This document shows, in pieces, positions 1 to 64,000 of a DNA stretch of 64,000 bases. A model generated the notes under the pieces. That model searched no databases. It worked only from the letters and a program-made list of their open reading frames with translations, and had not been told where the DNA came from. This DNA comes from Anaerolineae bacterium (lineage in GTDB: Bacteria > Chloroflexota > Anaerolineae > Anaerolineales > UBA4823), in NCBI GenBank assembly GCA_037439525.1, contig JBBIVW010000003.1, positions 124,393 through 188,392 on the forward strand, in the 5' to 3' direction. The position numbers and the translations under genes were made by a program. Position 1 is the first letter of the stretch; the number at the start of each line of letters is the position of its first letter.

Positions 1-49
1 TTTGCTTATAAACGGGACCAATACCTTCGATTCTTATAATTCGAGCCAT
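1..49 (-). CDS. 5' end of an unassigned gene running off the window edge (partial)
   Basis: The reverse strand reads AGGAGG-AATA-ATG GCT CGA... = MARIIRIEGIGPVYKQ. Only 16 codons are visible. Confidence 0.3.
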   Translation of the reverse strand, partial: MARIIRIEGIGPVYKQ

Positions 50-167
50 TATTCCTCCTATTTCTGAGCATCTCTTTATTATTGATTTTGGACGCCTGTT
101 TCCATGGCAAAAAAGGATGATACACCTGTGATGCTCCTTGTATTATAAACGATTTATACACCTCATC

Positions 168-1265
168 CTAAGCTTTTTGGGGGTTAGCGGTCATGTCCAC
201 TCTGGAGGGTTCCGCGTCCCTAAGGATATCCACAGCAATGAAATCCGGCAAGCAATTGATACGCAGGGGAGGCATTGCTGCGCCGATCCCGCTGCTGACA
301 AACAAATGGGTGTTTTCAATAGAATAATGCCCATGCAGGAAACGCCTACCATATCTGGAGGGCACGACCAATGCGCCGAATGCAGGGAGGCGTACCTGCC
401 CCGCGTGGTAATGTCCCGTAAAAACCATAGGCACCTGATTTCGGACAAAAGTATAGATACGGTCTGCAGAATGAGCCAGGACAAGACGAAGTTCACCTTT
501 TGGCGAATGTTTATCTACTGAAAGCGTCTTGCCCCACGGCGCCTCACAGCCTCCTAAGAGCACACTCTGCTGAGCCGAAATGGTAACCCGCGTCCATGAC
601 CCTCCGATAAAACGAACACCAAAATCCTCTACCGCGCGCTGCACCTCGCGAGCGCAACACCAGTAGTCGTGATTCCCTAAAACAGCGTATATCCCTACAG
701 AGGCACGCAGATTACCAAGAAATTGACTCAATAAAGAGATATGCGACCCCTCTGAAACAAAATCCCCGCCCAATAGAACAATTTGAGGGGATAAAGCATT
801 GACCTCTTCAACGACAGATTGGAAATAACTTATGGGAAGGCGCCGGTTTATATGGAAGTCGCTTAGAAAGACAAGGCGTATGCCCTCATCGGGCATTTCA
901 GGCAAGGTGATTTTATAACGCAAGCTGGCAACCTCTGTGGTGGTTATGGGGTGAAATAAGTTTATGTTGGGAATCCTCGAGTCCGCGCTTGGAGGGTTCC
1001 AGTGCACATGATGAAAAACCACCCGCCGCCTCTCCCCTAAGAGCATGGCTGCAAGGGTGACCAGGACAACGATTCTTCCTAAACCCTGGGGGCTGAGCAA
1101 AGCCAGCCAGAAAAACCCCACCATGGTCATCAATAACATTGGAAGGATGAGGGCAGCTTTCAGGCGGCTACTTTTGAGAAAACTCAAAAGGCGATTGAGC
1201 AGCCAGATAAATGCGCCAAAACCCGCAATTGTCCCTAAAATTCCCCAAACCACCACCATCCACAT
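168..1265 (-). CDS. membrane-anchored metallophosphoesterase (calcineurin-like, YaeI-type)
   Basis: 365-aa ORF with N-terminal TM helices. Phosphoesterase motifs are present: LSDFH, GGDFV, GNHDYW, GHYHAG. Confidence 0.8.
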   Translation of the reverse strand: MWMVVVWGILGTIAGFGAFIWLLNRLLSFLKSSRLKAALILPMLLMTMVGFFWLALLSPQGLGRIVVLVTLAAMLLGERRRVVFHHVHWNPPSADSRIPNINLFHPITTTEVASLRYKITLPEMPDEGIRLVFLSDFHINRRLPISYFQSVVEEVNALSPQIVLLGGDFVSEGSHISLLSQFLGNLRASVGIYAVLGNHDYWCCAREVQRAVEDFGVRFIGGSWTRVTISAQQSVLLGGCEAPWGKTLSVDKHSPKGELRLVLAHSADRIYTFVRNQVPMVFTGHYHAGQVRLPAFGALVVPSRYGRRFLHGHYSIENTHLFVSSGIGAAMPPLRINCLPDFIAVDILRDAEPSRVDMTANPQKA

Positions 1266-1300
1266 TGCCGCGTCGGTGAAAACGTCTGCCTGGGTGCGCT

Positions 1301-2635
1301 TTAGAGACTCAACGGAACACCTGCCTGGCGATTGTACGCATTCCAGGCAGCGGCGTACAGGCGGTTGACAGGTTTGTTGATGGATGTATGCTCAACGTCT
1401 TCAATCCATCGTTGCAATGCAGCCTGCGCCTGAGCAAAACTATCTACCTCCAATCGCTGACGGAGGTCTGCAGGCGCCTGTAATGCCTGGAAGGCCTGGG
1501 TGATGAATCGCCGTTCCAGGTCGTCGCGTTCCTGGCGAAACTTCTCAACCCTGGTGGGGTAATCACTCAAGACCAAGCGATGCAAGTATTCGTGTTTCCA
1601 AAAGAGCGTGTTGGGGTTGTATCTGCCTTGCGGCTCTTCTCCCATATCCGGCAAAGGCACATCCATCCATAGGGGTTTGAAGATCGATATGCACGGCGCG
1701 GCCGTTGCCGTAGCAAAGTGCAGGGGTGAAGTTGGATGCAAAAAAGACACCAGCGATGCTGTAGTCTGAGAAATGCGCACCGGCCCAAATGCAGCATGCA
1801 TACACACATCAGCCCCCGTCAACCCTCGATCAGGTCGCCATCCTCCTGGAGCATCCCGATGATGGCGCAACACAGCGATCACCTCTTCAAGGGTAATACG
1901 CCCCTCTTTTTCTCTGAGGATGTGATGCGTCCTACTGCAACGCTGGCGCCCGGCGCTAAAGGTTGTAAAAATGAAGTCCGAGTAACAGCGGGAGAAATCA
2001 AAGTCCTCTCTTCCTTTGCACCATCCCCGGCTTTGAGCGAAAGAGATGAGATTAGGAGAAGCCAGGTCAAACTGGTTGCCCAATGTCAAGCAATTCGAAA
2101 TCGAATAAACCCCGCTCACGCGGCGTGCAGCCCATTCTTTTCCCACGGTTTCTAACACCCAGGCTTCGCGCGCATCCGCAATGAGGAAAGAATTATGATA
2201 ATAAAGCTTATGTTGGAAGCCACAGTTCCCACCCTGGCCAAATTCCTCCAACAAAGTGGTGATGACCTGAACCGCTTGAGGTGCTGTTTCGGCACGCTCC
2301 AAGCCCAAACGCAACAAATCCATGCCGATCAATGCCGGCTCTTTTTGTGCAGGCACTTTCGAGAAAATCGCTTCGTTACCGATGGCCACGCCGTGTTGAT
2401 TGACGCCCATCTCCGCCCCCCAAATCCAAAATGGCTTGGAAAGGAGCACGGCGTTCGTGTGAGGGACTTGGGGGATTACGATGTACGTACACTTCAACCG
2501 ATCTCCCTTTTTATGTTCCATCTCAGGGAGATAACACAGATGCTGCGCCTCATTGGGGTCACGATCAGAGTTTTTAGCGAAGAGCATCACCCCATCGGCT
2601 GAGGCGTCTGGCGTAACAACGATGGTATCGCACAC
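1301..2635 (-). CDS. Ntn-hydrolase dipeptidase (peptidase C69/secernin-like)
   Basis: 444-aa ORF starting MCDTIVV, with Cys2 as the nucleophile. The following FAKNSDRDPNE is typical of the C69 family. Confidence 0.7.
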   Translation of the reverse strand: MCDTIVVTPDASADGVMLFAKNSDRDPNEAQHLCYLPEMEHKKGDRLKCTYIVIPQVPHTNAVLLSKPFWIWGAEMGVNQHGVAIGNEAIFSKVPAQKEPALIGMDLLRLGLERAETAPQAVQVITTLLEEFGQGGNCGFQHKLYYHNSFLIADAREAWVLETVGKEWAARRVSGVYSISNCLTLGNQFDLASPNLISFAQSRGWCKGREDFDFSRCYSDFIFTTFSAGRQRCSRTHHILREKEGRITLEEVIAVLRHHRDAPGGWRPDRGLTGADVCMHAAFGPVRISQTTASLVSFLHPTSPLHFATATAAPCISIFKPLWMDVPLPDMGEEPQGRYNPNTLFWKHEYLHRLVLSDYPTRVEKFRQERDDLERRFITQAFQALQAPADLRQRLEVDSFAQAQAALQRWIEDVEHTSINKPVNRLYAAAWNAYNRQAGVPLSL

Positions 2636-2689
2636 AAGAAACCTCCTTCAAAGTCAGGATTAGATCTTCTCTTTCGCTCGAATGAACAA

Positions 2690-3574
2690 CTATTCGTTGC
2701 GGGGCAATAACGATTGCGCCTTTTGGATGATCACCGGCATGAGAGCAGAAGAACCCGGAGCCTCCTCTTCAAGCTGAGAAATAGTATAAGGGCCGCTAAA
2801 GGCCACTCGAGGCACCAGGTCGAACTTGCGGGAGAAGAGCATCTGCTGTAACACCTGGAAGATCTCTGCCGTCTGCAACCTTTGTTGTGTATCTTTTAAG
2901 AACCTTTGAAAAGGGTTGCGCCAGGCATTAGGAGAAAGCACGTTGCTCACCATCGCGACCACAACCCGCGTTTGCGGAACTTTACGCATAATGAGCTCAA
3001 CGCTGGGTGACCAACGCATCAAAGCCTGCTCCGCTCCGGGCAAATGAGCTGGATCGGGGTCGAGTTTTCCGCTGGGGTAGATGAGCAATGACTTCCCCTC
3101 GCGCAATTCGCGAATCATACGTCGGATCACCATCATGCGTTCATGGGCGTTTAGGGTGGTAAAAATCAAGTGTTGGCTGGTCGCCGGCAGATTGCGCAAG
3201 AAGTGAATTAACCCACTGGCAATGATGCGAATATCGTTGCGAGGCAGGCTGGCAGTGATGACAAGGCTATCATAAGTGCCCGGATGGTTGGATACAACCA
3301 ATAAGGGACCTTGTCGCGGAATGTCATCATTGCCAGATACCTCAACCCCTCGGATAAAGCTGGGAATGATCTGGCGCATGGCTTCATGAAAACCGCTGGA
3401 AGCCACCAGGTGGTCAAAACGCTCAGCAAGCAAGGCAAAGCGCTGGATGGGCAACCAGAGTAACGGGACAAGCACTTTGCGCAGATAATTGCGAGGAGAC
3501 ATTCCCAGCACTTTAAAAATCTCTTCATAGGCTGCGGCACGCAATTGTCCTGCCAAGGATGGTTTGGATTCCAT
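2690..3574 (-). CDS. lysophospholipid/1-acylglycerol-3-phosphate acyltransferase family protein
   Basis: HxxxxD acyltransferase motif (NHPGTYD) and a downstream PSGK block. I chose the ATG at 3574 because AGAGGTGA lies 9 nt upstream. The maximal ORF starts at GTG 3586. Confidence 0.7.
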   Translation of the reverse strand: MESKPSLAGQLRAAAYEEIFKVLGMSPRNYLRKVLVPLLWLPIQRFALLAERFDHLVASSGFHEAMRQIIPSFIRGVEVSGNDDIPRQGPLLVVSNHPGTYDSLVITASLPRNDIRIIASGLIHFLRNLPATSQHLIFTTLNAHERMMVIRRMIRELREGKSLLIYPSGKLDPDPAHLPGAEQALMRWSPSVELIMRKVPQTRVVVAMVSNVLSPNAWRNPFQRFLKDTQQRLQTAEIFQVLQQMLFSRKFDLVPRVAFSGPYTISQLEEEAPGSSALMPVIIQKAQSLLPRNE

Positions 3575-3782
3575 TTCTACAATCACCTCTTTGCATCTCG
3601 ATGTAAGTAATTTCGCTTGCCCTCATCCCATTATAACCAAGGAATAAACAGAATCGCAGAGCGTTTGCTCAATCGCCACTGATGTGAAAGTGGCACAAAT
3701 CTGGCAACTGCGATTAAGACCATACGTCTCGACCAAGAGATCATAACAATGGCAATTCTTCTAAAAACGTTTGGGAGTCTCG

Positions 3783-4010
3783 ATGAAAAAAGTGCTCATT
3801 AGTTTCATGGTGCTTCTTATCATCATAATCTTCGCTTCACTGGCGTGCAAGACCAGCATCTTAGGCAGTGAAAGCGTGAGAACAGTAAAAATTCAAGCCG
3901 AGGTGCAATCCTTGCTTCAAGAAGCGACGCAAGCAGCACAGATCACCGCCACATTTGGCGCAGAACGTTTTCACCTCCAATTAACGGCAATTGCCGAACA
4001 AGAGCCTTGA
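3783..4010 (+). CDS. small secreted protein or lipoprotein, hypothetical
   Basis: MKKVLISFMVLLIIIIFASLAC is a signal peptide with a lipobox-like Cys. No family was recognised. Confidence 0.35.
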   Translation: MKKVLISFMVLLIIIIFASLACKTSILGSESVRTVKIQAEVQSLLQEATQAAQITATFGAERFHLQLTAIAEQEP

Positions 4011-4028
4011 CTTCGGAGTTTCATTATC

Positions 4029-5150
4029 TTACGGGGCGAGGCCCCATAATCGAATGCTCCCATCCAATCCACCAGAGGCAAGGAGCTCTCCTCCCGGGGC
4101 AAAGGCAACGCTACATACGCCCCGTTCATGGCCTTTCAAAATGGATGCAATGGAAAAGGTATCCATATCCCACAGAATCACCCTCCCATCCCCACCAGCA
4201 GAAGCCAATAAACTGCCATCTGCATTGAAAGCCACGCTCCATACCAAACTGCGATAAGTGCCATCCTTGCCTAAATGCCCCACTAAAAAGCGTGGTTCAA
4301 TGGTTCGCTCTTGTCCACTTCGGTAAGCCTGGTCCAGGCTCCAAATAGCCACGCGATTGTGGATGTCCCCCGCGGCCAGGAGATCTTGCATGGGATGGTA
4401 GGCAAGGCTATAAAACCAAGTCGCATAGCGAAATGTGCCCACGATATTACCCGCCTCTGCATCGCGCAGACGGATGACGTCGCCATTCACTAACGCCAAA
4501 GAATTCATCCGAGGGATGAACATAGCCGCGGGGACTGCGTACGTTCCTCCAATGATCTGTTGTAGAAGTTCTCCGCTTAGCGGTTGCCAAAGGCGCACAA
4601 CGGCGTCATTTCCACCGGTGATCAAGATGTCCTCAAGGGGGCTAAAAACCAACGTATTGACCCCCTTTCGGTGCGCCTGATATTCAGCCATTTGGATCAT
4701 TGAAACGGTGCCTTCTAGGGTCTCCTGCACCTGCCAAATGCGCACTAAGCCATCCTGACTACCCAAAGCCAACAGATTCCCCTGTGTGTTGAAGGCAAGT
4801 CCGCGGGAAAATGCGCCAATCTCGATGGATTGAACCACCTCCAGGCTATCAGCTTCCAGCAAAACCAAACGTACCCCTACGCTGGCTGCCAGGAATGTAC
4901 CATCTGGCGACCAGGCGAGCGCCAAAACCAATTCCCAGGGGTTGAATGTGAGGCTGTGCAACTCTTGTACATGCGCTGCATTTTCGGGAGTGATGGCGGT
5001 GATCTGGGCGGGAAACAAAGCGCGCCATTGCCCGCCGGTGAAAATTCCGGCAGAAAACGGCCTGAACGCGAATACACCCAGGCTGAACAAAGTGAGCCAG
5101 ATATACCAGCGCGCCAAGCCTCGCCTGGTTTTCAAGGCCAGAGACCCCAT
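4029..5150 (-). CDS. WD40-repeat beta-propeller protein with N-terminal TM anchor
   Basis: Repeated blocks of the form ...SVAFxPDGxxLASGxxDGxIRLW... I chose the internal ATG at 5150 (MGSLALKT). The maximal ORF extends to 5276 and would overlap the upstream gene by 145 nt. Confidence 0.8.
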   Translation of the reverse strand: MGSLALKTRRGLARWYIWLTLFSLGVFAFRPFSAGIFTGGQWRALFPAQITAITPENAAHVQELHSLTFNPWELVLALAWSPDGTFLAASVGVRLVLLEADSLEVVQSIEIGAFSRGLAFNTQGNLLALGSQDGLVRIWQVQETLEGTVSMIQMAEYQAHRKGVNTLVFSPLEDILITGGNDAVVRLWQPLSGELLQQIIGGTYAVPAAMFIPRMNSLALVNGDVIRLRDAEAGNIVGTFRYATWFYSLAYHPMQDLLAAGDIHNRVAIWSLDQAYRSGQERTIEPRFLVGHLGKDGTYRSLVWSVAFNADGSLLASAGGDGRVILWDMDTFSIASILKGHERGVCSVAFAPGGELLASGGLDGSIRLWGLAP

Positions 5151-6349
5151 ACGCGCATCATGCCATCGTAAGAGGCGCTTACCAAATAATCCCCATGCGG
5201 AGAAAAGAGCAGGCGCGTTACACCAGCCTGATGCCCTTCCAAATGCCTTAGCAATTGACCACTGGCAACTTCCCAAATTTGCACCGCGCTGGAGCTAAAG
5301 CTGCTCCCGCTGGCGATTAGCGAGCCATCCGGGCTGAAAGCCAGGCACTCGACTACGCCCTGAGCCTGAAACTCTACCAACATCTCGCCGTTATCCATAT
5401 TCCAAAGGCGCACCATGCCATCATAGTGCCCACTGGCAAGGTAGTTCCCGAAAGGCGAAAAAGCCAGCGCGCTCACCGCTCCGGTGAACGAGGTGGGGAA
5501 ATTCCACAACCACTCGCCATCCTTCAAGTCCCATACCCTGATGGCATAGCGATCAGGTGAGGCAGCAAAAAACCTGCCATCGGGCGAGAATGCAATTTGG
5601 ATCGCGGATTCCAGTTGCAAGGTTCGGGTAATTTGCCAACGGCTGGATATCCAAAAGTCAACGATGCTTGGCGCGGGGAGCTGGCCAGGATAGGCCACAG
5701 CCAGCACCGCGCCATCCGCTGAAAACGCCAAGGCGCTCAAACCTTGAGGGACATCGTACATGATCCCACGAGGTTTCCAGTCGGGCCCCTGCCAGAGTTC
5801 CAGCTTGCTGATGTAACGGTCGCCTTCAATGGTTTGACGGCTGCCGACAACCAACCATTTTCCATCTGGGCTGAATGCCAGGTCTACAATTCCGTTAGCC
5901 TGAGGATACAAAGAGCGCAACACGCGGCGAGAAAGCACATCGTACAACGCGATTGTGGAGTCTCCCGCCACTGCCAGGGTAAAGCCATCTGCGGTCCACT
6001 CCATATCGCGTACCGCTTCATACTGCCATGAGGCAAGGGCGCTAACCTGGTCAGCGTTCTGAATAGTGATGTGTGGCAAAGTGCCTGGCAAGGGGGTGCC
6101 TTCAAGAGCAAACAGCGTCGGTGTGGGGGTCAAGGTATGGGTGGCAGTGGGGGTAAGTGTGGGTGTGTTTGTAGGAATGTGGGTAAAAGTGGCCGAGGGC
6201 AAAACGGGGAGCATTGTCGATGAGGGGAAGTGCTCCATAGCCGTTGGGGTTGAAGAAAGTGCTCTAGACCCACACCCCCCTATGAAGGCAGAGGCGAAGC
6301 AAACAGCCAGGAACAAAAGGAGTCTAGGTAAATGGTGGTCAGCCTTCAT
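5132..6349 (-). CDS. WD40-repeat beta-propeller lipoprotein
   Basis: Signal peptide with lipobox (FIGGCGS), a Thr/Pro-rich linker (PTNTPTLTPTATHTLTPTPT), then WD40 repeats (LAFSPDG...DGxVRLW). Confidence 0.8.
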   Translation of the reverse strand: MKADHHLPRLLLFLAVCFASAFIGGCGSRALSSTPTAMEHFPSSTMLPVLPSATFTHIPTNTPTLTPTATHTLTPTPTLFALEGTPLPGTLPHITIQNADQVSALASWQYEAVRDMEWTADGFTLAVAGDSTIALYDVLSRRVLRSLYPQANGIVDLAFSPDGKWLVVGSRQTIEGDRYISKLELWQGPDWKPRGIMYDVPQGLSALAFSADGAVLAVAYPGQLPAPSIVDFWISSRWQITRTLQLESAIQIAFSPDGRFFAASPDRYAIRVWDLKDGEWLWNFPTSFTGAVSALAFSPFGNYLASGHYDGMVRLWNMDNGEMLVEFQAQGVVECLAFSPDGSLIASGSSFSSSAVQIWEVASGQLLRHLEGHQAGVTRLLFSPHGDYLVSASYDGMMRVWGLWP

Positions 6350-6607
6350 GGATACCTTGTTTTCCTTATCTATTTTACTTTACTAAGCCCAGGTGCTGTT
6401 TCGGGCAACCGCATCTATAAACTTCCCATTTATTTGTCTTTGCAAAGCGTTAAACAACAAAACGCCATGTGGGTTATAATGAGCGCGCTTTTGAAGGCTT
6501 ATGTTTGCCATCGCAGTGATATGGCGAGATCATAGAGCAAAACCGAAGAAAGGTGCTAAAATAGCGAAAAGGATTTGTCCAAAACAACCATGTCTTGAAA
6601 TCTGCCC

Positions 6608-7843
6608 ATGCCTAAAGACCGAGGCGTGACACGCAGATCACGGTTACACAATCTTACGCTTATGGCTCAAGAAACCAACACCCCACAAGACCCGGCGGAA
6701 CACGAAACTCCGCAGGCATCCGAGCAAACTAGAAGAAAACGCGCGGGTATTGTCATCCAAAAAATCGGCTTAGTGCTGATCAGCGCAGGGTTTCTCGGCC
6801 TGATCCTCTTCGTCGTATGGGAGCGGTACCTGCCTGCGCACGTGAAAGCGGCGCTCCACCCAGACGCCGAAGAAGCGGTCGCGTTCGCAGGGGGAGGCGC
6901 GTATGCCACCGCCACCGCAGAACCGCCCCTGGTGGCGCTTTCACCGCTAGCCACACCCTCCTCGCTGCTTCAATACGGGATATCGCGCAATATCGATTTC
7001 AAGACGATCATCCCCTCTCGCCCAAGGGTGGAAGTAATCACATATACCGTTCAACCCGGAGATACTCTGTTTAGCATTGCGCTGAAATTTGGGCTGAAGC
7101 CAGAGACGGTGCTGTGGGGGAACTTCGAAGTATTGGAAGACAATCCACATCTATTGAAACCCAACCAGGTTCTCAACATCTTGCCAGTGGATGGAACATA
7201 TTACCAATGGAAAGAAGGGGACAACCTGAACGATATTGCCGCGTTCTTCAAAGTCGAACCCGAAGCCATCCTCAACTATCCGGGAAACCATTTCGACCTC
7301 ACCGAAGTGCTCAACGGCGAAATCAACATCACCCCAGGCACATGGCTGATCGTTCCCGGAGGGAAACGCGCCATCAAAGACTGGGGGCCGCCTGCGATTA
7401 CGCGGCAAAACCCGGCTTCGGCGCGCTATTATGGAGAAGGACACTGCGGTGACGTTTACGAAGGCGCCTATGGCACCGGTACCTTTATCTGGCCAACCAC
7501 GGAGCGCACGCTCTCTGGCTACACCTATGATCCAGGCGTACACCCGGCAATCGACATTGGGGGGCAAGAAGGCAATCCGGTGTATGCTTCCGATAGCGGT
7601 GTAGTGGTATATGCCGGATGGAGCAATTATGGCTATGGCTATCTGATCGTCATCGATCATGGAAACGGTTGGCAAACGGCATACGCCCACCTGAGCGCAG
7701 TGGCAGTAAGTTGTGGTCAAAGTGTGTATCAGGGCGGCTACATCGGAGCACTGGGGAGCACAGGCAACTCTAGCGGACCCCACCTGCATTTCGAGATGGT
7801 CTATAATGGCGTCAAAGTCAACCCATTAGATTACTTACGCTAA
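6608..7843 (+). CDS. LysM-domain M23 family metallopeptidase (peptidoglycan endopeptidase)
   Basis: TM anchor and two LysM-like segments (YTVQPGDTLFSIALKFG; WKEGDNLNDIAAFF). M23 motifs HPAIDIGG and GPHLHFEM are present. The start is uncertain (alternative ATG at 6662). Confidence 0.85.
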   Translation: MPKDRGVTRRSRLHNLTLMAQETNTPQDPAEHETPQASEQTRRKRAGIVIQKIGLVLISAGFLGLILFVVWERYLPAHVKAALHPDAEEAVAFAGGGAYATATAEPPLVALSPLATPSSLLQYGISRNIDFKTIIPSRPRVEVITYTVQPGDTLFSIALKFGLKPETVLWGNFEVLEDNPHLLKPNQVLNILPVDGTYYQWKEGDNLNDIAAFFKVEPEAILNYPGNHFDLTEVLNGEINITPGTWLIVPGGKRAIKDWGPPAITRQNPASARYYGEGHCGDVYEGAYGTGTFIWPTTERTLSGYTYDPGVHPAIDIGGQEGNPVYASDSGVVVYAGWSNYGYGYLIVIDHGNGWQTAYAHLSAVAVSCGQSVYQGGYIGALGSTGNSSGPHLHFEMVYNGVKVNPLDYLR

Positions 7844-7870
7844 GCCACCCCAAGAAAAGACCCGCATCTC

Positions 7871-7912
7871 ACAGACCTGTAAGGGGAAAGCCACCCTCAG
7901 GTCTGTTTTTTC
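7871..7912 (+). terminator. intrinsic terminator after the M23 peptidase gene
   Basis: ACAGACCTG (7871-7879) pairs with CAGGTCTGT (7898-7906) and is followed by a T6 run. Confidence 0.6.
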
Positions 7913-8060
7913 TGCTTATGGGGACAGGCGATGGGTTTTTAGGGCATCTTGGGCATCCATCGTGTAGATTATAATCACTGCAAAATCAATGGATCGTATC
8001 CCTCAGTATCCGCAAAAAGACGAAAGAGGAAACAAGAGTGTACCGACTATGGAGGCGAGC

Positions 8061-8546
8061 ATGAAGCTGACCACTGTAAGTATCGAGAAGCCAGAAACGA
8101 TCAACTTCATTTTGGGTCAAACTCACTTCATCAAATCTGTCGAAGATATTCATGAAGCGATGGTCACCAGCGTTCCGGGCATCAAGTTTGGCTTGGCGTT
8201 CTGCGAGGCTTCGGGAAAGTGCCTGATTCGCGCCAGCGGAACAGACGAAGCAATGATCGCCCTGGCGAAAAAGAATGCTGAACAAATCGCAGCAGGACAC
8301 ACCTTTATCCTGTTTTTAGGAGAGGGCTACTACCCCATCAACGTGCTGAATACGATAAAACTCGTTCCCGAGGTGTGCCACATATTTTGCGCCACAGCCA
8401 ATCCCACCAAAGTGATCGTTGCTGAAGACGAACAAGGTCGAGGTGTGCTGGGGGTGATCGATGGTTTTCCACCCAAAGGCGTCGAAGACGAGGAAGGCGT
8501 TGCCTGGCGTAAAGGATTCTTAAGGATGATCGGTTATAAGGCTTGA
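8061..8546 (+). CDS. adenosine-specific kinase family protein (PF04008-like)
   Basis: About 161 aa beginning MKLTTVSIEKPE...NFILGQTHFIKSVEDIHEA, matching my recollection of the small Adenosine_kin family. GGAGG lies 6 nt upstream of the ATG at 8061. The maximal ORF starts at 7989. Confidence 0.6.
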   Translation: MKLTTVSIEKPETINFILGQTHFIKSVEDIHEAMVTSVPGIKFGLAFCEASGKCLIRASGTDEAMIALAKKNAEQIAAGHTFILFLGEGYYPINVLNTIKLVPEVCHIFCATANPTKVIVAEDEQGRGVLGVIDGFPPKGVEDEEGVAWRKGFLRMIGYKA

Positions 8547-8550
8547 ACGA

Positions 8551-9633
8551 ATGACGAAGAAGACCGAAGGAGTCCTTCCAGTTGGCAAGTTGCCTGTAGA
8601 GCTACTAAAAGAAATCCTTGCAGAGGCACCAACGAACGATGCGCGCCTGTTATTGGGACCGGGAATTGGACTTGACTGCGCGGTAGTCGAACCAGGGCAT
8701 GAGCTGTTGGTGTTCAAGACTGACCCAATCACTTTTGCCACCCACGAGATCGGATGGTATGCTGTGCAGGTGAATGCCAATGACATTGCCACCTGCGGAG
8801 CGATACCTCGATGGATGCTGATAACCCTGCTCTTACCCGAAAAGCATGCCACTCCGACATTCGCCAAGGCGATCTTTGACCAAATCTATCGCGCCTGTCG
8901 CCAGATGAATGTCACTGTAATTGGAGGGCACACAGAGATCACTGCCTCGTTCGAGCGCCCGATTGTCATTGGCACCATGATTGGCGAAGTAGCGCATGAC
9001 CAGTTCGTCCACCCTGGCAAAGTTCGAGCCGATGATCACTTGCTACTCACTAAGGGGGTACCCATCGAAGCCACCGGACTGCTCGCCAGGGAGTTTCCCG
9101 ACCGTCTCCTAGGAAAAACTACCTCGATCCAGAATCCTCCCGGATTTACAGCCTATCTCACAGCTGAAGAAGTCGAAGAAGCACAAAATTTCATTTACAG
9201 TCCTGGTATTGGTGTGCTTACCGAAGCTCAGATCGCGATCACCTGCGGCGGAGTACATGCCATGCACGATCCCACAGAAGGAGGGTTATACGCCGCGGTG
9301 TGGGAGTTTGCCGAAGCCAGCCAGCACTCTATGGCTATCGAGATCGATAAAGTGCCGGTGTTCCCTTTGTCTGAAAAAATTTGCCACCTGCTCGGTTTAG
9401 ACCCTCTAGGGGCAATCGCTTCGGGTGCCTTGCTCCTGGCAGTAGCCGAAGAGCAATCCTCGTCCGTACAAAGCGCAATAACCCGCGCGGGCATCCTTTG
9501 CGCCGACATCGGGCGCGTGTTAGAGCCATCGAACACACCCCAGGCTTACGCGATCCGTGCCGATGGACGACAGAATAAGCTGCCGTGCCCCGAACGGGAT
9601 GAAATTGCCCGACTCTACGAGAGTCTCTCATGA
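8551..9633 (+). CDS. AIR synthase-related protein (PurM/ThiL/HypE superfamily)
   Basis: 360 aa with DCAV...TDPITF...NDIATCGA...IGGHTE blocks typical of the ATP-binding PurM-like fold. Confidence 0.75.
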
Positions 9634-10661
9634 ATAGAAAAATGCACGTTTTAGTCACCGGAGGTGCAGGTTATATTGGCAGCCATACTTGTGTTGAGCT
9701 GCTTCAGGCCGGGTATGATGTTACCGTGATAGACAATTTATGCAATAGCAAGTATGAAGCACTGCGCCGTGTTCAAAGCCTGACTGGGAAAAAGCTCGAC
9801 TTTTTTCAAGTGGATTTGCTGGAGTATGAAGCTCTAAAACCGATCTTCGCTTCGCGCTCGTTTGACGCAGTCATCCACTTCGCCGGGTTAAAAGCAGTGG
9901 GAGAATCCGTCCTGGTCCCCTTGAATTACTACCACAATAACCTGGTGGGGACGATCAACTTATGCCGCCTGATGGCAGACCATGCGGTCAAAAACCTGGT
10001 GTTCAGCTCTTCGGCCACTGTGTATGGAGACGCAGCGCAGGTGCCGATTCCAGAAACCTTTCCCTGCAATCCTACCAGCCCTTATGGACGCACTAAATGG
10101 ATGATTGAGATGATCCTGCAGGATATCTACCGCGCAGACAACACCTGGAACATCATCTTGCTGCGGTATTTCAATCCAGTAGGGGCTCATCCCAGTGGAG
10201 CAATCGGCGAAGATCCTCAAGACATCCCCAACAACTTAATGCCTTATATTTCTCAGGTGGCGATTGGTCGCCTGGCTGAGCTCAAAGTGTATGGCAACGA
10301 CTACCCAACGCCAGACGGCACGGGCGTGCGCGATTACATTCATGTTGTTGACCTGGCTTTAGGGCATATTAAAGCCTTGGAGAAGATGAAAGAGAATCCA
10401 GGGATAGAAATCTACAACCTCGGCACCAATCGTGGACATAGTGTGCTGGAAGTCATTGCCGCCTTTGAGAAAGTTAGTGGGAGGAAAATCCCCTATCGCA
10501 TCGCCGCAAGAAGGCCAGGGGATATCGCCATAAGCTACGCCGATGCCGGCAAGGCAAACCGCGAGCTTAACTGGAGTTGCACCAGAAGCCTGGAAGATAT
10601 GTGCGCGGACACCTGGAACTGGCAATCCAAGAACCCCTGGGGTTATTCCGATTCTCATTGA
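9630..10661 (+). CDS. galE: UDP-glucose 4-epimerase
   Basis: [13 protein letters not shown] Rossmann motif, YGRTK catalytic YxxxK, and full-length resemblance to GalE. The start is coupled by a 4-nt ATGA overlap with the upstream gene. Confidence 0.9.
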
Positions 10662-10678
10662 AACGAAAGGGATCATTT

Positions 10679-11638
10679 ATGGAATACCGTTTTCTTGGTT
10701 CGACCGGCTTGAAAGTTTCCTGCCTCTGTCTTGGAAGCATGCAGTTCGGTTGGACAGCAGATCGAAAAACTGCATTCGATATCCTCTCTACAGCCTATGA
10801 GGCCGGAATCAATTTCATCGACACTGCGGATATTTACTCCAATTGGGTTGAAGGAAATCCGGGAGGCGTGGCTGAGGAGATTATCGGGGATTGGATCAAA
10901 GCTTCAGGGATTCCACGCCACCGATTGGTGATCGCCACAAAAGTGCGCGGCAGAATGGGAGAAGGAGCGAACGATGAAGGGCTATCTAGAGCACACATCC
11001 TCGCGGCCGTCGAGGCCTCGCTGAAAAGGCTCAAAACGGATTACATTGACCTGTACCAGACCCACTGGTTTGACGCGCAAACACCAATCTTAGAAACCCT
11101 CTCGGCTCTGGATGACCTCATTCACCAAGGGAAAGTTCGCTACATTGGGTGCTCGAATTACCCTGCCTGGCGGTTGACCGAAGCCCTGTGGACTGCGCGC
11201 CATTACCACCTGGCGGCATTTGTTTCCCTTCAGCCGCACTACAACTTGGTGCATCGCCAGGAATTTGAAAGCGAGTTAGCCGATGTTTGCCGCGCGTATA
11301 GCCTGGGAGTCATCCCTTATAGTCCATTAGGCGGTGGGTTCTTGACCGGGAAATATCGGCGAGAGGAGCAGCCTTCCAGCGTGCGCTTGCGTAACGTTAG
11401 CCGCTACTTCACTGAACGCAACTGGCAGGTATTAGACACACTCGACGCGCTGGCGCGGCAAAAGGGCAGCACGATTTCACAAGTCGCCCTGGCATGGTTG
11501 CTGGCGAACCCGCTGATCACCAGCCCCATCATCGGGCCGAGAACGCTTGACCAGTTGAAGGACAACCTGGGTGCTGTCGGGTTGCACCTCGAGGCATTCG
11601 AGATTGAGAAGCTCGACGAGGTTTCCCATTGGCGCTGA
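10679..11638 (+). CDS. aldo/keto reductase family oxidoreductase
   Basis: MEYRFLGSTGLKVSCLCLGSMQFG...INFIDTADIYS...IGCSNY signature blocks. The internal ATG at 10679 avoids overlap with galE. Confidence 0.9.
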   Translation: MEYRFLGSTGLKVSCLCLGSMQFGWTADRKTAFDILSTAYEAGINFIDTADIYSNWVEGNPGGVAEEIIGDWIKASGIPRHRLVIATKVRGRMGEGANDEGLSRAHILAAVEASLKRLKTDYIDLYQTHWFDAQTPILETLSALDDLIHQGKVRYIGCSNYPAWRLTEALWTARHYHLAAFVSLQPHYNLVHRQEFESELADVCRAYSLGVIPYSPLGGGFLTGKYRREEQPSSVRLRNVSRYFTERNWQVLDTLDALARQKGSTISQVALAWLLANPLITSPIIGPRTLDQLKDNLGAVGLHLEAFEIEKLDEVSHWR

Positions 11639-11661
11639 GACGCTCGAACGGATCTGCCTCC

Positions 11662-12651
11662 TCATGAAGTCTTATTTTCGTTAGATAAAAAATCTTCAAT
11701 GTCACCCCAGGCTGCGCAAAGCGCGGCAACAATTGCAGGATCGTACTTCGTGCCGCTACATGCCTCTATTTCCTTTAGCGCTTGTTGGGGCGATACTGCT
11801 TTCTGATACACACGTTCAGCAGTCATGGCATCGAAGGAGTCGGCTACAGCGATAATGCGCGCACCTAATGGAATCTCTTCTCCCTTCAACCCATCAGGAT
11901 AACCCCGTCCATCCCAGCGCTCGTGGTGATTGCGGATGATGGGAATGGCGGGGGTCAGGTAAGAGATGTGCTCAATGAGTTGTGAGCCATAGATCGTGTG
12001 TTTCTTCATTTCGGTCCATTCTTCTGCGTTCAGTGGACCCGTCTTGGATAGCACGGTTTCGCGAATGTAAATTTTCCCGATGTCGTGTAAGATCGCCCCG
12101 AAACGCAAGGGCTTCATGCTCGATTCCGGGAGGCCTAAACGGCGGGCAATAATCAGGGCGATGTTCATCACCCTCTCGACATGACCGCGTGTATAGCGAT
12201 CGCGCAACTCGATGGCGTTGGCCAGCATGATCAGGCTGGTTTCATATGCCTGCTCTAACTGCGCCAGTAAAAGCTGATGTGTCCTTTCCAGGCGCGAGCG
12301 GATTGTGGTCAACAATTCCTGCCGATCAACTGGTTTCACCAGATAATCTTCCACTCCAAGCTTCTTCCCCGCAAACACATCGTCGCGTTCGCCGCGCGCA
12401 GTTAAGAAAATAAAAGGAATGGTCACCCACTCGGGTCGGGTGCGCACATGCCGATAGAACTCAAAACCGTCCATCTCAGGCATGGATATGTCTGACAAGA
12501 TCAAATCCGGGCATATGGAATCCATCTTGCTAAGCGCCTCTCGGCCATGTACCGCAGAAAGCGCGCGAAATCCCTCGGTTTCCAATAGGATTTTTAGACC
12601 CTCGCGCAGTAAATCGTTGTCTTCAACCACTAAAATTACTTCGTTTGGCAT
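11662..12651 (-). CDS. response regulator with HD-GYP output domain (predicted c-di-GMP phosphodiesterase)
   Basis: REC domain (VVEDND...LILSDISMPEMDG...LVKP) followed by an HD-GYP domain (ILHDIGK...HHERWDGRGYPDG). Confidence 0.9.
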   Translation of the reverse strand: MPNEVILVVEDNDLLREGLKILLETEGFRALSAVHGREALSKMDSICPDLILSDISMPEMDGFEFYRHVRTRPEWVTIPFIFLTARGERDDVFAGKKLGVEDYLVKPVDRQELLTTIRSRLERTHQLLLAQLEQAYETSLIMLANAIELRDRYTRGHVERVMNIALIIARRLGLPESSMKPLRFGAILHDIGKIYIRETVLSKTGPLNAEEWTEMKKHTIYGSQLIEHISYLTPAIPIIRNHHERWDGRGYPDGLKGEEIPLGARIIAVADSFDAMTAERVYQKAVSPQQALKEIEACSGTKYDPAIVAALCAAWGDIEDFLSNENKTS

Positions 12652-12660
12652 CGATGCTCC

Positions 12661-15543
12661 TTAAATCGGCAACCAGATTTGGAAAACAGAACCTTTGCCA
12701 ATTTCACTCTGCACATCGATCTTTCCCCGGTGCAGGTCAACAATTTCACGCACAATCGCCAGCCCCAAGCCAGTGCCATGAATGCTCGATTGGCGAACGT
12801 TTTTGCCACGGTAAAACCGGTCAAAGATATGTGGAAGGTCTTCTTCAGGAATGCCCATGCCCGTATCTCTGATCGATAAACAGGCCATCTTATCTGCACT
12901 TCCGGTTTCAAGCTGCACCTTTCCTTCGGGTGAATAGCGGATGGCATTCGTGATCAAATTGGCAAGCATGCGCGAGAGCTGGTTGTACTCACCCTGGATT
13001 TCAAGCGGTGTGGCTCCAGGTGTAAAGGTGACCTCTACACCGGCAGCTTCAGCCATGGGTGCATGGGCGGTGATCACATCTAAGACCAGCTTGTTCAAAT
13101 CCACCGGGGCAAACTCCAGTTGAGAAACGCGTGCCTTAGTAATGCGAGATAGATCGAGGATATCTTCAACCAGTTTGGTCAATTGAAAGCTTTGCTCGCG
13201 GATCACCGCCAGATATTGGGCATGTTTTTCGGGCGGGGAGCTTTCAAGCAAGTCCAGGTAGAGGTTGATGTTCGTGGTCGGCGTGCGTAGCTCGTGAGAG
13301 ACATCGGCAACAAAGATGTCCTTCATGCGGTCCAGTTCTTTTTGATGGGTTATATCGCGTTGGCTACCCACATAGCTGACGATATGTCCGCTCTGATCTC
13401 GCACAGGCGCGATGGTCAGTAGAATGTCATACAAGCGTCCATTCTTACGACGACTAAGCAACTCGCCACTCCAGACCTCCCCCTGCTTTAAACAGGCTTT
13501 TACTTCCTCGACTTTCTGGGCTTCGTTATATTCATTTAGAATACTGAAGAAGTCTTGACCCACAAGGTCATTAAAGGTAAACCCCGATTGTCTTTCAAAG
13601 GCGCTGTTGATGATCTCGATTTGACCATTCAAATCGGTCACCACCACTCCCTCTCCAACACTGGCAAGTATGGCTTCGACGCGCTCTTTGGCGTTGAACA
13701 ATTCAGCAGTACGCAATTTTACGCGATGTTCAAGCTCAGCAGCATATTGACGCAAACGCGTCACCAGATGCAAATTCTCTAAAATCGGGGCAATTTGCCG
13801 CGCCACAACGCGCATGATGTCGATATCCTCCGAGCTGAAAATATCCCCCCCCAATTTGGGTCCCAAAGCCAGGAGACCCTGGATCTTGGCATGAGCAATC
13901 ACAGGCACCCATAAATGAATCTGTTCACTTTTCAGCAGTTGGAGCTCTTCTGCAGATAGAGCTACTTCCTCCAGAGCTTTGCGCAAATTGTTTTTTTCAA
14001 CCACGCCAAGATTCAATAAAAACTCCAGGCTGCTTCGAGGCAAGTGTGGATAATGGCGTGGCGGTTGCTCATCCAGATTGTAACGCGAGGCCACCTCGAC
14101 GATCGAAAACTCTCCATCTGCGTCTCGAAAGAAGACGCATGCTTCTTCCAGGCGCAGGATGTTCACCAAGCGTTGACCCACGATTTGGGCTAACTCGTGG
14201 TAATCGTTGACCAGCTCAAGCCCATGGGTGATATTCATCACGCCTAAACGGTAATCGTACCAGCCACCATAGAACATGGTGTCTACAAACTTCTGAACAC
14301 GACTGTGCAAAGGAATGAAGACCGTCGCCAGGAATAATACCAAGAGCGTGTCCAGGATGCGATTTTCCCCAATTTCTTCAGGCAAGAATCGATGTAATAA
14401 GAAGAAGAGGATGAGATATGCCGCCCCCATGATTGAATACACAAGGATATAAGTTGCGCCTCGGTTGACATGGCGTTCAATTTCGATTAGATGCAGACGA
14501 AAAATCGCATAACCGTAGGAAATGGGGATAAAACTCAGCAGCGCAAAAGCGAAACGATACGGGAGAATGGTATTTTGAAAAAGCGCATCTGGCAAAATCG
14601 TCAGTGTGACAATGAGTAAAACCGTCAGCCCGCCTCCTAGAGCAACCAGGCGAATGCGGCTTCGCACCCCTGGAGACTTCGGTCGCATATACGCATATAC
14701 GAGCAACACGCCGACAACAAGCAGGTTGATTGCCAGGTAAAATCTGCCGATAGTTACCAGTTGAGGAAACCAGGGCATAACACGGAGATTCACTCCAGAA
14801 AAGATCGAAATTAGGTGCGGGGCGGCGCCGATGAGTGCCAGCGCGTAGAAGAAGGCGACGATCCAATTCTGTTTTTTACTTGCAGTTTTTTGGGGGAAAT
14901 GAAAATGGAGATGAATGGACAGTGGGCCAATGAACCACACCAGGGCGTTAAACAAACTGGACGCCCAACGAGGCCCCAGGTAAGATGCCACGCCTGCAGT
15001 GAGGCTTACGGCACTCACCTGACACCAATAAAAGAATATGCTCGCTGCGCTATCTGGAGGGCGAAATGTCTGCACGCCTAAGCCGATGCTCCAAAAGATC
15101 AGGGCCACCAAAATCGGGATGAGGCGAAAGAAGATCTCCACCGCATCTGGTTGTACCAGACGAATGGAGATGTGCATTTCCCTCCCGCCACGGTCAATGA
15201 CAAAACCAACCAGGTCGCCAGGATGTTTATCGTAATAGGTCGTGATGCGCGTCCCCCAAGGCTGTCCATCGATTTCTTTGATCACATCCCCTTTGAAGAG
15301 CAAGTTGTCCGCTGGGCCACCGGATTCTATCGCTCCAATGGACCCGTCTGGATGAAGGGTCTCGATGCCATCATGGGGGTAGGCAATCACCTGCACAATC
15401 GTCCATAAGATACCCAAAAGAACAACGACGGAGATGGCAAACGGCAAGCTCAACCACCACTGGCGACGAACGGTTTGGAAGATTGGTCGCTTGATCGTTA
15501 GCATATTTCGTATTTTAACATAGGCGCTTGTGATTGCCTCCAT
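12661..15543 (-). CDS. polytopic sensor histidine kinase (TM, PDZ-like loop, ~9-10 TM, GAF, PAS, HisKA, HATPase_c)
   Basis: 960 aa. An N-terminal TM is followed by a GDVIKEIDGQPWG PDZ-like segment and a long hydrophobic multi-pass region. The H-box is VSHELRTPT and the G-boxes are DTGMGI / GTGLGLAIV. Confidence 0.9.
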   Translation of the reverse strand: MEAITSAYVKIRNMLTIKRPIFQTVRRQWWLSLPFAISVVVLLGILWTIVQVIAYPHDGIETLHPDGSIGAIESGGPADNLLFKGDVIKEIDGQPWGTRITTYYDKHPGDLVGFVIDRGGREMHISIRLVQPDAVEIFFRLIPILVALIFWSIGLGVQTFRPPDSAASIFFYWCQVSAVSLTAGVASYLGPRWASSLFNALVWFIGPLSIHLHFHFPQKTASKKQNWIVAFFYALALIGAAPHLISIFSGVNLRVMPWFPQLVTIGRFYLAINLLVVGVLLVYAYMRPKSPGVRSRIRLVALGGGLTVLLIVTLTILPDALFQNTILPYRFAFALLSFIPISYGYAIFRLHLIEIERHVNRGATYILVYSIMGAAYLILFFLLHRFLPEEIGENRILDTLLVLFLATVFIPLHSRVQKFVDTMFYGGWYDYRLGVMNITHGLELVNDYHELAQIVGQRLVNILRLEEACVFFRDADGEFSIVEVASRYNLDEQPPRHYPHLPRSSLEFLLNLGVVEKNNLRKALEEVALSAEELQLLKSEQIHLWVPVIAHAKIQGLLALGPKLGGDIFSSEDIDIMRVVARQIAPILENLHLVTRLRQYAAELEHRVKLRTAELFNAKERVEAILASVGEGVVVTDLNGQIEIINSAFERQSGFTFNDLVGQDFFSILNEYNEAQKVEEVKACLKQGEVWSGELLSRRKNGRLYDILLTIAPVRDQSGHIVSYVGSQRDITHQKELDRMKDIFVADVSHELRTPTTNINLYLDLLESSPPEKHAQYLAVIREQSFQLTKLVEDILDLSRITKARVSQLEFAPVDLNKLVLDVITAHAPMAEAAGVEVTFTPGATPLEIQGEYNQLSRMLANLITNAIRYSPEGKVQLETGSADKMACLSIRDTGMGIPEEDLPHIFDRFYRGKNVRQSSIHGTGLGLAIVREIVDLHRGKIDVQSEIGKGSVFQIWLPI

Positions 15544-15570
15544 AACCCCCTAACAATTAGGCAAGTGGCA

Positions 15571-16632
15571 TTACGCGCTTAGAATGTCTAGAGTTTGAAC
15601 GAGGCTGTGTAAAACCTGTGCGGGGGCCGCGTTCGGGTGGGCTTCCGCCAGGCATTGGTTCGCCTGTTGACGATATTTTTCGAGTTGGAGAAGCAGAAAC
15701 ACACTCGCTCCACTGGTTTCGACCAACTCGAAAACGCGCTGCAAAGCGCGTCGATCGCGCGCGGCGCGCTCTATTTCTTGACGCAAATCTGCGCATTGGG
15801 GCTCTGGAAGAACCGCCAGCGCGTATCTCACCGGTAAAGATCGTGAAAGCCCGCGATAATAAGCCAGGCTTCGCTCTTCGGTAAGGGGCTTGAAATCTTC
15901 GAGGTCATCGAGCAACTGTACGGCAATACCGATATTTTCACCAAATTGCTGATAAGCTGCCAACTTTGACGGCTCCGACGTGGCAAGGGATGCGCCCAAA
16001 CGACACGCCAGGGCGAAAAATGCGCCGGATTTCTCCCGCGCACGTGTCCAATAGCTATCTAACGAAGGATCATGCTGCAACAGATCGCGGTGCTGACCTG
16101 CGCACATGACTAAAAAGCGTTTATAAAATTCGCTTAGCAGAGTTGGATCCAAGGATTGGGTGAGAGGCGATCGACTTTGGGAAAGAATGACTGAGGCGCT
16201 GAAATAAAACCCAGAGGCGATATTGAGCGCTGCTCCGCTTCCTATAGAAGACCAATGTGGATCCGGCTCGTCCTGATCTTCTATGGTGTCCATGATATGC
16301 GCGGCGACATAGTACAACAGCCACGCCGCAGCGAGGTCATCTGCCCAATGCATTTCCCCTCCGGCAGCCTGGCAACATAACCCGGGCAAGAACGCCCAAC
16401 GCAGCGGGGAACGCCGATCGACCTCAGTGTCTTCGTTAAAATGCGGCAGAGTCAAACGCATGGCATGGACAAACTCATGCCACGCGCCTGACTCCGCCCA
16501 AACTTGTTCGATTCTGTCCCAAATGGGCTTGAGCGTAAGACGGCTCAAGAAGCCCGCGGGGTCACATCCAGGATGTCGCTTTAATGGCGAGTTCAGAGAG
16601 GCGGACGCTCCCGCTCTGAACGGTTCCTCCAA
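15571..16632 (-). CDS. polyprenyl-synthetase-fold protein, ComQ-like putative peptide isoprenyl transferase
   Basis: Trans-prenyltransferase fold blocks are present: AAGG...AAAW..AAHIMDTIEDQDE (atypical first Asp-rich motif with no RRG after it), GQHRDL, KSGAFFALA, and IAVQLLDDLEDF (second DDxxD). The start is uncertain. The maximal ORF begins at TTG 16632 and overlaps the upstream small ORF by 71 nt. Alternative starts are TTG 16548 and ATG 16461. Confidence 0.75.
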   Translation of the reverse strand: MEEPFRAGASASLNSPLKRHPGCDPAGFLSRLTLKPIWDRIEQVWAESGAWHEFVHAMRLTLPHFNEDTEVDRRSPLRWAFLPGLCCQAAGGEMHWADDLAAAWLLYYVAAHIMDTIEDQDEPDPHWSSIGSGAALNIASGFYFSASVILSQSRSPLTQSLDPTLLSEFYKRFLVMCAGQHRDLLQHDPSLDSYWTRAREKSGAFFALACRLGASLATSEPSKLAAYQQFGENIGIAVQLLDDLEDFKPLTEERSLAYYRGLSRSLPVRYALAVLPEPQCADLRQEIERAARDRRALQRVFELVETSGASVFLLLQLEKYRQQANQCLAEAHPNAAPAQVLHSLVQTLDILSA

Positions 16633-16771
16633 GTCCAGCGCAAAGGAAATTCATTTCCTCGCGGCTCAGTTGGAATCCTTTGTCTTTCAATGCAGCTTCG
16701 GGATCGTTGCGCCATTTTTCCGCAAATTCAGCATTATTGGTGATGTGATAAACGACCTGTGCGAGTGACAT
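16562..16771 (-). CDS. 69-aa candidate pheromone/RiPP precursor (LigA/NHLP-like helical leader, GG motif, C-terminal ...ATSWM)
   Basis: AAGGAG lies 6 nt upstream of the ATG at 16771, and a strong promoter lies upstream. The leader xxDPEAALKDKGFQLSREE resembles LigA-subunit/NHLP-clan leaders. The stop lies within or adjacent to the start region of the ComQ-like gene. Confidence 0.6.
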   Translation of the reverse strand: MSLAQVVYHITNNAEFAEKWRNDPEAALKDKGFQLSREEMNFLCAGLGGTVQSGSVRLSELAIKATSWM

Positions 16772-16832
16772 ATGCATCTCCTTTGTCTTTACAATATTGA
16801 TAAGACGCCTGACATTTTTGCAAGGTACTGTA

Positions 16833-16861
16833 AGTTTAGCATAAAAAAGCCTCCTTGTCAA
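16833..16861 (-). promoter_or_regulatory. sigma70-type promoter for the small-peptide operon
   Basis: The reverse strand reads TTGACA (16861-16856), a 17-nt spacer, then TAAACT (16838-16833). It sits about 60 nt upstream of the precursor ATG. Confidence 0.5.
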
Positions 16862-17005
16862 GCGAAGCGCCATACATTGGGGCAAGAGTCTGATTATCCC
16901 CTACATATATGCCAAATCGGGTAGGAATACGATTTATTCGGAGTAAAATCATCAATTTTTGCCTATAACAGCAGAGCCGCAAGGGGAATTTCAGTGAAAA
17001 ATTTA

Positions 17006-17014
17006 TGGTATAAT
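17006..17014 (+). promoter_or_regulatory. extended -10 element (TGgTATAAT) upstream of the MBL hydrolase gene
   Basis: TGGTATAAT lies in the AT-rich divergent intergenic region. No clear -35 was found. Confidence 0.35.
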
Positions 17015-17137
17015 TAAAGTTTGCCTTTTTTATATGATAGAATTTAAATATAATAATTTCCGCCTTTAATTCGTTTTCCAATACCTGGTGGTATTCCTTC
17101 CTCGATCAACTCTCACGCAAAGGTACCTTTTATCCAT

Positions 17138-18061
17138 ATGACAAACCATTCCGTGGCAACACTTGATCTGAATTTCATGAATATGCCGGGTGCAATCGCG
17201 GCATATGCGCTACCCCATGAAAAGGGGGTGCTGCTCATCGAAAGCGGGCCCGCTTCGACAATCAAAAACCTCGATTCCAATCTCGCCAAAATGGGATATT
17301 CGCTTGCTCAGGTGACTGATGTGTTTCTCACGCACATCCATCTCGACCATGCAGGCGCAGCCGGTTGGCTCGCCAGAACTGGCGCGCGCATTCATGTGCA
17401 CACAAATGGTGCGCCCCATTTACTCAATCCAGAACGTCTGCTCAACAGCGCGTGGAGAATCTATGGTGACGCATTGGAAGAACTATGGGGAGAATTCATC
17501 CCGGTGCCCGAGGACCAACTCCAATCCCACGAGGATAATGAGGTAATCGACATCCATGGGATAAAGATTCGCACGATAGACACCCCAGGCCATGCCTATC
17601 ACCACTTGAGCTACATTTGCTTGGATACCTGTTTCAGCGGCGATATCGGAGGGGTGCGCCTCGCTGGAGGCAAACACATCCGCCTGCCCATGCCTCCGCC
17701 GGAATTCAACCTCGAACTCTGGCGAGAAAGCCTCCACCGCCTGACCCTCGAACGATCGAAGGGAGTCTTTTCGAAAATCGCTCCAACGCATTTTGGCATT
17801 TACGCAGACGCCGATTGGCATCTTCAAGCAGCCCGCAAGGCGCTTGATGAGGTCGAAGAATGGTTGGAATCCGCAATGCAGGATAACCCTGACGTAGAAC
17901 AACTCAACACGCGGTTCCTCACCTGGACGGAACAACGCTCGATGCGAGAAGGCGCCTCGAGCGAAGATTTGCGCCTCTTTGAGACCGTCAATCCATCGAA
18001 AATGTCTTCGTATGGCCTCTATCGCTACTGGCATAAAGTGCGCATGAGCGAACACAATTGA
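17138..18061 (+). CDS. MBL-fold metallo-hydrolase
   Basis: THIHLDHAG (HxHxDH) motif, with a later TPGH and further His/Asp ligand positions. Confidence 0.85.
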   Translation: MTNHSVATLDLNFMNMPGAIAAYALPHEKGVLLIESGPASTIKNLDSNLAKMGYSLAQVTDVFLTHIHLDHAGAAGWLARTGARIHVHTNGAPHLLNPERLLNSAWRIYGDALEELWGEFIPVPEDQLQSHEDNEVIDIHGIKIRTIDTPGHAYHHLSYICLDTCFSGDIGGVRLAGGKHIRLPMPPPEFNLELWRESLHRLTLERSKGVFSKIAPTHFGIYADADWHLQAARKALDEVEEWLESAMQDNPDVEQLNTRFLTWTEQRSMREGASSEDLRLFETVNPSKMSSYGLYRYWHKVRMSEHN

Positions 18062-18399
18062 AGCACATTCCCCATTGAATGGTGGGGGTTGCTTTATAAG
18101 TCACACCTTTACCGAACAAGCTTATAGAACTGCTACGCCAGGCAAGCAAGTAAGCTTTTAAGCCTGCTTGCTGGCACGGGTGGGCTAGAAGAGAGTGGTG
18201 CACCTACCTCCAGGGAGACGAAAACAAGCCTCTGGCAGCTATCCCACAGAAGAGTAAGCAAATCCACAAGATTTGCGCCACATCAACCCGGTTTGGTGCT
18301 GGTATCTTTGGCGATGGAGTGTCGTGCGGTGGTATAAATTCTGCTCGGATTGGTGAAGTAAACCTGGCAAACAGGTCGTTAGAAATTCACGGCATCCGA

Positions 18400-19344
18400 T
18401 TAAATCTGCTGCAATTGATAGGTGTATCCACCTTCCAGGGATAACTGTTCCGAAAGATGTCGCCTGAGGTATTGCCCACAATTGCTGCCAATCAAGTTCT
18501 CCTCGAGCTCTCCAATGCTCACTATGACCTCGTACCCCGCCTTACGTAAAGCCTCAAAAAGCGCATCGCCTTCATTTGACTCGTATGGATCGACATATGA
18601 CGTAAGGTTGTGTTCTCTGGCGCGATATGTTGGGTTTAGTGGGGTGATTTTGATGAGGAACTTTTCAGGCGAGAAATATGCGCGCAGTTTTTCAACCTCC
18701 ACAGGATACCCTTTCGCAAGGGCAAAGTTCAAGGTAACTTTGCGGTCTCCGGGCTGGTAAAAACGCTCTCCATAGGCAGCCATTTCGGTAAAACCCCACT
18801 TTTTTATCGGGATGATGCAGTCGCGCAATGCCTCATCGGTTGTATGGATGGAAAATTGAAATTGAAACTGACCGTTAGGATACATATCCCTTTTGATTTC
18901 TAGCAAGCGCTCAAAGAACCGCTCGCCCCGGGATGGCGCCACCGTCGATATGGAAGGCATTAACCCTGGGGCGTTAAGGCGCCGAGGCAACTCTTCCAAG
19001 ACATCCAAGACAGCGAGATTCAAAGCCGGTTCCCCCATACGAGCGAATTGAATCTTGAATTGTCTGCAAGGCACACTCGCCTGCGGGTATCTTCTGTGCA
19101 CCAGAAACTCAATCTGCTCCATGATCTCGTCCTTGCTGGCAACACCTTTATACCCCCCACCCGCATCGCACATCAGACAGCGCACCGGACAACCGAACAT
19201 GGTCGAAACGAGCAACACCCACTTGTCCTCACGGGGCAAGGGAGGTTGTATTGCTTCCACACATTCCAGATGCTTGCCGTCACCAAACTCTAGGATATAA
19301 ACCAGGGCAACTTCTTCTTTACCCGTTGAGGCAATCACGCGCAT
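18400..19344 (-). CDS. radical SAM enzyme with RlmN/Cfr-like core
   Basis: CPVRCLMC (CX3CX2C) cluster. Ordered blocks ARMGEPALN, SISTVAP, FSIHTTD, LNFALAKG, IKITPLNP and a C-terminal GSNCGQY resemble the RlmN/Cfr core, including the CGQ loop. Confidence 0.8.
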   Translation of the reverse strand: MRVIASTGKEEVALVYILEFGDGKHLECVEAIQPPLPREDKWVLLVSTMFGCPVRCLMCDAGGGYKGVASKDEIMEQIEFLVHRRYPQASVPCRQFKIQFARMGEPALNLAVLDVLEELPRRLNAPGLMPSISTVAPSRGERFFERLLEIKRDMYPNGQFQFQFSIHTTDEALRDCIIPIKKWGFTEMAAYGERFYQPGDRKVTLNFALAKGYPVEVEKLRAYFSPEKFLIKITPLNPTYRAREHNLTSYVDPYESNEGDALFEALRKAGYEVIVSIGELEENLIGSNCGQYLRRHLSEQLSLEGGYTYQLQQI

Positions 19345-20249
19345 AGCTCTGTCTCCTTCAAAGTCCGATAAATCTGCATAGCGGCTAAGAGACCATCCCC
19401 GATGGCAATGCCTGTTTGCCGGTATATGCCACGATGTACATCACCAATGAAATACAATCTGCCCGCCTTTAACAATTCGGCTTTCAACAATTGTATCTTA
19501 TCCGTAAGAAAATCGAGGCGGGGTTCTCGCCCTAAGGCACACAAGAGCACATCCGCATGAAACTCAAACTGCTCTCCTGCTCTTTGCCCGGATAAGAGCA
19601 ACCCCGCCGAGGAATCAAAAGCAACTTTCACGATGTTTGTGTTTGGCACATAGGCGATACTCTCTATTTGGCGGGCGCGTTGCCATAACAATGGCAGGCA
19701 CTTGAGGGTACTACTTCTATTTATGATCGTGATACGGTTACGTGGCGCAAGATTAAGGGCGTAATCAAAAGCCGCATCCCCTGCACCGAGGATCGCCACC
19801 TTTCTGCCGATCAAATCTCGCAACGGGTAAACTTCATAATAAACGTATCGCTCAGCACCCTCTTCCAGCATGTGCGCGGGCAATTGCCGTGGTTTTGTCC
19901 CACTGGCGATCACGACGATGCGGGACTGATATTCATTTTGCTGAGTTGTGAGCAGAAAACGCCCTTTTTCATAGTTAAGCGCCAGGACTTCTTCATAACA
20001 TACATCAACAGCCAGAAGTTCAAATTGCCGAACCATTTGATGCACCAATTGAGGTCCGGCTATTCCACCCGGAAAGCCGGGGTAGTTTTCGACCAAATTC
20101 GCATTCCAAAGCAGCCCGCCGAGACACGTGGCTTCAATCAACAAGGGGTCAAGGTCATAGCGCTTCATCTGGAGCGCCGCGGTCATCCCTGCCGGACCAC
20201 CGCCAATGACCACCACATCCCGATAAAGACCAGCGCTCATGACATCCAT
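19335..20249 (-). CDS. FAD/NAD(P)-binding oxidoreductase (thioredoxin-reductase-like fold, no CxxC)
   Basis: VVIGGGPAGMTAA and a second VAILGAGDAAFDYA dinucleotide motif. The CATCDG redox-active disulfide is absent (the sequence reads EATCLGG). Confidence 0.8.
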   Translation of the reverse strand: MDVMSAGLYRDVVVIGGGPAGMTAALQMKRYDLDPLLIEATCLGGLLWNANLVENYPGFPGGIAGPQLVHQMVRQFELLAVDVCYEEVLALNYEKGRFLLTTQQNEYQSRIVVIASGTKPRQLPAHMLEEGAERYVYYEVYPLRDLIGRKVAILGAGDAAFDYALNLAPRNRITIINRSSTLKCLPLLWQRARQIESIAYVPNTNIVKVAFDSSAGLLLSGQRAGEQFEFHADVLLCALGREPRLDFLTDKIQLLKAELLKAGRLYFIGDVHRGIYRQTGIAIGDGLLAAMQIYRTLKETELCA

Positions 20250-20899
20250 TCCAAAAGGTGAGTGCTCATTTGAGGGATCGCTAACCCATGAGACAAAGTG
20301 CGCAATGAAGATAGATGCAATTCAGCCGTGTAGGTTGCCGTGGCATCCACAACAAAGTAGACGGTGTAGCCGCGCACAAATGCAGCCCGCGCGGTGGTCT
20401 CGCAGCATAAATGGGTCATCACGCCGGTGATCACCAGGCTGTCAACGCGCGCGGATTTGAGCAGCGCATCCAATGAGGTGTCATAAAACGCATCGTATTG
20501 GGTTTTATCCAGCACCAGGTCTGTGGAGAGGTCAACTTCCAAATCTGCATGTAAAGATGCCAAGGGGTGGTTGGGGGTGATCAGTTCGCGCCACCAAACC
20601 GCCATCATCCCGGCGTTTTCGTAGGTGTTGACATGGCGGGTGTAAATGACTGGTCGATGCATGGCTTTGAACGCGCGCACCAACGCATTGATGTTCTGTA
20701 GGATTGCGGGGGCGCTGGGCACAAACGCATGTGAAGAGGGGGTAAGAAAATAGTCTTGCATATCCAGAACGAGCAAGCCGGCGTGCTGGGGGCTAAATGG
20801 AAATCGAGAAAATATTTTGCGAAAGCCAACCTGCTGGTAAAAAACCTCTGCCTGGCCTGCCAGCGTCTCAGGTGTGTAATAGGCTTCTTTCATTGACAT
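20237..20899 (-). CDS. isochorismatase-family cysteine hydrolase
   Basis: LLVLDMQDYF...LVITGVMTHLCCETTARAA, which gives the Asp, Lys and Cys triad context. Confidence 0.85.
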   Translation of the reverse strand: MSMKEAYYTPETLAGQAEVFYQQVGFRKIFSRFPFSPQHAGLLVLDMQDYFLTPSSHAFVPSAPAILQNINALVRAFKAMHRPVIYTRHVNTYENAGMMAVWWRELITPNHPLASLHADLEVDLSTDLVLDKTQYDAFYDTSLDALLKSARVDSLVITGVMTHLCCETTARAAFVRGYTVYFVVDATATYTAELHLSSLRTLSHGLAIPQMSTHLLEWMS

Positions 20900-20902
20900 A
20901 TC

Positions 20903-21829
20903 TCAACGTGTATAACGGTTCACCATCCAAACCCCAAGCAGGATCAAGCCACCGCCAATAATCGTCGCCAGCAAGATTTGCTCTCGGAGCATTCGGGCAG
21001 CGATCAGAACGGTGACCACCGGCTCCAGGTATAAAAACGCGCCCACTTGTGCCACAGGAAGCCTTTGTAACGCGTCAAACCAAAAGATGTACGCCAGCCC
21101 AGAACAGGCAATGCCTAAAAAGGCAATGCCTCCCCACCCTGCGAAGGACAAAGAGTGGACATCCGTCAGCCCTGGTCCGAGAATGAACAAGGCAGTGGTA
21201 AACAACCAGCCAAAAGCCATCACGTAGAACATCATCCAGGTCGCCGAAAAAGATTGCAAACCACGCCGCGAAAGCGCAGAAAAGACCGCCCAGTTTACCG
21301 CGCTGATGAGGATCAGGCCATCTCCACGCACCCCAAAGCGACCGGCAAACAGCGAGGCAAAGTCCCCTTTCGAAACCACGGCTAAAACACCCGCGGTCGC
21401 CAATAGGATGCCCAAAGCCTGCATCCAATTCAGCCTTTCATGCAACGCCATCCAGCCCAACAAAGCCATAAAAATGGGGGTGGTGGCAACAATCCAGGCA
21501 GTGGTTGTCGCCTGAGAGGTGACCAATCCATTAGACTGCAGCCATTGATGAAAAGTGATGCCCAAGAATCCTAAAAGCGCAAAATAGCCCAAATCCTTTA
21601 CACGAGGTAAAGATAATTGATGACGCACAGCAATGGTCAAGCCCAAGATTAAAACCCCAATGGCAAAACGTAGCCAAACGATGGTTGCCGGCTGTGCCTC
21701 GCGCAGGGCGATCTTCGTGGCAACAAAAGAGCCTCCCCAAAAAATCACCGCCAGAGTGGCTTCAGCGATGGCAAGACCCTTCGCCCGCGCTTGTGGGAGA
21801 TTAGCCATAGGCGGCAACCTGGAAGGCAA
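20903..21829 (-). CDS. EamA/DMT superfamily transporter
   Basis: 308 aa with 10 predicted TM segments in two EamA-like halves. Confidence 0.85.
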   Translation of the reverse strand: MPSRLPPMANLPQARAKGLAIAEATLAVIFWGGSFVATKIALREAQPATIVWLRFAIGVLILGLTIAVRHQLSLPRVKDLGYFALLGFLGITFHQWLQSNGLVTSQATTTAWIVATTPIFMALLGWMALHERLNWMQALGILLATAGVLAVVSKGDFASLFAGRFGVRGDGLILISAVNWAVFSALSRRGLQSFSATWMMFYVMAFGWLFTTALFILGPGLTDVHSLSFAGWGGIAFLGIACSGLAYIFWFDALQRLPVAQVGAFLYLEPVVTVLIAARMLREQILLATIIGGGLILLGVWMVNRYTR

Positions 21830-21841
21830 ACAATATGTACC

Positions 21842-22291
21842 CTAAAAAGAAGGAAGCCAGGGGCGTGTCCATGGCATGCCCAGCGCGAGCAGTGCCCCTG
21901 CTAAGAGGAACCAGAACAAGGCACGTCGATGTTTCTGGATAGCTTCAGGGGCTTTGCGGGAAGAGATGCTGCCTAGATGGGCGAACACCACTGCCCCAAA
22001 CATATATAGCGCATGTTCCAGGGAAAAAAAGCGCAGGCTGCTCTCGCGCATGGCAGCCGAAAAGTTCTGCAGGGCGATTTGCGTCAATGGGCTATATACC
22101 AAGTACAAAAGCGCACCTAAGAGCAATTGAACATCCAGGGAAACGGTGAAAAACATACTTAATAGACGATGTTGCTTGTTCCAACTCTGCTTTCGAAAAA
22201 CCCCCCAAGCAGCGCTGCCGATTGCCAGTACACCGGTAACGACAACGACCCAACGGATAAGATTATGTAAAGCCAAAACAACCGGGTACAT
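21842..22291 (-). CDS. four-TM membrane protein, hypothetical
   Basis: 149 aa with hydrophobic helices. It is the first gene of a tightly packed minus-strand array. Confidence 0.55.
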   Translation of the reverse strand: MYPVVLALHNLIRWVVVVTGVLAIGSAAWGVFRKQSWNKQHRLLSMFFTVSLDVQLLLGALLYLVYSPLTQIALQNFSAAMRESSLRFFSLEHALYMFGAVVFAHLGSISSRKAPEAIQKHRRALFWFLLAGALLALGMPWTRPWLPSF

Positions 22292-22468
22292 CTATCACAT
22301 CTCCTTGCTTCCAGAGTGTAAAATGCCTTCAACAGATAGCCCAATGATACCAAAGCCCCCAAAGACTGTCTATCGGGAATTCGCCCTAACCTAGAAGTGT
22401 CAGGAGTGCCCAGGAGCAGATTTATGTGATACGATTACCCCGGAAAGGAGCTGGAACGCAAAAAGCTT

Positions 22469-23818
22469 ATGGAAGAAATCGCAGATGCCGATATTCTGAG
22501 TACCTGTTTGAAGCACAGTTTCTGGACATGGTCTGCACAGGGAAAAGTAAGCCCTATTCCAGTAAAGCAGGCAAAAGGCGTATATTTTTGGGATGTATCC
22601 GGCAAACGCTACCTGGATTTCAATTCAATGGTCATGTGCGTGAACATCGGTCATGGGAATAAGCGCGTCATCCAGGCGATTATTGAACAAGCGCAAAACC
22701 TGGCCTATGCCGGTCCACCCATGGCAACCAAACCCAGAGCCACTTTAGGGAAGATATTGAGCGAGATCACCCCTGGGGATATCGACCATTTCCTGTTCAC
22801 CTTAGGGGGCGCGGACGCCAACGAGAACGCCATCAAACTTGCCCGTGCGTTTACCGGAAAACACAAAATCCTCGCCCGCTATCGCTCTTATCATGGCGCT
22901 ACGGCAGGAGCCATGGCAGCCACCGGCGACCCGCGGAGAGTCGCCTGGGAACCCAACCTGATGCCTGGAGTGGTCCATTTCCTCGACCCTTACCGTTACC
23001 GTTCCACTTTTCATCGCACCAATCCGCACATCTCCGAAGAGGACTTCAGCCTGGATTATCTCAATCACCTTGAGGAAATAATCCAGTATGAAGGCGCAGA
23101 GACCATCGCAGCCATCCTGCTAGAACCGGTAACGGGGACAAATGGGATAATCATCCCTCCGGCGGGCTATCTGCAAGGGGTGCGCACTCTATGCGACCGA
23201 TATGGCATCCTGCTGATCGCGGATGAAGTGATGAGCGGCTTTGGCCGAACGGGTAAATGGTTTGCTGTGGACCATTGGGATGTGGTGCCGGACCTGATCA
23301 CGATGGCAAAGGGATTGACTTCCGGCTATGCCCCGCTCGGTGCAGTAGGCATGCGTCCAGAGATCGCCTCATTTTTCAAAGAACGTGTGTATTGGAGCGG
23401 GTTGACTTACAACGCCCACCCCATCTCGCTGGCAGCAGCGATTGCCAATATTCAGGTAATGCAAGAAGAGCATCTGATCGAACATGCCGCAAAAATGGGC
23501 GGCTTGCTTCACCGCCTGCTCACCGACCTCGGGGAACAACACCCTAGCGTCGGCGAAGTGCGTTCCATCGGTCTATTTGGAGTCATCGAGTTGGTGCGCA
23601 ACCGAGAGACCAAGCAACCCATGGCGCCATTCAACAGCTCTAGCGCAGAGATGAACGCCCTACGTCAGTACCTGCTCGACCGCGGGGTGTACCTGTACAC
23701 ACACTGGCACACCCTGCTGATCATTCCGCCACTGATCATCCAGGAAGAGCAACTGCGCGAAGGCTTCGAAATCATCGACCAGGCATTGGAAATTACGGAT
23801 CGAGCTGTGCAAATCTAA
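22469..23818 (+). CDS. class III (omega) aminotransferase, PLP-dependent
   Basis: ADEVMSGFGRTGKWFA, the PLP-lysine region ITMAKGLTSGY, and the YHGAT block. Confidence 0.9.
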   Translation: MEEIADADILSTCLKHSFWTWSAQGKVSPIPVKQAKGVYFWDVSGKRYLDFNSMVMCVNIGHGNKRVIQAIIEQAQNLAYAGPPMATKPRATLGKILSEITPGDIDHFLFTLGGADANENAIKLARAFTGKHKILARYRSYHGATAGAMAATGDPRRVAWEPNLMPGVVHFLDPYRYRSTFHRTNPHISEEDFSLDYLNHLEEIIQYEGAETIAAILLEPVTGTNGIIIPPAGYLQGVRTLCDRYGILLIADEVMSGFGRTGKWFAVDHWDVVPDLITMAKGLTSGYAPLGAVGMRPEIASFFKERVYWSGLTYNAHPISLAAAIANIQVMQEEHLIEHAAKMGGLLHRLLTDLGEQHPSVGEVRSIGLFGVIELVRNRETKQPMAPFNSSSAEMNALRQYLLDRGVYLYTHWHTLLIIPPLIIQEEQLREGFEIIDQALEITDRAVQI

Positions 23819-23835
23819 GCTTCAATGCGGCGAAC

Positions 23836-25266
23836 ATGGTGGAGATTCCCGCGGCTTTTCTGAGGCGCTTCAAAGATCTATTGGGAGAGGAGTTTCCGGC
23901 TTTTTCAGCCAGTCTGAATAGAGAGCCAATACAAGGTTTGCGTGTCAATACATTAAAAACCGAAGCGCAAAAGCTCAGCCAGCGCCTGCCCTATCTCCTC
24001 GAAGCAGTGCCATGGTCTCCCTGCGGTTTCGTCATCAAGGAAAACAAGGAACTCTCAGCCAGCAAACACCCCTTCCACCTGGCTGGCGCATATTACCTTC
24101 AGGAGCCCTCCGCCATGGCTGTGGCAGAGGTGCTTACCCCCGAACCTGGCGAGCGTGTCCTCGACCTGTGTGCCGCACCAGGAGGGAAAAGCACGCACAT
24201 CGTGTGCCTGATGAAAAACCGGGGACTTCTGGTAGCCAATGAGACACATCCCCAAAGAGCCTGGGAGCTGGTGAAAAACCTGGAGCGTTGGGGGGCGCGC
24301 AATACGGTCATCCTGAACGAACACCCCACACGCCTGGCAGCCCTATTTCAAGACTTTTTCGATAAAGTGCTGGTAGATGCACCATGTTCTGGAGAAGGTA
24401 TGTTCCGCAAGAGCGAAAATGCTCGCCGGGAATGGTCATACGCGCAGGTGCAGAGTTGCGCTTTGCGCCAACTTGCGATCCTGAAACAAGCTGCACAGAC
24501 CGTGCGCCCCGGAGGCACATTGGTTTACTCCACCTGCACTTTCAACCCTCAGGAGAACGAAGAGGTGGTTTACGCCTTCTTGAAGGAGCAACCTCACTTC
24601 GAATTAGCCAATATACCGCAGGCTATCGGGTTCTCTCGCGGCAGGGCAGATTGGATCCACGTCTCCACGGAGCGCGTTCCCCTCGAGCGTGCCATCCGCC
24701 TCTGGCCACATCTTTGCCAGGGGGAAGGTCATTTCATTGCCGCGATGGTCAGGCGACCTCAGCTAGAGAAGACGGCGCTGGCTTCCCACATACATGGAGA
24801 TCATCCTGCCAAATTGCCTGTGCAAATGCAAAAGATCATAAGAGCTTTTTTAGAAGAGCATTTCACCGAAGATGCCATCGCCGAAATCGAAGCGCATCAA
24901 ATGTACATCGACAAGGACGGAAAGGTATATCTCCTGCCCGAACCCTCCATCAACCTGGCCGGCTTGAGCGCCCTACAACCAGGCTGGTGGCTAGGTAGCC
25001 TCATACCCCAGGCTGGAAAACCTTCAGCCCAATTTCTCCCCTCTCACGCGCTGGCTATGGGCATCCAGGCGCAGGATTTTCGCTTCCTGCTCCGCATGAG
25101 CATTGGGAGCGATGAGTTGCAATCGTTCTTAAGAGGGGAAAACCTGCGTCACAACGCACGAAATGGTTGGTTGCTCGCAGTGCTGGATGAGTTCTCTCTG
25201 GGGTGGTTGAAAGGTGTTCAAGGGGTGTTGAAAAATCACCTGCCACGCGGATTACGCCTGCCTTGA
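23836..25266 (+). CDS. RsmB/RsmF (NOL1/NOP2/Sun) family RNA m5C methyltransferase
   Basis: DLCAAPGGKSTH SAM motif, DAPCSGEGMFRK and YSTCT catalytic Cys motifs, and a C-terminal PUA-like extension. Confidence 0.85.
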   Translation: MVEIPAAFLRRFKDLLGEEFPAFSASLNREPIQGLRVNTLKTEAQKLSQRLPYLLEAVPWSPCGFVIKENKELSASKHPFHLAGAYYLQEPSAMAVAEVLTPEPGERVLDLCAAPGGKSTHIVCLMKNRGLLVANETHPQRAWELVKNLERWGARNTVILNEHPTRLAALFQDFFDKVLVDAPCSGEGMFRKSENARREWSYAQVQSCALRQLAILKQAAQTVRPGGTLVYSTCTFNPQENEEVVYAFLKEQPHFELANIPQAIGFSRGRADWIHVSTERVPLERAIRLWPHLCQGEGHFIAAMVRRPQLEKTALASHIHGDHPAKLPVQMQKIIRAFLEEHFTEDAIAEIEAHQMYIDKDGKVYLLPEPSINLAGLSALQPGWWLGSLIPQAGKPSAQFLPSHALAMGIQAQDFRFLLRMSIGSDELQSFLRGENLRHNARNGWLLAVLDEFSLGWLKGVQGVLKNHLPRGLRLP

Positions 25267-26966
25267 AGGCGCGCGAGTTCGAGGTCAAATATGCGTCGTA
25301 GTATCGCCAGAGCCGAGGCGTAGGTCGAATCCATACCATAGTAGGAGAGGCTACCAGCCCCCAGGTTCCTGCCTTTGCTCAGCGGTGTATCCGAAGCGTA
25401 ATGGAGAATGCCTATATCAAACGGCAAGCTGTACAGGTTGACGATCTCATTAATCGGGTGGCGCTTTGGACGATACATTTCATAAACTGCAGAAAGGTAT
25501 GGCCCGGATTCCATTTCAATGTCCGTATAGCCCTCGCGATAAAAAACGTCCATATAGCGGGCGTTTTGCAGAAATGTGCCCATGACGCTCATCGCCTTCT
25601 GGTTATCCAGGACCGAGCCATACACCAGATGAGGGGAAATGTCCGCGGCGCTAAAACAATTCTCAAACAGATAGGTGTTCTTAGAGTGCTCGTCATGGAC
25701 TACATTGGGGATCATGACATCTCCTACCACAGCGTTCAACGTAGCAGCTTTGCCCATGATATAAACTCCGAGCACGGAGCTGACACGAGAGGCGACTTCG
25801 GTGAGGATGTCGTAGGCAGCCACCCCCAATGGGTAGTCGATGTTAACGATCAGCGCCTCGCTTTTCGAGAGAAGGCGATCATCAGCGTGAGTTTTCAAGC
25901 GTGGATCGATGTTTGCATAATCCAGAGAAGATAGCTCGATCACCTGTGCTTCAACATCAAAGGTGCGCATGCTCGAGACGCGCGTAATCCCCATGGCTTT
26001 CTCCAGTTGCGCCTGCTCTTCCAGGCTATCCAGGCCTTCATGCGCCTGCTGATACTTCCTGAGGAGGTAGTAGAGGAAGTTCTCCCGGCTAGAAGGAACC
26101 CTCCCCAACACAATCTCTCTCCATTCATTTTGTAACCCAACATTCCCGGAATTCTCCAGGTAAGCAATGAGTTTTCTTTCGTTCTTCAATGCAAAGCCGG
26201 TAAGAAGATTACGCATGCTATGCACATTACTAGAGACAAAATAAATCGGCCGCGAGCGTACCTGAGGGGCAGCAGCTTCGATGTTTTCCCACCAGGCATG
26301 GCGCGCTTTGCGGTACTCATTCAGAGAACCACTCAGTAAACGCACGCGCAGGTCGAGTGGAATATCTGCGATACGACGTAAATTACAACCAAAATCATCC
26401 CCCCAGATGGCAAACAAGCGGTCAAAATCCTCTATAGGCACATCCATCAGTTCTGCCAGGCGAGAATATCCACTGGGGCTCTCACAAAGCTCATCGAAAT
26501 TGACAGTGGGAGCAATGCGCCTTAAACGTAGATGCAGCTTATTCCATTCGATTTGTAAGGCGGTGAGCATCGGGATCATGTCATCGATATCCGAACGGCT
26601 GGCAATAAAACACGCCAGCACCCCACGGCCATCGAAGTAACAACGTCGACGACGGGCGATTGCCGCCGCCTCTTGCCACGAGGTCAACGCATGAAAACCC
26701 GCACGGGCAAAGACTTCATCGCTTTGCCCCAAAACCACCAACTGCACCTGAGGTAGACACGTGGGTAAGCGCAGCAAACTGTAGATCAACGCCGAAGTGT
26801 CAATTTGGGGCGTGTTGGCCTGCAAGTGCAACAGCGAGTGCATGCCTGCGTGAGCTTCTTCAAAAGAGCGAATGCGCACCTCTGCGGTCGAACGCAGCAA
26901 AGAATAGTAGGTGCGCATGTAGAGTTCGATCTCTTCAGAGGCGGTAGTGGGTACGGTCCTTTCCAT
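25236..26966 (-). CDS. two-domain protein with C-terminal PNP/UDP/AMP-nucleosidase-like phosphorylase fold
   Basis: In the C-terminal ~200 aa, IMGKAATLNAVVGDVMIPNVVHDEHS, DIEMESGPYL and HYASDTPLSKG resemble the catalytic domain of AMP nucleosidase or nucleoside phosphorylase. The N-terminal ~350 aa are unassigned. Confidence 0.55.
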   Translation of the reverse strand: MERTVPTTASEEIELYMRTYYSLLRSTAEVRIRSFEEAHAGMHSLLHLQANTPQIDTSALIYSLLRLPTCLPQVQLVVLGQSDEVFARAGFHALTSWQEAAAIARRRRCYFDGRGVLACFIASRSDIDDMIPMLTALQIEWNKLHLRLRRIAPTVNFDELCESPSGYSRLAELMDVPIEDFDRLFAIWGDDFGCNLRRIADIPLDLRVRLLSGSLNEYRKARHAWWENIEAAAPQVRSRPIYFVSSNVHSMRNLLTGFALKNERKLIAYLENSGNVGLQNEWREIVLGRVPSSRENFLYYLLRKYQQAHEGLDSLEEQAQLEKAMGITRVSSMRTFDVEAQVIELSSLDYANIDPRLKTHADDRLLSKSEALIVNIDYPLGVAAYDILTEVASRVSSVLGVYIMGKAATLNAVVGDVMIPNVVHDEHSKNTYLFENCFSAADISPHLVYGSVLDNQKAMSVMGTFLQNARYMDVFYREGYTDIEMESGPYLSAVYEMYRPKRHPINEIVNLYSLPFDIGILHYASDTPLSKGRNLGAGSLSYYGMDSTYASALAILRRIFDLELARLQGRRNPRGR

Positions 26967-27056
26967 AAGTAGTTACGCGTCTCCAAAAAGGCATACATTC
27001 ATATCCGCCCCTTCCGAAGGAGGCGCGGAAAAAACGGGTATCCTGAGCAGGCGGCA

Positions 27057-27467
27057 TCAACGGCGTCTGCGCCGTGGAGGAGGGCGGAGTGGTGGTGCAT
27101 CTAATGGGCCGTATCGAGGAGGCCCGATGAGGCTGTACACAATGGTGTAAAAAGCCACCAGCAGGGCAAAGCCCAATAAAGAAAGCAGCACCGTGACTAC
27201 AAGGTTCGCCAACAAATGCGGTATCGGTTCTCCAAGCGGAGGATATAGAAGGCCAACAAGTGGGATGCTTATCGGGCGCATCAGTGGATAAGGTGAGGGC
27301 AGCCAACCATTTTCGGCGTTCATCTCAACAAGAATAGCCGAGGCAGCATACGCCATGATCGGAATGAGCAGCAACAAAAGACACCCAATGCCTCGCCAAA
27401 CAGGGTGAATCTGCCAGGGACGAGGTTTATCCAAAGGGGATTTATGATATCTCTCGAATTTAGACAT
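27057..27467 (-). CDS. small three-TM membrane protein with Pro/Arg-rich tail
   Basis: 136 aa from the ATG at 27467, 5 nt after the upstream stop. It ends PPLRPPPRRRRR. The maximal ORF (to 27737) lies inside the upstream gene and was rejected. Confidence 0.5.
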   Translation of the reverse strand: MSKFERYHKSPLDKPRPWQIHPVWRGIGCLLLLLIPIMAYAASAILVEMNAENGWLPSPYPLMRPISIPLVGLLYPPLGEPIPHLLANLVVTVLLSLLGFALLVAFYTIVYSLIGPPRYGPLDAPPLRPPPRRRRR

Positions 27468-27471
27468 GTCT

Positions 27472-28905
27472 TCACTCCCACTGGCTGGCGCGTTCAATGG
27501 CGCGCACAATCTTGTAATACCCCGTGCAGCGACACAAATTGCCCGTGAGAGCTTGTTGCACCTCTGCGTGGCTGGGGTGAGGCTGTTCTTCCAATAGATT
27601 CGCGGCGGCCATAATAAACCCTGGCGTGCAGTAGCCACATTGCACCGCACCCTCTTCGATAAACGCCTGCTGCACCGGGTGCAGCTGTCCATCGTGCGCC
27701 AAACCTTCAATAGTGACGATTTCTGCACCGTGTGCACGCGCTGCAGGCACCAGGCAACTCATTACCGCCATGCCATCCAGAAAAACGGTGCATGCGCCAC
27801 ATTCTCCCTCGGCGCATCCCTCCTTTGTGCCGATCAAACCTGCTTCTTCACGAAGCAGGCGTAACAAAGTCTTGTTCTGACCACTGGTAAAAGTATACTC
27901 TTTGCCATTGATGCGTGTGACAATGGGCGTATCCCCTTCGTGTTTCAAGCTATGACTCAATGGCGTCGGAGCTACACCTTTGCCCCAAAGCAGCACGGGC
28001 TTTTGAGGGAAATCGCGCCGCTCTTCGCCCCGCCAGATTGACCTTAATAGACGCGCCACAACGACGCGCACCATTTCGAAACGATATGCAGCGCTGCCGC
28101 GAAGGTCGTCGATTGGGCGAGCGGCGTTGCGCGCCAGAGTGGCTGCTTGGGCAATGACCTCTTCAGAAAGCACTTTGCCTCTCAGAAAAGCCTCTGCTTC
28201 GGAAGCATGGATGACCTGCGGAGCAACAGCCCCCAAGGTAATGATTGCCCGCTGAATTGGGCGCTCGGTGAACTCGGATGTGTGGGAAGGTTCAAAGTGC
28301 AACACCACTGCAGCGTTCACCACAGAAATCGCCTGAGCGCGGCGCAAGCCCAGCTTGTAAAACGCGCCGCGCGCGTGGGGTTGCAACGCCGGGAACTCGA
28401 TCTCACTAAGCAACTCATCGGACTGCATCACCGTTCTGCGCACGCCAAGATAGAAATCACTTAATGGCACCCAACGCTCCCCATGAAGAGAAACCAACTT
28501 CACCCTTGCGTTCAAAGCCATTAGAGGAGGGATGGTATCATTCGCCGGCGAAGCGGTGATCAGGTTGCCGGCTACGGTGCCACGATTGCGGATTTGAGGT
28601 GCACCGACTTCCCACGCGGCTTGCGCGAGCGGAAAGGCTTTTTCGCGGATCACAGGCGAAGCCGCAACCTGGTTGTGCGTCACCAACGCTCCCAGGTGAA
28701 CATTGCCCGAGTCATCCAGCCAAATGCGATCCCACTCCGGGAGGCGCGTCACATCAATGAGCACTTCGATGCCCTTTCGCACACCCCTCTCCATTTCAAT
28801 GAGCAAGTCCGTTCCACCGGCGATGATGCGCGCCCGCGCGCCATATTCTGCAAGCAGTCGAAGGGGTTCATCTACTTGATGTACACTGTAATAAGCCTTC
28901 CACAT
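27472..28905 (-). CDS. molybdenum hydroxylase FAD-binding subunit fused to a [2Fe-2S] small-subunit module (CoxM-CoxS-like fusion)
   Basis: The N-terminal half carries IIAGGTDLL...RNRGTVAGNL (FAD_binding_5). The C-terminal half carries GCAEGECGACTVFLDG, QCGYCTPGF and NLCRCTGY (two 2Fe-2S sites). Confidence 0.9.
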   Translation of the reverse strand: MWKAYYSVHQVDEPLRLLAEYGARARIIAGGTDLLIEMERGVRKGIEVLIDVTRLPEWDRIWLDDSGNVHLGALVTHNQVAASPVIREKAFPLAQAAWEVGAPQIRNRGTVAGNLITASPANDTIPPLMALNARVKLVSLHGERWVPLSDFYLGVRRTVMQSDELLSEIEFPALQPHARGAFYKLGLRRAQAISVVNAAVVLHFEPSHTSEFTERPIQRAIITLGAVAPQVIHASEAEAFLRGKVLSEEVIAQAATLARNAARPIDDLRGSAAYRFEMVRVVVARLLRSIWRGEERRDFPQKPVLLWGKGVAPTPLSHSLKHEGDTPIVTRINGKEYTFTSGQNKTLLRLLREEAGLIGTKEGCAEGECGACTVFLDGMAVMSCLVPAARAHGAEIVTIEGLAHDGQLHPVQQAFIEEGAVQCGYCTPGFIMAAANLLEEQPHPSHAEVQQALTGNLCRCTGYYKIVRAIERASQWE

Positions 28906-28928
28906 CGTTTCCGTTCTCCTGACATTGA

Positions 28929-29756
28929 TTATGTTTCATGATGCTCTAACATCGCCACATCATTGGCTGCATGCGACATGGCTTCACCGCTACCGCCCTG
29001 GCGTAGCATGATGACTTCCGCCAGGATGCTGACCGCAATTTCCTCGGGCGTTTCTGCCTGGATCTCCAAGCCAATAGGCGAACGCACGCGGTCGAGTTTC
29101 TCTTGAGGCACACCTTGAGCAAGCAACTGTTTACGCGTTGTAGCCCAACGTCTTCGAGACCCAATGATGCCGATATAAGCTGCAGGGCTATCCAACAATG
29201 GGGGTAACCCCGGAACATCGATCGTCACCCCGCGGGTGGTCAAGACAATGTATGTCCAGGGGGTGATTTCCATTTTGCGGGGAATCTCTGCCATGGGCAT
29301 GAGCAGGTATTCGTGAGCCTCTGGTACAGCTCGAGGGTTGCAGAACTCGGGTCGGTCGTCGCTGAGGACAACGCGAAACCCCAGCCAGTTCCCCAAATGC
29401 ACCACAGCTTTACCGACATGCCCGCCACCGATGACCAACAAAGTCGGCTTAGGTAGAATAGGCTCCAAAAATACCTCCAGTTGTCCGCCGCAAACGCCCG
29501 GATCGCCGCGTTCGGGGTCCACCATATTATATTCCAGCAGTTTGGGGCTGCCATGGCGAAGCGCTTCAAGGGCTTCGTGAATCACGCGATTCTCCAACTC
29601 CCCCCCGCCTATGGATCCCACAATGGCACCATCCGGGTAGACAAGCATCTTACTACCTGTATGGCGCGGCGTGGATCCGCGGCTGCGGATTAGGGTGCAC
29701 AACACACCTGCTTTTCCCTCCGCCTCCAATCGAGCAAGCGCCTCATAAATCGACAT
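28929..29756 (-). CDS. XdhC/CoxI family molybdenum-cofactor insertion chaperone
   Basis: An N-terminal XdhC_CoxI block (LCTLIRSRGSTPR...GSIGGGELE) and a C-terminal Rossmann-like block (LLVIGGGHVGKAV). Confidence 0.85.
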   Translation of the reverse strand: MSIYEALARLEAEGKAGVLCTLIRSRGSTPRHTGSKMLVYPDGAIVGSIGGGELENRVIHEALEALRHGSPKLLEYNMVDPERGDPGVCGGQLEVFLEPILPKPTLLVIGGGHVGKAVVHLGNWLGFRVVLSDDRPEFCNPRAVPEAHEYLLMPMAEIPRKMEITPWTYIVLTTRGVTIDVPGLPPLLDSPAAYIGIIGSRRRWATTRKQLLAQGVPQEKLDRVRSPIGLEIQAETPEEIAVSILAEVIMLRQGGSGEAMSHAANDVAMLEHHET

Positions 29757-29757
29757 C

Positions 29758-31104
29758 TCAGTCCTCCAATAAACCCAAAACTACCGGTAAAAGCTGCTTT
29801 TTGCGCGAAACAACCCCTTCCGCCAGCCAGGTGCCGTCCGGTTGGGGCAAATAAGGCAACTCATCAAGAACGGATGGCGGATTGACGGGCAGCAAGCGAC
29901 TGGCATTGTTGACCACATCCGTAACCATCAACATGGCAAAATCCAACCCCTGTTTCTGGCGGAACTCATCCAATGCGCTTCTCAGGCTAGACAAATGTTC
30001 ATCCATCTCCAACAGGTCGGTGACTTCTGCTTGAGCGATGGCAAATTGAAACTCGCCTGCCTGGTATATTTTCATGTCCGTGGTGACGATTTCATGCGCC
30101 TCGCGCGTTGCCAGCCCTGCGCTCGCGGCAAGCACTTGTTTCCCATAATTCTCCAAGTTTTCATGGGCTAAAGGCCCATTAGCGACAAATGCCCAACGCG
30201 CCAGTCGTTCGGCAGCATACCGATCGCGCTCGGTAGTGGTTGGAGATGTCAGGGTGAGTGTATCCGAAAGCAACCCGGCAAGCAACAAACCGGCGATCGG
30301 TGGAGGGGCGCTCAACCCAGCTTCCTCGGTGCGCTCAGAGATCAAAGTGCTGGTGCTGCCTACCACATCCACTGAAAAGCGAATGGGTGCATGAGTAGGC
30401 ATGTTTCCTAGGCGATGATGGTCCAGAACCTCAATCAACTCGGCTTCATCCAGCGAACCCAGCGCTTGAGACGGTTCATTGTGATCTACCAGGATCACGC
30501 GCAAGCGAGGCGGGTTAAGCACATCCCGTTGGCGGCAGACTCCCAAATAAGCACCATGTTCATCAACAATGAGAAATTCGTTGTGTTCTTCGCGCAGGAT
30601 GCGTTGAATCACGTCGCGGATGCGCGTTTGGGATTGAAAACGCGGCACACTGGTGTCGCAAACCTCACGGCAGGGGAGTTCCAACATCTCCGCCAGGCGG
30701 GTTTCCTGCAGAGGCGGGCGCGGTCCAACCATCCGAGCGAGACGCTCAAACAGGCTCCAGCCGGTGATCAGCCCCAGCGGTTTGCCGGTTTTGCCATCTA
30801 CAATTGGCGCGACCCCACCGGCGCGGTTGAGGATTGCCCAGGCATCCCTTAATCGGCTATCTGGCGCGGCGGTATCCAGGCGCCGGGTGATAGAGGAGAA
30901 GCGCGGCGAGGCATCGGTAAGCAACTGTGGGGCTTCCAGGTTCAGGCGCTTCAGCACCCATTGGGTTTGAGGGTTAATCGGGCCAGCGCGCGCGGCAACC
31001 GTCTCCTCACCATCGCGCGCTTGCAACAGCCAGGCGTATCCCACCGCAGCGGCAATGGAATCGGTATCCGGGTTGACATGTCCAATCACATATACCGGCG
31101 CCAT
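29758..31104 (-). CDS. CBS-domain family II inorganic pyrophosphatase (DHH, CBS pair, DHHA2)
   Basis: GHVNPDTDSI, VDHNE and LDHHRLG DHH motifs with an inserted CBS pair, plus a C-terminal DHHA2-like region. The ATG at 31104 lies immediately after the upstream stop (31107). Confidence 0.8.
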   Translation of the reverse strand: MAPVYVIGHVNPDTDSIAAAVGYAWLLQARDGEETVAARAGPINPQTQWVLKRLNLEAPQLLTDASPRFSSITRRLDTAAPDSRLRDAWAILNRAGGVAPIVDGKTGKPLGLITGWSLFERLARMVGPRPPLQETRLAEMLELPCREVCDTSVPRFQSQTRIRDVIQRILREEHNEFLIVDEHGAYLGVCRQRDVLNPPRLRVILVDHNEPSQALGSLDEAELIEVLDHHRLGNMPTHAPIRFSVDVVGSTSTLISERTEEAGLSAPPPIAGLLLAGLLSDTLTLTSPTTTERDRYAAERLARWAFVANGPLAHENLENYGKQVLAASAGLATREAHEIVTTDMKIYQAGEFQFAIAQAEVTDLLEMDEHLSSLRSALDEFRQKQGLDFAMLMVTDVVNNASRLLPVNPPSVLDELPYLPQPDGTWLAEGVVSRKKQLLPVVLGLLED

Positions 31105-31106
31105 GT

Positions 31107-34100
31107 TCACCCCTGCACCTTGAGCTGCAAGCAGCGCCATACCTTTTCAGGCGTGAGGGGGTTGGCATCTATATCCGCGCCACAGGCATCATACACTGCA
31201 TTAGCCACCGCAGGCGCGACGCCATCCATGGGTATTTCGGCGACTGCTTTGACACCAAAAGGATGCGAAGGTTCCTGAGTTTCGATAAAAATCGTCTCCA
31301 AAGCAGGCATTTCGTGCGCTTGAAAGATGTGGTAATCGCGCAGATCGTGCTCGCGCGCCCTGCCGAATTCGTCGTAGCGCATCTCTTCGCATACAGCGTA
31401 GCCCAAAGCTTGGGTCATTCCGCCTTCGATTTGCCCGGAGGCGGTCAAGGGGTTGACAATGACGCCCGAATCGACCGCCATCACCAGTCTATCAACTACA
31501 ACCTGACCGGTTTCGATATCCACGGTGACTTCAGCGAATTGGGCGGCAAATGGTGGAGGGGAGACCGGCGACATGAACGAAGCCACAGCCATAATCTGTT
31601 CCTGGTCGGTATGATGCAGAGAATGCAATGCCACTTCCGCCAAGGTGACGGCGCGGCCGTCGGGTGCTATGGCTTGGCGCTCTGCAAGCACAAGGTCCTC
31701 TGCTTCCACCACAGGCAGTCCTTCTTCTGAGCGCGCGTTGAGAATGCGCGCCGCGCGCTGGCGGATCTTCTCCGCCACCTGCTGCGCAGCTTTGACAACC
31801 GCCCCCCCAGAGATGTAGGTGGTGCTGGAGGCATAGGCACCTTTATCAAACGGAGTGAAATCCGTGTCTGAGGAATATACTATGACATCCTCCAACGGCA
31901 CGCCCAACACCTCGGCGGCCATTTGAGCCAGGACCGTATCCGAACCGGTGCCTAGATCGGTCGCACCCACCAACAAGTTGAAAGAGCCATCATCATTGAG
32001 CTTGATGCTCGCCGCACCCATGTCCAGATAGGGGATGGCAGTGCCCTGCATCACCAGGGCAACCCCAATGCCGCGGCGTAAAAAGGGTTTGCCCGGTATG
32101 TGATGCCAGGCCGAGTTGTTAAACTTTCCATCCCAGCCGATCAGCGCCTTCCCTTGACGTACACATTCTTCTAATCCGCAGGTGAGGATGGTCTCGGGGC
32201 GCGGTTCGCGCCCCTCGCTCCAGGCAGTGCTGAAGGGGTGCAGCTCCCCGGCGCGCAGGGCATTTTTCAAGCGGAACTCCAGAGGGTCCAGATTCAGCGC
32301 GCGGGCGATTTTTTCCATGTGGCGCTCCACCGCCCAAAAGCCTTGGGGCACACCGTAACCGCGGTACGCCCCTGCCGGAGGGTGATTGGTGTACACCACA
32401 TCGGCATAAAAGCGGATGTTCGGCGATTGACGGTATTTGCCATCGCCGACATAAAGCGCCATGGATTTGTGTCCCGTGTTGCCGGTGACGGTAAGCGCAT
32501 GACAGCCATAGGCGCCGGTATCGGTGAGCACATGCATGGCATTGGCGGTGAGGGTACCGTCCTTTTTTACCCCGGTCTTCATGCGGATGCGCATAGGATG
32601 GCGCGAACGTCCGGCGATGAACTCCTCCTCGCGGGTGTACTCATAATACACGGGCCGACCGGTTGCAATGGTCAGGTGTGCAGCCACATCTTCAATGAGC
32701 ACCTCCTGCTTACCACCAAAGCCCCCGCCGATGCGCGGTTTGATCACGCGAATGCGCTTCATCGGCAAGCCCAATACCGGCGCCAGAATGCGCCGCGCAT
32801 GAAAGGGCACTTGGGTGCTGGTGCGAATCACCAGCCGATCGTCTTCGTCCCAGTAGGTGATGACTACATGCGGCTCAATGTGCGCCTGGTTGACCTTGGG
32901 GACTTCGTACTCAGCCTCAAAAATGTGGTCCGCTTCTGCAAAACCCTGCTCCACATCCCCAATGTCGATGCGGATCTCTGCAGCCAGGTTGCGGTGCGGG
33001 TCAGACTCGGCGAAATTGACGTACTCTGGCTCATCGTGCAAAATGGGGGCACCCGGCTGCATTGCCTGACGAGAATCCAACAAGGCAGGTAGAATTTCGT
33101 ATTCGACTTCGATAAGTTCCAATGCCTTTTCGGCGATTTCGGCGGTTTCAGCGGCCACAAAAGCCACCCGGTCGCCGACAAAGCGTACCTTGTTATCCAG
33201 GGAAAAGGTATCCAGGGGACCCGGGATGGGGTCGGACTGCCCGGCGGTGGAAAATGCCACGCGGGGGATATCCTCCCAGGTGAGCACTGCAGCCACTCCA
33301 GGCAAGGCGCGCGCTTTACTGGCGTCAATGCGTTTAATTCCCGCATGGGCATAAGGGCTGCGCAACACACGCGCAATCAACAAATCGCGTTTCTCGAAGT
33401 CGGCAGCGAAAGCCGGATTGCCCTGCACCAGTTTATAGGCATCCACCTTCACCTCGGGCGACCCGACGCGTTGCAAGCGCGGCATCTGTTCCGCAAGATG
33501 GATACGAGGCATAATCCGCGTGCGTAACAAGGCAGGGGAGATTGGTCCACCAGGCAAGTCTTCCGCCTCACCTCCCAAGTCATCCTTTGGCAACCACTCT
33601 GACGGCGCGGGGATCAACTCCTGTTCCCACTCTTCATCATCTACGGGCGGCACATCTTCGCCGCGCAGGCGCGCCGCGGCGCGTAATACCGCCTGCACCG
33701 GCTTGAGATATCCCGTGCAACGGCATAGCACGCCAGAAAGGGCTTCGCGCACCTGCTCCTCGTTGGGGTCAGGGTTTTGCTCAAGCAACTGACGGGCTGC
33801 CAGCACCTGCGCGGGAGTGCAATAGCCACATTGAATGGCTCCAGTTTCCACAAAAGCATGTTGAATCGGGTGCAATCCAGAGCTGGGCTTCCAGCCACGT
33901 TCGGGATGCTCGCCAAGCGCCTCGATGGCTTCAATTGAATGCCCTTCAGCCTGAGCAGCAAGGATCAAGCAGGCATTCACCGCTTTACCATCGAGTAAAA
34001 TCGTACATGCGCCACATTCTCCGGTCTCACATCCATGTTTGACACCGAAAAACCCCAATTTGCGCAGCACGCCAAGTAGCGTGTCCTTTGGAGAAGCGAC

Positions 34101-34142
34101 GAGTGAGTGCTTTTTATGGTTGATTTCCAAAGTAATTCTCAT
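31107..34142 (-). CDS. molybdenum hydroxylase large subunit fused to an N-terminal [2Fe-2S] module (XdhD/aldehyde-oxidase-like)
   Basis: GCETGECGACTILLDG, QCGYCTPAQ and LCRCTGY are followed by about 800 aa of molybdopterin-binding domain (GGGFGGK and GQIEGG blocks). Confidence 0.9.
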   Translation of the reverse strand: MRITLEINHKKHSLVASPKDTLLGVLRKLGFFGVKHGCETGECGACTILLDGKAVNACLILAAQAEGHSIEAIEALGEHPERGWKPSSGLHPIQHAFVETGAIQCGYCTPAQVLAARQLLEQNPDPNEEQVREALSGVLCRCTGYLKPVQAVLRAAARLRGEDVPPVDDEEWEQELIPAPSEWLPKDDLGGEAEDLPGGPISPALLRTRIMPRIHLAEQMPRLQRVGSPEVKVDAYKLVQGNPAFAADFEKRDLLIARVLRSPYAHAGIKRIDASKARALPGVAAVLTWEDIPRVAFSTAGQSDPIPGPLDTFSLDNKVRFVGDRVAFVAAETAEIAEKALELIEVEYEILPALLDSRQAMQPGAPILHDEPEYVNFAESDPHRNLAAEIRIDIGDVEQGFAEADHIFEAEYEVPKVNQAHIEPHVVITYWDEDDRLVIRTSTQVPFHARRILAPVLGLPMKRIRVIKPRIGGGFGGKQEVLIEDVAAHLTIATGRPVYYEYTREEEFIAGRSRHPMRIRMKTGVKKDGTLTANAMHVLTDTGAYGCHALTVTGNTGHKSMALYVGDGKYRQSPNIRFYADVVYTNHPPAGAYRGYGVPQGFWAVERHMEKIARALNLDPLEFRLKNALRAGELHPFSTAWSEGREPRPETILTCGLEECVRQGKALIGWDGKFNNSAWHHIPGKPFLRRGIGVALVMQGTAIPYLDMGAASIKLNDDGSFNLLVGATDLGTGSDTVLAQMAAEVLGVPLEDVIVYSSDTDFTPFDKGAYASSTTYISGGAVVKAAQQVAEKIRQRAARILNARSEEGLPVVEAEDLVLAERQAIAPDGRAVTLAEVALHSLHHTDQEQIMAVASFMSPVSPPPFAAQFAEVTVDIETGQVVVDRLVMAVDSGVIVNPLTASGQIEGGMTQALGYAVCEEMRYDEFGRAREHDLRDYHIFQAHEMPALETIFIETQEPSHPFGVKAVAEIPMDGVAPAVANAVYDACGADIDANPLTPEKVWRCLQLKVQG

Positions 34143-34370
34143 ATTGTTTCCAATCTCGACATCTGATCATGAAAAATGACAAACCCTTTGAGCAAACCTC
34201 CAGGGGTCAACAGGCATAAAAAACATTGAAAAGCCTCAAAGCATATTTTACCCTCTTTCTCACCTAAACAGCCTGCCGCAAGCGTTAGAGCCATGGGTAT
34301 AAGCCAGCAAAAGTCGGTTTCAGAGCCCCTTTTTTGGACGAGATTGCGTCCAGAAATTTGATATTAAACC

Positions 34371-34399
34371 TTGACAAAATTTAGACATCATGTTATATT
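34371..34399 (+). promoter_or_regulatory. sigma70-type promoter of the heliorhodopsin operon
   Basis: TTGACA (34371-34376), a 17-nt spacer, then TATATT (34394-34399) with TGT immediately upstream. A GGAG RBS precedes the ATG at 34460. Confidence 0.5.
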
Positions 34400-34459
34400 C
34401 TTACATCATCAGTACCAAATCTGAGGATACCTAAGCCTCGTAATCAATAGGAGAATAAG

Positions 34460-35254
34460 ATGAACACTCAAAAGCCAAGCCTCGGCGAAATCGACAGATA
34501 CGCCTCCCTGCGTCGCTTCAACCTCATCATGGGGTTTTTACATTTGATCCAAGGGGCGTTTATGTGGGTGGTCAGCAACGACACCACCTATCCAATTTTC
34601 ACCAACTTCCTTAAGTTTGACACAGCAACATTCTCGCTCAAGCCGGATTCTGAATTGTTTTATAAACTGCCATTAGGCCCAGCCGTGGCGATCTTCCTGC
34701 TTCTTTCTGCAGTGGCACATTTTTACCTCTCCACCATTGGCTACCAACGGTATGTTGCGGATTTAAAAAGCGGGAAAAATCCAATTCGATTTTATGAATA
34801 TGCCCTCAGTTCATCTTTGATGATCGTGTTGATCGGCATGCTCGCAGGTGTCTGGGACCTGGGCGCCATCCTCCTCATGTTCGCCTTGAACGCGACGATG
34901 AACCTGTTTGGGTTGCTCATGGAAAGCATCAATCAATACACCGAAAAAACCGACTGGACTCCATTTACGTTCGGCTCCATCGCGGGCATCATTCCCTGGG
35001 TGGTGATCTTCATCTACTTCTTTGGCGCAGTTGCCTCTGGCGGCGAGGCCAAGCCGCCTGCATTCGTGTATGCCATCATCCCGACACTTTTCGTCTTCTT
35101 CAACACCTTTGCGGTGAATATGTATCTGCAGTACAAAAAGGTTGGGAAATGGCGAGACTATCTTTACGGTGAACGAGGCTTCATTGTACTCAGCCTGGTA
35201 TCAAAATCCGTGCTCGCTTGGATGATTTTCGCGGGTACGCTTGCGCCAGTTTAG
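34460..35254 (+). CDS. heliorhodopsin (inverted-topology type-1-like retinal protein)
   Basis: 264 aa with 7 TM helices. By recall it aligns along its whole length to heliorhodopsin 48C12: FLHLIQ (His28), AVAHFYL (His87), RFYEYALSSS (counterion Glu113, GAA 34796-34798), LSLVSKSVLAW (Schiff-base Lys249, AAA 35204-35206), and the C-terminal IFAGTLAPV. Confidence 0.9.
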   Translation: MNTQKPSLGEIDRYASLRRFNLIMGFLHLIQGAFMWVVSNDTTYPIFTNFLKFDTATFSLKPDSELFYKLPLGPAVAIFLLLSAVAHFYLSTIGYQRYVADLKSGKNPIRFYEYALSSSLMIVLIGMLAGVWDLGAILLMFALNATMNLFGLLMESINQYTEKTDWTPFTFGSIAGIIPWVVIFIYFFGAVASGGEAKPPAFVYAIIPTLFVFFNTFAVNMYLQYKKVGKWRDYLYGERGFIVLSLVSKSVLAWMIFAGTLAPV

Positions 35255-35262
35255 AATAAACC

Positions 35263-36105
35263 ATGAGCATATCCATACTCACTGACAGCACCTGCGACCT
35301 TCCTGAAGAGGTCATCCAAAAGTACCAGATTGAGGTCGTCCCATTGTTCATTCAAATGGGAGAAAAACAACTGGTTGACGGGATGAATATCACCAAAGAA
35401 GAATTCTACGCCCGTCTGCCGGATTATGATCCGGCGCCCACTACAGCATCGCCAGGCCCGGATATCTTCAAAGAAGCCTACCGGCGCCTGGCTGCCCAGG
35501 GTGCAGAAACCATTCTCTCGCTACATATCTCCGAAGCCCTAAGCGCGACGATCAAGAGCGCTCGTATGGCTGCGCAGGAGATGGACCGCGTTGCCGTGCA
35601 AGTAATCGATTCGGGCCAACTCAGTCTAGGGCTGGGTTTTATGGTTGAAAGAGTTGCTCAGATGGCGCATCGTGGGGCAAGCCTGGAGGAGATCCAGCAC
35701 GAGATCAAAGAGATGCAATCCAGGACATATGTCTTCGCCGCGTTGGATACATTGGAATACCTGCGTCGCAGCGGGCGGATGCACATTGCCCTGGCGCGCT
35801 TTGGGGAGATTCTGCAATTGAAAGCCCTCCTGTACATGCACCAAGGGCGCCCCGAAGCTCATCGCATTCGCACAACCAAAAAAGCAATGCACAAGATGTT
35901 CTCCTGGCTGGAGCACCGCGCGCCGTTCGAAAAGCTGGCAGTCCTGCACGCAGGTGTATACGATAGAGCAAAAGCCTTGCGAGAACAGGTGCAAAAATAC
36001 CTCCCTAGGGAAGAGATCCCAATTACCCAGATCACCCCGGTTTTAGGGGCGCATCTGGGTGTGGGGGCTTTGGGTTTTGCCTGTATGTCACAAACGAAAA
36101 GGTGA
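35263..36105 (+). CDS. DegV family fatty-acid-binding protein
   Basis: MSISILTDSTCDLPEEVIQKYQIEVVPL... is the characteristic DegV N-terminus. The length is 280 aa. Confidence 0.9.
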   Translation: MSISILTDSTCDLPEEVIQKYQIEVVPLFIQMGEKQLVDGMNITKEEFYARLPDYDPAPTTASPGPDIFKEAYRRLAAQGAETILSLHISEALSATIKSARMAAQEMDRVAVQVIDSGQLSLGLGFMVERVAQMAHRGASLEEIQHEIKEMQSRTYVFAALDTLEYLRRSGRMHIALARFGEILQLKALLYMHQGRPEAHRIRTTKKAMHKMFSWLEHRAPFEKLAVLHAGVYDRAKALREQVQKYLPREEIPITQITPVLGAHLGVGALGFACMSQTKR

Positions 36106-36902
36106 ACGAAATGAATTTCATGACACTATGGCTTGAAGCGGGATTAATCATCCTGGGGTTGATGACTACACTCTGGTTGCTCAGCCTGGTGCTGAGAGAT
36201 TCGAGTATCGTAGACATCTTCTGGGGCACGGGTTTTGTGGTCACTTTTTGGGCTGCGGCCGCCCTGCTGCCAGATGGGCTCTCCCCGCGCAGCGTCCTAT
36301 TGGGCATATTGGTTACCATTTGGGGAGTGCGCCTGTCTGCATATATCGGCTACCGCAACATCGGGCACGGGGAGGACTTCCGCTACGCCCAATGGCGGCA
36401 GGAAGCCGGCTCTTCCTGGTGGTGGCGTAGCTTTTTCAAAGTCTTTTTGCTCCAAGGGGTGATCATGTGGCTGGTGGCAGCTCCCCTTCTGGCAGTGCAA
36501 ACCTCCAAAGCAAACGCTTCCATCGGTTGGATGGATCTGCTCGCCGTACTGGTATGGCTAATCGGTTTCATCTTCGAAGCTGGCGGTGACCTGCAACTGG
36601 CTCTTTTCAAACGCAATCCTGAAAACAAGGGGAAACTGTTAACCAGCGGGCTCTGGGGGCTAACCCGCCACCCGAACTATTTTGGAGACGCGTTGCAATG
36701 GTGGGGATTTTACCTATTCGCCCTGATCAGCGCAGGATGGTGGACGGTGTTCAGCCCGCTGATCATGACTTACCTGCTGCGAAACGTATCCGGCGTTGCC
36801 ATGCTGGAGAAATCGCTCAAAGACGCCAAGCCGGGCTACGAAGAATATGTCAGGCGCGTGCCGGCGTTTGTTCCGCGCATACTCCCGAAAAAAGGTGAAT
36901 AA
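36102..36902 (+). CDS. DUF1295 membrane protein (steroid 5-alpha-reductase/ICMT-like superfamily)
   Basis: Polytopic protein with the C-terminal block GLWGLTRHPNYFGDALQWWGFY. It overlaps degV by 4 nt. Confidence 0.8.
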   Translation: MNEMNFMTLWLEAGLIILGLMTTLWLLSLVLRDSSIVDIFWGTGFVVTFWAAAALLPDGLSPRSVLLGILVTIWGVRLSAYIGYRNIGHGEDFRYAQWRQEAGSSWWWRSFFKVFLLQGVIMWLVAAPLLAVQTSKANASIGWMDLLAVLVWLIGFIFEAGGDLQLALFKRNPENKGKLLTSGLWGLTRHPNYFGDALQWWGFYLFALISAGWWTVFSPLIMTYLLRNVSGVAMLEKSLKDAKPGYEEYVRRVPAFVPRILPKKGE

Positions 36903-36903
36903 C

Positions 36904-37248
36904 ATGAGTATATTGAAAATCCTTCAAATTGTCGGTGTCATCGGCACCGTGCTTACTGGCTTGATCGCCTTGTTCTTTCCGCGCAATATCCAAGGCTTTA
37001 CCGGGTTAACCGCACCTGGTGCGCGCGGCATCACAGAATTTCGCTCTGTCTTTGGCGGTGCCTTCATCGGATTGGGAATTGCCATTTTGGTTCTGGGAAC
37101 ACGAGAAGCCTACCAAACACTCGGCTTGATGTATCTGGCTATTGGAGTCATTCGGGCGATCTCCATGGTCGTGGATAAATCCTTCGAACAATCCAACTGG
37201 ATCAGCCTGGCAGCAGAAATCGTCTTCGGTGTAATCCTGGTGCTGTGA
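36904..37248 (+). CDS. small four-TM membrane protein (DUF4345-like by recall)
   Basis: 114 aa from the ATG at 36904, 1 nt after the upstream stop. It contains EFRSVFGGAFIGLG. Confidence 0.55.
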   Translation: MSILKILQIVGVIGTVLTGLIALFFPRNIQGFTGLTAPGARGITEFRSVFGGAFIGLGIAILVLGTREAYQTLGLMYLAIGVIRAISMVVDKSFEQSNWISLAAEIVFGVILVL

Positions 37249-37586
37249 TGCGAACCGCCAAAATTATCGCTCTACTAGGGCTGGCCGCGATGAGCGCAGC
37301 GTTAATATTCGGCTTTACCGTAGGAGATTTTATCTCCGAGGGAGGTCAACTGGTTTCCATGCCGTGGGGGATTGTCTCCCTGGTGGATTTGTACACAGGC
37401 TTTGTGCTTTTCTCGGTGTGGATCATTTTCCGGGAAAAATCTCTTCCTGTGGCTATCCTGTGGACCATCGGAATGCTGGTATTAGGGTTTTGGGCGGGAA
37501 GCCTCTACTTTTTGCAAGCCCTATACTTCAGCAAAGGCGACTGGCGCAAGTTCTGGTTGGGCAAACACGCCTCACGCGGGGATTAA
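37245..37586 (+). CDS. small membrane protein (DUF1475-like by recall)
   Basis: 113 aa with a 4-nt start/stop overlap. It contains PWGIVSLVDLYTGF. Confidence 0.55.
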   Translation: MMRTAKIIALLGLAAMSAALIFGFTVGDFISEGGQLVSMPWGIVSLVDLYTGFVLFSVWIIFREKSLPVAILWTIGMLVLGFWAGSLYFLQALYFSKGDWRKFWLGKHASRGD

Positions 37587-37613
37587 CTCCCGAAGTGTTT
37601 CTGGGCAATTATT

Positions 37614-38282
37614 ATGAACAAAGCACACGAGCTGTGGGCCGAATTAAAATCAGTGCTCGGCAACCGACTGTTGGATGTAATTCTGCCGCCGCTATTTTTC
37701 TTGCTTATCAATGGATTATGGGGGCTGGCCACCGCAATGGTCACTTCGCTCTTTGTTGCCGCGGCAATTTCCTATGTTCGCCTGCGGCGCGGGGAAAGCC
37801 TGCGATATGCACTGGCTGGTGTGGTCAGCCTCCTGACGGCCCTGGCGCTTACCTGGATATTAGGGCGCGCAGAAGGTTATTTCATCCCCGGATTGGTGAA
37901 CGCCGCCCTTACTTTCGGGATCTGTGCTCTCAGCTTGTTCATCAAACGCCCTCTGACTGCCTGGAGCAGTTATTTAGTACGCCGCTGGCCTTTGGAGTGG
38001 TATTGGCACCCTCGCGTGCGCCCAGCCTACACCCAGACAACGCTGCTCTGGACAGCCTTTTTCGGCGTGCGGTTTCTATGGCAATACAATCTTTTCCGCG
38101 ATAACCAGGTAGAAACATTAGCTTGGGTAAATGCCCTCTTGGGGTGGCCAGCCCTGATCATCCTGTTAGTCATCACGTACCTGGTCGGGATATGGATGCT
38201 CCGACGTTTAAAAGGGCCGAGTGTAGAGGAATTTCGAGCAGGTACCCCACCCCCCTGGCACAGCCAGCGAAGAGGGTTTTAG
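37614..38282 (+). CDS. polytopic membrane protein, hypothetical (DUF3159-like by recall)
   Basis: 222 aa with about 6 TM helices. I preferred it over the overlapping Arg/Cys-rich ORF at 37364-38104. Confidence 0.55.
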   Translation: MNKAHELWAELKSVLGNRLLDVILPPLFFLLINGLWGLATAMVTSLFVAAAISYVRLRRGESLRYALAGVVSLLTALALTWILGRAEGYFIPGLVNAALTFGICALSLFIKRPLTAWSSYLVRRWPLEWYWHPRVRPAYTQTTLLWTAFFGVRFLWQYNLFRDNQVETLAWVNALLGWPALIILLVITYLVGIWMLRRLKGPSVEEFRAGTPPPWHSQRRGF

Positions 38283-38310
38283 CAATTCTAAAATTATAAA
38301 GGAAAGAACG

Positions 38311-39315
38311 ATGATTCGAGAACAATGGTATGTCGTTTTAGAATCCAACCAGGTTGGGAACAAACCGATTAGTGCGCTGCGCCTGGGTGAAAAGATGGTC
38401 TTCTGGAGGGACGGTCAGGGGGTTGTGCGATGTGCTGTAGATCGCTGCCCGCATCGCGGTGCAGCCCTGAGCAAAGGGAGCATAACCAATAACCACCTGC
38501 AATGCCCTTTTCATGGATTTGAGTTCAACGCTCAGGGAATGTGTGTGCATATCCCGGCAAATGGACGAGGGGGCAATATCCCTAAGTCAATGCGCTTGCA
38601 AAGTTACCCTACATACGAAGAACATGGCTTTATCTGGATTTGGTGGGGAGATTCCGCACCTAAAGATAAACCCGAATTCTTCGATAACATTGGCAACGAG
38701 TTCCAATATACTTCCGTGCAAGACGCCTGGAATACACATTATTCGCGCGTGATAGAGAATCAGCTGGATGTGGCCCATTTACCCTTCATACACAAGAAAA
38801 CCATCGGTCGCGGTGGCCGCACGGTGGTGGATGGCCCGTTGGTTGAATGGCATGGGGAAAAATTGCTGTACACTTATGTGTTCAATCGCAAAGACGACGG
38901 AACACCTGCGCGCAAGCCTTCGGAGTTATCTGCTGCACAATCCAGCAGCGTGCATTTGGAATTCATCATGCCCAACCTGTGGCAAAACTATATCAGCGAA
39001 AATGTGCGCATTCTCATCGCCTTTGTGCCAGTGGATAACGATAACACCCTGCTGTACCTGCGCTTCTACCAAAAAACCATTCCCATTCCACTTGTGGGCA
39101 AGATTTTCACCCTTCTGGCAATGCCGATGAACATCTTCATCGCCCATGAGGATAGATACATTGTGGAGACACAAGAGCCAAAAGCAAGCGGGTTGAAAAT
39201 CGGTGAAATTTTAATCCAGGGGGACCTTCCCATCATCGAATATCGGCGAAGGCGCGCCGAGTTGCAAGCCAAATCAAATTCCTATCAAAAAGAAAGCAAG
39301 AGTAATGAAAAATAA
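38311..39315 (+). CDS. Rieske [2Fe-2S] / mononuclear non-haem iron oxygenase (PaO/KshA-like alpha subunit)
   Basis: The Rieske motif is CPHRG...CPFHGF. The catalytic iron motif is ENQLDVAHLPFIH (DxxHxxxxH). Confidence 0.85.
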   Translation: MIREQWYVVLESNQVGNKPISALRLGEKMVFWRDGQGVVRCAVDRCPHRGAALSKGSITNNHLQCPFHGFEFNAQGMCVHIPANGRGGNIPKSMRLQSYPTYEEHGFIWIWWGDSAPKDKPEFFDNIGNEFQYTSVQDAWNTHYSRVIENQLDVAHLPFIHKKTIGRGGRTVVDGPLVEWHGEKLLYTYVFNRKDDGTPARKPSELSAAQSSSVHLEFIMPNLWQNYISENVRILIAFVPVDNDNTLLYLRFYQKTIPIPLVGKIFTLLAMPMNIFIAHEDRYIVETQEPKASGLKIGEILIQGDLPIIEYRRRRAELQAKSNSYQKESKSNEK

Positions 39316-40573
39316 GTCCCTAACCGCGATCATCCTGGTCGTTTTCATCGACCTGCTAGGTTTCAGCCTAATCCTGCCCCTTCTGCCTTATTATGCAGAT
39401 ACCTATGGCGCCGGAGGCGCCGTCACCGGTTTGCTGGTAGCCTCTTATGCAATCATGCAGCTGATTGGCGCACCCATACTTGGGCGCTTATCGGATAGAC
39501 ACGGACGAAGGCCCTTATTACTGATCTCGGTCGCAGGCACCTCACTGGGCTTTCTACTTCTGGCTCTGGCGGACCCAATTGGAAATTTCCTGGCACAAAG
39601 CTTCAATTCGAATGCTGCGAATATATTTATCATCGCTTTGCTCTTCCTGAGTCGCATGTTGGATGGATTGACCGGCGGGAATATCAGCGTGGCTCAGGCT
39701 TACATTACGGATGTTACCGTAGAAAAGGAGCGCGCCAGAGGCTTGGGGCTAATTGGTGCCGCATTTGGATTAGGTTTTATCATCGGTCCTGCAGCCGGAG
39801 GCCTGCTCAGCCAATGGGGATACGCCGTCCCCGCATTTGTCGCCACAGCTCTGACCATATGCAACCTTGCGCTGATATATTTCTGGTTGCCAGAATCGCT
39901 CTCGCAACAGAGGCGAGATGAACTGCGCACCACCCCGAACACGCCGTTGACGCTAAACGCTCTGATTCGGGCACTACAAAGACCGTATAGCGGAGCATTG
40001 TTGACCACGCGTTTTTTCTTCAACCTGGCATTTTCGATCTTGCAAACCATTTTTTCGCTCTATGCTCTAGAGCGGTTCAGCTTATCTGCACAAAGTACGG
40101 GGTTTTTACTTACCTATATCGGTCTGTTATCTGTGTTTGTGCAGGGTTTTTTAGTAGGTAAACTGAATGCACGCTATCGTGATGATCTACTCATCCCGGC
40201 GGCTGTGAGCATCATGACCATCGCCATGCTCGGATGGGCCTGGGCTCCCAATATCCCCTGGCTGTTGCTCGTGCTCGCTCCGATGGCAATATCCGGAGGG
40301 CTTTTAAATACCTTGTTATCTTCCTCCCTGACCAAAGCTGTACAAAGAAATGAAGTGGGGGGTATTTTAGGGTTAGGAGCTTCGTTGGATAGCGCAACAC
40401 GCATCATCGCGCCCATTATGGGCGGGATGCTCATCCAACAGTATGGCACATCAGCTCCTGGTATCGCAGGGGCGATGATCCTGGCTGGGCTGTCGATGTA
40501 CGTATGGCGGATTATTTATGCCCACCCGATAGCTGTTGAAATAGACACTAGTCAAAGGAAGATACAGGCATGA
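39305..40573 (+). CDS. MFS transporter (12 TM, drug:H+ antiporter-like)
   Basis: GRLSDRHGRRP motif A between TM2 and TM3, with 12 hydrophobic segments. Confidence 0.85.
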   Translation: MKNKSLTAIILVVFIDLLGFSLILPLLPYYADTYGAGGAVTGLLVASYAIMQLIGAPILGRLSDRHGRRPLLLISVAGTSLGFLLLALADPIGNFLAQSFNSNAANIFIIALLFLSRMLDGLTGGNISVAQAYITDVTVEKERARGLGLIGAAFGLGFIIGPAAGGLLSQWGYAVPAFVATALTICNLALIYFWLPESLSQQRRDELRTTPNTPLTLNALIRALQRPYSGALLTTRFFFNLAFSILQTIFSLYALERFSLSAQSTGFLLTYIGLLSVFVQGFLVGKLNARYRDDLLIPAAVSIMTIAMLGWAWAPNIPWLLLVLAPMAISGGLLNTLLSSSLTKAVQRNEVGGILGLGASLDSATRIIAPIMGGMLIQQYGTSAPGIAGAMILAGLSMYVWRIIYAHPIAVEIDTSQRKIQA

Positions 40574-41280
40574 TTCATTACTTGAGACAAGAATTAACCG
40601 TCCCCGTTGACTTGGAGGCCATCTGGCCTTATTTCGCAACACCCCGAAACCTGAATGAATTGACACCCAGCACGATGCGCTTTGAGTTCGTTGCCGGTGG
40701 GGAGGAGCCAATGTATGCCGGGCAGATCATCGAATACAAGGTAGAGATTCTGCCCGGAATTAGGGTACGTTGGCTGACAGAAATTACTCATATGGAACAA
40801 TATAAATACTTCATCGACGAGCAGCGTATTGGTCCTTATCGCCTGTGGATCCACGAGCACCGTTTTGAAGGCGTGGAAAACGGGACGCGCATCCTAGACC
40901 GAGTTACTTATGGGCTTCCGTTTGGTTTTTGGGGTGATCTTGTGCATAAGCTCTTTGTGCGCCAACGGCTTAAATGGATTTTCGACTATCGCGCCGAGCA
41001 AATAAAAGGCTGTTTGGTTAGATTTGCGTGGTGCCATAGACCCTTTTTCTTCGCACCGTTAGCAATCACTCGCCGTGACCGTGCTGTGTTGCGGGCTATA
41101 TATGGACCGACCTTTAATATTCAGGCAGGAAGGATGAACCTGCCTTTCTCACCAAAGGATCGCATGTGGGGGAATTTCGGGTTAGCTCAGCACACGAGCG
41201 CCAACATGATATACGAAACGGAACGAATGGACTTGAGTTTCCAGGAAACGGTACGGCGCCCTAGCCGGCCAAGGTCATAA
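40570..41280 (+). CDS. SRPBCC (START/cyclase-dehydrase-like) protein with an unexplained ~85-aa C-terminal extension
   Basis: The first ~150 aa form a complete small SRPBCC domain (...RLWIHEHRFE...IFDYRAEQI). The tail has an atypical composition and runs into an inverted repeat. Confidence 0.65.
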   Translation: MIHYLRQELTVPVDLEAIWPYFATPRNLNELTPSTMRFEFVAGGEEPMYAGQIIEYKVEILPGIRVRWLTEITHMEQYKYFIDEQRIGPYRLWIHEHRFEGVENGTRILDRVTYGLPFGFWGDLVHKLFVRQRLKWIFDYRAEQIKGCLVRFAWCHRPFFFAPLAITRRDRAVLRAIYGPTFNIQAGRMNLPFSPKDRMWGNFGLAQHTSANMIYETERMDLSFQETVRRPSRPRS

Positions 41281-41298
41281 CCCGTTTCCTGGAAACTC
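41235..41298. repeat. perfect 17-bp inverted repeat with a 30-nt spacer, spanning the SRPBCC stop codon
   Basis: GAGTTTCCAGGAAACGG (41235-41251) pairs with CCGTTTCCTGGAAACTC (41282-41298). Confidence 0.8.
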
Positions 41299-41594
41299 GC
41301 AAACTGCGCCAGTCGATCCAAGAAACGAATGCAAACGTTCCGAATCAGCGTTGTAAACCCACCCAGATTCCAACCATCCGTTGGGTTTTTCAGCTTTTTA
41401 AATGCTTGGACATCCTGTTGGCGAAGCGAAACAGTGAAGTGACACTTATCAGCTCCTGAACCTACAGGTAGCTCAAGAAGAGATCATCAAGCTACTTGGC
41501 CCTCAGGCGATAAAATGCAATTGGTTCGGTTCTTAAGGCACGGAATGCGGGATGAACAAGAGGCTACAGCCAGCTTCAGCCGCAAACGATACCC

Positions 41595-44588
41595 CTAGGG
41601 ATTGACCCAGCTAAACACCTGACCGTTAAACCTGGGTAACGGAACTAGCTCACACGTTTGAGGGTTGATTAGGGCAGGGATTTGGCGTGGAAGGAATATA
41701 TAGGGAGGGTGCACCGTCACCAGAATCCAGTCACCCTCACCCGACCATAGGGGATTGCTCAGAAACAGCTCCCCGAGCTGCAGGATCAATTGACGTTGGG
41801 AATGATCCATCAGTGAAACAAACAATCCTGCCGCAAGCTCTCCGGGGACCCTTTCCAAGTAGGCTACCCTGGTGCCATCAGGAGAGATGGCAGCTTCACC
41901 ACCACGAGTGCTATCAAAAGAGAACAGACTGTGTTCGATTCCGGTGAGCAGGTCTTTGAACATCAGAGTCACCCTTTTATCTGCAGGGAGGGTGAAATAA
42001 ATTCCTGTTCCATCAGGCTCCCATCCGACCAGCCCCTCGTACTCGCCATGGGAGGTCACCTGCTGTAAGCTATCGGTATATAGATGGAGTATGTAGATGT
42101 CTGCTTGGGCAGAGCGGATGAACGCCAGAGAGCCGCCGTCTGGTGACCAGAGCGGAGCATAGTCTCCCGGCTGGGTAGCGGCGAGGAAACGATCGATGCC
42201 AGAGGTCAGATCAAAGAGATGCAAACCATCGTCCGTGCTGTAAGCCACGCTTGAAACCTGTGGCGAGAGGGCATACCACGCACCTGGAGGGAGCGCCTGT
42301 CGGTGGCTACCGTCCAAATCCGCGATAAAGGCACCAAAATCTTCAAGTGTGGAGGAGTAATCTCGCTCACCCAAATGTCCGTAGACGATAACTTTGCCTC
42401 CCACGCCTGCAGGCAAAGCTGGTGGCTGAGCCAGCGTTGCCAGCCAAGCCGCAGATGAAGCACATGCTTGAAGCTGTGACGGAGGCGGCGCGTTCGGGTC
42501 AGCATCGGGTGGTGCCCAGGTCGCCTGCCAGGCACCTTTGAGGGAAATCTGGTGCACCGCAAAGGTGAATAAACCGGTTAGCTCGCCATCTGTTAGGACA
42601 TACGAGCGCAGGACTCCCTCGGCATCGCGCCCCGAACCGCCACCACCACGTCCCTGACCTCCAATAACGCCGCTATCGAGGGTCACATGTATCGCCTGAA
42701 TGGCCGGAGGCGCCTCCCAGGTGAGTTCAAACCCTTGCAAGTCACCCTGGCGTACAAAGCGTAAGGAACGTACTTGCACAATGTATGCGGGCAACTCGAT
42801 AGGAAGTAAACCGATCTTCCAAGAATTTCCTAATTGCTGTGGGGCAGCATTGAAACCCATGGAGGCCAGGTCGATCGTGAAGGAAACCGGCTGGGCAAAG
42901 GTGATCTCGACCTGGTTCATCTTCAAAGTCAACGGTGCGCGTAAAGGGCGACCATATACTCGCCCGACCCATTGCGCCGGGGTAGTTTCGCTCAGCCCTA
43001 GCTCGTCCGCGTGGGCGGGCTCGAATGGCACATTTTCTCCCTGAGCATCCTGCAGCTGCATATTCCAGGCGCTTGAGGCTACCTCGGAAAGGCGTGTATC
43101 TTCCCATTTCAAAGCGCCAGCCAGATAATAGCCATCCTCCAGTGGGATAGACCTCTCCAAAGCGAGTTCGATACCAAATGGAGACAGCTCCTCTGCATCG
43201 GTTGTCGCATCCTCTGGCGACCAGGTCACTGTATAGACTGGCCCAGGGGAGCGTAGGATCAGCTCGGTGACCGCCAGGGTAATCTCTCCAACAGGTGGGG
43301 TTCCCTGATACTCCAGGCTGGCATGAACCATCCCTTGCCCATCCCCGCCCCCACCACCGCCCATAGGTTGTGTACCGGGGATTTCGATAGCGATACTCTC
43401 CACCTGCGGTTGTGTAGTAAATGTAAAGTCATAACCGTGGCCGGTGAAAGTTGCCGAGTCCAGTCGTACTGGAATTCCATCGATGATCACCTGATCATCC
43501 AACTCCCATTCCTGCCCTTTCTGCGGGTTGGGACCGGTATCGAATGTAAACGTTGCCTGGCTGGGGACGGAGTCTAAGCGATCGGATTGCACCGTAAAAC
43601 GAAGCGGCCAGGCAATATCCCCTGCGGACAGGCGATATGCCCAAACCATATCCACTTCTTCAGGCACATCACTAAAGTCGATGTCGTTGGCAAAAACTGC
43701 AAACTGCGCTTGTCCGCGAGCATCCGTGATCTCCACTGTGGACATAAACGCGGTGAGCATACCGCCATCTAGAAGATGCACATTGGTGAAGGTAAGCAGG
43801 AAGATATATCCATCGGAATACTCTACGACACGGTGCAGTTGAAACGGAGCGGGCGATGGAATAGCCTCTGGTTGGGCGCTCGCTTCGACCGAAGGTATAG
43901 CAGTGGAATCCAACTGCGGGGGCGTGGGGGTGGGCACATCGATCACCTCTGCTATAGCAATATCGGGCGGCGCAGCGACGAAGCGCAGGGTCAATTCCCA
44001 ATTTTCGGGAGCCTTGCCAGGCAGGGTACCTAAGAGGCACGGCATAACGAACGTGATTTCATCGATATCGGGGGAAATCGGGGCATACACAAAGCGGCTG
44101 GCATGCGGCGAGCCGCCACCGCTAATCAGCTGCATGCTCTCTCCGCTCGGCAGGCGCAGGAATGCCTGTCCGCTGCAGCCAGGGATATTTTCTTCAGGAG
44201 ACAAAGCCTCCCATGGCACGCCTTCCACCGAGAAGAGCACGACGCTTTTGTCGGAGCTAAGCACCGCCTGATGAACCGTCAGGGTTATCCCCTGACGGGT
44301 GAGACTCACCGGTTGTTCCAGGATGCGCAATGTGGCATCCTGTTGGATCACACCTACGCCAGGGATATATCCCAAAACATTGCCCAGAGCATAAGCGACA
44401 CCCGCCAGAGCGGCTAAAATCAACAATGCCAACAATACCGCTGCGACAGGGTGGTAGCGCCAGATACGCCGCAATGGCGCCTGCTTTTCTCGACTCACCT
44501 GTTCGACAAGGCGAGGGAACAGATCGAAATTGTCTGGGATGTGCGCGCGGGCAATTTCATCGAGGATTTCAGCAGATGATGGCTTCAT
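41595..44588 (-). CDS. membrane-anchored anti-sigma factor-like protein with duplicated middle domains and a C-terminal TolB/PD40-like propeller
   Basis: The ATG at 44588 overlaps the sigma-factor stop (ATGA). There is a short cytoplasmic N-terminus and one TM. Two similar domains each carry a Gly-rich loop (MGGGGGGDGQG; GRGGGGSGRD). The C-terminus has SPDGxxxAF/Y repeats. Confidence 0.75.
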   Translation of the reverse strand: MKPSSAEILDEIARAHIPDNFDLFPRLVEQVSREKQAPLRRIWRYHPVAAVLLALLILAALAGVAYALGNVLGYIPGVGVIQQDATLRILEQPVSLTRQGITLTVHQAVLSSDKSVVLFSVEGVPWEALSPEENIPGCSGQAFLRLPSGESMQLISGGGSPHASRFVYAPISPDIDEITFVMPCLLGTLPGKAPENWELTLRFVAAPPDIAIAEVIDVPTPTPPQLDSTAIPSVEASAQPEAIPSPAPFQLHRVVEYSDGYIFLLTFTNVHLLDGGMLTAFMSTVEITDARGQAQFAVFANDIDFSDVPEEVDMVWAYRLSAGDIAWPLRFTVQSDRLDSVPSQATFTFDTGPNPQKGQEWELDDQVIIDGIPVRLDSATFTGHGYDFTFTTQPQVESIAIEIPGTQPMGGGGGGDGQGMVHASLEYQGTPPVGEITLAVTELILRSPGPVYTVTWSPEDATTDAEELSPFGIELALERSIPLEDGYYLAGALKWEDTRLSEVASSAWNMQLQDAQGENVPFEPAHADELGLSETTPAQWVGRVYGRPLRAPLTLKMNQVEITFAQPVSFTIDLASMGFNAAPQQLGNSWKIGLLPIELPAYIVQVRSLRFVRQGDLQGFELTWEAPPAIQAIHVTLDSGVIGGQGRGGGGSGRDAEGVLRSYVLTDGELTGLFTFAVHQISLKGAWQATWAPPDADPNAPPPSQLQACASSAAWLATLAQPPALPAGVGGKVIVYGHLGERDYSSTLEDFGAFIADLDGSHRQALPPGAWYALSPQVSSVAYSTDDGLHLFDLTSGIDRFLAATQPGDYAPLWSPDGGSLAFIRSAQADIYILHLYTDSLQQVTSHGEYEGLVGWEPDGTGIYFTLPADKRVTLMFKDLLTGIEHSLFSFDSTRGGEAAISPDGTRVAYLERVPGELAAGLFVSLMDHSQRQLILQLGELFLSNPLWSGEGDWILVTVHPPYIFLPRQIPALINPQTCELVPLPRFNGQVFSWVNP

Positions 44589-45136
44589 TCTGCACTCCTT
44601 TCTACGCCCAGCAAAGCGCGCAAGCGTTTTCGGGCACCATGTAACAGCCACTTAATCGTCCCGCGAGAGAGCTGAAGCGAAGCCGCCATCTCCTTCTCGC
44701 TCATTTCCAGGTAATAACGTTGCACAACCACTGCTCTCTGGCGCGGGGAGAGCCGGCCAAGCGCAGCGAAAATCGCCTGTTTCAATTCGGCGAGTTCCAC
44801 CTGAGATTCGACAGAGGTCGCTTGGTGTATCAAGCCTTCCACTTCTCTGAGGTCCACATCCAGATGCATCTCCTTCTTCTGGCGACGCAGAACATTCAGG
44901 GAAGCATTCACCACGCTGCGCATCAGGTAGGCTTCGAATGGCCGACTTTCATCGAGGCGCTGTGAGGCGTGGAAGAGGCGCAGGAAGGTATCCTGCACGA
45001 CATCCTCTGCCAGCCCCTCATCCTGAGTGATCAGGAACGCCAGGCGCGCAGCCTTGAGCTGGTAACGCCTGACCAGGTGCTCCAACCCGTCAATTTCGCC
45101 ACGCTTCATTTGGCGAATAGCTTGGTCATCATCCAT
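44585..45136 (-). CDS. ECF-type RNA polymerase sigma-70 factor
   Basis: Region 2 (EDVVQDTFLRLF) and region 4 (RQRAVVVQRYYLEMSEKEMAASLQLSRGTIKWLLHGARKRL). GGAG lies 6 nt upstream of the ATG at 45136. Confidence 0.9.
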   Translation of the reverse strand: MDDDQAIRQMKRGEIDGLEHLVRRYQLKAARLAFLITQDEGLAEDVVQDTFLRLFHASQRLDESRPFEAYLMRSVVNASLNVLRRQKKEMHLDVDLREVEGLIHQATSVESQVELAELKQAIFAALGRLSPRQRAVVVQRYYLEMSEKEMAASLQLSRGTIKWLLHGARKRLRALLGVERSAE

Positions 45137-45361
45137 GCATTTCTCCAAGTCAGAATTTCATGTGTTATACACCAAACGAGCAAAAAAGGTTGGGGGAGGA
45201 GCAGACTGGCTTTTTATCCTTAGGTCCATTCAAGGGCTGGTGTTACTGCCTTGGAGTTGAGAAGTTCGGCGTCTCTACCAGATGAGGGTGGAGCAATGGG
45301 AAATTTAATCTCTTCAGCACAGGATATGAATAACCTGGCTGCAAAGCTTCGCGGAATGACG

Positions 45362-46144
45362 TCAAGAGGTGAGGCGAATGGCTTCCAGGCAGCGTTGGGT
45401 CAGCACGCCCGCCACATGGCAACGATATTCTGCGGAAGCCCACTCATCTTCAGCTTCGCTATAGGCACTTTGCGCGGCGAATGCCAGCCCATCCGCGGAG
45501 GGACCGTCGAAAGCCATCAGAGGCGCCTCCCCGAAACCGCCCAAGGCAAGACGCACTCTTCCCGAAGGCCATTCTGCCAGAGCAGCACAAACAATAGGGC
45601 GGTCCGCAGGGGTGCGCGCCACATAGCGATAAGCCAACCGTGGATGAAGAGGCAGGGACACCCGGGTAATCAAGCACCGGCGCAGCCGTTCGACGCGCAG
45701 GGGGAGCAGATCGCCCAAGGCGATGCGTTCCTCTTCGGGCAGCAGGGTAAGTTCAGCGTCCAGAGCCAGCATGGCCGTAGTAAACGGCGAGCGTCCATCA
45801 GCAGCTACGAGGGTACCCGCTATGCTACCCATCTGACGCAGGTTATGGGTGGCTTCGTGACGCAGAGCGTCTTGTAGGGCCGTGCGCAAGCGCACCTCTT
45901 CCCCGGCCGTCTCCAACCAATCTAAAAAAGATTGCAGCGTGGTAATCGCACCCAGATGAAGCACCTCTCCACGGCGTTCGATCTTGTTCAAGTCGAGTGC
46001 CTGTAAGTCCACCACGGCGAAATCCTGCTTCGAGGGACGGTTGACCACCGTACCACCCGCCATAGGCAGGGTAAGAGGGGTCTCTCTGGAGAGCAGACGC
46101 AAAGCCTGCTCTAATGTCTCCGGGCGATGATATTCGATAATCAT
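45362..46144 (-). CDS. stand-alone molybdenum hydroxylase FAD-binding subunit (CoxM/XdhB-like)
   Basis: MIIEYHRPETLEQALRLL...PMAGGT...IAGTL. The ATG at 46144 follows the upstream stop (46155). The longer ORF to 46297 was rejected. Confidence 0.75.
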   Translation of the reverse strand: MIIEYHRPETLEQALRLLSRETPLTLPMAGGTVVNRPSKQDFAVVDLQALDLNKIERRGEVLHLGAITTLQSFLDWLETAGEEVRLRTALQDALRHEATHNLRQMGSIAGTLVAADGRSPFTTAMLALDAELTLLPEEERIALGDLLPLRVERLRRCLITRVSLPLHPRLAYRYVARTPADRPIVCAALAEWPSGRVRLALGGFGEAPLMAFDGPSADGLAFAAQSAYSEAEDEWASAEYRCHVAGVLTQRCLEAIRLTS

Positions 46145-46154
46145 AAAAACATCC

Positions 46155-46622
46155 TCAATCTTCAGGGTAAACTTTCCAACCCAACTGTTCCAAATCCACA
46201 GCTTTGAGCGCTTCACCAGGCACATCCACCAGCAAAGCCTGCGCTTCAGCCAAAAGGCGGCCCTCCTGATCGTAGAGCGCACTCGTCGCCGAGGCAAGGC
46301 TGCGTTTGCTTTCCAAGGCGCGTCCTACCAGACGAATGGGTTGGCCAATGGGCACATGCTTCCGATAACGCACCTCCAGGCGCGCCGTGTACATGAACCG
46401 GGGGGCACCGCCGCTCATCCAGGCGCGGCCTGCAGCCTCGTCGAGCATGGCGGCAACGATACCTCCGTGCGCGACCCCAGGGTATCCCTGATATTCTTCG
46501 CTCAACACGGTTTCGGCGATCACCTCGCCTTCCGTAGTCTGATAAAAGCGCAAGCGTAGCCCAAAGCGATTCCCCATGCCACAAACAAAACAGCTTTTTG
46601 AATTGGGTTGCAATGTACGCAA
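46155..46622 (-). CDS. PaaI-family hotdog-fold thioesterase
   Basis: CFVCG...GVAHGGIVAAMLDEAAG block; 155 aa. Confidence 0.8.
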   Translation of the reverse strand: MRTLQPNSKSCFVCGMGNRFGLRLRFYQTTEGEVIAETVLSEEYQGYPGVAHGGIVAAMLDEAAGRAWMSGGAPRFMYTARLEVRYRKHVPIGQPIRLVGRALESKRSLASATSALYDQEGRLLAEAQALLVDVPGEALKAVDLEQLGWKVYPED

Positions 46623-46810
46623 GATGGCTCCTTTTTATGTTCTAAATTATACCCAAGCAGCCGGGTTTATACGACGCGCTTCAAAGTACCACAAGATGCT
46701 CAATTGGCTGCCTTTAATCCAATACGCCTCCAATTCGAGTATAATTTTTTATTCGCAGGAGAATTCAAGAACCAGGAAGGAGGTTTGCGGCAGAGAAGAA
46801 CTCGGGAAAG

Positions 46811-47010
46811 ATAGCGCATGGACTGGAGCAGGAACCTCCAGTTGACGAGGATGAGGGTTCCTGCCCGCAAGGGCAGGTTTACCGGACCATCGACAGGCTG
46901 CCCGCCTGGAGACCGGGAAAATCGAAGGATCAGCGGAAGCCCTCCGGGTGCGCACACCGCCCGACATCTTTCCCTCCACGAGAAATCCCGCCTAAACGCC
47001 ACAACGGCAA
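46811..47010 (+). ncRNA. glmS ribozyme/riboswitch-like leader (boundaries approximate)
   Basis: It lies upstream of glmS. There is an AT-A/GCGC cleavage-site-like start. An ACTGGAG/CTCCAGT hairpin has a GGAACC loop that can pair with a downstream GGTTCC (pseudoknot). The conserved-looking strings TGACGAGGATGAGG and ATCGAAGGATCAGCGGAAGCCCTCCGGGTG resemble the Bacillus core (GACGAGGAUG; AUCGAA..CGGCGGAUGCCUCCCGGCUG) as I recall it. Confidence 0.6.
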
Positions 47011-47126
47011 CGTTGCGGACAAAAAGCCGGGAAGTGTGCGGATAATCCGAACCGCCTCTGTGAAAGACAGGCTCTATGCCATCAAACGCGGAGACGGGAG
47101 GGAGACTCTTTTTGGAGGGATGCTCT

Positions 47127-48971
47127 ATGTGTGGAATAGTTGGCTATATTGGGCCGCGTCAAGCTACGCCCATCATCCTGAATGGCTTGAAGCGACTGGA
47201 ATACCGCGGCTACGACTCGGCTGGACTGGCAGTGTTGCAGGATGGCAGAATCGAGATTCGCCGCGAAGCGGGAAAGTTATCCCGACTGGAAGCACTGGTG
47301 CAAGCTCAGCCCCTAAGCGGAACAGCCGGTATTGGTCATACGCGTTGGGCCACCCATGGCGCGCCCAGCGCGCGCAATGCCCATCCACATATCGGCATGA
47401 CCGGCGAAGTGGTCATCGTGCACAATGGCATCGTCGAGAACTTCCTCGAATTGCGAGAAGAGCTCAGCGCGGAAGGGGTATCTTTCAATTCGGATACGGA
47501 TACCGAAGTCATTGTCCACCTGGTAGAGCGATACTTATCAGCAGATACATCTTTCGCAGAAGCCGCTCGTCTGGCATTGAAGCAGCTAAAGGGAGCACAC
47601 GGCATCGTCATGCTCTCCACGCGCGAGCCCGACAAGATCATCGCCGCACGCTTGGGTAACGCTGGCGGAGTGGTCATTGGCCTCGGTCAGGGAGAGACCT
47701 TCATCGCCTCGGATCTGCCTGCCATTTTGGAGCACACCCGCGAGGTGGTCTTTCTAGAATCGCGACAGATGGCCGTGGTCACCAGAGAGGGCGCACAGGT
47801 GCAGACCCTTGATGGGGTCGAGGTGGCAGCCGAAAGTCAACACGTGCCATGGGATCCAATATCCGCTGAAAAAGGGGAATATCGCCATTTCATGGCAAAG
47901 GAAATCCACGAGCAGGTGCGTTCGCTGACCGATACCATCGCCGGGCGCGTGGATCTGGAAAATGGACAGAACATCCGCTTACCGGAGTTGAACCTGACGG
48001 CTGAGTTCGCCCGCCGCATTAAAAAGATTTTCATCACCGCCTGCGGCACCGCTGCCCACGCCGGCATGGTGGGAAAAATGCTCATCGAACGCCTCGCCCG
48101 CCTGCCTACAGAAATGGAAATTGCCTCTGAGTTCCGCTATCGCGAGGCGATTATCGAAGCGGATACGGTATTGCTGGCGATCAGTCAGTCTGGGGAGACG
48201 GCGGACACACTGGCGGCCATGGAAGAAGGGCGGCGCAAAGGTGCAACGCTATGGTCGATCGTCAATGTCATTGGCTCGCAAGCCATGCGCCTGGCGGATG
48301 GCTATATCTCCATGCAGAGCGGGCCGGAGATCGGTGTGGCTTCCACCAAGGCTTACACGGCTCCACTGGTGGACCTTTATATGCTTGCCATCCTGCTGGG
48401 AGACCTGCGCGGCACGTTAACCCAGGTGCAAAAGCATAAGCTCATCGCCGACCTGCGCCTGATTCCCGACTTGGTAGGCCAGTGCCTGGATCGCGAGAGC
48501 GAGGTCGAAAAAGTGGCGCGCGCCCTATTGAACGTGCGCCATTGCCTGTACCTTGGGCGCGGCATCAATATGCCTACTGCGTATGAAGGCGCGCTCAAGC
48601 TCAAAGAGATTTCTTATATCCACGCCGAAGGTTACCCGGCGGGTGAGATGAAGCACGGACCGATCGCACTCATCGATCGGGAAATGCCGGTGGTGGTCAT
48701 CGCGCCGCGCGACCCGTGGTACGATAAGATGTTCAATCAGGTAGAACAGGCGAAAGCGCGAGGCGGGATCGTCATCGCCGTGGCTACGGATGGAGATGTG
48801 CGCCTGGCGGAAGTTGCCGACCACGTCCTCTGGATACCCGAAACACCATGGATGCTCAGCCCAGTAACAGCAGTGATTCCCCTGCAGTTGCTGGCATACC
48901 ACATAGCGGCGCTCAAAGGGCTGGATGTGGACCAGCCACGCAACCTGGCAAAGAGCGTCACCGTTGAGTGA
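47127..48971 (+). CDS. glmS: glutamine--fructose-6-phosphate aminotransferase (isomerizing)
   Basis: MCGIVGYIG N-terminal Cys nucleophile, two SIS domains, and the C-terminal LAKSVTVE. The ATG is at 47127. Confidence 0.95.
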   Translation: MCGIVGYIGPRQATPIILNGLKRLEYRGYDSAGLAVLQDGRIEIRREAGKLSRLEALVQAQPLSGTAGIGHTRWATHGAPSARNAHPHIGMTGEVVIVHNGIVENFLELREELSAEGVSFNSDTDTEVIVHLVERYLSADTSFAEAARLALKQLKGAHGIVMLSTREPDKIIAARLGNAGGVVIGLGQGETFIASDLPAILEHTREVVFLESRQMAVVTREGAQVQTLDGVEVAAESQHVPWDPISAEKGEYRHFMAKEIHEQVRSLTDTIAGRVDLENGQNIRLPELNLTAEFARRIKKIFITACGTAAHAGMVGKMLIERLARLPTEMEIASEFRYREAIIEADTVLLAISQSGETADTLAAMEEGRRKGATLWSIVNVIGSQAMRLADGYISMQSGPEIGVASTKAYTAPLVDLYMLAILLGDLRGTLTQVQKHKLIADLRLIPDLVGQCLDRESEVEKVARALLNVRHCLYLGRGINMPTAYEGALKLKEISYIHAEGYPAGEMKHGPIALIDREMPVVVIAPRDPWYDKMFNQVEQAKARGGIVIAVATDGDVRLAEVADHVLWIPETPWMLSPVTAVIPLQLLAYHIAALKGLDVDQPRNLAKSVTVE

Positions 48972-49127
48972 AAATTCCATGGAAATTTAAGATTATACGT
49001 TCGTTTATCTGGTATAATGAACTTAATGTACAGGGTGACGACGTATGTACGTCTCCTTTTTCCATCCTCTGAACAGACCTATCATAAGTTTCAGAGGAAC
49101 TTGAAGTAAAGTGGAAAGGAACAAACC

Positions 49128-49682
49128 ATGGGTGAAAATGAAGATAAAAACTTACTTGAAAAAGCCCTCGACGCGCTGACATCAAAAGATGAAGAAGAGG
49201 CATTGGCTGAGGCATTGAAAGAATTAGAGGAACTAAAAAAAGCTCTTGCACAAGCCAACTCTGATGCCGCGAAAGCCAAAGCGCAGGCTGCGCTGCAAAC
49301 CGCCCAAGCAAAAGCCGAAGCACTGAAAGCCCTACAGGCGGCAGAAAAACGCGCCGCGGAAGCTGAAGCGCGCGTCAAACAATTGGAAGCGCAAATCGCC
49401 AGAATCAAGTGGATGGAAGAACAGCGCGCCGCGGCTCTTGAGCGCCAGAGGCGTATAGAAGAGCAGCGAGCAGCTGCGCAGCCGAAATTTATCGCTGAGC
49501 ATACCCTCACCTCGGAAGAGACTCTGAGCCACCTGGCGCTCAAATACTACGGCCATGCCACAAAACCTTACTGGATGGTGATCTACGAAGCCAATAAGGA
49601 GCTCATTGGAGATAATCCTAACCGAGTGCGCAAAGGCATGGTGATCAAAATCCCTGAACTCCCTAAAGATTTTAAAGGCTAA
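49128..49682 (+). CDS. coiled-coil protein with C-terminal LysM domain
   Basis: An Ala/Glu/Lys-rich heptad-like N-terminal region is followed by HTLTSEETLSHLALKYYG...GMVIKIPEL (LysM). Confidence 0.7.
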   Translation: MGENEDKNLLEKALDALTSKDEEEALAEALKELEELKKALAQANSDAAKAKAQAALQTAQAKAEALKALQAAEKRAAEAEARVKQLEAQIARIKWMEEQRAAALERQRRIEEQRAAAQPKFIAEHTLTSEETLSHLALKYYGHATKPYWMVIYEANKELIGDNPNRVRKGMVIKIPELPKDFKG

Positions 49683-49699
49683 ATTGAGAAGGAAATTCA

Positions 49700-50341
49700 A
49701 TGTCACAAGGTCTCGATTTATCCTCTCTATTTCAGGCTGTAACGAAGACGTTATCACAAAACAAAGAATCGCTCAACCAAGCAGATGAATACAACCACGA
49801 CCATGGCGACAACATGGTGGAAATCTTTCGCGTGATCACCGAAGCCATGGAAACCAAACGCGGTGCCGACCCGGCGGATCAACTGGCTTATGCCAGCGAA
49901 TTGCTGAGATCTCGTACAAAGAGTGGTTCAGCAGAGATGTATGCCCAAGGGTTATCTCGGGCTGCCCAAGAATTTCAAGGCCGGAAGGACGTTACACCTG
50001 AGGCGATCCCCAGCCTTATCCAGGCAATGCTCGGCACACAACAGCCTGCTCAAAAACAGAGCCAGCCTTCCAGCGGAGACTTACTTGGTTCACTGCTCGG
50101 CAGCTTAGTCGGATCCCAAACACAACAACCTCAGCAAGATGAAGGTTTGGACCTGGGCGACTTGTTAAACGCTGGGATGGCTTTCTTGAGCGCCAAACAA
50201 CAAGGTGGCGATAACTTGGAAGCGCTGATAAATGCCATAAGCTCATCCACCCAAACTGGTCAACGTCCCTATAGGGCTCAGTCTGGTGCGCTCGTGGCGA
50301 ACACATTGCTCCAGTTGATCTCTAGGATGGGTAACCGCTAG
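49700..50341 (+). CDS. hypothetical protein with DAK2-like N-terminal motif and Gln/Ser-rich linker
   Basis: ADEYNHDHGDNMV resembles the DAK2 DxxxGDGDxGxNM motif. The family assignment is weak. Confidence 0.45.
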   Translation: MSQGLDLSSLFQAVTKTLSQNKESLNQADEYNHDHGDNMVEIFRVITEAMETKRGADPADQLAYASELLRSRTKSGSAEMYAQGLSRAAQEFQGRKDVTPEAIPSLIQAMLGTQQPAQKQSQPSSGDLLGSLLGSLVGSQTQQPQQDEGLDLGDLLNAGMAFLSAKQQGGDNLEALINAISSSTQTGQRPYRAQSGALVANTLLQLISRMGNR

Positions 50342-50361
50342 ATTTTCCCCAAATTCAAGCA

Positions 50362-50402
50362 AAAAGCCGGTGAGAAGGCAAAACCCTTTCACCGGTTTTT
50401 TT
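50362..50402. terminator. bidirectional intrinsic terminator between convergent genes
   Basis: AAAAAG-CCGGTGA (50367-50373), a 15-nt loop, then TCACCGG (50389-50395) followed by T7. The A-run on the other side serves the minus-strand gene. Confidence 0.65.
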
Positions 50403-51009
50403 AACTCTGATTGAACCACTTCAAAGGGTTGATGTTCTTACCTTTCATTTTGTCATAGATATTGATATGGGTGTGATACCCGCAATCGCGCCCTGCGCAT
50501 GAGCGCCCATTGAGGTCATAAGTGAGTCCCTGGTTGCTTTCCGCGCCAATCACCTGACCCTGCTCTACCTGCTCACCAACTTGCACAGTAAAGTTGCCGT
50601 GCAGCAGAGTGACGCGATAGCGCTCATTTTCGATCACCAGGATGGTGTTGCCATAAACATCGACCTGATTTTGGGTGACCACACCGCGGATGGGTGAGAG
50701 GATTGGCGCTCCCTTTCCTGCCGAGAGGTCCACGGCGCGATGACCATATTCAAAGCCATGCAACCCTTGAGTAACGGTGAAATGTGCGTAGGGAGGTAGG
50801 ATGTCTGGGGATGTGTCGCCCGGGGATAGATCGCCGTTTCCGGTTTGTAGCTGTTCCATGGGTGGCTTTGATTCGGCAGGTGTGACAATCATACCGACCG
50901 AATCCCCTGTCGGGTAGGGAGAAGCTGGCACGCCATCGCGCAGCAACTGTGCCAACATAAAGCCACCAAAAACCATCGATACCAAGAACAGACTATCGAT
51001 CTTCATCAT
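50401..51009 (-). CDS. secreted M23 family metallopeptidase
   Basis: N-terminal TM/signal segment, then HRAVDLSA and the GYHTHINIYD (HxH) motif. Confidence 0.85.
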   Translation of the reverse strand: MMKIDSLFLVSMVFGGFMLAQLLRDGVPASPYPTGDSVGMIVTPAESKPPMEQLQTGNGDLSPGDTSPDILPPYAHFTVTQGLHGFEYGHRAVDLSAGKGAPILSPIRGVVTQNQVDVYGNTILVIENERYRVTLLHGNFTVQVGEQVEQGQVIGAESNQGLTYDLNGRSCAGRDCGYHTHINIYDKMKGKNINPLKWFNQS

Positions 51010-51311
51010 GACAATATATTCTCTTTATTAATTCACGTGTAGAAATAATTGGAGCAACGCTCTGCTCCAGTAAAGAGGTGAAAGTACCGCTCGCTTCTAA
51101 TATATCGAACATATGTTTCAATATTGTAACACATATTCGCTATGGATGCAGAGGATTTTTCTATCGATAGCAAAGTAGCCCAACCAATTCTCGGGTGCAT
51201 CTGAAGTGTCGAACTCCCCCTGGCTTGCTATTTACTTGTGGTCACAACAGCCAATCGCTACCCCTGGATGCGTTCGGCCCCCCTGGCAATAACCAGAGCT
51301 AGAGCTTAAGG

Positions 51312-52310
51312 CTACGCCTGAGCAAAGGTGTCGATGAGCAGCTTGGGGTCACCACCCACAGGATACAGGATTGGGCATGTGCAACCATGACGGCGATATT
51401 CTTCCACCTTCGCCCAAGCCTCGGAAGGCGTTCCCGATGCGGTAATGCGCTCAATCAAAGAGTCCGGCACAAGATGTTTGGCGCGTTGAATTTGCTCTTT
51501 TGTAGCGGGCCACCCCAAGATAGACTGAATCTCTGCCACGACCTGGGGCGAGACACCCGAAGCTTTGGCGATATGCGGCTGTTGCGCCAGGTATTGGGTA
51601 AGCAATTCGCGGGTCGAATCGAAGGCGCGATCGTGATCCTCATCCACTGAACAGACCACCAACTGCGGTCGGTCGAGGTCTTCGAGATAACGACCCGACT
51701 TGCGGGCGCCGAGAGCCAAAAGCTCCAAGGCGCGATCGTTGTATTCGGGTGGTACACAATAGTTGAGAACGACGCCATCTGCGATCTCACCGGTCAGCTC
51801 TAGCATCTTCTCTCCGGTAGCGCCGATCATAATGGGGACATGCCGCGGTTCGCGGCGCCCATGGACGACATCCAATTCAATGCCTTCAACGTGATGGAAC
51901 TCCCCATGGAAGGTGACGCGTTCCATGTTGAGCAAGCGCCGCAAAACCTCCACTGTCTCACGCATGGCGGTGAGCGGGTTACGCCGCTCGATGCCGACGT
52001 TGCGCGCTAAGGGATCCCACCACGCGCCGATACCGCAAATGATGCGGTTGGGCGCCAGATCGTCTAGGGTGAGAAATGTCGCGGCAAGCAAGCCGATGTT
52101 ACGCGTCCAATTGTTGATCACACCTGAGCCGACTTTGATTTTCTCGGTCACAGCAGCATAGGCAGCCATAGGGACGATGGCATCCCGCACCAGGCGAGAC
52201 TCTGCCTGCCAGACGGCCTCGAAGCCGCGCTGTTCAGCATAGCGCACATACTCCAATCCATCCCGTAAATCGTGTGCATCCTGCAAATAAAGGGCAACGC
52301 GTTCACTCAT
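51312..52310 (-). CDS. luciferase-like (LLM class) flavin/F420-dependent oxidoreductase
   Basis: 332-aa TIM-barrel LLM signature blocks (GFEAVWQAE...; GIGAWW). F420 dependence is inferred from the adjacent cof genes. Confidence 0.75.
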
Positions 52311-52392
52311 CTTACCTCCATTTCACCTTAGGGTAATAAAAATGCTCTTCATCAGGGACGTAGAAGCGTCCCGCAAACCTACTATCGGGCAT

Positions 52393-53013
52393 TTAGAAGA
52401 AGCCTTCCAGAGTCTGAGAGACCAGAGCCAAATCCTCTGGCAGGTCCATGTCTAAAGCCAGAGAAGGTAACTCACAGATTTCAAGGCGCGCGCCTGCCTG
52501 GCGTGCGCTTTCACAGTGCTTTCGAAACGAGTCTGGACCAAACTCATAGGTGATCAACCCCGCGGGGCAGACCAGCAAGGCATTCGTGCCGCGATGGCGA
52601 TGGTCTGGGGCAACCACAACTACAGGGGGCTGCGTTGCCCTGGCGAGCATGGCGCGTATATCCTCAGGGGTGAGGAGCGGTAAATCTGCCGGTACGATCA
52701 ACACGCCGCGCGTGGTATGCGTTTGAGCGATCACCGTCGCTCTGGTAAGCGCCAGGTTGAGCTGCGGGGCGCCCATCTCCTGAACGGTGCGCGCCCCATA
52801 CTGGCGCGCCAGGGCTAAAGCAGCCTGGTCGCGGCTTACCACGAGGATATGCTCGATCTCGCTTACCGCATCCAGCGTAGCCAGGGTGTGCGCCAGCAGG
52901 CGGCGATTCATATCGGCGCGCTCTTCTGCGGTTAGCACCTCAGCCAATCGAGATTTCCCCAACGACAGGGGCTTCACCGGCACAATCGCCCATAACGCCA
53001 TGCGTTCAATCAA
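52393..53013 (-). CDS. cofC: 2-phospho-L-lactate (or PEP) guanylyltransferase
   Basis: WAIVPVKPLSLGKSRL...ERADMNRRLLAHTL is the typical CofC/FbiD N-terminus; 206 aa. Confidence 0.8.
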   Translation of the reverse strand: MIERMALWAIVPVKPLSLGKSRLAEVLTAEERADMNRRLLAHTLATLDAVSEIEHILVVSRDQAALALARQYGARTVQEMGAPQLNLALTRATVIAQTHTTRGVLIVPADLPLLTPEDIRAMLARATQPPVVVVAPDHRHRGTNALLVCPAGLITYEFGPDSFRKHCESARQAGARLEICELPSLALDMDLPEDLALVSQTLEGFF

Positions 53014-53078
53014 TTCCTTTCACCAAAGGTTTTTGAAAATCAACTCACAGATTTTAACCCATCGAACAACACAAGTGC

Positions 53079-54041
53079 CTACCAGGTGGTAACAAAATCC
53101 AATATTTCTCGCGCCAGGCGTTCTCGATCGGCGAGCGAGGTCATCAGGGTATCGGTGACTAAAACTTCAAGTCCTAAACGGCGAATTTCCGCGGTTTGCG
53201 CCTTGTCCTGCCGGTCGAGCACAAAACCTCGTAGCCAAGGCTGGTAGTGTTGAGCCACAGCGAGGGCGCTGGGCTGCACACCGAGCTCTGCAAACATCTT
53301 GGCAGCAGGTCCTTTAACCGCCTGCCCCGCGATAATTGGCGATACCGCCACCACAGGTTTGCCTGCCAACCCTGCGCGCACCCCTGGCACAGCCAGGATC
53401 GGGTCGATGCTTACCCACGGATTCGAGGGACAGATCACAACCACATGCGCGGCTTCCAGAGCAGTGAGCACACCCGGCGCCGGACGGGCGCAGGCGTGGT
53501 TCTCGAACACAAACCCCTTGACGCGCGGTTGACATTGGCGCAGGACAAAATACTCCTGGAATGGAAGCAGCCCCTCATCGGTATCCACCTGGGTGGGAAT
53601 AGCCTCGTCGCTCATCGGCAGGACGCATGCCTGAATGCCCAAGGCGCGGCAGAAACTTTGGGTCACCTGGCTGAGGCGTTCACCAGTCGCCAGGCGTCGC
53701 GTGCGTTCCAGATGCAGGCCCAGGTCACGGTCCCCTAAACGAAACCAGCCTGGACCTCCCAATGAAACAACGGTCTCCAGAGCATGCCAGCTCTCTTCCG
53801 CGCGCCCCCAGCCGGTGGCAGGGTTGGCAATCCCCGCCAGGGTGTAGCATACGGTATCCAAATCGGGGCAGATATACAACCCCAGATGCGTGAAATCATC
53901 TCCGGTGTTCACGATGACGGTCAGCGCCTCAGGGGGCAGCACTCTGTTCAGACCATCCACAAGCTTGGCGCCTCCCACACCTCCAGCCAGCGCCACCAGG
54001 CGGTCAACCTTCACTGCGCCTTCTCCTTTTTTTTCCCTCAT
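53079..54041 (-). CDS. cofD: 2-phospho-L-lactate transferase
   Basis: LAGGVGGAKLVDGL and NTGDDF motifs; 320 aa. Confidence 0.9.
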   Translation of the reverse strand: MREKKGEGAVKVDRLVALAGGVGGAKLVDGLNRVLPPEALTVIVNTGDDFTHLGLYICPDLDTVCYTLAGIANPATGWGRAEESWHALETVVSLGGPGWFRLGDRDLGLHLERTRRLATGERLSQVTQSFCRALGIQACVLPMSDEAIPTQVDTDEGLLPFQEYFVLRQCQPRVKGFVFENHACARPAPGVLTALEAAHVVVICPSNPWVSIDPILAVPGVRAGLAGKPVVAVSPIIAGQAVKGPAAKMFAELGVQPSALAVAQHYQPWLRGFVLDRQDKAQTAEIRRLGLEVLVTDTLMTSLADRERLAREILDFVTTW

Positions 54042-54044
54042 GTC

Positions 54045-54830
54045 TCAACGAAACAAATCGAGTTCTTTTGGCCGCAGAAGCTCTTGCAAGCTGCCTTCTC
54101 GCAGAGGATACGGGAAGCCGCGCACATGTACTACTGGGGTGCCTTCGGCTGCCTGCCCCATGACCAAAGAGGCAGCCGCGGCAAGTTCATCTGCCGCGCC
54201 AACTTGAGTGATCTGCAGGCGGAAACCACACAAATCCGGAACGCCGCGCAAATCCACCAGGCCGGGCAAGCCGGATATCCCGATGGCGACACCTACTGTA
54301 CCCAGGCGCCAGGCGCGACCATGAGAATCGATGATCAGCACTCCCAACTTGCATCCGTATTTTGCCTCCAGGCGTTGACGGAGGCGTTGCGCCGAGGCAT
54401 CCGGGTCTTCGGGGAGGAGCAACACCCATTCCTCTGCTTGATCGTCATCGGGTGGGACATTGGAATGGTCCACTCCGGCGCTGGCACATATAAAGCCCAG
54501 GCGATGTTGGACGATCATCACCCCGGGGCGTGTACGCAGCACTTCGCTGCTCTCCCTCAAGATCAGTTCCACCAAGCGAGGGTCCTTGCCCGTTTCCTGA
54601 GCATAGCGCCTTGCCTGGTCGGAGGGATGGACCTCTCGCAGGTTCATTTTGCGCCCCTCCGCTTTTGAGACGACCTTTTGAGTGACAACCAGGATGTCTC
54701 CTTGTTCCAGAACGATGGCGTTGAAATCCAATGCCTGGGCGATAAGCTCGGCAAGATCGTCTCCTGCATGAACCAGGGGAAAGCCCTGAAGGGGCGTCAG
54801 ACACAAACGTCTGGCATTTTGGTCGGGCAT
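54045..54830 (-). CDS. cofE: coenzyme F420-0:L-glutamate ligase
   Basis: [17 protein letters not shown] and downstream Gly-rich blocks. It is a single-domain form of 261 aa with no nitroreductase fusion. Confidence 0.85.
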
Positions 54831-54844
54831 GGCGCGTTCTGCTT

Positions 54845-55531
54845 CTACCCCAAGGAGGGTGAAAGCCCTGAAATGTGCAGGGCAGCGGTTTTCACTTTAT
54901 AGTGCTTATTGATGCTGATCAGCAAAGCGGTCAACCCTTCGACGACGATGGCGTTATCCAAACCGCCCGCGTAAAACGCCTGCATGCCGGCGGCTTTCGT
55001 CAAGTCGATCACTTGAGCGGCAGCTTCCAGGTCATCGGCGCACACGAGTACATCTACATCCAGGGGGGTAGCCGGGTCCTGGCGCAAGACATGGGCTGGC
55101 ACGGTTTGAAAGGCAGCCACGACGCGCGCCTCCTCACCCAAGAAATTCTGCGCCAAACGAGCTGCTGATGGGGGCGGCGGAGGTAGCGGCTGCCGAAAGT
55201 CAACCCGCGCCGTGGCATCCACAAGCACTTTCCCTTGTAAACACCCGCGCAGCACCTCGAGCGCCGCTTGATGAGCAGTGTACACTACGGTCAAAACGCA
55301 TATATCCGCTTGCCGCGCCGCCTCCTGATTTTCCAGGCCCATGATGGTATCGAGATGCAGCAATGTATTCAGTTCATTCGCCGTGGCTACCGCTTTTTCT
55401 AACTGGCGCGAGCCGATGATGACTGAATAACCCGCATAAGCCCAGCGCATGGCTAAGCCAGGGCCTTCCTTGCCTGTGCCTCCCAAAATCGCGATCCTGG
55501 GCTTTGATGAATTTGCAGATTGCATGATCAC
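54845..55531 (-). CDS. NADPH-dependent F420 reductase (Fno/Npd family)
   Basis: IAILGGTGKEGPGLAMRWAYAGYSVIIGSR Rossmann N-terminus; 228 aa. Confidence 0.8.
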   Translation of the reverse strand: MIMQSANSSKPRIAILGGTGKEGPGLAMRWAYAGYSVIIGSRQLEKAVATANELNTLLHLDTIMGLENQEAARQADICVLTVVYTAHQAALEVLRGCLQGKVLVDATARVDFRQPLPPPPPSAARLAQNFLGEEARVVAAFQTVPAHVLRQDPATPLDVDVLVCADDLEAAAQVIDLTKAAGMQAFYAGGLDNAIVVEGLTALLISINKHYKVKTAALHISGLSPSLG

Positions 55532-56880
55532 TCCTCAAATTGTCGCTGATATCGCTCCCAAACTGCCGGGGCAACCTCTTGGCCTAAAGTGGCAATCTCG
55601 GCTTCATCCAGAGTGAGCAGGTGACGATCGCGCATGATCACGCGGCCATCCACCAGCATGGTAGTAACCATGCTCTCATGAAAACCAAAAATGATGTGCC
55701 AGGGGAGGTTTTCCGCGGTGAGAGGCGTGTAAGGATGGTAATCCACAAAGATGATATCCGCATAGGCTCCGGGAACGATGACGCCAATTGGCGCTTCGGC
55801 AAACAACTGCCCGGCGAGCCTTTGGTGGTTATACACACCCATGCGCGCTACATCCAAACCGGACATACGGCGCGGATCGCGGCGCCATAACTTGTGTACC
55901 AGATAGGCGGCTTTCCACTCTTCCCACATGGTGTGAGAAAAGCCATCCGTGCCCAGGCAGACATTGATCCCCGCGCGCAGAAAGCCTTCCACATCCGCCA
56001 CACCGACGCCGTTGTTCATGTTCGAGCGTGGCTGATGAGTCACCCAAGTGTTGGTTTCTGCAAGCAGTTGCACTTCGCGGGCATCTACATGAACCGCATG
56101 CACCACGATGGAGCGAGGCCCCAAAATGCCATGCTGATAGAGTCGGTCGACAACGCGCGTGCCGTACCGCGCCAGCGAATCGTATTCATCCGCTTCGTGC
56201 TCCGCAACGTGGATATGAAAACCAAGCTCTTGAGGCGCTGCCTGGCGGCAGGCGCGCAACGTCTCTTCCGACAATGTGAGGCTGGCATGCAATCCGAAGG
56301 TGGCCGACAGCCTCCCTGCGGCATTATCTCCTCTCTGGAGGCGGGTGAAAAAGCGCAGGTTTTCCTCGATGCCGGCGCGGGCTTTTGCCTCACCATCGCG
56401 ATCCGTAACCTCGTAGCACAACGCGGCACGCAAGCCGGCACGTTCCACCGCCTCCGCAATGATGTCCAATGAGCCCGAAATGGCGTTAGGCGAGGCATGG
56501 TGATCGATAAGGGTTGTCGTGCCATGCTTGATGGCATCCACCAACATGACCAATGCAGAAAGCCGTATGGCTTCTTCATCCAAAGAGCGATCCAAAGGCC
56601 ACCAAAGCTTTTGCAGGATTTCAGGAAAATCCTTGGGCGGGGCGCCCGGAATGGCCATGCCGCGCGCAAACGCGCCATAGAAATGCGTGTGCGCACAAAT
56701 GTTTCCGGGCATTACCAGTTGATGGCGCGCGTCCAATTTTTCTTCGTTAGGATAGGCTTTCTCAAGTTCCTCCTGGGGTCCAAGTGCGGTAATGTGACTT
56801 CCACGGATCAGCAGAGCAAATCCCTCTAAGATGCGGTTCGGCTGTTCCCAGGTGATGATCGTGCCGTTGGTGATCAACAT
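55528..56880 (-). CDS. SsnA-like amidohydrolase (chlorohydrolase/aminohydrolase family)
   Basis: VMPGNICAHTHFYGAFARG (HxH metal site) and an overall architecture like E. coli SsnA as I recall it. It overlaps fno by 4 nt. Confidence 0.75.
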   Translation of the reverse strand: MLITNGTIITWEQPNRILEGFALLIRGSHITALGPQEELEKAYPNEEKLDARHQLVMPGNICAHTHFYGAFARGMAIPGAPPKDFPEILQKLWWPLDRSLDEEAIRLSALVMLVDAIKHGTTTLIDHHASPNAISGSLDIIAEAVERAGLRAALCYEVTDRDGEAKARAGIEENLRFFTRLQRGDNAAGRLSATFGLHASLTLSEETLRACRQAAPQELGFHIHVAEHEADEYDSLARYGTRVVDRLYQHGILGPRSIVVHAVHVDAREVQLLAETNTWVTHQPRSNMNNGVGVADVEGFLRAGINVCLGTDGFSHTMWEEWKAAYLVHKLWRRDPRRMSGLDVARMGVYNHQRLAGQLFAEAPIGVIVPGAYADIIFVDYHPYTPLTAENLPWHIIFGFHESMVTTMLVDGRVIMRDRHLLTLDEAEIATLGQEVAPAVWERYQRQFEE

Positions 56881-56892
56881 GTCAACACCTCC

Positions 56893-59712
56893 TCAAACTT
56901 CTTTTCCCGATGAGGCGATAGCCAACGCAGCGAGGATTTTCTCTTGATCCACCGGCAGGCGGTCGACGCGCACGCCGCATGCATGGTAGATCGCGTTGGT
57001 GATTGCCGGGGTAGTGGGAATGCTGACGATCTCGCCAATCCCTTTCGCACCATACGGGCCTTCGCGCGTAGGGTGCTCGACGATGATGGGGATGATCTGC
57101 GGTGTGTGTATGATGGAAGGGATGCGGTAGCGCGCCAGGCGGTCGGTGAAGACGACACCCTCTTCAACAATGAATTCTTCGGTCAACGCGTTTCCCAGGC
57201 CCATCATCACGCCTCCCTCCACCTGCCCTTGTAAGCCGAGGGGGTTTATCGCCCGGCCTACATCTAAAGCAGAAATGACGCATAGGACGCGCACCTCTCC
57301 CGTTTTCAGATTGACCTCCACCTCGGCTGCTTGAGCGGCAAAGGCGTAAGCGAAATGCATATCCCCTCCCTCTCCCAGGGGCTGGGTGGCCGGCGCCCAA
57401 TACTCGTAAAGGGCACGCGGTTCACGTCCCTCGGCGCGCAGCATCGCCACAACATCGCCCAGCGGGATGGAGTGCCCATTCACTTGCGCCAAGCCTTCAA
57501 CAAAACGCACGCTTTCCGGGGGTTGGTCGAACTTTTCAGCAATCGTGGAAGCGACTGCCTGGCGCAAGGTGCGTGCCGCATACAGAGCAGCGTTGCCGGT
57601 GACAAAGGTTTGGCGCGAGGCAGTGGTTGGACCGCCGTCAGGGGTGAGATCCGTATCCATGACGAGCACGCGCACCCGCTCTGGAGGCACACTGAACTCC
57701 TCAGCCACGATCATGCGCAGTACCGTGACCAGTCCCTGCCCTAATTCTGCCGAGGAAGTGCGCACTTCAAAAGTACCGTCGGAAAACAGCTCAACCTCTG
57801 CGCCGGCTTTGTCTGGCGCCCCTCCACCCAAACCGGTGTTCTTGAAAGCCGCAGCCACTCCCCAGGCACGCCGCAAATGTTCCGCTCCGGGCACCACGCG
57901 TGGACGAAAAGGCTGATCGCCAGCCACGCGCTTTAGTTCTTCTTCGAGACGGTCCAGGCACTCCAGCAAACCAACGCTCTCTGTAAGCAATTGCCCGGTA
58001 TTGGTAACGCTGCCGACGCGCAGCGCGTTAAGGCGCCTAATCTCAACAGGGTCAAGATGCAGTTCGTGCGCCAGCATATCCATCATGCTCTCAATCGCAA
58101 AGGCAGACTGTGTAACGCCAAAACCGCGAAAGGCGCCTGCAGGTGGGTTATTGGTGTACATGGCGTAACAATCCGCGCGGGCATGAGGCAGATCGTATGG
58201 GCCGGTGGAATGGGTTGTGGCGCGCGTCATCACCTTTTCGCCCAGGGAAGCATAGGCGCCGGTATCTCCATAAAGCTCGGTTTGCACCGCGAGCAGACGC
58301 CCATCGCGCCGCGCTCCCAGGCGCACTTTGATTTGCGTGGCGTGGCGTTTGGGGTGCACCAGCAGACTTTCATGGCGGTCAAAAAGCAGCTTTACCGGCC
58401 GACCGGTGGCATGCGCGAGCAAAGCCGCGTGGATTTGACCGGCGATATCCTCCTTGCCTCCAAACCCCCCTCCCATGGTTTGACCAACAATACGCACACG
58501 CTCCGGCGGCCAACCCAAGGCGCGCGCCACTTGATGACGGTCTGCGTAAGGAATCTGAGAACCAACATACACTTCCATGCGCCCATCGGGTAATGGACGC
58601 GCCAGGCTACACTCTGGTTCGATGAACGCGTGATCGGTCATCGGGGTGTAAAAAGTGTGTTCCAGAAGCAGGTCTGCTTGGGCAAACCCCTGCTCCACAT
58701 CCCCTTTACGCACTTTGATGTGCTTCAATAGATTTCCGGAGGCGTGCAACTGAGGCGCCTGTGGCTGGCGCGCCTGCACAGGGTCGACAACCACCGGCAA
58801 TGGTTCCCATTCGGCCTGGATCAAGTCCAAGGCTTGGGTAGCGATCTCTCTGCTCTCTGCAGCAACGATGGCCAGGGCATCGCCGACATAGCGCACGCGC
58901 TCTCCTATCCCCACCATGATTGGCCAATCGTAGATCACCAAGCCGTGATTGTGCTCTCCAGGGATGTCCTCGGCAGTAAGGACGCACACCACGCCCGGCA
59001 AAGCGCGCGCCGCTTCAACATCGAGACGTTTGAGGATCGCATGGGGTACCCCGGCGCGTTTCACACGTGCATGGAGCATGCCCTCAAAACTGAGATCATC
59101 GGTAAAGCGCGCCGTGCCGCAAACTTTTTCAATGGCATCCGGGCGGATATGAGGGTGACCTACCACGTGCGTGGGTGAAGTGGGATGAGGCTCGGTGGGA
59201 AGGGTTAACGCCTCTCCGCTTTGCATACTCCTGGCTGCAGCAAGCACAGCACGAATAATGCTCGGATAGCCACCGCAGCGACACAAGGTATCCTTCAACG
59301 CCTGACGCACTTCGTCCTCGCCTGGCACAGGGTTTTTCTTGAGCAGGGCATAAGAAGCCATGATCTGCCCCGGTATGCAAAAACCGCATTGCACCGCTCC
59401 ATATAACACAAACGCCTGCTGCAGCGGGTGAAGTGCCTCAAGACCCGGCGGCTGATGCGTATGCCCTAAAGAGGCAATTTCTGCCATCAGACCCTCGATA
59501 GTGAGCACCTCCCTGCCGTCGGCTTTAGCCGCGGGAAAAGTGCAGGAAAGCACTGCTTCACCGTCCACAAGCACGGTGCAGGCGCCACATTCAGCTTCGT
59601 TACAACCAATCTTCGTGCCGGTCAAGCCGAGGCGATAACGTAATAAGTCCGCCAACATTTCGCCCGGCACCTCCGCCAACTCATACCATTGATGATTTAC
59701 CCGAATACGCAT
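56893..59712 (-). CDS. [2Fe-2S]-molybdopterin fusion hydroxylase subunit (XdhD-like)
   Basis: GCNEAECGACTVLVDG, QCGFCIPGQ and LCRCGGY are followed by a molybdopterin-binding domain (GGGFGGK, GQVEGG). Confidence 0.9.
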   Translation of the reverse strand: MRIRVNHQWYELAEVPGEMLADLLRYRLGLTGTKIGCNEAECGACTVLVDGEAVLSCTFPAAKADGREVLTIEGLMAEIASLGHTHQPPGLEALHPLQQAFVLYGAVQCGFCIPGQIMASYALLKKNPVPGEDEVRQALKDTLCRCGGYPSIIRAVLAAARSMQSGEALTLPTEPHPTSPTHVVGHPHIRPDAIEKVCGTARFTDDLSFEGMLHARVKRAGVPHAILKRLDVEAARALPGVVCVLTAEDIPGEHNHGLVIYDWPIMVGIGERVRYVGDALAIVAAESREIATQALDLIQAEWEPLPVVVDPVQARQPQAPQLHASGNLLKHIKVRKGDVEQGFAQADLLLEHTFYTPMTDHAFIEPECSLARPLPDGRMEVYVGSQIPYADRHQVARALGWPPERVRIVGQTMGGGFGGKEDIAGQIHAALLAHATGRPVKLLFDRHESLLVHPKRHATQIKVRLGARRDGRLLAVQTELYGDTGAYASLGEKVMTRATTHSTGPYDLPHARADCYAMYTNNPPAGAFRGFGVTQSAFAIESMMDMLAHELHLDPVEIRRLNALRVGSVTNTGQLLTESVGLLECLDRLEEELKRVAGDQPFRPRVVPGAEHLRRAWGVAAAFKNTGLGGGAPDKAGAEVELFSDGTFEVRTSSAELGQGLVTVLRMIVAEEFSVPPERVRVLVMDTDLTPDGGPTTASRQTFVTGNAALYAARTLRQAVASTIAEKFDQPPESVRFVEGLAQVNGHSIPLGDVVAMLRAEGREPRALYEYWAPATQPLGEGGDMHFAYAFAAQAAEVEVNLKTGEVRVLCVISALDVGRAINPLGLQGQVEGGVMMGLGNALTEEFIVEEGVVFTDRLARYRIPSIIHTPQIIPIIVEHPTREGPYGAKGIGEIVSIPTTPAITNAIYHACGVRVDRLPVDQEKILAALAIASSGKEV

Positions 59713-59781
59713 GGAAACCCTTTTTCTAATCTACTCAATCGAGCATATATGCTTCCGTAATTGGTTCACGCACGCATTGCC

Positions 59782-60663
59782 TCACGCGTTCCTGGCAGAG
59801 CGCTGCCAGGCGCGAGTCAACGTCTCTTCCAGCAGTTGGGCTGCCATCTGACGACGATAATCCTTGGTGGCGCGATGCGGACTGGTGCGGAAACTGACTT
59901 CCGCCAACAAGGCAGTGATTGCGCCCTGGAGCACTTCCGAGGTGAGGGGTTGTTGAGCAAGCGCCTTTTCTGCCTGATAAGCCCGCCTGGGCGTTGGGCC
60001 CGCCGGCCCGATTGAGATACGCACCTCTTGAATACGATTGCCCAGCCTTTTCAACCATACGCCCATGTTGAGAATGGCAATCGCCACCCCCTGGGGTCGC
60101 ATGACGCGCTGAAACACAGAGGCTTCGCCAGGGCGACGCGCAGGGATATAGAATCCGACCAGAAGCTCGTTGCGCGGATGAAGCGCGGACCTGCCCGGTG
60201 CGAGGAACAGGCTTTCTATCGACTGGCGGTGCACTCCCTGTCTGTGGGCAATTTCAGCATGCGCATCCAGGCAAAGCAAGGCAATTGTGCCGTCGCCGGC
60301 GGGCAGGGCATGGGCAACATTCCCACCCAATGTGGCCGTATTGCGCACCTGAGGACCACCAATGAGGCGCGCGGCTTCTAATACCGCGTGGGCATGTTCT
60401 GCGACAAGTTTCGAAGAGATCACGCGATTCAATGGCACTGCTGCCCCAATGAACAGTTCCTCTCCACGCATTTCTATTACGCTCAATTCCGGGATATGGG
60501 TGATGTCAACCAGAGTATGCACCGGCTCATGGCGGCTCTGCTGGAGGTCTAAAAGCAAGTCTGTCCCCCCTGCGATGACCCTGGAAGGCGCCTCGCTTTG
60601 TTCTAATAGCGCCAGGGCATCGTCAATTGATCTCGCGAGATGATACTTCTTCCATAAGGGCAT
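59782..60663 (-). CDS. molybdenum hydroxylase FAD-binding subunit (YgfM/CoxM-like)
   Basis: VIAGGTDLLLDL and RNTATLGGNV blocks; 293 aa. Confidence 0.85.
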   Translation of the reverse strand: MPLWKKYHLARSIDDALALLEQSEAPSRVIAGGTDLLLDLQQSRHEPVHTLVDITHIPELSVIEMRGEELFIGAAVPLNRVISSKLVAEHAHAVLEAARLIGGPQVRNTATLGGNVAHALPAGDGTIALLCLDAHAEIAHRQGVHRQSIESLFLAPGRSALHPRNELLVGFYIPARRPGEASVFQRVMRPQGVAIAILNMGVWLKRLGNRIQEVRISIGPAGPTPRRAYQAEKALAQQPLTSEVLQGAITALLAEVSFRTSPHRATKDYRRQMAAQLLEETLTRAWQRSARNA

Positions 60664-60892
60664 GGATCGGCGTGAACCCTTTCAATTAGACTTAGAACGG
60701 AGGCACTTTTCGACGGGCAGTGGATAGAGTATGCGCGAAGCCACCGCCCGACGCCGTCACAGGTATCCCTATGACGACCACCGATCCAGGGCTTATATTT
60801 TATCATGAAAGGATTAACCAAAAGAAAAGATCGAGTTATGGGCTAGGGGAGTAAACTGGCGTATGGCAAAGAAACATATATAATTTCGCTTC

Positions 60893-61597
60893 ATGAAGGC
60901 AAAAAACCGCCACCCTGTGCTTCGGATGCACCGCTTTTTAGTGCATCAATCTTTTTACCTACTCGTCCTTTCCAGTGGGTTCGCCCTGAGCCTGTACCTG
61001 GCGCGCGCCCTGGCAACGTCGACATGGCTGATTTATTTCAACCTGGTGTGGAATCTGGTGCTCGCCTGGGTGCCGTATGCCATCAGCTTCCTCCTGGCCG
61101 CCCTGGAGAAGCTCACTCCCCGAACCTGGTGGTTGTGGCTGCCTCTGTGGGGTATCTGGCTCATTTTCTTCCCCAACGCACCTTATATCGTTACCGATTT
61201 CCTGCATCTTGCCCCGCGAGAGGTCATCCCTCTATGGTATGACATCTTGTTGTTGGCCAGTTTCTCTTGGACCGGCATTTTTCTGGCCATCGCTTCCTTA
61301 CAGACGATGCAAGCCATTGTCAAAACCCATTTTGGCGGTTTGCTGAGTTGGGGCTTCGCGGCCACTGCATTAGGACTCAGTGCTTTGGGAATGTACCTGG
61401 GACGGTTCGAACGCTGGAACAGTTGGGACCTCTTCTTCCAACCACGCTCGATTTTAGCCGATGTGCTTTCACGCCTGGCCAATCCTTTTGCCAACCTGCG
61501 CTTCTTCGGCTTTACCGTGCTCTTTACCGCTTTTTTGACCATCTGCTATCTGATGTTCCTCTCGGGGAGGCGAGTGGAAGAAGAGGATCAAATCTAA
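60893..61597 (+). CDS. DUF1361-like polytopic membrane protein
   Basis: 234 aa with about 6 TM helices. NLVLAWVPY and FFPNAPYIVTDFLHL blocks were recalled from DUF1361. Confidence 0.65.
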   Translation: MKAKNRHPVLRMHRFLVHQSFYLLVLSSGFALSLYLARALATSTWLIYFNLVWNLVLAWVPYAISFLLAALEKLTPRTWWLWLPLWGIWLIFFPNAPYIVTDFLHLAPREVIPLWYDILLLASFSWTGIFLAIASLQTMQAIVKTHFGGLLSWGFAATALGLSALGMYLGRFERWNSWDLFFQPRSILADVLSRLANPFANLRFFGFTVLFTAFLTICYLMFLSGRRVEEEDQI

Positions 61598-62019
61598 CAT
61601 TTTTCAATATCCTGGCTACGCAAGCCATCGATAAATCCAGGGGAGGACAACATCAACATACTATTTATTAGAGATAAACGCGTCCATCAAGCCCAAAACG
61701 CTGTACTCAACCCAAGATTTCAACAGACAACATCCGAGCGATATACCTGCAAGGTCAAGTTGCATGGGCTTATGCTGCATCAATCCGGCATCGAGGCTCA
61801 TCATTTACAGAGGAGCTCAATATGATGTAAGGCCGTCAATCGAAAATGGCTCCAACCATAAAACTCCATCAGCCCAAACCTATGACCGCCAATGAAGTAC
61901 GATGAAGGTCTCCAACCTCACCTGCATTACCGCATCTGAATATCTAAGCGAAGGGCATGGGGTACAATAAAGCCTGGTTTTATGTATCAGCACGTCATTT
62001 CTTTTACAGGAGATACTCA

Positions 62020-63399
62020 ATGGAAACAAAGTTGAACGCGACTCTCGATTACTTCCATGCGCACTCCGAAGCATTTATCGACAACCTCAAGCAGCTTGTG
62101 CGTATTCCTTCGATCTCTACGGATGCGCGAGCCAAAGAAGACATCCAGCGCGCCGCCCATTGGGTGCGCGAAAAGTTGGAAGCGATAGGCATGCAACGCA
62201 CGCGCCTCCTACCTTCAGAGGGGCATCCTGTAGTCTATGGCGAATGGCTGCAAGCTGGAGCAGAGAAACCAACCGTATTGATCTATGGCCACTACGATGT
62301 CCAACCCCCAGAACCTTTGGAGCTTTGGGACAGCCCACCTTTTGAGCCCACCCGCCGCGGCGAAAACCTGTACGGGCGGGGGGCTTCGGACATGAAAGGG
62401 CAGGTGGTCATTACACTTTCCGCGGTAGAAGCGTGGATGAACAATGGTGGCTTGCCGGTGAACGTCAAATTCCTGATCGAAGGGGAGGAGGAGATCGGCT
62501 CTCCTCACCTCGGCCAGGTCATCGCCGAGAACAAAGTCCTGCTGAAATGCGACTTTGCTCTGAACACCGATACGGGAATGTTGGGCGCGGAGCTTCCCAC
62601 CATTACCTATGGGCTAAGAGGCTTGGCATACTTCGAGATACGCGTGCAGGGACCAAAACACGATCTCCACTCAGGTATCTATGGTGGTGTGGTGCACAAC
62701 CCGGCGCAGGCGCTATGCGAGTTGATCGCCGGTATGCATGATGCCGATGGACGGGTTACCTTGCCTGGGTTCTACGACCGTGTCAAGCCGTTAGACGAAG
62801 AGGAAAGGAGAGAGCTTGCCAGACTCCCGCTAGACGATAGCTTTTACCTCCAGCAAACCGGAGCACCGGCTTTGTTTGGTGAAAAAGGCTACTCGCCGGT
62901 CGAACGCATTGGAGCGCGACCGACCCTGGAGGTCAATGGGCTGCTTTCCGGTTTCACCAGCGAAGGTGCAAAAACCGTATTGCCGGCCAAAGCCATGACA
63001 AAGATCTCCATGCGCCTGGTGCCCGATCAAGACCCTGAAGAAGTGCACCAACAACTTATAGCCTACATGAAAACGCATGCGCCTAAAACCGTGCAATGGG
63101 AAGTGATTTCCATGGCGGGCGCGCCGGCTTCACTCACCGACCGCCACATTCCCGCGGTGCGCGCGATGAGCCAGGCACTGGAAGCGACCTGGGGGAAGTT
63201 GCCTGTCTTCCGTCGTGAGGGCGGTTCTGTACCCGTAGTATCCCAGATGCACACCATTCTGGGGATAGAATCGGTGCTGACCGGCTTTGGGTTGCCAGAT
63301 GACAACTTGCACGCGCCCAACGAAAAAATCCACCTGCCCACCTTTCTGCGCGGCGTCGAAGCGGTTGCGCGCTTCCTGGGCGTGCTTGGGGCAGCCTGA
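62020..63399 (+). CDS. M20 family dipeptidase (ArgE/DapE/ACY1-like)
   Basis: GHYDVQP, RGASDMKG and EGEEEIGS metal and catalytic motifs. The ATG at 62020 is preceded by AGGAG. Confidence 0.85.
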   Translation: METKLNATLDYFHAHSEAFIDNLKQLVRIPSISTDARAKEDIQRAAHWVREKLEAIGMQRTRLLPSEGHPVVYGEWLQAGAEKPTVLIYGHYDVQPPEPLELWDSPPFEPTRRGENLYGRGASDMKGQVVITLSAVEAWMNNGGLPVNVKFLIEGEEEIGSPHLGQVIAENKVLLKCDFALNTDTGMLGAELPTITYGLRGLAYFEIRVQGPKHDLHSGIYGGVVHNPAQALCELIAGMHDADGRVTLPGFYDRVKPLDEEERRELARLPLDDSFYLQQTGAPALFGEKGYSPVERIGARPTLEVNGLLSGFTSEGAKTVLPAKAMTKISMRLVPDQDPEEVHQQLIAYMKTHAPKTVQWEVISMAGAPASLTDRHIPAVRAMSQALEATWGKLPVFRREGGSVPVVSQMHTILGIESVLTGFGLPDDNLHAPNEKIHLPTFLRGVEAVARFLGVLGAA

Positions 63400-63498
63400 T
63401 CCGCTTCCCTGCCCGCGTTGCATTGCCAGCTTAGAATTCACTCAGAGAGACGCGGGCAGGGTTGACGGGCGATTCATCCACTAATACAATCCTTTGTC

Positions 63499-64000
63499 AT
63501 GGAAAACAAATTACCAAACTATGGTGGTCAGGCAGTTATCGAAGGCGTGATGATGCGGGGCACACACTTCGCGGCTATCGCCATGCGCGCACCGGACCAA
63601 ACAATCGTCGTCCACACGGAACCACTGGGGAAGATTTATCGCAGCAAGCTGGTGAAGGTCCCCTTTTTGAGGGGTTTAGTCACCCTTTGGGATGCGCTCG
63701 GTCTGGGAATGCGCGCTCTGACCATATCGGCTAACACACAAACGGACGAAGACGAAAAACTGGAAGGCCCTGGGCTCTATCTCACCCTGGGCATCTCTTT
63801 GGCTATCGGCATTGGACTTTTTTTCCTCCTTCCCGCGCTTGTTGGTCAACTGGGCGAACGATATTTGAGCCTGACCGCTTGGTGGGGCAACCTGTTGGAG
63901 GGATTGGTGCGCCTGGGACTACTTATCGGGTACATCTTTGCCATTGGACGGTTACCCGACGTGCGCCGCGTCTTCGCGTACCATGGCGCAGAACACAAGA
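63499..64000 (+). CDS. DUF1385 family membrane protein (partial, runs off the window)
   Basis: The ATG at 63499 gives MENKLPNYGGQAVIEGVMMRG...YHGAEHK, conserved DUF1385 blocks. There is no stop before the window end. Confidence 0.7.
   Translation, partial: MENKLPNYGGQAVIEGVMMRGTHFAAIAMRAPDQTIVVHTEPLGKIYRSKLVKVPFLRGLVTLWDALGLGMRALTISANTQTDEDEKLEGPGLYLTLGISLAIGIGLFFLLPALVGQLGERYLSLTAWWGNLLEGLVRLGLLIGYIFAIGRLPDVRRVFAYHGAEHK

Follow-up and report, generated by a model that had tools for sequence, protein, structure and literature searches.

The nearest described relatives of the protein considered here are three heliorhodopsins (HeRs): TaHeR, from the Thermoplasmatales archaeon SG8-52-1 (PDB 6IS6, 7CLJ, 7U55), 48C12, the founding member of the family, from actinobacterial branch A (PDB 6SU3, 6SU4, 6UH3), and BcHeR, from Bellilinea caldifistulae of the Anaerolineae. 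All three have photocycles of >1 s and transport no ions (PMC9385722). For BcHeR, work cited in the same source (Shibukawa et al. 2019, cited in PMC9385722) describes a low-irradiance habitat, a slow photocycle, no ion transport and, reportedly, no M intermediate. A beta-hairpin between helices A and B and a helical B-C loop have been described as features unique to HeRs, and the fenestration of TaHeR has been proposed as the entry for exogenous retinal. A rule for the fenestration and carotenoid-binding site has been given by Kornilov et al.: aromatic residues at 162 and 206, small residues at 166 and 210, and Gly169. At the genomic level, DegV and DUF1295 are the published characteristic neighbours of HeR genes (Chazan et al., bioRxiv 10.1101/2021.02.16.431466; Environ Microbiol 2022), Chloroflexi being among the groups that drive the HeR-DegV-DUF1295 association; the HeR-DegV linkage is not universal in the literature. 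Neighbours labelled 'MerR family' and 'cobalamin-binding' have also been reported, without a light-regulon reading. MerR-type regulators that bind B12 include the class I AdoB12 repressors CarH/LitR of Thermus thermophilus, Bacillus megaterium and Myxococcus xanthus, whose known operators carry three or four repeats of the consensus nAnnTnnACAn (PMC8156234).

The locus of interest lies in a 64-kb window (the whole stretch of DNA that was analysed) from the genome, 95.9% complete, of an uncultured member of the Anaerolineae (Chloroflexota). A single HeR gene, encoding the protein P0001, stands behind a promoter of its own and at the head of a same-strand gene string:

34367..34388, + strand: two perfect tandem 11-bp repeats of the CarH-operator form nAnnTnnACAn (AACCTTGACAA, AATTTAGACAT), overlapping the -35 box
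34371..34399, + strand: sigma-70-type promoter, TTGACA-17 nt-(TG)TATATT, 11/12 matches
34449..34453, + strand: Shine-Dalgarno sequence AGGAG, 6 nt before the HeR ATG
34460..35254, + strand: HeR coding sequence (P0001), 264 aa, start codon ATG
34541..34543, + strand: His28 (CAT; 48C12 H23, TM1), invariant among homologues
34718..34720, + strand: His87 (CAT; 48C12 H80, TM2), invariant among homologues
34796..34798, + strand: Glu113 (GAA; 48C12 E107), Schiff-base counterion position, invariant in 19/19 homologues
35204..35206, + strand: Lys249 (AAA; 48C12 K241), retinal Schiff-base lysine position, invariant in 19/19 homologues
35263..36105, + strand: DegV-family fatty-acid-binding protein (PF02645, 257.5 bits), 8 nt after the HeR stop codon
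36102..36902, + strand: DUF1295 membrane protein, steroid-reductase/ICMT-like (PF06966, 246.8 bits), 4-nt overlap with the DegV stop
36904..38282, + strand: small membrane proteins DUF4345, a 113-aa ORF and DUF3159, all three of which recur beside HeR in relatives
38311..41280, + strand: Rieske/VanA_C oxygenase, MFS transporter and a 236-aa ORF without Pfam match, the distal part of the gene string

Judged by its sequence, P0001 is almost certainly a genuine, intact, full-length heliorhodopsin. The first-pass annotation had proposed as much for this ORF, which appears in the ORF listing exactly where it was placed, on the grounds of a block-by-block resemblance to 48C12. All of the quoted blocks were recovered when HMMER aligned P0001 with the chain of the 48C12 structure (P0001/48C12: gflhliq/gvfhllq, avahfyl/alfhfiv, irfyeyalssslmivli/frwveyslsssvmivli, gsiagiipw/gciagivpw, plus a block spanning TM6-7). 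The Pfam heliorhodopsin profile PF18761 matches over its full length (positions 1-242 of 242; 339.9 bits against a cut-off of 26.7, E 9.4e-102), as does the NCBIfam HeR equivalog NF038020 at 364 bits (cut-off 100, E 3.6e-109), and HMMER alignment to PDB chains returns TaHeR at E 2.5e-73 and 48C12 at E 3.7e-60. Closer affinity to another 7-TM family had been named as the finding that would overturn the assignment; Pfam, NCBIfam and a fold search were examined, and nothing in them competes. At E up to 1, Pfam and NCBIfam point to heliorhodopsin alone: the type-1 rhodopsin profile PF01036 gives no match to P0001 at that threshold, and the one other match, to YtrI, is noise (12 bits; cut-off 125). 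In Foldseek, the best ten matches are all HeRs, with E-values between 6e-17 and 5e-12, and no type-1 rhodopsin appears before E 0.18; type-1 matches lie at E ~0.2 with 10-16% identity. The query was an AF2 model of low confidence (pLDDT 62), built from a 19-sequence alignment and used for secondary structure and fold ranking.

Comparison with the solved proteins places the functional residues where they would be expected. TaHeR is the best solved match (47-48% identity, TM-score 0.73-0.78) and shares with P0001 the Glu counterion, the Lys and the fenestration. 48C12 is 47% identical over 251 aligned residues; P0001 keeps its H23, S76, H80, E107, S237, K241, E149, E230, F162, G169 and F206, while F111 stands in for W105 and M221 for Q213. 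Of 27 functional positions, 25 carry the 48C12 residue in P0001, and across 19 homologues none of the 27 shows more than a conservative substitution. The earlier assignment of the Schiff-base lysine and its counterion to Lys249 and Glu113 bears up, in that both codons lie at the cited coordinates and align exactly with K241 and E107. Ser245 (48C12 S237) is likewise present and invariant in the homologues, every tested chromophore-contacting residue of P0001 is invariant, and Glu155 and Glu238 line the inner cavity as in 48C12. At the positions of the Kornilov rule P0001 has F169 and F214, S173 and A218, and G176. The AF2 model shows seven long TM helices, an A-B beta-hairpin and a helix in the B-C loop (by DSSP, strands 43-54 and 59-71, and helix 95-103). 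Thirteen Lys and Arg residues fall on the N-terminus and the B-C, D-E and F-G loops, which are predicted to be cytoplasmic, against three outside; an inverted topology, with the N-terminus in the cytoplasm, is predicted from this sequence pattern. The EF loop of P0001 is six residues longer than that of TaHeR.

The HeR gene is an ordinary family member and adds nothing to the family, in agreement with the earlier remark that the family itself is not new. P0001 has >7,000 homologues, mostly from Anaerolineae MAGs, the closest being 94% identical. Two heliorhodopsins from Bellilinea MAGs (L046 and L047) show 72-73% identity, a figure that refers to Bellilinea sp. MAGs and not to the type strain from which BcHeR comes. 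What is added beyond the known family and context is (i) the genome-wide absence of a retinal route, (ii) CarH-type repeats at the promoter, and (iii) the subsurface label of the source.

The genomic context had also been called informative. We agree, with the proviso that a DegV/DUF1295 context is already in the literature. The two genes immediately after HeR, on its own strand, are DegV and DUF1295, just as in the HeR-DegV-DUF1295(-DUF2177) neighbourhood that Chazan et al. describe. In contrast to the published arrangement, DUF2177 is absent, its place being taken by DUF4345, the 113-aa membrane ORF and DUF3159; DUF2177 (PF09945) has no match genome-wide at E up to 0.1, a search that did detect it in control genomes. 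TaHeR is archaeal and, unlike P0001, has no reported DegV or CarH context, and the neighbourhood of 48C12 also differs from that of P0001. Synteny among relatives was assessed by tblastn with the window proteins (E < 1e-8), which may miss diverged neighbours; a Pfam tally of the +1/-1 neighbours partly compensates. In 13 of the 17 loci closest to this one, the gene immediately downstream of HeR is DegV; the link is missing from most loci in which the HeR is <=77% identical. The distal part of the string (Rieske, MFS and 236-aa genes) is linked to HeR in some relatives only (L012, L013, L024 and L068). Within the genome, the HeR-adjacent DegV is one of five paralogues, and is extra to a housekeeping FakA-DegV pair.

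The promoter of this operon resembles CarH operators in that its repeats fit nAnnTnnACAn, are spaced by 11 bp and lie over the -35 box. It has two perfect repeats, as compared with the three or four of known CarH operators; a third register (34389-34399) matches at 2/5 specified positions, and in the first repeat (DR1) four of the five specified bases are supplied by the -35 hexamer itself. The tandem motif occurs nowhere else in the 64-kb window, where 0.07 occurrences are expected. Genome-wide, five perfect matches were found (random expectation 1-6), three of them intergenic. Each of the three intergenic matches falls on a TTGACA -35 box and precedes a start codon by 65-89 nt; one, adjacent to carH, is at the divergent promoter of that gene itself. 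The position of the motif sites in the genome is unusual, their number is not. A relaxed scan of the whole genome (<=1 mismatch) gave 116 matches, mostly inside ORFs, and no further convincing operator site, such that the candidate regulon consists of three promoters. Among related loci there are seven perfect matches against ~1.3 expected, and near-identical promoter/operator sequences, with the same -35/repeat layout, precede litR-HeR gene strings in L003, L004 and L006. An Rfam scan of 33900-41700 returned no riboswitch or leader element.

The single CarH-type B12 regulator of the genome, P0121, is encoded on a different contig from HeR (G000:C5:29227-30153). It has the same domains as the class I repressors (MerR-HTH, four-helix B12-binding_2 and B12-binding) and the Wx9EH motif, present as W-ENGEIDIAT-EH. 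Its B12 motif, ELHEGS, includes the lower-axial His; compared with ExHxxG, the canonical CarH motif, the Gly is shifted by one position. Identity between P0121 and the regulators that adjoin HeR in relatives is only 32%. In the Pfam tally (67 loci, built on crude ORF calls, with the 13 of 80 loci lacking a HeR ORF call omitted), a MerR-B12 gene lies directly upstream of HeR in 11 of the 67 loci, all among the closest relatives. Two further features set the present arrangement apart from known CarH systems: the regulator would act in trans from another contig, and the cargo would be a HeR/lipid-handling operon in place of carotenoid genes, which are absent from the genome. On these sequence features, the HeR promoter is a putative target of a CarH-type B12 light switch, with the chances for and against about equal.

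Retinal supply was considered across the genome. The first-pass annotation had seen no retinal source in the window; this holds, and extends to the whole of the ~96%-complete genome. No genome-wide matches were obtained for Blh/BCD, RPE65/carotenoid oxygenase, SQS_PSY phytoene synthase or Bac_rhodopsin (PF01036), in searches whose positive controls detected RPE65 and SQS_PSY, and BCD weakly, in Haloferax. Because the genome is without recognisable retinal-forming genes, retinal would have to be scavenged: judged by gene content, the host would be a retinal auxotroph that takes retinal up from outside. The TaHeR host also lacks a retinal route, and by analogy with that protein the lateral fenestration, which is conserved, is probably where retinal enters P0001. 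The operon's Rieske oxygenase was considered as an unconventional retinal-forming enzyme and set aside, there being no carotenoid substrate pathway and a linkage to HeR in few relatives. A search for photolyase in the genome found none. The sequence itself was found in one sequencing run only, in DNA contigs labelled as subsurface metagenome; no RNA runs holding it were found. The subsurface label and the missing photolyase sit oddly with a light response.

We propose the following mechanism. In P0001, Lys249 would hold all-trans-retinal in a protonated Schiff base for which Glu113 would serve as the counterion, surrounded by His28, His87 and Ser245. Green-yellow light would drive the protein into a long-lived signalling state with no ion pumping, as in TaHeR, BcHeR and 48C12; retinal binding and the photocycle are what we infer by analogy with these proteins. 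The signalling state would be passed to partners, for which the best candidates may be the co-encoded DegV and small membrane proteins, and under light or photo-oxidative stress the cell would in this way adjust how it handles its membrane lipids. In the dark, an AdoB12-CarH-type repressor would occupy the tandem repeats over the -35 box, to be released by light, and transcription of heR-degV-DUF1295 and the genes that follow is probably light-induced. By analogy, P0001 is rather likely to be a non-pumping sensor or regulator; that its signalling feeds into DegV and lipids is a tentative proposal, which we would sooner doubt than assume. The explanation as a whole—a retinal-binding, non-pumping photosensor under CarH control that acts on co-encoded lipid-handling proteins—is one that we consider probable.

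Competing explanations concern both the promoter and the protein. The HeR may be real and the repeats no more than a by-product of the AT-richness of a strong sigma-70 promoter, in which case the operon would be constitutive or regulated by something other than CarH. This is quite possible, if short of an even bet: DR1 is largely the -35 hexamer, only two repeats are perfect, the genome-wide motif count equals random expectation, carH is not adjacent and encodes a distant paralogue of the relatives' HeR-linked regulators, and HeR transcripts of an actinobacterium go up in the dark, not in the light (PMC8591293). Against a by-product, however, stand the promoter position of all three intergenic matches, including the one beside carH, the recurrence of the same layout before the litR-HeR strings, and the excess of perfect matches in related loci. 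A different proposal keeps the protein active and removes it from regulation of its neighbours: the HeR would be mainly a light harvester, with an exogenous carotenoid as second antenna (two-antenna model). P0001 follows the Kornilov carotenoid-binding-site and fenestration rule in full, the genome makes no carotenoids and therefore any antenna would be exogenous, as the model proposes, and the host phylum is among the main HeR-bearing groups, in the literature largely monoderm. The model nonetheless builds on docking and one eukaryotic structure, the prokaryotic HeRs on this branch have no known energy-converting output and show no transport, and the conserved linkage to DegV and membrane proteins is left unexplained. 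It is also compatible with a sensory role, and as a replacement for one we find it improbable.

The tight coupling of HeR to DegV, with an 8-nt gap and direct adjacency in most of the closest loci, lends some weight to a speculation of Chazan et al., in which the HeR is a light-dependent enzyme or lipid-handling protein and DegV delivers or removes a fatty-acid substrate at the fenestration. Monoolein or eicosane is seen at the fenestration in HeR crystal structures (as cited in Chazan et al.), and the DegV here is the extra paralogue. Yet catalytic activity has been reported for no HeR, what HeRs are known to do is regulatory, by binding to glutamine synthetase, to photolyase and to an ABC transporter, and most of the more distant loci have no DegV linkage; such an enzyme seems distinctly improbable. 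A relic—an apoprotein that is idle or has a light-independent membrane role in a dark subsurface without retinal—would suit the subsurface label, the many close relatives that are groundwater or mine MAGs, the missing retinal, carotenoid and photolyase genes, and the patchiness of HeR among relatives (found in 11 of 41 genomes; G011 has one broken remnant). The gene is, however, under strong purifying selection (dN/dS < 0.1, with dS saturated), its tested chromophore-contacting residues are all invariant, it has a near-consensus promoter and a Shine-Dalgarno site, and a B12 photoreceptor gene is retained in the same genome; we regard a relic as very unlikely. Lower still, and the least probable of all, is a light-driven or light-gated proton transporter. 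Some viral HeRs (V2HeR3) do transport protons, and Glu155 and Glu238 sit at the inner cavity as in 48C12, but the transporting HeRs form a viral subfamily without the fenestration motif that P0001 has. P0001 groups with non-transporting proteins of the TaHeR/BcHeR type, and its weakest PDB match, the 317-aa 9vfc chain (E 1.5e-42), is far more distant from it than TaHeR.

The value of the locus lies in offering a clean test case for what heliorhodopsins do. This is because the HeR is single-copy in a small genome with no other rhodopsin, no retinal/carotenoid pathway and no photolyase, and because it is translationally packed with a dedicated DegV paralogue, behind a CarH-operator-like promoter whose regulator is encoded elsewhere. 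Should the CarH link be true, light would gate HeR twice in succession, first its expression and then its signalling, and the operator motif could be used to find HeR regulons without an adjacent regulator. In its most extended form, the same explanation becomes a two-photoreceptor cascade in a retinal/carotenoid auxotroph: CarH would open the heR-degV-DUF1295 operon in light, the HeR, loaded with scavenged retinal, would gate DegV and the membrane proteins, and lipids would be remodelled or repaired, with HeR as regular B12-regulon cargo also in genomes whose regulator gene no longer lies beside it. We offer this cascade as a possibility, and a doubtful one.

Gene order in the proximal part of the string varies among relatives: in three loci (L024, L025 and L038), the complete DegV-DUF1295-DUF4345-113aa-DUF3159 set is linked to HeR in a rearranged order.

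The gene of interest, HeR, is an ATG-initiated open reading frame of 264 aa. Its extent, and the codons that the first-pass annotation had assigned to the counterion and the Schiff-base lysine, are borne out:

34371-34399, + strand: near-consensus sigma-70 promoter TTGACA-17-TG-TATATT, ahead of HeR
6 nt upstream of the HeR ATG, + strand: Shine-Dalgarno sequence AGGAG
34460-35254, + strand: HeR, with GAA (E113) at 34796-34798 and AAA (K249) at 35204-35206

The protein matches a single Pfam family, Heliorhodopsin (PF18761; 339.9 bits, cut-off 26.7), over profile positions 1-242 of 242, and the NCBIfam equivalog "heliorhodopsin HeR" (364 bits; cut-off 100). PDB matches include the characterised heliorhodopsins TaHeR (E 2.5e-73) and 48C12 (E 3.7e-60). 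An AF2 model (shallow alignment, low confidence, pLDDT 62) has seven TM helices, a long A-B beta-hairpin and a helical B-C loop; the latter two elements are described as unique to heliorhodopsins. When this model was compared with the PDB using Foldseek, the best ten matches were all heliorhodopsins (TM 0.71-0.78), type-1 rhodopsins following only after a large gap (E ~0.2). The earlier reading of HeR as a heliorhodopsin is upheld, and the 48C12 sequence blocks cited in its support were all recovered when the protein was aligned by HMMER to the solved 48C12 chain. HeR is an intact gene on which purifying selection is strong (dN/dS against relatives < 0.1, most pairs being saturated in dS).

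At E < 1e-10, HeR has more than 7,000 matches among database proteins, the nearest being 94% identical; those that are named come from Anaerolineae or Anaerolineales MAGs, and some of them already bear the label "heliorhodopsin HeR". Among GTDB representative genomes, 496 candidate stretches encode a relative, and the best 80 of these 496 are almost all from Anaerolineae/Chloroflexota. Heliorhodopsins of Bellilinea MAGs are 72-73% identical to HeR, making BcHeR (from Bellilinea caldifistulae) the nearest studied relative by taxonomy. HeR is single-copy in its genome and patchy within its family and order (present in 11 of 41 genomes). In the same comparison of 41 genomes, one (G016) carries three full HeR genes, and another (G011:C11:6337-6417) a decayed copy, reduced to a 27-residue fragment with an in-frame TGA. 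HeR gain and loss appear to be ongoing within the family.

HeR is gene 1 of a tightly packed, same-strand string of nine, with a molybdenum hydroxylase operon upstream on the opposite strand:

Gene 2: DegV, after an 8-nt gap
Gene 3: DUF1295, overlapping the DegV stop by 4 nt
Gene 4: DUF4345
Gene 5: 113-aa membrane ORF
Gene 6: DUF3159
Gene 7: Rieske/VanA_C oxygenase
Gene 8: MFS transporter
Gene 9: 236-aa ORF with no Pfam match

Of the 17 loci closest to this one, whose HeR is 79-87% identical, 13 have DegV directly after HeR, and most also have the small membrane proteins downstream. In three related loci from other genomes (L024, L025, L038), the DegV-DUF1295-DUF4345-113aa-DUF3159 set precedes HeR in the same orientation, so that the linkage outlasts rearrangement. 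Most loci with HeR ≤77% identical are without the DegV/membrane-protein set. Chazan et al. describe DegV and DUF2177, often with DUF1295, as the most characteristic heliorhodopsin neighbours, report the DegV/DUF2177 association mainly in Firmicutes and Chloroflexi, and propose a membrane-lipid remodelling role for the neighbourhood. DUF2177 was not found in a search of the whole genome. Five DegV paralogues are present, one adjoining a FakA-type kinase; the DegV beside HeR is thus an additional copy.

Tallying the genes directly before HeR in 67 related loci revealed, in 11, a protein with MerR-HTH, B12-binding_2 and B12-binding domains, the architecture of the CarH/LitR AdoB12 photoreceptor repressors. 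These 11 loci are all among the closest relatives; unlike them, HeR itself has no MerR-B12 gene as its upstream neighbour. Its promoter does carry a perfect tandem pair of 11-bp repeats in the CarH operator form nAnnTnnACAn (PMC8156234), and the genome encodes a CarH-type protein on contig C5 (G000, this genome; L082 and L083, stretches of C5):

Site 1, HeR operon promoter: AACCTTGACAA AATTTAGACAT, over the -35 box
Site 2, L082:2538-2559: AATATGTACAA AACATTGACAT, two perfect nAnnTnnACAn repeats before an NmrA/SDR-like gene divergent from carH
Site 3, G000:C5:15229 region (L083:5188-6262), minus strand: three in-register repeats, scores 5/5/4
G000:C5:29227-30153 (L082:1477-2463), minus strand: the genome's only CarH/LitR-type gene, 328 aa

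The CarH-type protein combines MerR-HTH, B12-binding_2 and B12-binding domains with the Wx9EH motif and the His in ELHEGS. Site 2 lies in the perfect TTGACA-17-TATAAT promoter of the NmrA/SDR-like gene. Site 3 precedes a membrane-anchored alpha/beta-hydrolase and then a 117-aa AhpC/TSA-like ORF, candidate members of a small light or oxidative-stress regulon.

We give roughly an even chance to CarH control of the HeR operon, with the regulator acting in trans. The 64-kb window has a single instance of the two-repeat pattern, where 0.07 would be expected. Of the five matches in the genome, three (sites 1-3) are intergenic, and each of these coincides with a TTGACA -35 box, 65-89 nt ahead of a start codon. 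The loci of relatives hold seven perfect matches in 1.2 Mb (~1.3 expected), falling at promoters of litR-HeR gene strings; that of L003 reads AACCTTGACAAAAGATGGACAC...TATAAT, almost identical to the HeR site. That the tandem repeats are instead a by-product of the promoter is a tentative but quite possible alternative: one of the two is largely the -35 hexamer itself, known CarH operators have three or four repeats rather than two, and five matches genome-wide are no more than chance (simulations, 1-6). The CarH-type regulator is only 32% identical to the HeR-adjacent regulators of relatives, and a relaxed operator scan added only noise. Published lists of heliorhodopsin neighbours already include "MerR family regulators" and "cobalamin-binding proteins", with no operator or light-induction reading; Bulzu et al. 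mention neither.

Crude ORF calls give most of the HeR-adjacent regulators (L002:4503-5855 and equivalents in L004, L006-L008, L010-L012, L015, L016 and L018) a length of ~440-535 aa, far above that of canonical CarH (~300 aa) or the 328-aa copy here; the one scanned (L002, 450 aa) has no Pfam match beyond ~residue 300. Just upstream of the HeR promoter, in the 317 nt that separate HeR from the divergent Mo-hydroxylase gene, a 10-bp-stem hairpin is followed by a T-rich tract (34331-34356); it could be a promoter insulator, or be left over from a rearrangement in which a regulator gene was lost. In L024, the Rieske oxygenase and MFS transporter also lie upstream of HeR, and a two-repeat CarH-type motif ~9.2 kb upstream possibly heads that string.

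A retinal source, which the first-pass annotation had not seen in the window, is missing more widely: no Blh/BCD, RPE65-type carotenoid oxygenase or phytoene synthase was found in the 95.9%-complete genome, nor any type-1 rhodopsin, photolyase or cryptochrome. Retinal is therefore exogenous, or supplied by a route not yet known. The same pattern is reported by Chazan et al., in whose survey HeR-only genomes are usually without blh, and the TaHeR host likewise lacks the pathway; in TaHeR, a fenestration is proposed as the retinal entry. The fenestration residues are conserved in HeR, as are most of the other functional positions mapped from 48C12 (27 in all), including:

H23 (here H28) and H80 (H87): His pair, TM1 and TM2
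S76 (S83): near the Schiff base
E107 (E113): counterion
S237 (S245): hydrogen bond to the counterion
K241 (K249): Schiff-base lysine
E149, E230 (E155, E238): inner-cavity glutamates
F162, C166, G169, F206, A210 (F169, S173, G176, F214, A218): fenestration/carotenoid-site rule

All 27 are invariant or conservatively substituted across 19 homologues. Relative to 48C12, a change in kind is seen at two positions only, W105 (F111) and Q213 (M221); the exchange at C166 (S173) is a conservative one and keeps to the rule, which asks for a small residue there. There are 13 Lys and Arg residues on the N-terminus and the B-C, D-E and F-G loops versus three on the opposite side, a distribution that fits heliorhodopsin topology, with a predicted inside N-terminus.

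As to what HeR does, carotenoid-antenna light harvesting is unlikely, and that HeR is itself an enzyme seems a little less likely still. Proton transport is the least credible reading, TaHeR, BcHeR and 48C12 having a long-lived state without ion pumping (PMC9385722). The only public run holding window 34300-37300 is labelled subsurface metagenome, and several of the closest relatives are groundwater or deep-mine MAGs, an unusual habitat for retinal and B12 photoreceptors; published accounts place heliorhodopsins largely in the photic zone, BcHeR being a low-light exception (PMC9385722). A relic of a dark habitat is nevertheless very improbable: both the strength of purifying selection and the keeping of a B12 photoreceptor speak for a continuing importance of light to these organisms.

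Building on the observed family membership, residues, synteny, missing pathway genes, and motif and regulator, we propose a light-induced sensor. In the dark, AdoB12-CarH would occupy the repeats over the HeR -35 box; in the light, its release would permit transcription of the operon. HeR would insert with its N-terminus inside and take up scavenged all-trans-retinal on K249, and green-yellow light would then produce a long-lived signalling state, without ion pumping. The partners that read this state would be encoded alongside HeR, the dedicated DegV and small membrane proteins being the likeliest, and fatty-acid and lipid handling may be adjusted under light stress. HeR belongs to a well-known family, in a neighbourhood type already published; genome-wide retinal auxotrophy, a probable trans-acting CarH operator and a subsurface origin are incremental but testable additions.

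Two minor observations concern a Dak2 domain and DegV. A weak second Dak2-domain match (29.6 bits; 217-aa ORF) lies at window ~49799-50032 (G000:C3:174191-174424), ~15 kb downstream of the HeR operon and distinct from C3:49256, the full FakA-type gene. Five loci of a more distant HeR group (L027, L030, L042, L052, L067) have a different DegV paralogue (27-32% identical) placed divergently, 244-340 nt upstream of HeR, and a large convergent ORF after HeR; BipA/TypA GTPase domains, tallied by Pfam in five downstream neighbours, most likely belong to these ORFs. This divergent DegV is a second, independent HeR-DegV arrangement.

Follow-up and report, generated by a model that had tools for sequence, protein, structure and literature searches.

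An eight-gene block with interleaved F420 genes

We analysed a window of 64,000 nucleotides from the genome of an Anaerolineae bacterium, in which eight minus-strand genes follow one another in the same direction (Table 1). They encode an FAD-binding subunit and an iron-sulfur/molybdopterin (FeS-Mo) fusion protein of the molybdenum hydroxylase type, the amidohydrolase SsnA, the NADPH:F420 oxidoreductase Fno, three F420 tail-biosynthesis proteins (CofE, CofD and CofC) and, at the end of the row, a luciferase-like (LLM) oxidoreductase. All the open reading frames (ORFs) of this row given by a first-pass annotation were recovered at their positions, and Pfam and NCBIfam searches confirmed their families.

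Table 1. Features of the block and of related regions in the window (positions counted from the first nucleotide of the window).
Feature	Coordinates	Strand	Family or remark
FAD-binding subunit, XdhB-like molybdenum hydroxylase	59782-60663	-	PF00941 FAD_binding_5 and PF03450 CO_deh_flav_C
[2Fe-2S]x2-molybdopterin (FeS-Mo) fusion	56893-59712	-	Six Pfam families, including hammerhead and MoCoBD_1/2
SsnA amidohydrolase	55528-56880	-	NF005540 and TIGR03314, over cut-offs
Fno, NADPH:F420 oxidoreductase	54845-55531	-	TIGR01915; likely start ATG 55525
CofE, F420-0:gamma-glutamyl ligase, single-domain	54045-54830	-	TIGR01916
CofD, 2-phospho-L-lactate transferase family	53079-54041	-	TIGR01819
CofC guanylyltransferase	52393-53013	-	TIGR03552; likely start ATG 53001
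LLM oxidoreductase, Mer-like, apparently F420-class	51312-52310	-	PF00296, 218 bits
Terminator-like hairpin	51050-51069	-	~240 nt past the LLM stop codon; consensus scan and fold, weak evidence
PaaI-like thioesterase	46155-46622	-	Putative displaced part of supercluster
YgfM-like FAD subunit	45362-46297 (ORF); likely 45362-46144	-	Putative displaced part of supercluster
XdhD-like FeS-Mo fusion	31107-34142	-	Within displaced region 27472-34142
DHH pyrophosphatase, XdhC-type maturation factor, FAD/FeS fusion	in 27472-34142	-	With the XdhD-like gene
M20 metallopeptidase	61957-63399	+	Divergent from the block

With the longest ORFs, the gaps between successive genes, from the FAD gene to the LLM gene, measure 69, 12, -4, 14, 3, 65 and 82 nt, as first annotated, but likelier start codons alter three of them. 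A GAGGA Shine-Dalgarno sequence sits directly against the GTG of fno, so that the ATG two codons on is the likelier start and ssnA and fno would be separated by 2 nt instead of overlapping by 4 nt. Likewise, the ATG at codon 5 is the probable start of cofC, which lengthens the cofD-cofC gap to ~77 nt, and cofD may start at a GTG located 9 or 15 codons downstream, for a cofE-cofD gap of 30–48 nt. Consensus scans detected neither a terminator in the intergenic gaps of the block nor a promoter between its genes; the numbers of both kinds of site matched those in shuffled sequence. None of the three longest gaps folded unusually (z -0.3 to -1.9), and the hairpin listed in Table 1 was the only terminator-like minus-strand site outside coding regions within the block. 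The eight genes may be co-transcribed. Between 50 and 62 kb, no riboswitch or leader RNA was matched in Rfam at E values up to 1, a glmS ribozyme being the sole Rfam match in the whole window.

Assignment of the encoded proteins

SsnA scored over the cut-offs of both models specific to this family (IPR017700), NF005540 (516.2 bits, cut-off 444) and TIGR03314 (480.8 bits, cut-off 455.5), and was 34% identical to E. coli SsnA over its full length. The two proteins have in common the HxH (AHTH versus SHNH), IDHHASP, HIHxAE, RSNMNN and GTDG motifs, all of them aligned; guanine deaminase is devoid of the IDHHASP motif. Fno (182.6 bits, cut-off 149.8), CofE (276 bits, cut-off 181), CofD (314 bits, cut-off 257) and CofC (171 bits, cut-off 105) also exceeded the thresholds of the corresponding models in Table 1. 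The cofC, cofD and cofE genes of the block constitute the only such set in the genome, in which the CofD family has a single other match, a 451-aa frame on contig C4.

The LLM protein appears, by sequence and by predicted structure, to be similar to methylenetetrahydromethanopterin reductase (Mer) and, as the first-pass annotation had supposed, to belong to the F420 class rather than to the FMN class. Its 16 best NCBIfam matches were all F420-class LLM models, with up to 165 bits, against 33 bits or less for FMN-class models; since it met the cut-off of no curated NCBIfam model, its substrate is not given by its family. A sequence search of the PDB retrieved Mer as best match (E = 2.5e-38), with SsuD at 3e-8. 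A fold search with its AlphaFold model (pLDDT 87.9) yielded only F420-dependent LLMs among the top 30 matches (TM 0.75–0.87), whereas FMN enzymes reached 0.71 or less. Mer (PDB 8QPL, 1Z69, 1F07) is the closest solved relative, with a TM of 0.86–0.87 and 24–29% identity. Mer transfers a hydride from F420H2 to an N-heterocyclic carbon, and we liken the LLM protein to it by sequence and fold. However, with 165 bits against a cut-off of 276 for the Mer model, the LLM protein does not qualify as a Mer equivalog. Its surroundings showed no H4MPT context in the window or among the genes examined and, unlike Mer, it has purine-catabolic genes as genomic partners. A role as a replacement methylene-folate reductase was rejected because two canonical MetF genes are present in the genome. 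The LLM gene is the most conserved of the block, with 74–89% identity across loci chosen by SsnA.

The hydroxylase of the block had initially been labelled as YgfM/XdhD-type, which the comparisons did not bear out. The best NCBIfam model for the FAD subunit was XdhB (193 bits, below cut-off), and of the E. coli proteins, XdhB matched it (30% identity) but YgfM did not. The FeS-Mo fusion was closest to TIGR03311, the selenium-dependent XDH model (783 bits, cut-off 830), with 30% identity to E. coli XdhD and 35% to XdhA. Orthologues of the FAD subunit (covering at least 70% of its length) occurred in seven of 80 LLM loci, and those of the FeS-Mo fusion upstream of ssnA in 13 of 54. Both genes, XdhB-like and selenium-XDH-like by similarity, are accessory components.

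YgfM-like and XdhD-like genes lie instead elsewhere in the window. E. coli YgfM matched one site only in the genome, the YgfM-like ORF of Table 1 (28% identity over the full length), whose orthologues directly follow the LLM gene in 25 of 69 related loci. For the XdhD-like protein, full-length identity to E. coli XdhD was 36.5% and the best NCBIfam model was the XdhD-type TIGR03313 (704 bits, below the cut-off of 1102); its orthologues, 65–77% identical, are found downstream of the LLM gene in 22 of 54 loci. Judging from these similarities and positions, the two genes would be displaced parts of the same conserved supercluster as the block. The XdhD-like protein has Glu-Gly at the column of E. 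coli XdhD E606, together with the adjacent loop, and the FeS-Mo protein of the block has Glu in the aligned column but no loop; as the alignment is gap-adjacent, we discarded E606 as a discriminator of the two fusions and regard it as only suggestive.

Conservation of the cluster and supply of F420

The same gene order recurs in dozens of genomes of Anaerolineales. SsnA, Fno, CofE, CofC and the LLM protein are encoded together in 50 of 56 related, LLM-centred loci, and SsnA, Fno and CofE are adjacent in most of 29 related ssnA loci. The adjacency is therefore not a peculiarity of this strain, and the arrangement, conserved across the order, goes far beyond chance; since the compared genomes are related, the counts of loci and genomes overstate their independence. 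In a sample of 121 Chloroflexota genomes, SsnA was present in 20 and absent in one of those bearing the LLM gene, versus nine and 91, respectively, of those without it, and the co-occurrence spans three separate clades. Outside the class Anaerolineae, the LLM gene stays paired with fno, and this pair adjoins a three-subunit XDH in three of nine loci, while SsnA clusters with XdhD-like XDH and with homologues of genes that form an island on contig C1 of this genome. The nine SsnA-bearing genomes that have no LLM orthologue also lack YgfK in the loci inspected, so that SsnA can work with another reductase. A sub-group of relatives encodes, beside the LLM gene, a second SsnA paralogue together with an FeS flavoprotein that is DPD/GltD-like. 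DUF1361, which might have been a conserved partner such as a transporter, was adjacent in only a handful of loci and was not retained.

According to the first-pass annotation, the block would supply its own cofactor. The distribution of FO synthase (CofG/CofH or FbiC) argues against this: we found no match in the genome, which is 95.9% complete (the best tblastn hit of Chloroflexota FbiC had an E value of 0.25), and none over the cut-off in 41 and 10 genomes of Anaerolineales, 50 relatives in all. As a positive control, the same FbiC search gave matches over the cut-off in 19 of the 121 Chloroflexota genomes. The canonical bacterial F420 biosynthesis comprises FbiC or CofG/CofH, CofC/FbiD, CofD/FbiA and CofE/FbiB (PMC8498797). 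CofC, CofD and CofE, all over equivalog cut-offs, and Fno as recharging enzyme conform to this scheme, from which the genome and the searched members of its order depart by the lack of FO synthase. A further difference in this genome is that CofE is single-domain, without the FbiB C-terminal domain, and that the separate FbiB-C-like nitroreductase that adjoins CofE in many relatives is missing; the only match, 28% identical and on contig C5, is not an orthologue.

As no FO synthase is encoded, FO is probably scavenged from outside the cell. FO is widely released by producers, which makes uptake the simpler reading. Obligate FO auxotrophy, through which the catabolism of purines would hinge on neighbours that release FO (methanogens, for instance), seems to us more likely than an unrecognised biosynthetic route to the deazaflavin head group, or a CofC/CofD/CofE tail borne by a different head group, both of which we hold to be very improbable; such an auxotrophy of Anaerolineales was not described in the literature searched. 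The cofactor is also not reserved for a single use, since at least three other LLMs, scoring over F420-class cut-offs, and a DUF385 protein are encoded in this genome. We consequently rejected the idea of F420 as a private cofactor of the urate pathway discussed below, and the cof genes could sit here for other reasons.

A candidate F420-dependent route of reductive urate breakdown

The role of SsnA and the pathway in which it acts are known from work on E. coli, Clostridium sporogenes and Clostridioides difficile (bioRxiv 10.1101/2025.05.19.654654; 10.1101/2025.04.24.650524). As set out in these preprints, uric acid is converted into 2,8-dioxopurine, which is then reduced (the E. coli enzyme being YgfK and that of C. 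difficile UacX) before SsnA opens the ring; YgfK works only when coupled to SsnA, and the conversion of reduced 2,8-dioxopurine into ureidomethyl-hydantoin is described there for the E. coli SsnA only. The substrate of the E. coli cluster, given as unknown in the first-pass annotation, is thus now defined, and the reduction precedes the ring opening that the annotation had placed before it. An F420-dependent variant in Chloroflexota has already been predicted (bioRxiv 10.1101/2025.05.19.654654) in one sentence and one panel of an SsnA sequence-similarity network, which point to SsnA neighbourhoods devoid of YgfK and UacX and containing a PF00296 protein as putative F420-dependent isoxanthine reductase. 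Our literature search retrieved no other paper linking F420 with the urate pathway.

The window studied here belongs to this predicted variant, having a PF00296 protein in the neighbourhood of SsnA. YgfK is absent from the genome, where the best TIGR03315 match (265 bits, cut-off 835) covers the GltD-like part only. No clustered UacX (PydA-like) reductase was found in this genome either; of its DHO_dh genes, one is PyrD-like and the other, on contig C8, is weak, and neither is linked to the cluster. Beyond that sentence and panel, our comparison adds the interleaving of fno, cofE, cofD and cofC in the cluster and the order-wide lack of FO synthase, both new here, as well as the adjacent accessory XDH, the YgfM/XdhD genes after the LLM gene and the LLM-Fno pair outside Anaerolineae.

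The genome resembles the known reductive uricolytic systems in several other respects. Besides SsnA and XDH-family hydroxylases, including the YgfM-like/XdhD-like pair, it encodes a D-hydantoinase (TIGR02033, 530 bits, cut-off 393), two carbamoyltransferases, a carbamate kinase over its cut-off and the selenium trait (SelD, YqeB and YqeC). Adenine deaminase, 8-oxoguanine deaminase and BMP-type ABC transporters are also present. The island on contig C1, at 539–566 kb, contains the hydantoinase, a carbamoyltransferase (OTC/YgeW-like, but below the cut-offs) with carbamate kinase, and PLP enzymes. Unlike in the known systems, a Mer-like, seemingly F420-class LLM and Fno occupy the place of YgfK or a clustered UacX, F420 tail genes are interleaved in the cluster, and the genes of the pathway occupy no fewer than three separate loci. 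Equivalogs of YgeX and YgeY were not found, this genome having only PLP and M20 relatives of them.

We consider it probable (roughly 0.65) that Anaerolineales have their own version of the reductive (2,8-dioxopurine) degradation of uric acid and purines, and that the block represents its upstream half; most likely, the cluster serves for the anaerobic breakdown of uric acid and of other purines, with F420 as the cofactor of ring reduction. Molybdenum hydroxylases would convert purines into uric acid and then into 2,8-dioxopurine, the candidates being the FAD/FeS-Mo pair of the block and the displaced YgfM-like/XdhD-like pair. The XdhD-like region is a candidate for forming 2,8-dioxopurine from uric acid, whereas the FeS-Mo fusion of the block is probably an accessory XDH-family hydroxylase feeding urate or 2,8-dioxopurine. 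The LLM protein, which we propose as a candidate F420H2:2,8-dioxopurine reductase, would transfer a hydride from F420H2 to 2,8-dioxopurine and dearomatise its ring, in place of YgfK or UacX; we infer both this substrate and the direction of the reaction. By analogy with the E. coli enzyme, SsnA is proposed to open the six-membered ring of the reduced 2,8-dioxopurine, and by hydrolysing it at once would pull the unfavourable reduction forward. Fno would recharge F420 from NADPH, CofC, CofD and CofE would attach and extend the tail on imported FO, and the later steps would be carried out by the products of the C1 island. That a hydroxylase, SsnA and an F420H2-dependent LLM fed by Fno act on one N-heterocycle, as the first-pass annotation had proposed, is supported by the order-wide synteny, the co-occurrence of LLM and SsnA, the absence of YgfK and the 2025 pathway with its accompanying prediction.

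An alternative that we judge unlikely, yet worth weighing, is that the block is a general operon for F420 tail biosynthesis and recharging (fno, cofE, cofD and cofC), in which ssnA and the LLM gene are mere neighbours, the LLM protein acting on another substrate and SsnA depending on another reductase. The presence of other F420-class enzymes in a genome with a single cofCDE set would be in line with this idea, but such an operon would hardly account for SsnA in 20 of the 21 LLM-bearing genomes, in three separate clades, or for the YgfM-like and XdhD-like genes on the other flank of the LLM gene in many relatives. Another reductase might be suspected from the nine SsnA-bearing genomes without LLM, from the DPD-like flavoprotein beside the second SsnA in some relatives, and from the weak DHO_dh-like gene on contig C8 as a possible UacX analogue; against this stand the lack of YgfK in the genome and the three of nine loci outside the class where LLM-Fno neighbours a three-subunit XDH.

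More doubtful is an F420H2-dependent breakdown of an N-heterocycle other than urate or 2,8-dioxopurine (xanthine, products derived from 8-oxoguanine, a pterin or another purine analogue), with the specificity set by the selenium-XDH-like hydroxylase. SsnA passes both SsnA-specific cut-offs and keeps the SsnA-specific motifs, although it shares no more than 34% identity with its E. coli counterpart, and the XdhD-like/YgfM-like pair belongs to the conserved supercluster even if the FeS-Mo protein of the block, 30% identical to XdhD and without the loop after E606, is not XdhD-like. Mer, the nearest characterised relative of the LLM protein, acts on a pterin, but the linked genes elsewhere (purine deaminases, hydantoinase, carbamoyltransferase with carbamate kinase) are as in the urate pathway. 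Least probable of all is that the cluster genes help to make the deazaflavin head group, or another one, along a pathway independent of CofG/CofH/FbiC. Such a pathway would explain why cofC, cofD and cofE are kept order-wide without FO synthase here or in 50 relatives, while FbiC was detected by the same search in 19 of the 121 genomes of Chloroflexota. Against it, construction of a deazaflavin ring is not plausible chemistry for an amidohydrolase or for an F420-class LLM; SsnA and LLM-Fno are also encoded in FbiC-bearing genomes, where SsnA lies in a purine-catabolic cluster; and FO uptake is simpler.

Anaerolineales are very abundant in anaerobic digesters and sediments. A 2021 review on F420 stated that the reason why Chloroflexota make this cofactor was unknown and that no physiological role of F420 had been tested outside Actinobacteria. 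Under the urate pathway that we favour, the cluster offers F420 a concrete role in the primary metabolism of Chloroflexota, with F420H2 as purine-ring reductant in the anaerobic breakdown of urate and purines. If true, this would represent a new F420-dependent activity, that of a purine-ring reductase, and a third way, with a different cofactor, of carrying out the YgfK/UacX step. If FO is indeed taken up, Anaerolineales would depend on FO from other organisms.

Upstream of the block and divergent from it lies the gene for an M20 metallopeptidase (Table 1), a relative of which adjoins the cluster in about 20 related loci. We tried this protein as YgeY but found just 26% identity to the E. coli enzyme, along a part of the sequence, and its NCBIfam family is a different one; it was kept as a weak candidate. 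It scored over the cut-off of NF006053, a 'dipeptidase' model (526 bits), and might possibly, with low confidence, be a ureido-cleaving amidase.

The conserved core of the block in Anaerolineales

All eight minus-strand open reading frames proposed by the first-pass annotation were found between 60663 and 51312, and Pfam and NCBIfam upheld their assignments as an FAD subunit, an FeS-Mo fusion, SsnA, the NADPH:F420 reductase Fno, CofE, CofD, CofC and a luciferase-like oxidoreductase (LLM). SsnA, Fno, CofE, CofD and CofC exceeded curated NCBIfam equivalog cut-offs. The FAD and FeS-Mo proteins belong to the XDH family and fell under every such cut-off. Before revision of start codons, the gaps across the block also matched their original description. 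Judging from the ribosome-binding sites, translation of fno probably begins at the ATG at 55525 and that of cofC four codons further downstream, in which case the 4-nt overlap reported between ssnA and fno would give way to a 2-nt gap. No consensus terminator was detected within any gap between block genes, the sole extragenic terminator-like site on this strand lying ~240 nt past the LLM gene, and Rfam found no regulatory RNA in the block. Elsewhere in the window, a glmS ribozyme (RF00234, 43.9 bits vs a gathering score of 37) directly precedes glmS.

A synteny survey showed that the ssnA-fno-cof-LLM arrangement recurs across Anaerolineales and is not unique to this strain. SsnA orthologues (61–72% identity) were present in 30 of 40 sampled relatives, across 17 families of the order, with only a paralogue or fragments in six further relatives, and ssnA was followed by fno and cofE in most of these loci. 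Gene order in 20-kb views was SsnA-Fno-CofE-(variable insert)-CofD-CofC-LLM. Public loci centred on the LLM carry the names Anaerolineales, Anaerolinea, Bellilinea, Levilinea, Longilinea, Leptolinea and Pelolinea; where they had at least 7 kb upstream, SsnA, Fno, CofE and CofC occurred together in 50/56. The most conserved gene of the block is the LLM (74–89% identity in the loci chosen through SsnA vs 61–72% for SsnA). The system is real and conserved. Since upstream orthologues of the FAD and FeS-Mo pair occur in just 13/54 loci, this hydroxylase, which had initially been emphasised, is accessory to a conserved core made of SsnA, the F420 genes and the LLM.

Some variation was observed around this core. 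Fno at the same position has two forms among relatives (~62–74% vs ~37–51% identity to that of the window), suggesting replacement by a paralogue. In a sub-group of Anaerolineales (loci L081, L097, L098, L110-L112, L121, L126 and L131), two added genes lie between cofC and the LLM gene. They encode a second SsnA paralogue (42–45% identical) and an FeS flavoprotein of DPD/GltD-like type, whose gene in L081 appears to be divided between two ORFs.

The LLM as a candidate 2,8-dioxopurine reductase

The E. coli cluster to which the block had been compared, then described as being of unknown substrate, has since been assigned a function. Two 2025 preprints reconstituted the pathway that E. coli encodes in its ygeW...xdhD region and clostridia in the counterparts of that region (bioRxiv 10.1101/2025.05.19.654654; 10.1101/2025.04.24.650524): uric acid is reduced to 2,8-dioxopurine (isoxanthine) by XdhD-YgfM, or by XdhAC in Clostridium sporogenes; this is reductively dearomatised by YgfK, or UacX in Clostridioides difficile; and HyuA, YgeW or UacY, YgeY and YgeX lead to pyruvate. 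YgfK activity was seen solely when coupled to SsnA. The SsnA network of the first preprint (10.1101/2025.05.19.654654) includes Chloroflexota neighbourhoods without YgfK or UacX and with a luciferase-family protein, proposed on bioinformatics alone to be an F420-dependent isoxanthine reductase; our literature search found no other paper connecting F420 to this pathway. The first-pass proposal of N-heterocycle breakdown with an F420H2-dependent LLM coincides with this printed prediction and was largely right, except for the identity of the hydroxylase, the cofactor supply and the order of reactions, because the YgfK/UacX step precedes SsnA rather than following ring opening. What is new here is that F420 genes are interleaved in the cluster, that FO synthase is missing order-wide and that the LLM and Fno form a module.

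The LLM could have been an FMN enzyme, but HMM ranking, PDB sequence matches and predicted fold all place it in the F420 class. It matched no curated subfamily; its 16 best NCBIfam matches were all F420-class LLMs, led by Mer (165 bits, vs at most 33 bits for FMN classes), and its best PDB sequence matches were Mer, Fgd and Adf. A confident structure model (pLDDT 87.9) matched the Mer fold with TM 0.86–0.87, and 30/30 top fold matches were F420 enzymes. A role as methylene-folate reductase was considered and rejected as unnecessary, the genome having two MetF genes. This genome (3.12 Mb, 95.9% complete) has no YgfK, and no UacX-like gene was found near the cluster.

We propose, with a probability of roughly 0.65, a route of 2,8-dioxopurine breakdown built on F420H2, the LLM and SsnA. 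Fno would reduce F420 with NADPH, the LLM would transfer hydride from F420H2 to 2,8-dioxopurine and SsnA would hydrolyse the labile reduced product; hydroxylases would feed in urate and 2,8-dioxopurine, and hydantoinase, carbamoyltransferase with carbamate kinase, and PLP enzymes would complete the pathway.

Among 121 evenly sampled Chloroflexota genomes, an LLM orthologue was present in 21 and SsnA in 29; 20 genomes had both, one the LLM alone, nine SsnA alone and 91 neither. As the positives are confined to three clades, few independent events lie behind this co-occurrence. In Chloroflexota families outside the class Anaerolineae, the LLM (65–71% identity) is directly beside Fno in 8/9 loci (L149-L157), with ~10–15 nt between them; a three-subunit XDH adjoins it in three of the nine, and some of these genomes encode FbiC. 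Near this pair we found neither ssnA nor cof genes, ssnA being elsewhere in the same genomes. It is unlikely, though the strongest of the alternatives, that the cof-fno operon is only adjacent and the LLM has a different substrate.

Displaced hydroxylases and candidate genes for later pathway steps

Labelling the hydroxylase of the block as YgfM/XdhD-type was mistaken, since the best matches of E. coli XdhD (36.5% identity, full length) and YgfM (28% identity) lie elsewhere in the window. The XdhD-like protein has TIGR03313 as best model and keeps a Glu aligned with E606 and the adjacent loop. In relatives, the LLM gene is directly followed by a series encoding a PaaI-like thioesterase, YgfM-like and XdhD-like proteins (25/69 and 22/54 loci, respectively), a DHH pyrophosphatase, XdhC and an FAD/FeS fusion. 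The window keeps the order and strand of these blocks, but apart from one another, glmS, LysM and M23 genes occupying one gap and an ECF sigma module and a heliorhodopsin operon the other. The block is thus the leading third of a purine-catabolic supercluster that extends further and is partly dispersed. The PaaI-like hotdog thioesterase gene lies between the LLM and YgfM-like genes in many Anaerolineales loci. Downstream of the FAD/FeS fusion is a 576-aa ORF matching no NCBIfam family, with an orthologue in the same place in locus L127; the separate molybdenum subunit expected at this place is missing in this genome.

Features of the window, its genome and related loci
Feature	Location	Coordinates	Strand
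576-aa ORF	window	25236-26966	-
XdhD-like	window	31107-34142	
YgfM-like	window	45362-46297	
PaaI-like thioesterase	window	46155-46622	-
glmS ribozyme	window	46802-47042	+
glmS	window	47076-48971	
LLM	window	51312-52310	-
Purine-catabolic island (L142, L143)	same genome, C1	539224-565161	
SelD	same genome, C6	61206-62135	-
YqeB, YqeC, two MocA	same genome, C8	45.6-50.7 kb	
PaaI-like thioesterase	related locus L078	11005-11490	
DPD/GltD-like flavoprotein and second SsnA paralogue	related locus L081	5879-9859	
cofE-cofD insert loci	related locus L139	7425-8426	
	related locus L062	7353-8288	
	related locus L066	7862-8410	

In the non-Anaerolineae genomes, the gene cluster around SsnA includes an XdhD-like XDH and homologues of a hydantoinase, a carbamoyltransferase, adenine and 8-oxoguanine deaminases and a CysK-like PLP enzyme. 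The same gene set forms a purine-catabolic island on another contig of the window's genome, which encodes 8-oxoguanine and adenine deaminases, a GntR regulator, ATCase-like and OTC/YgeW-like carbamoyltransferases, carbamate kinase, D-hydantoinase, and PLP enzymes that resemble threonine synthase and CysK. It also encodes two sets of BMP-type ABC transporters and two proteins of ~500 aa that belong to no family. That the pathway works on a heterocycle other than urate or 2,8-dioxopurine seems improbable. The genome also encodes SelD, with one in-frame TGA that is presumably selenocysteine, and YqeB, YqeC and two MocA proteins beside a third XDH molybdenum subunit; the presence of SelD, YqeB and YqeC fits selenium-dependent hydroxylases.

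Supply and use of F420

The cofC, cofD and cofE genes of the block are the sole such set in the genome. Searches of this genome with CofG and CofH models found nothing, and tblastn with Chloroflexota FbiC gave a best E of only 0.25. No FO synthase exceeded the cut-off in any of 41 relatives or of the 10 Anaerolineales genomes in the phylum sample; the same search found true FbiC or CofH in 19/121 Chloroflexota genomes. Three relatives had tandem matches to FO-synthase models under the cut-off, which we take to be menaquinone MqnE/MqnC-type paralogues. Contrary to the idea of a unit supplying its own cofactor, the cluster therefore cannot do so. Most simply, FO would be taken up from outside; provision of the deazaflavin head group by an unrecognised route is very improbable.

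Many relatives have additional genes inserted between cofE and cofD (for example at the L139, L062 and L066 positions of the table): an FbiB-C-terminal-like nitroreductase in 34/58 loci, an F420-PPOX protein (TIGR03618) in 19/58 and a 2H phosphoesterase in 18/58. As the window's genome lacks all three, it may differ from these relatives in the chemistry of the F420 tail. Three further LLMs over F420-class cut-offs and a DUF385 protein are also predicted F420 users, so F420 is not private to the proposed 2,8-dioxopurine pathway.
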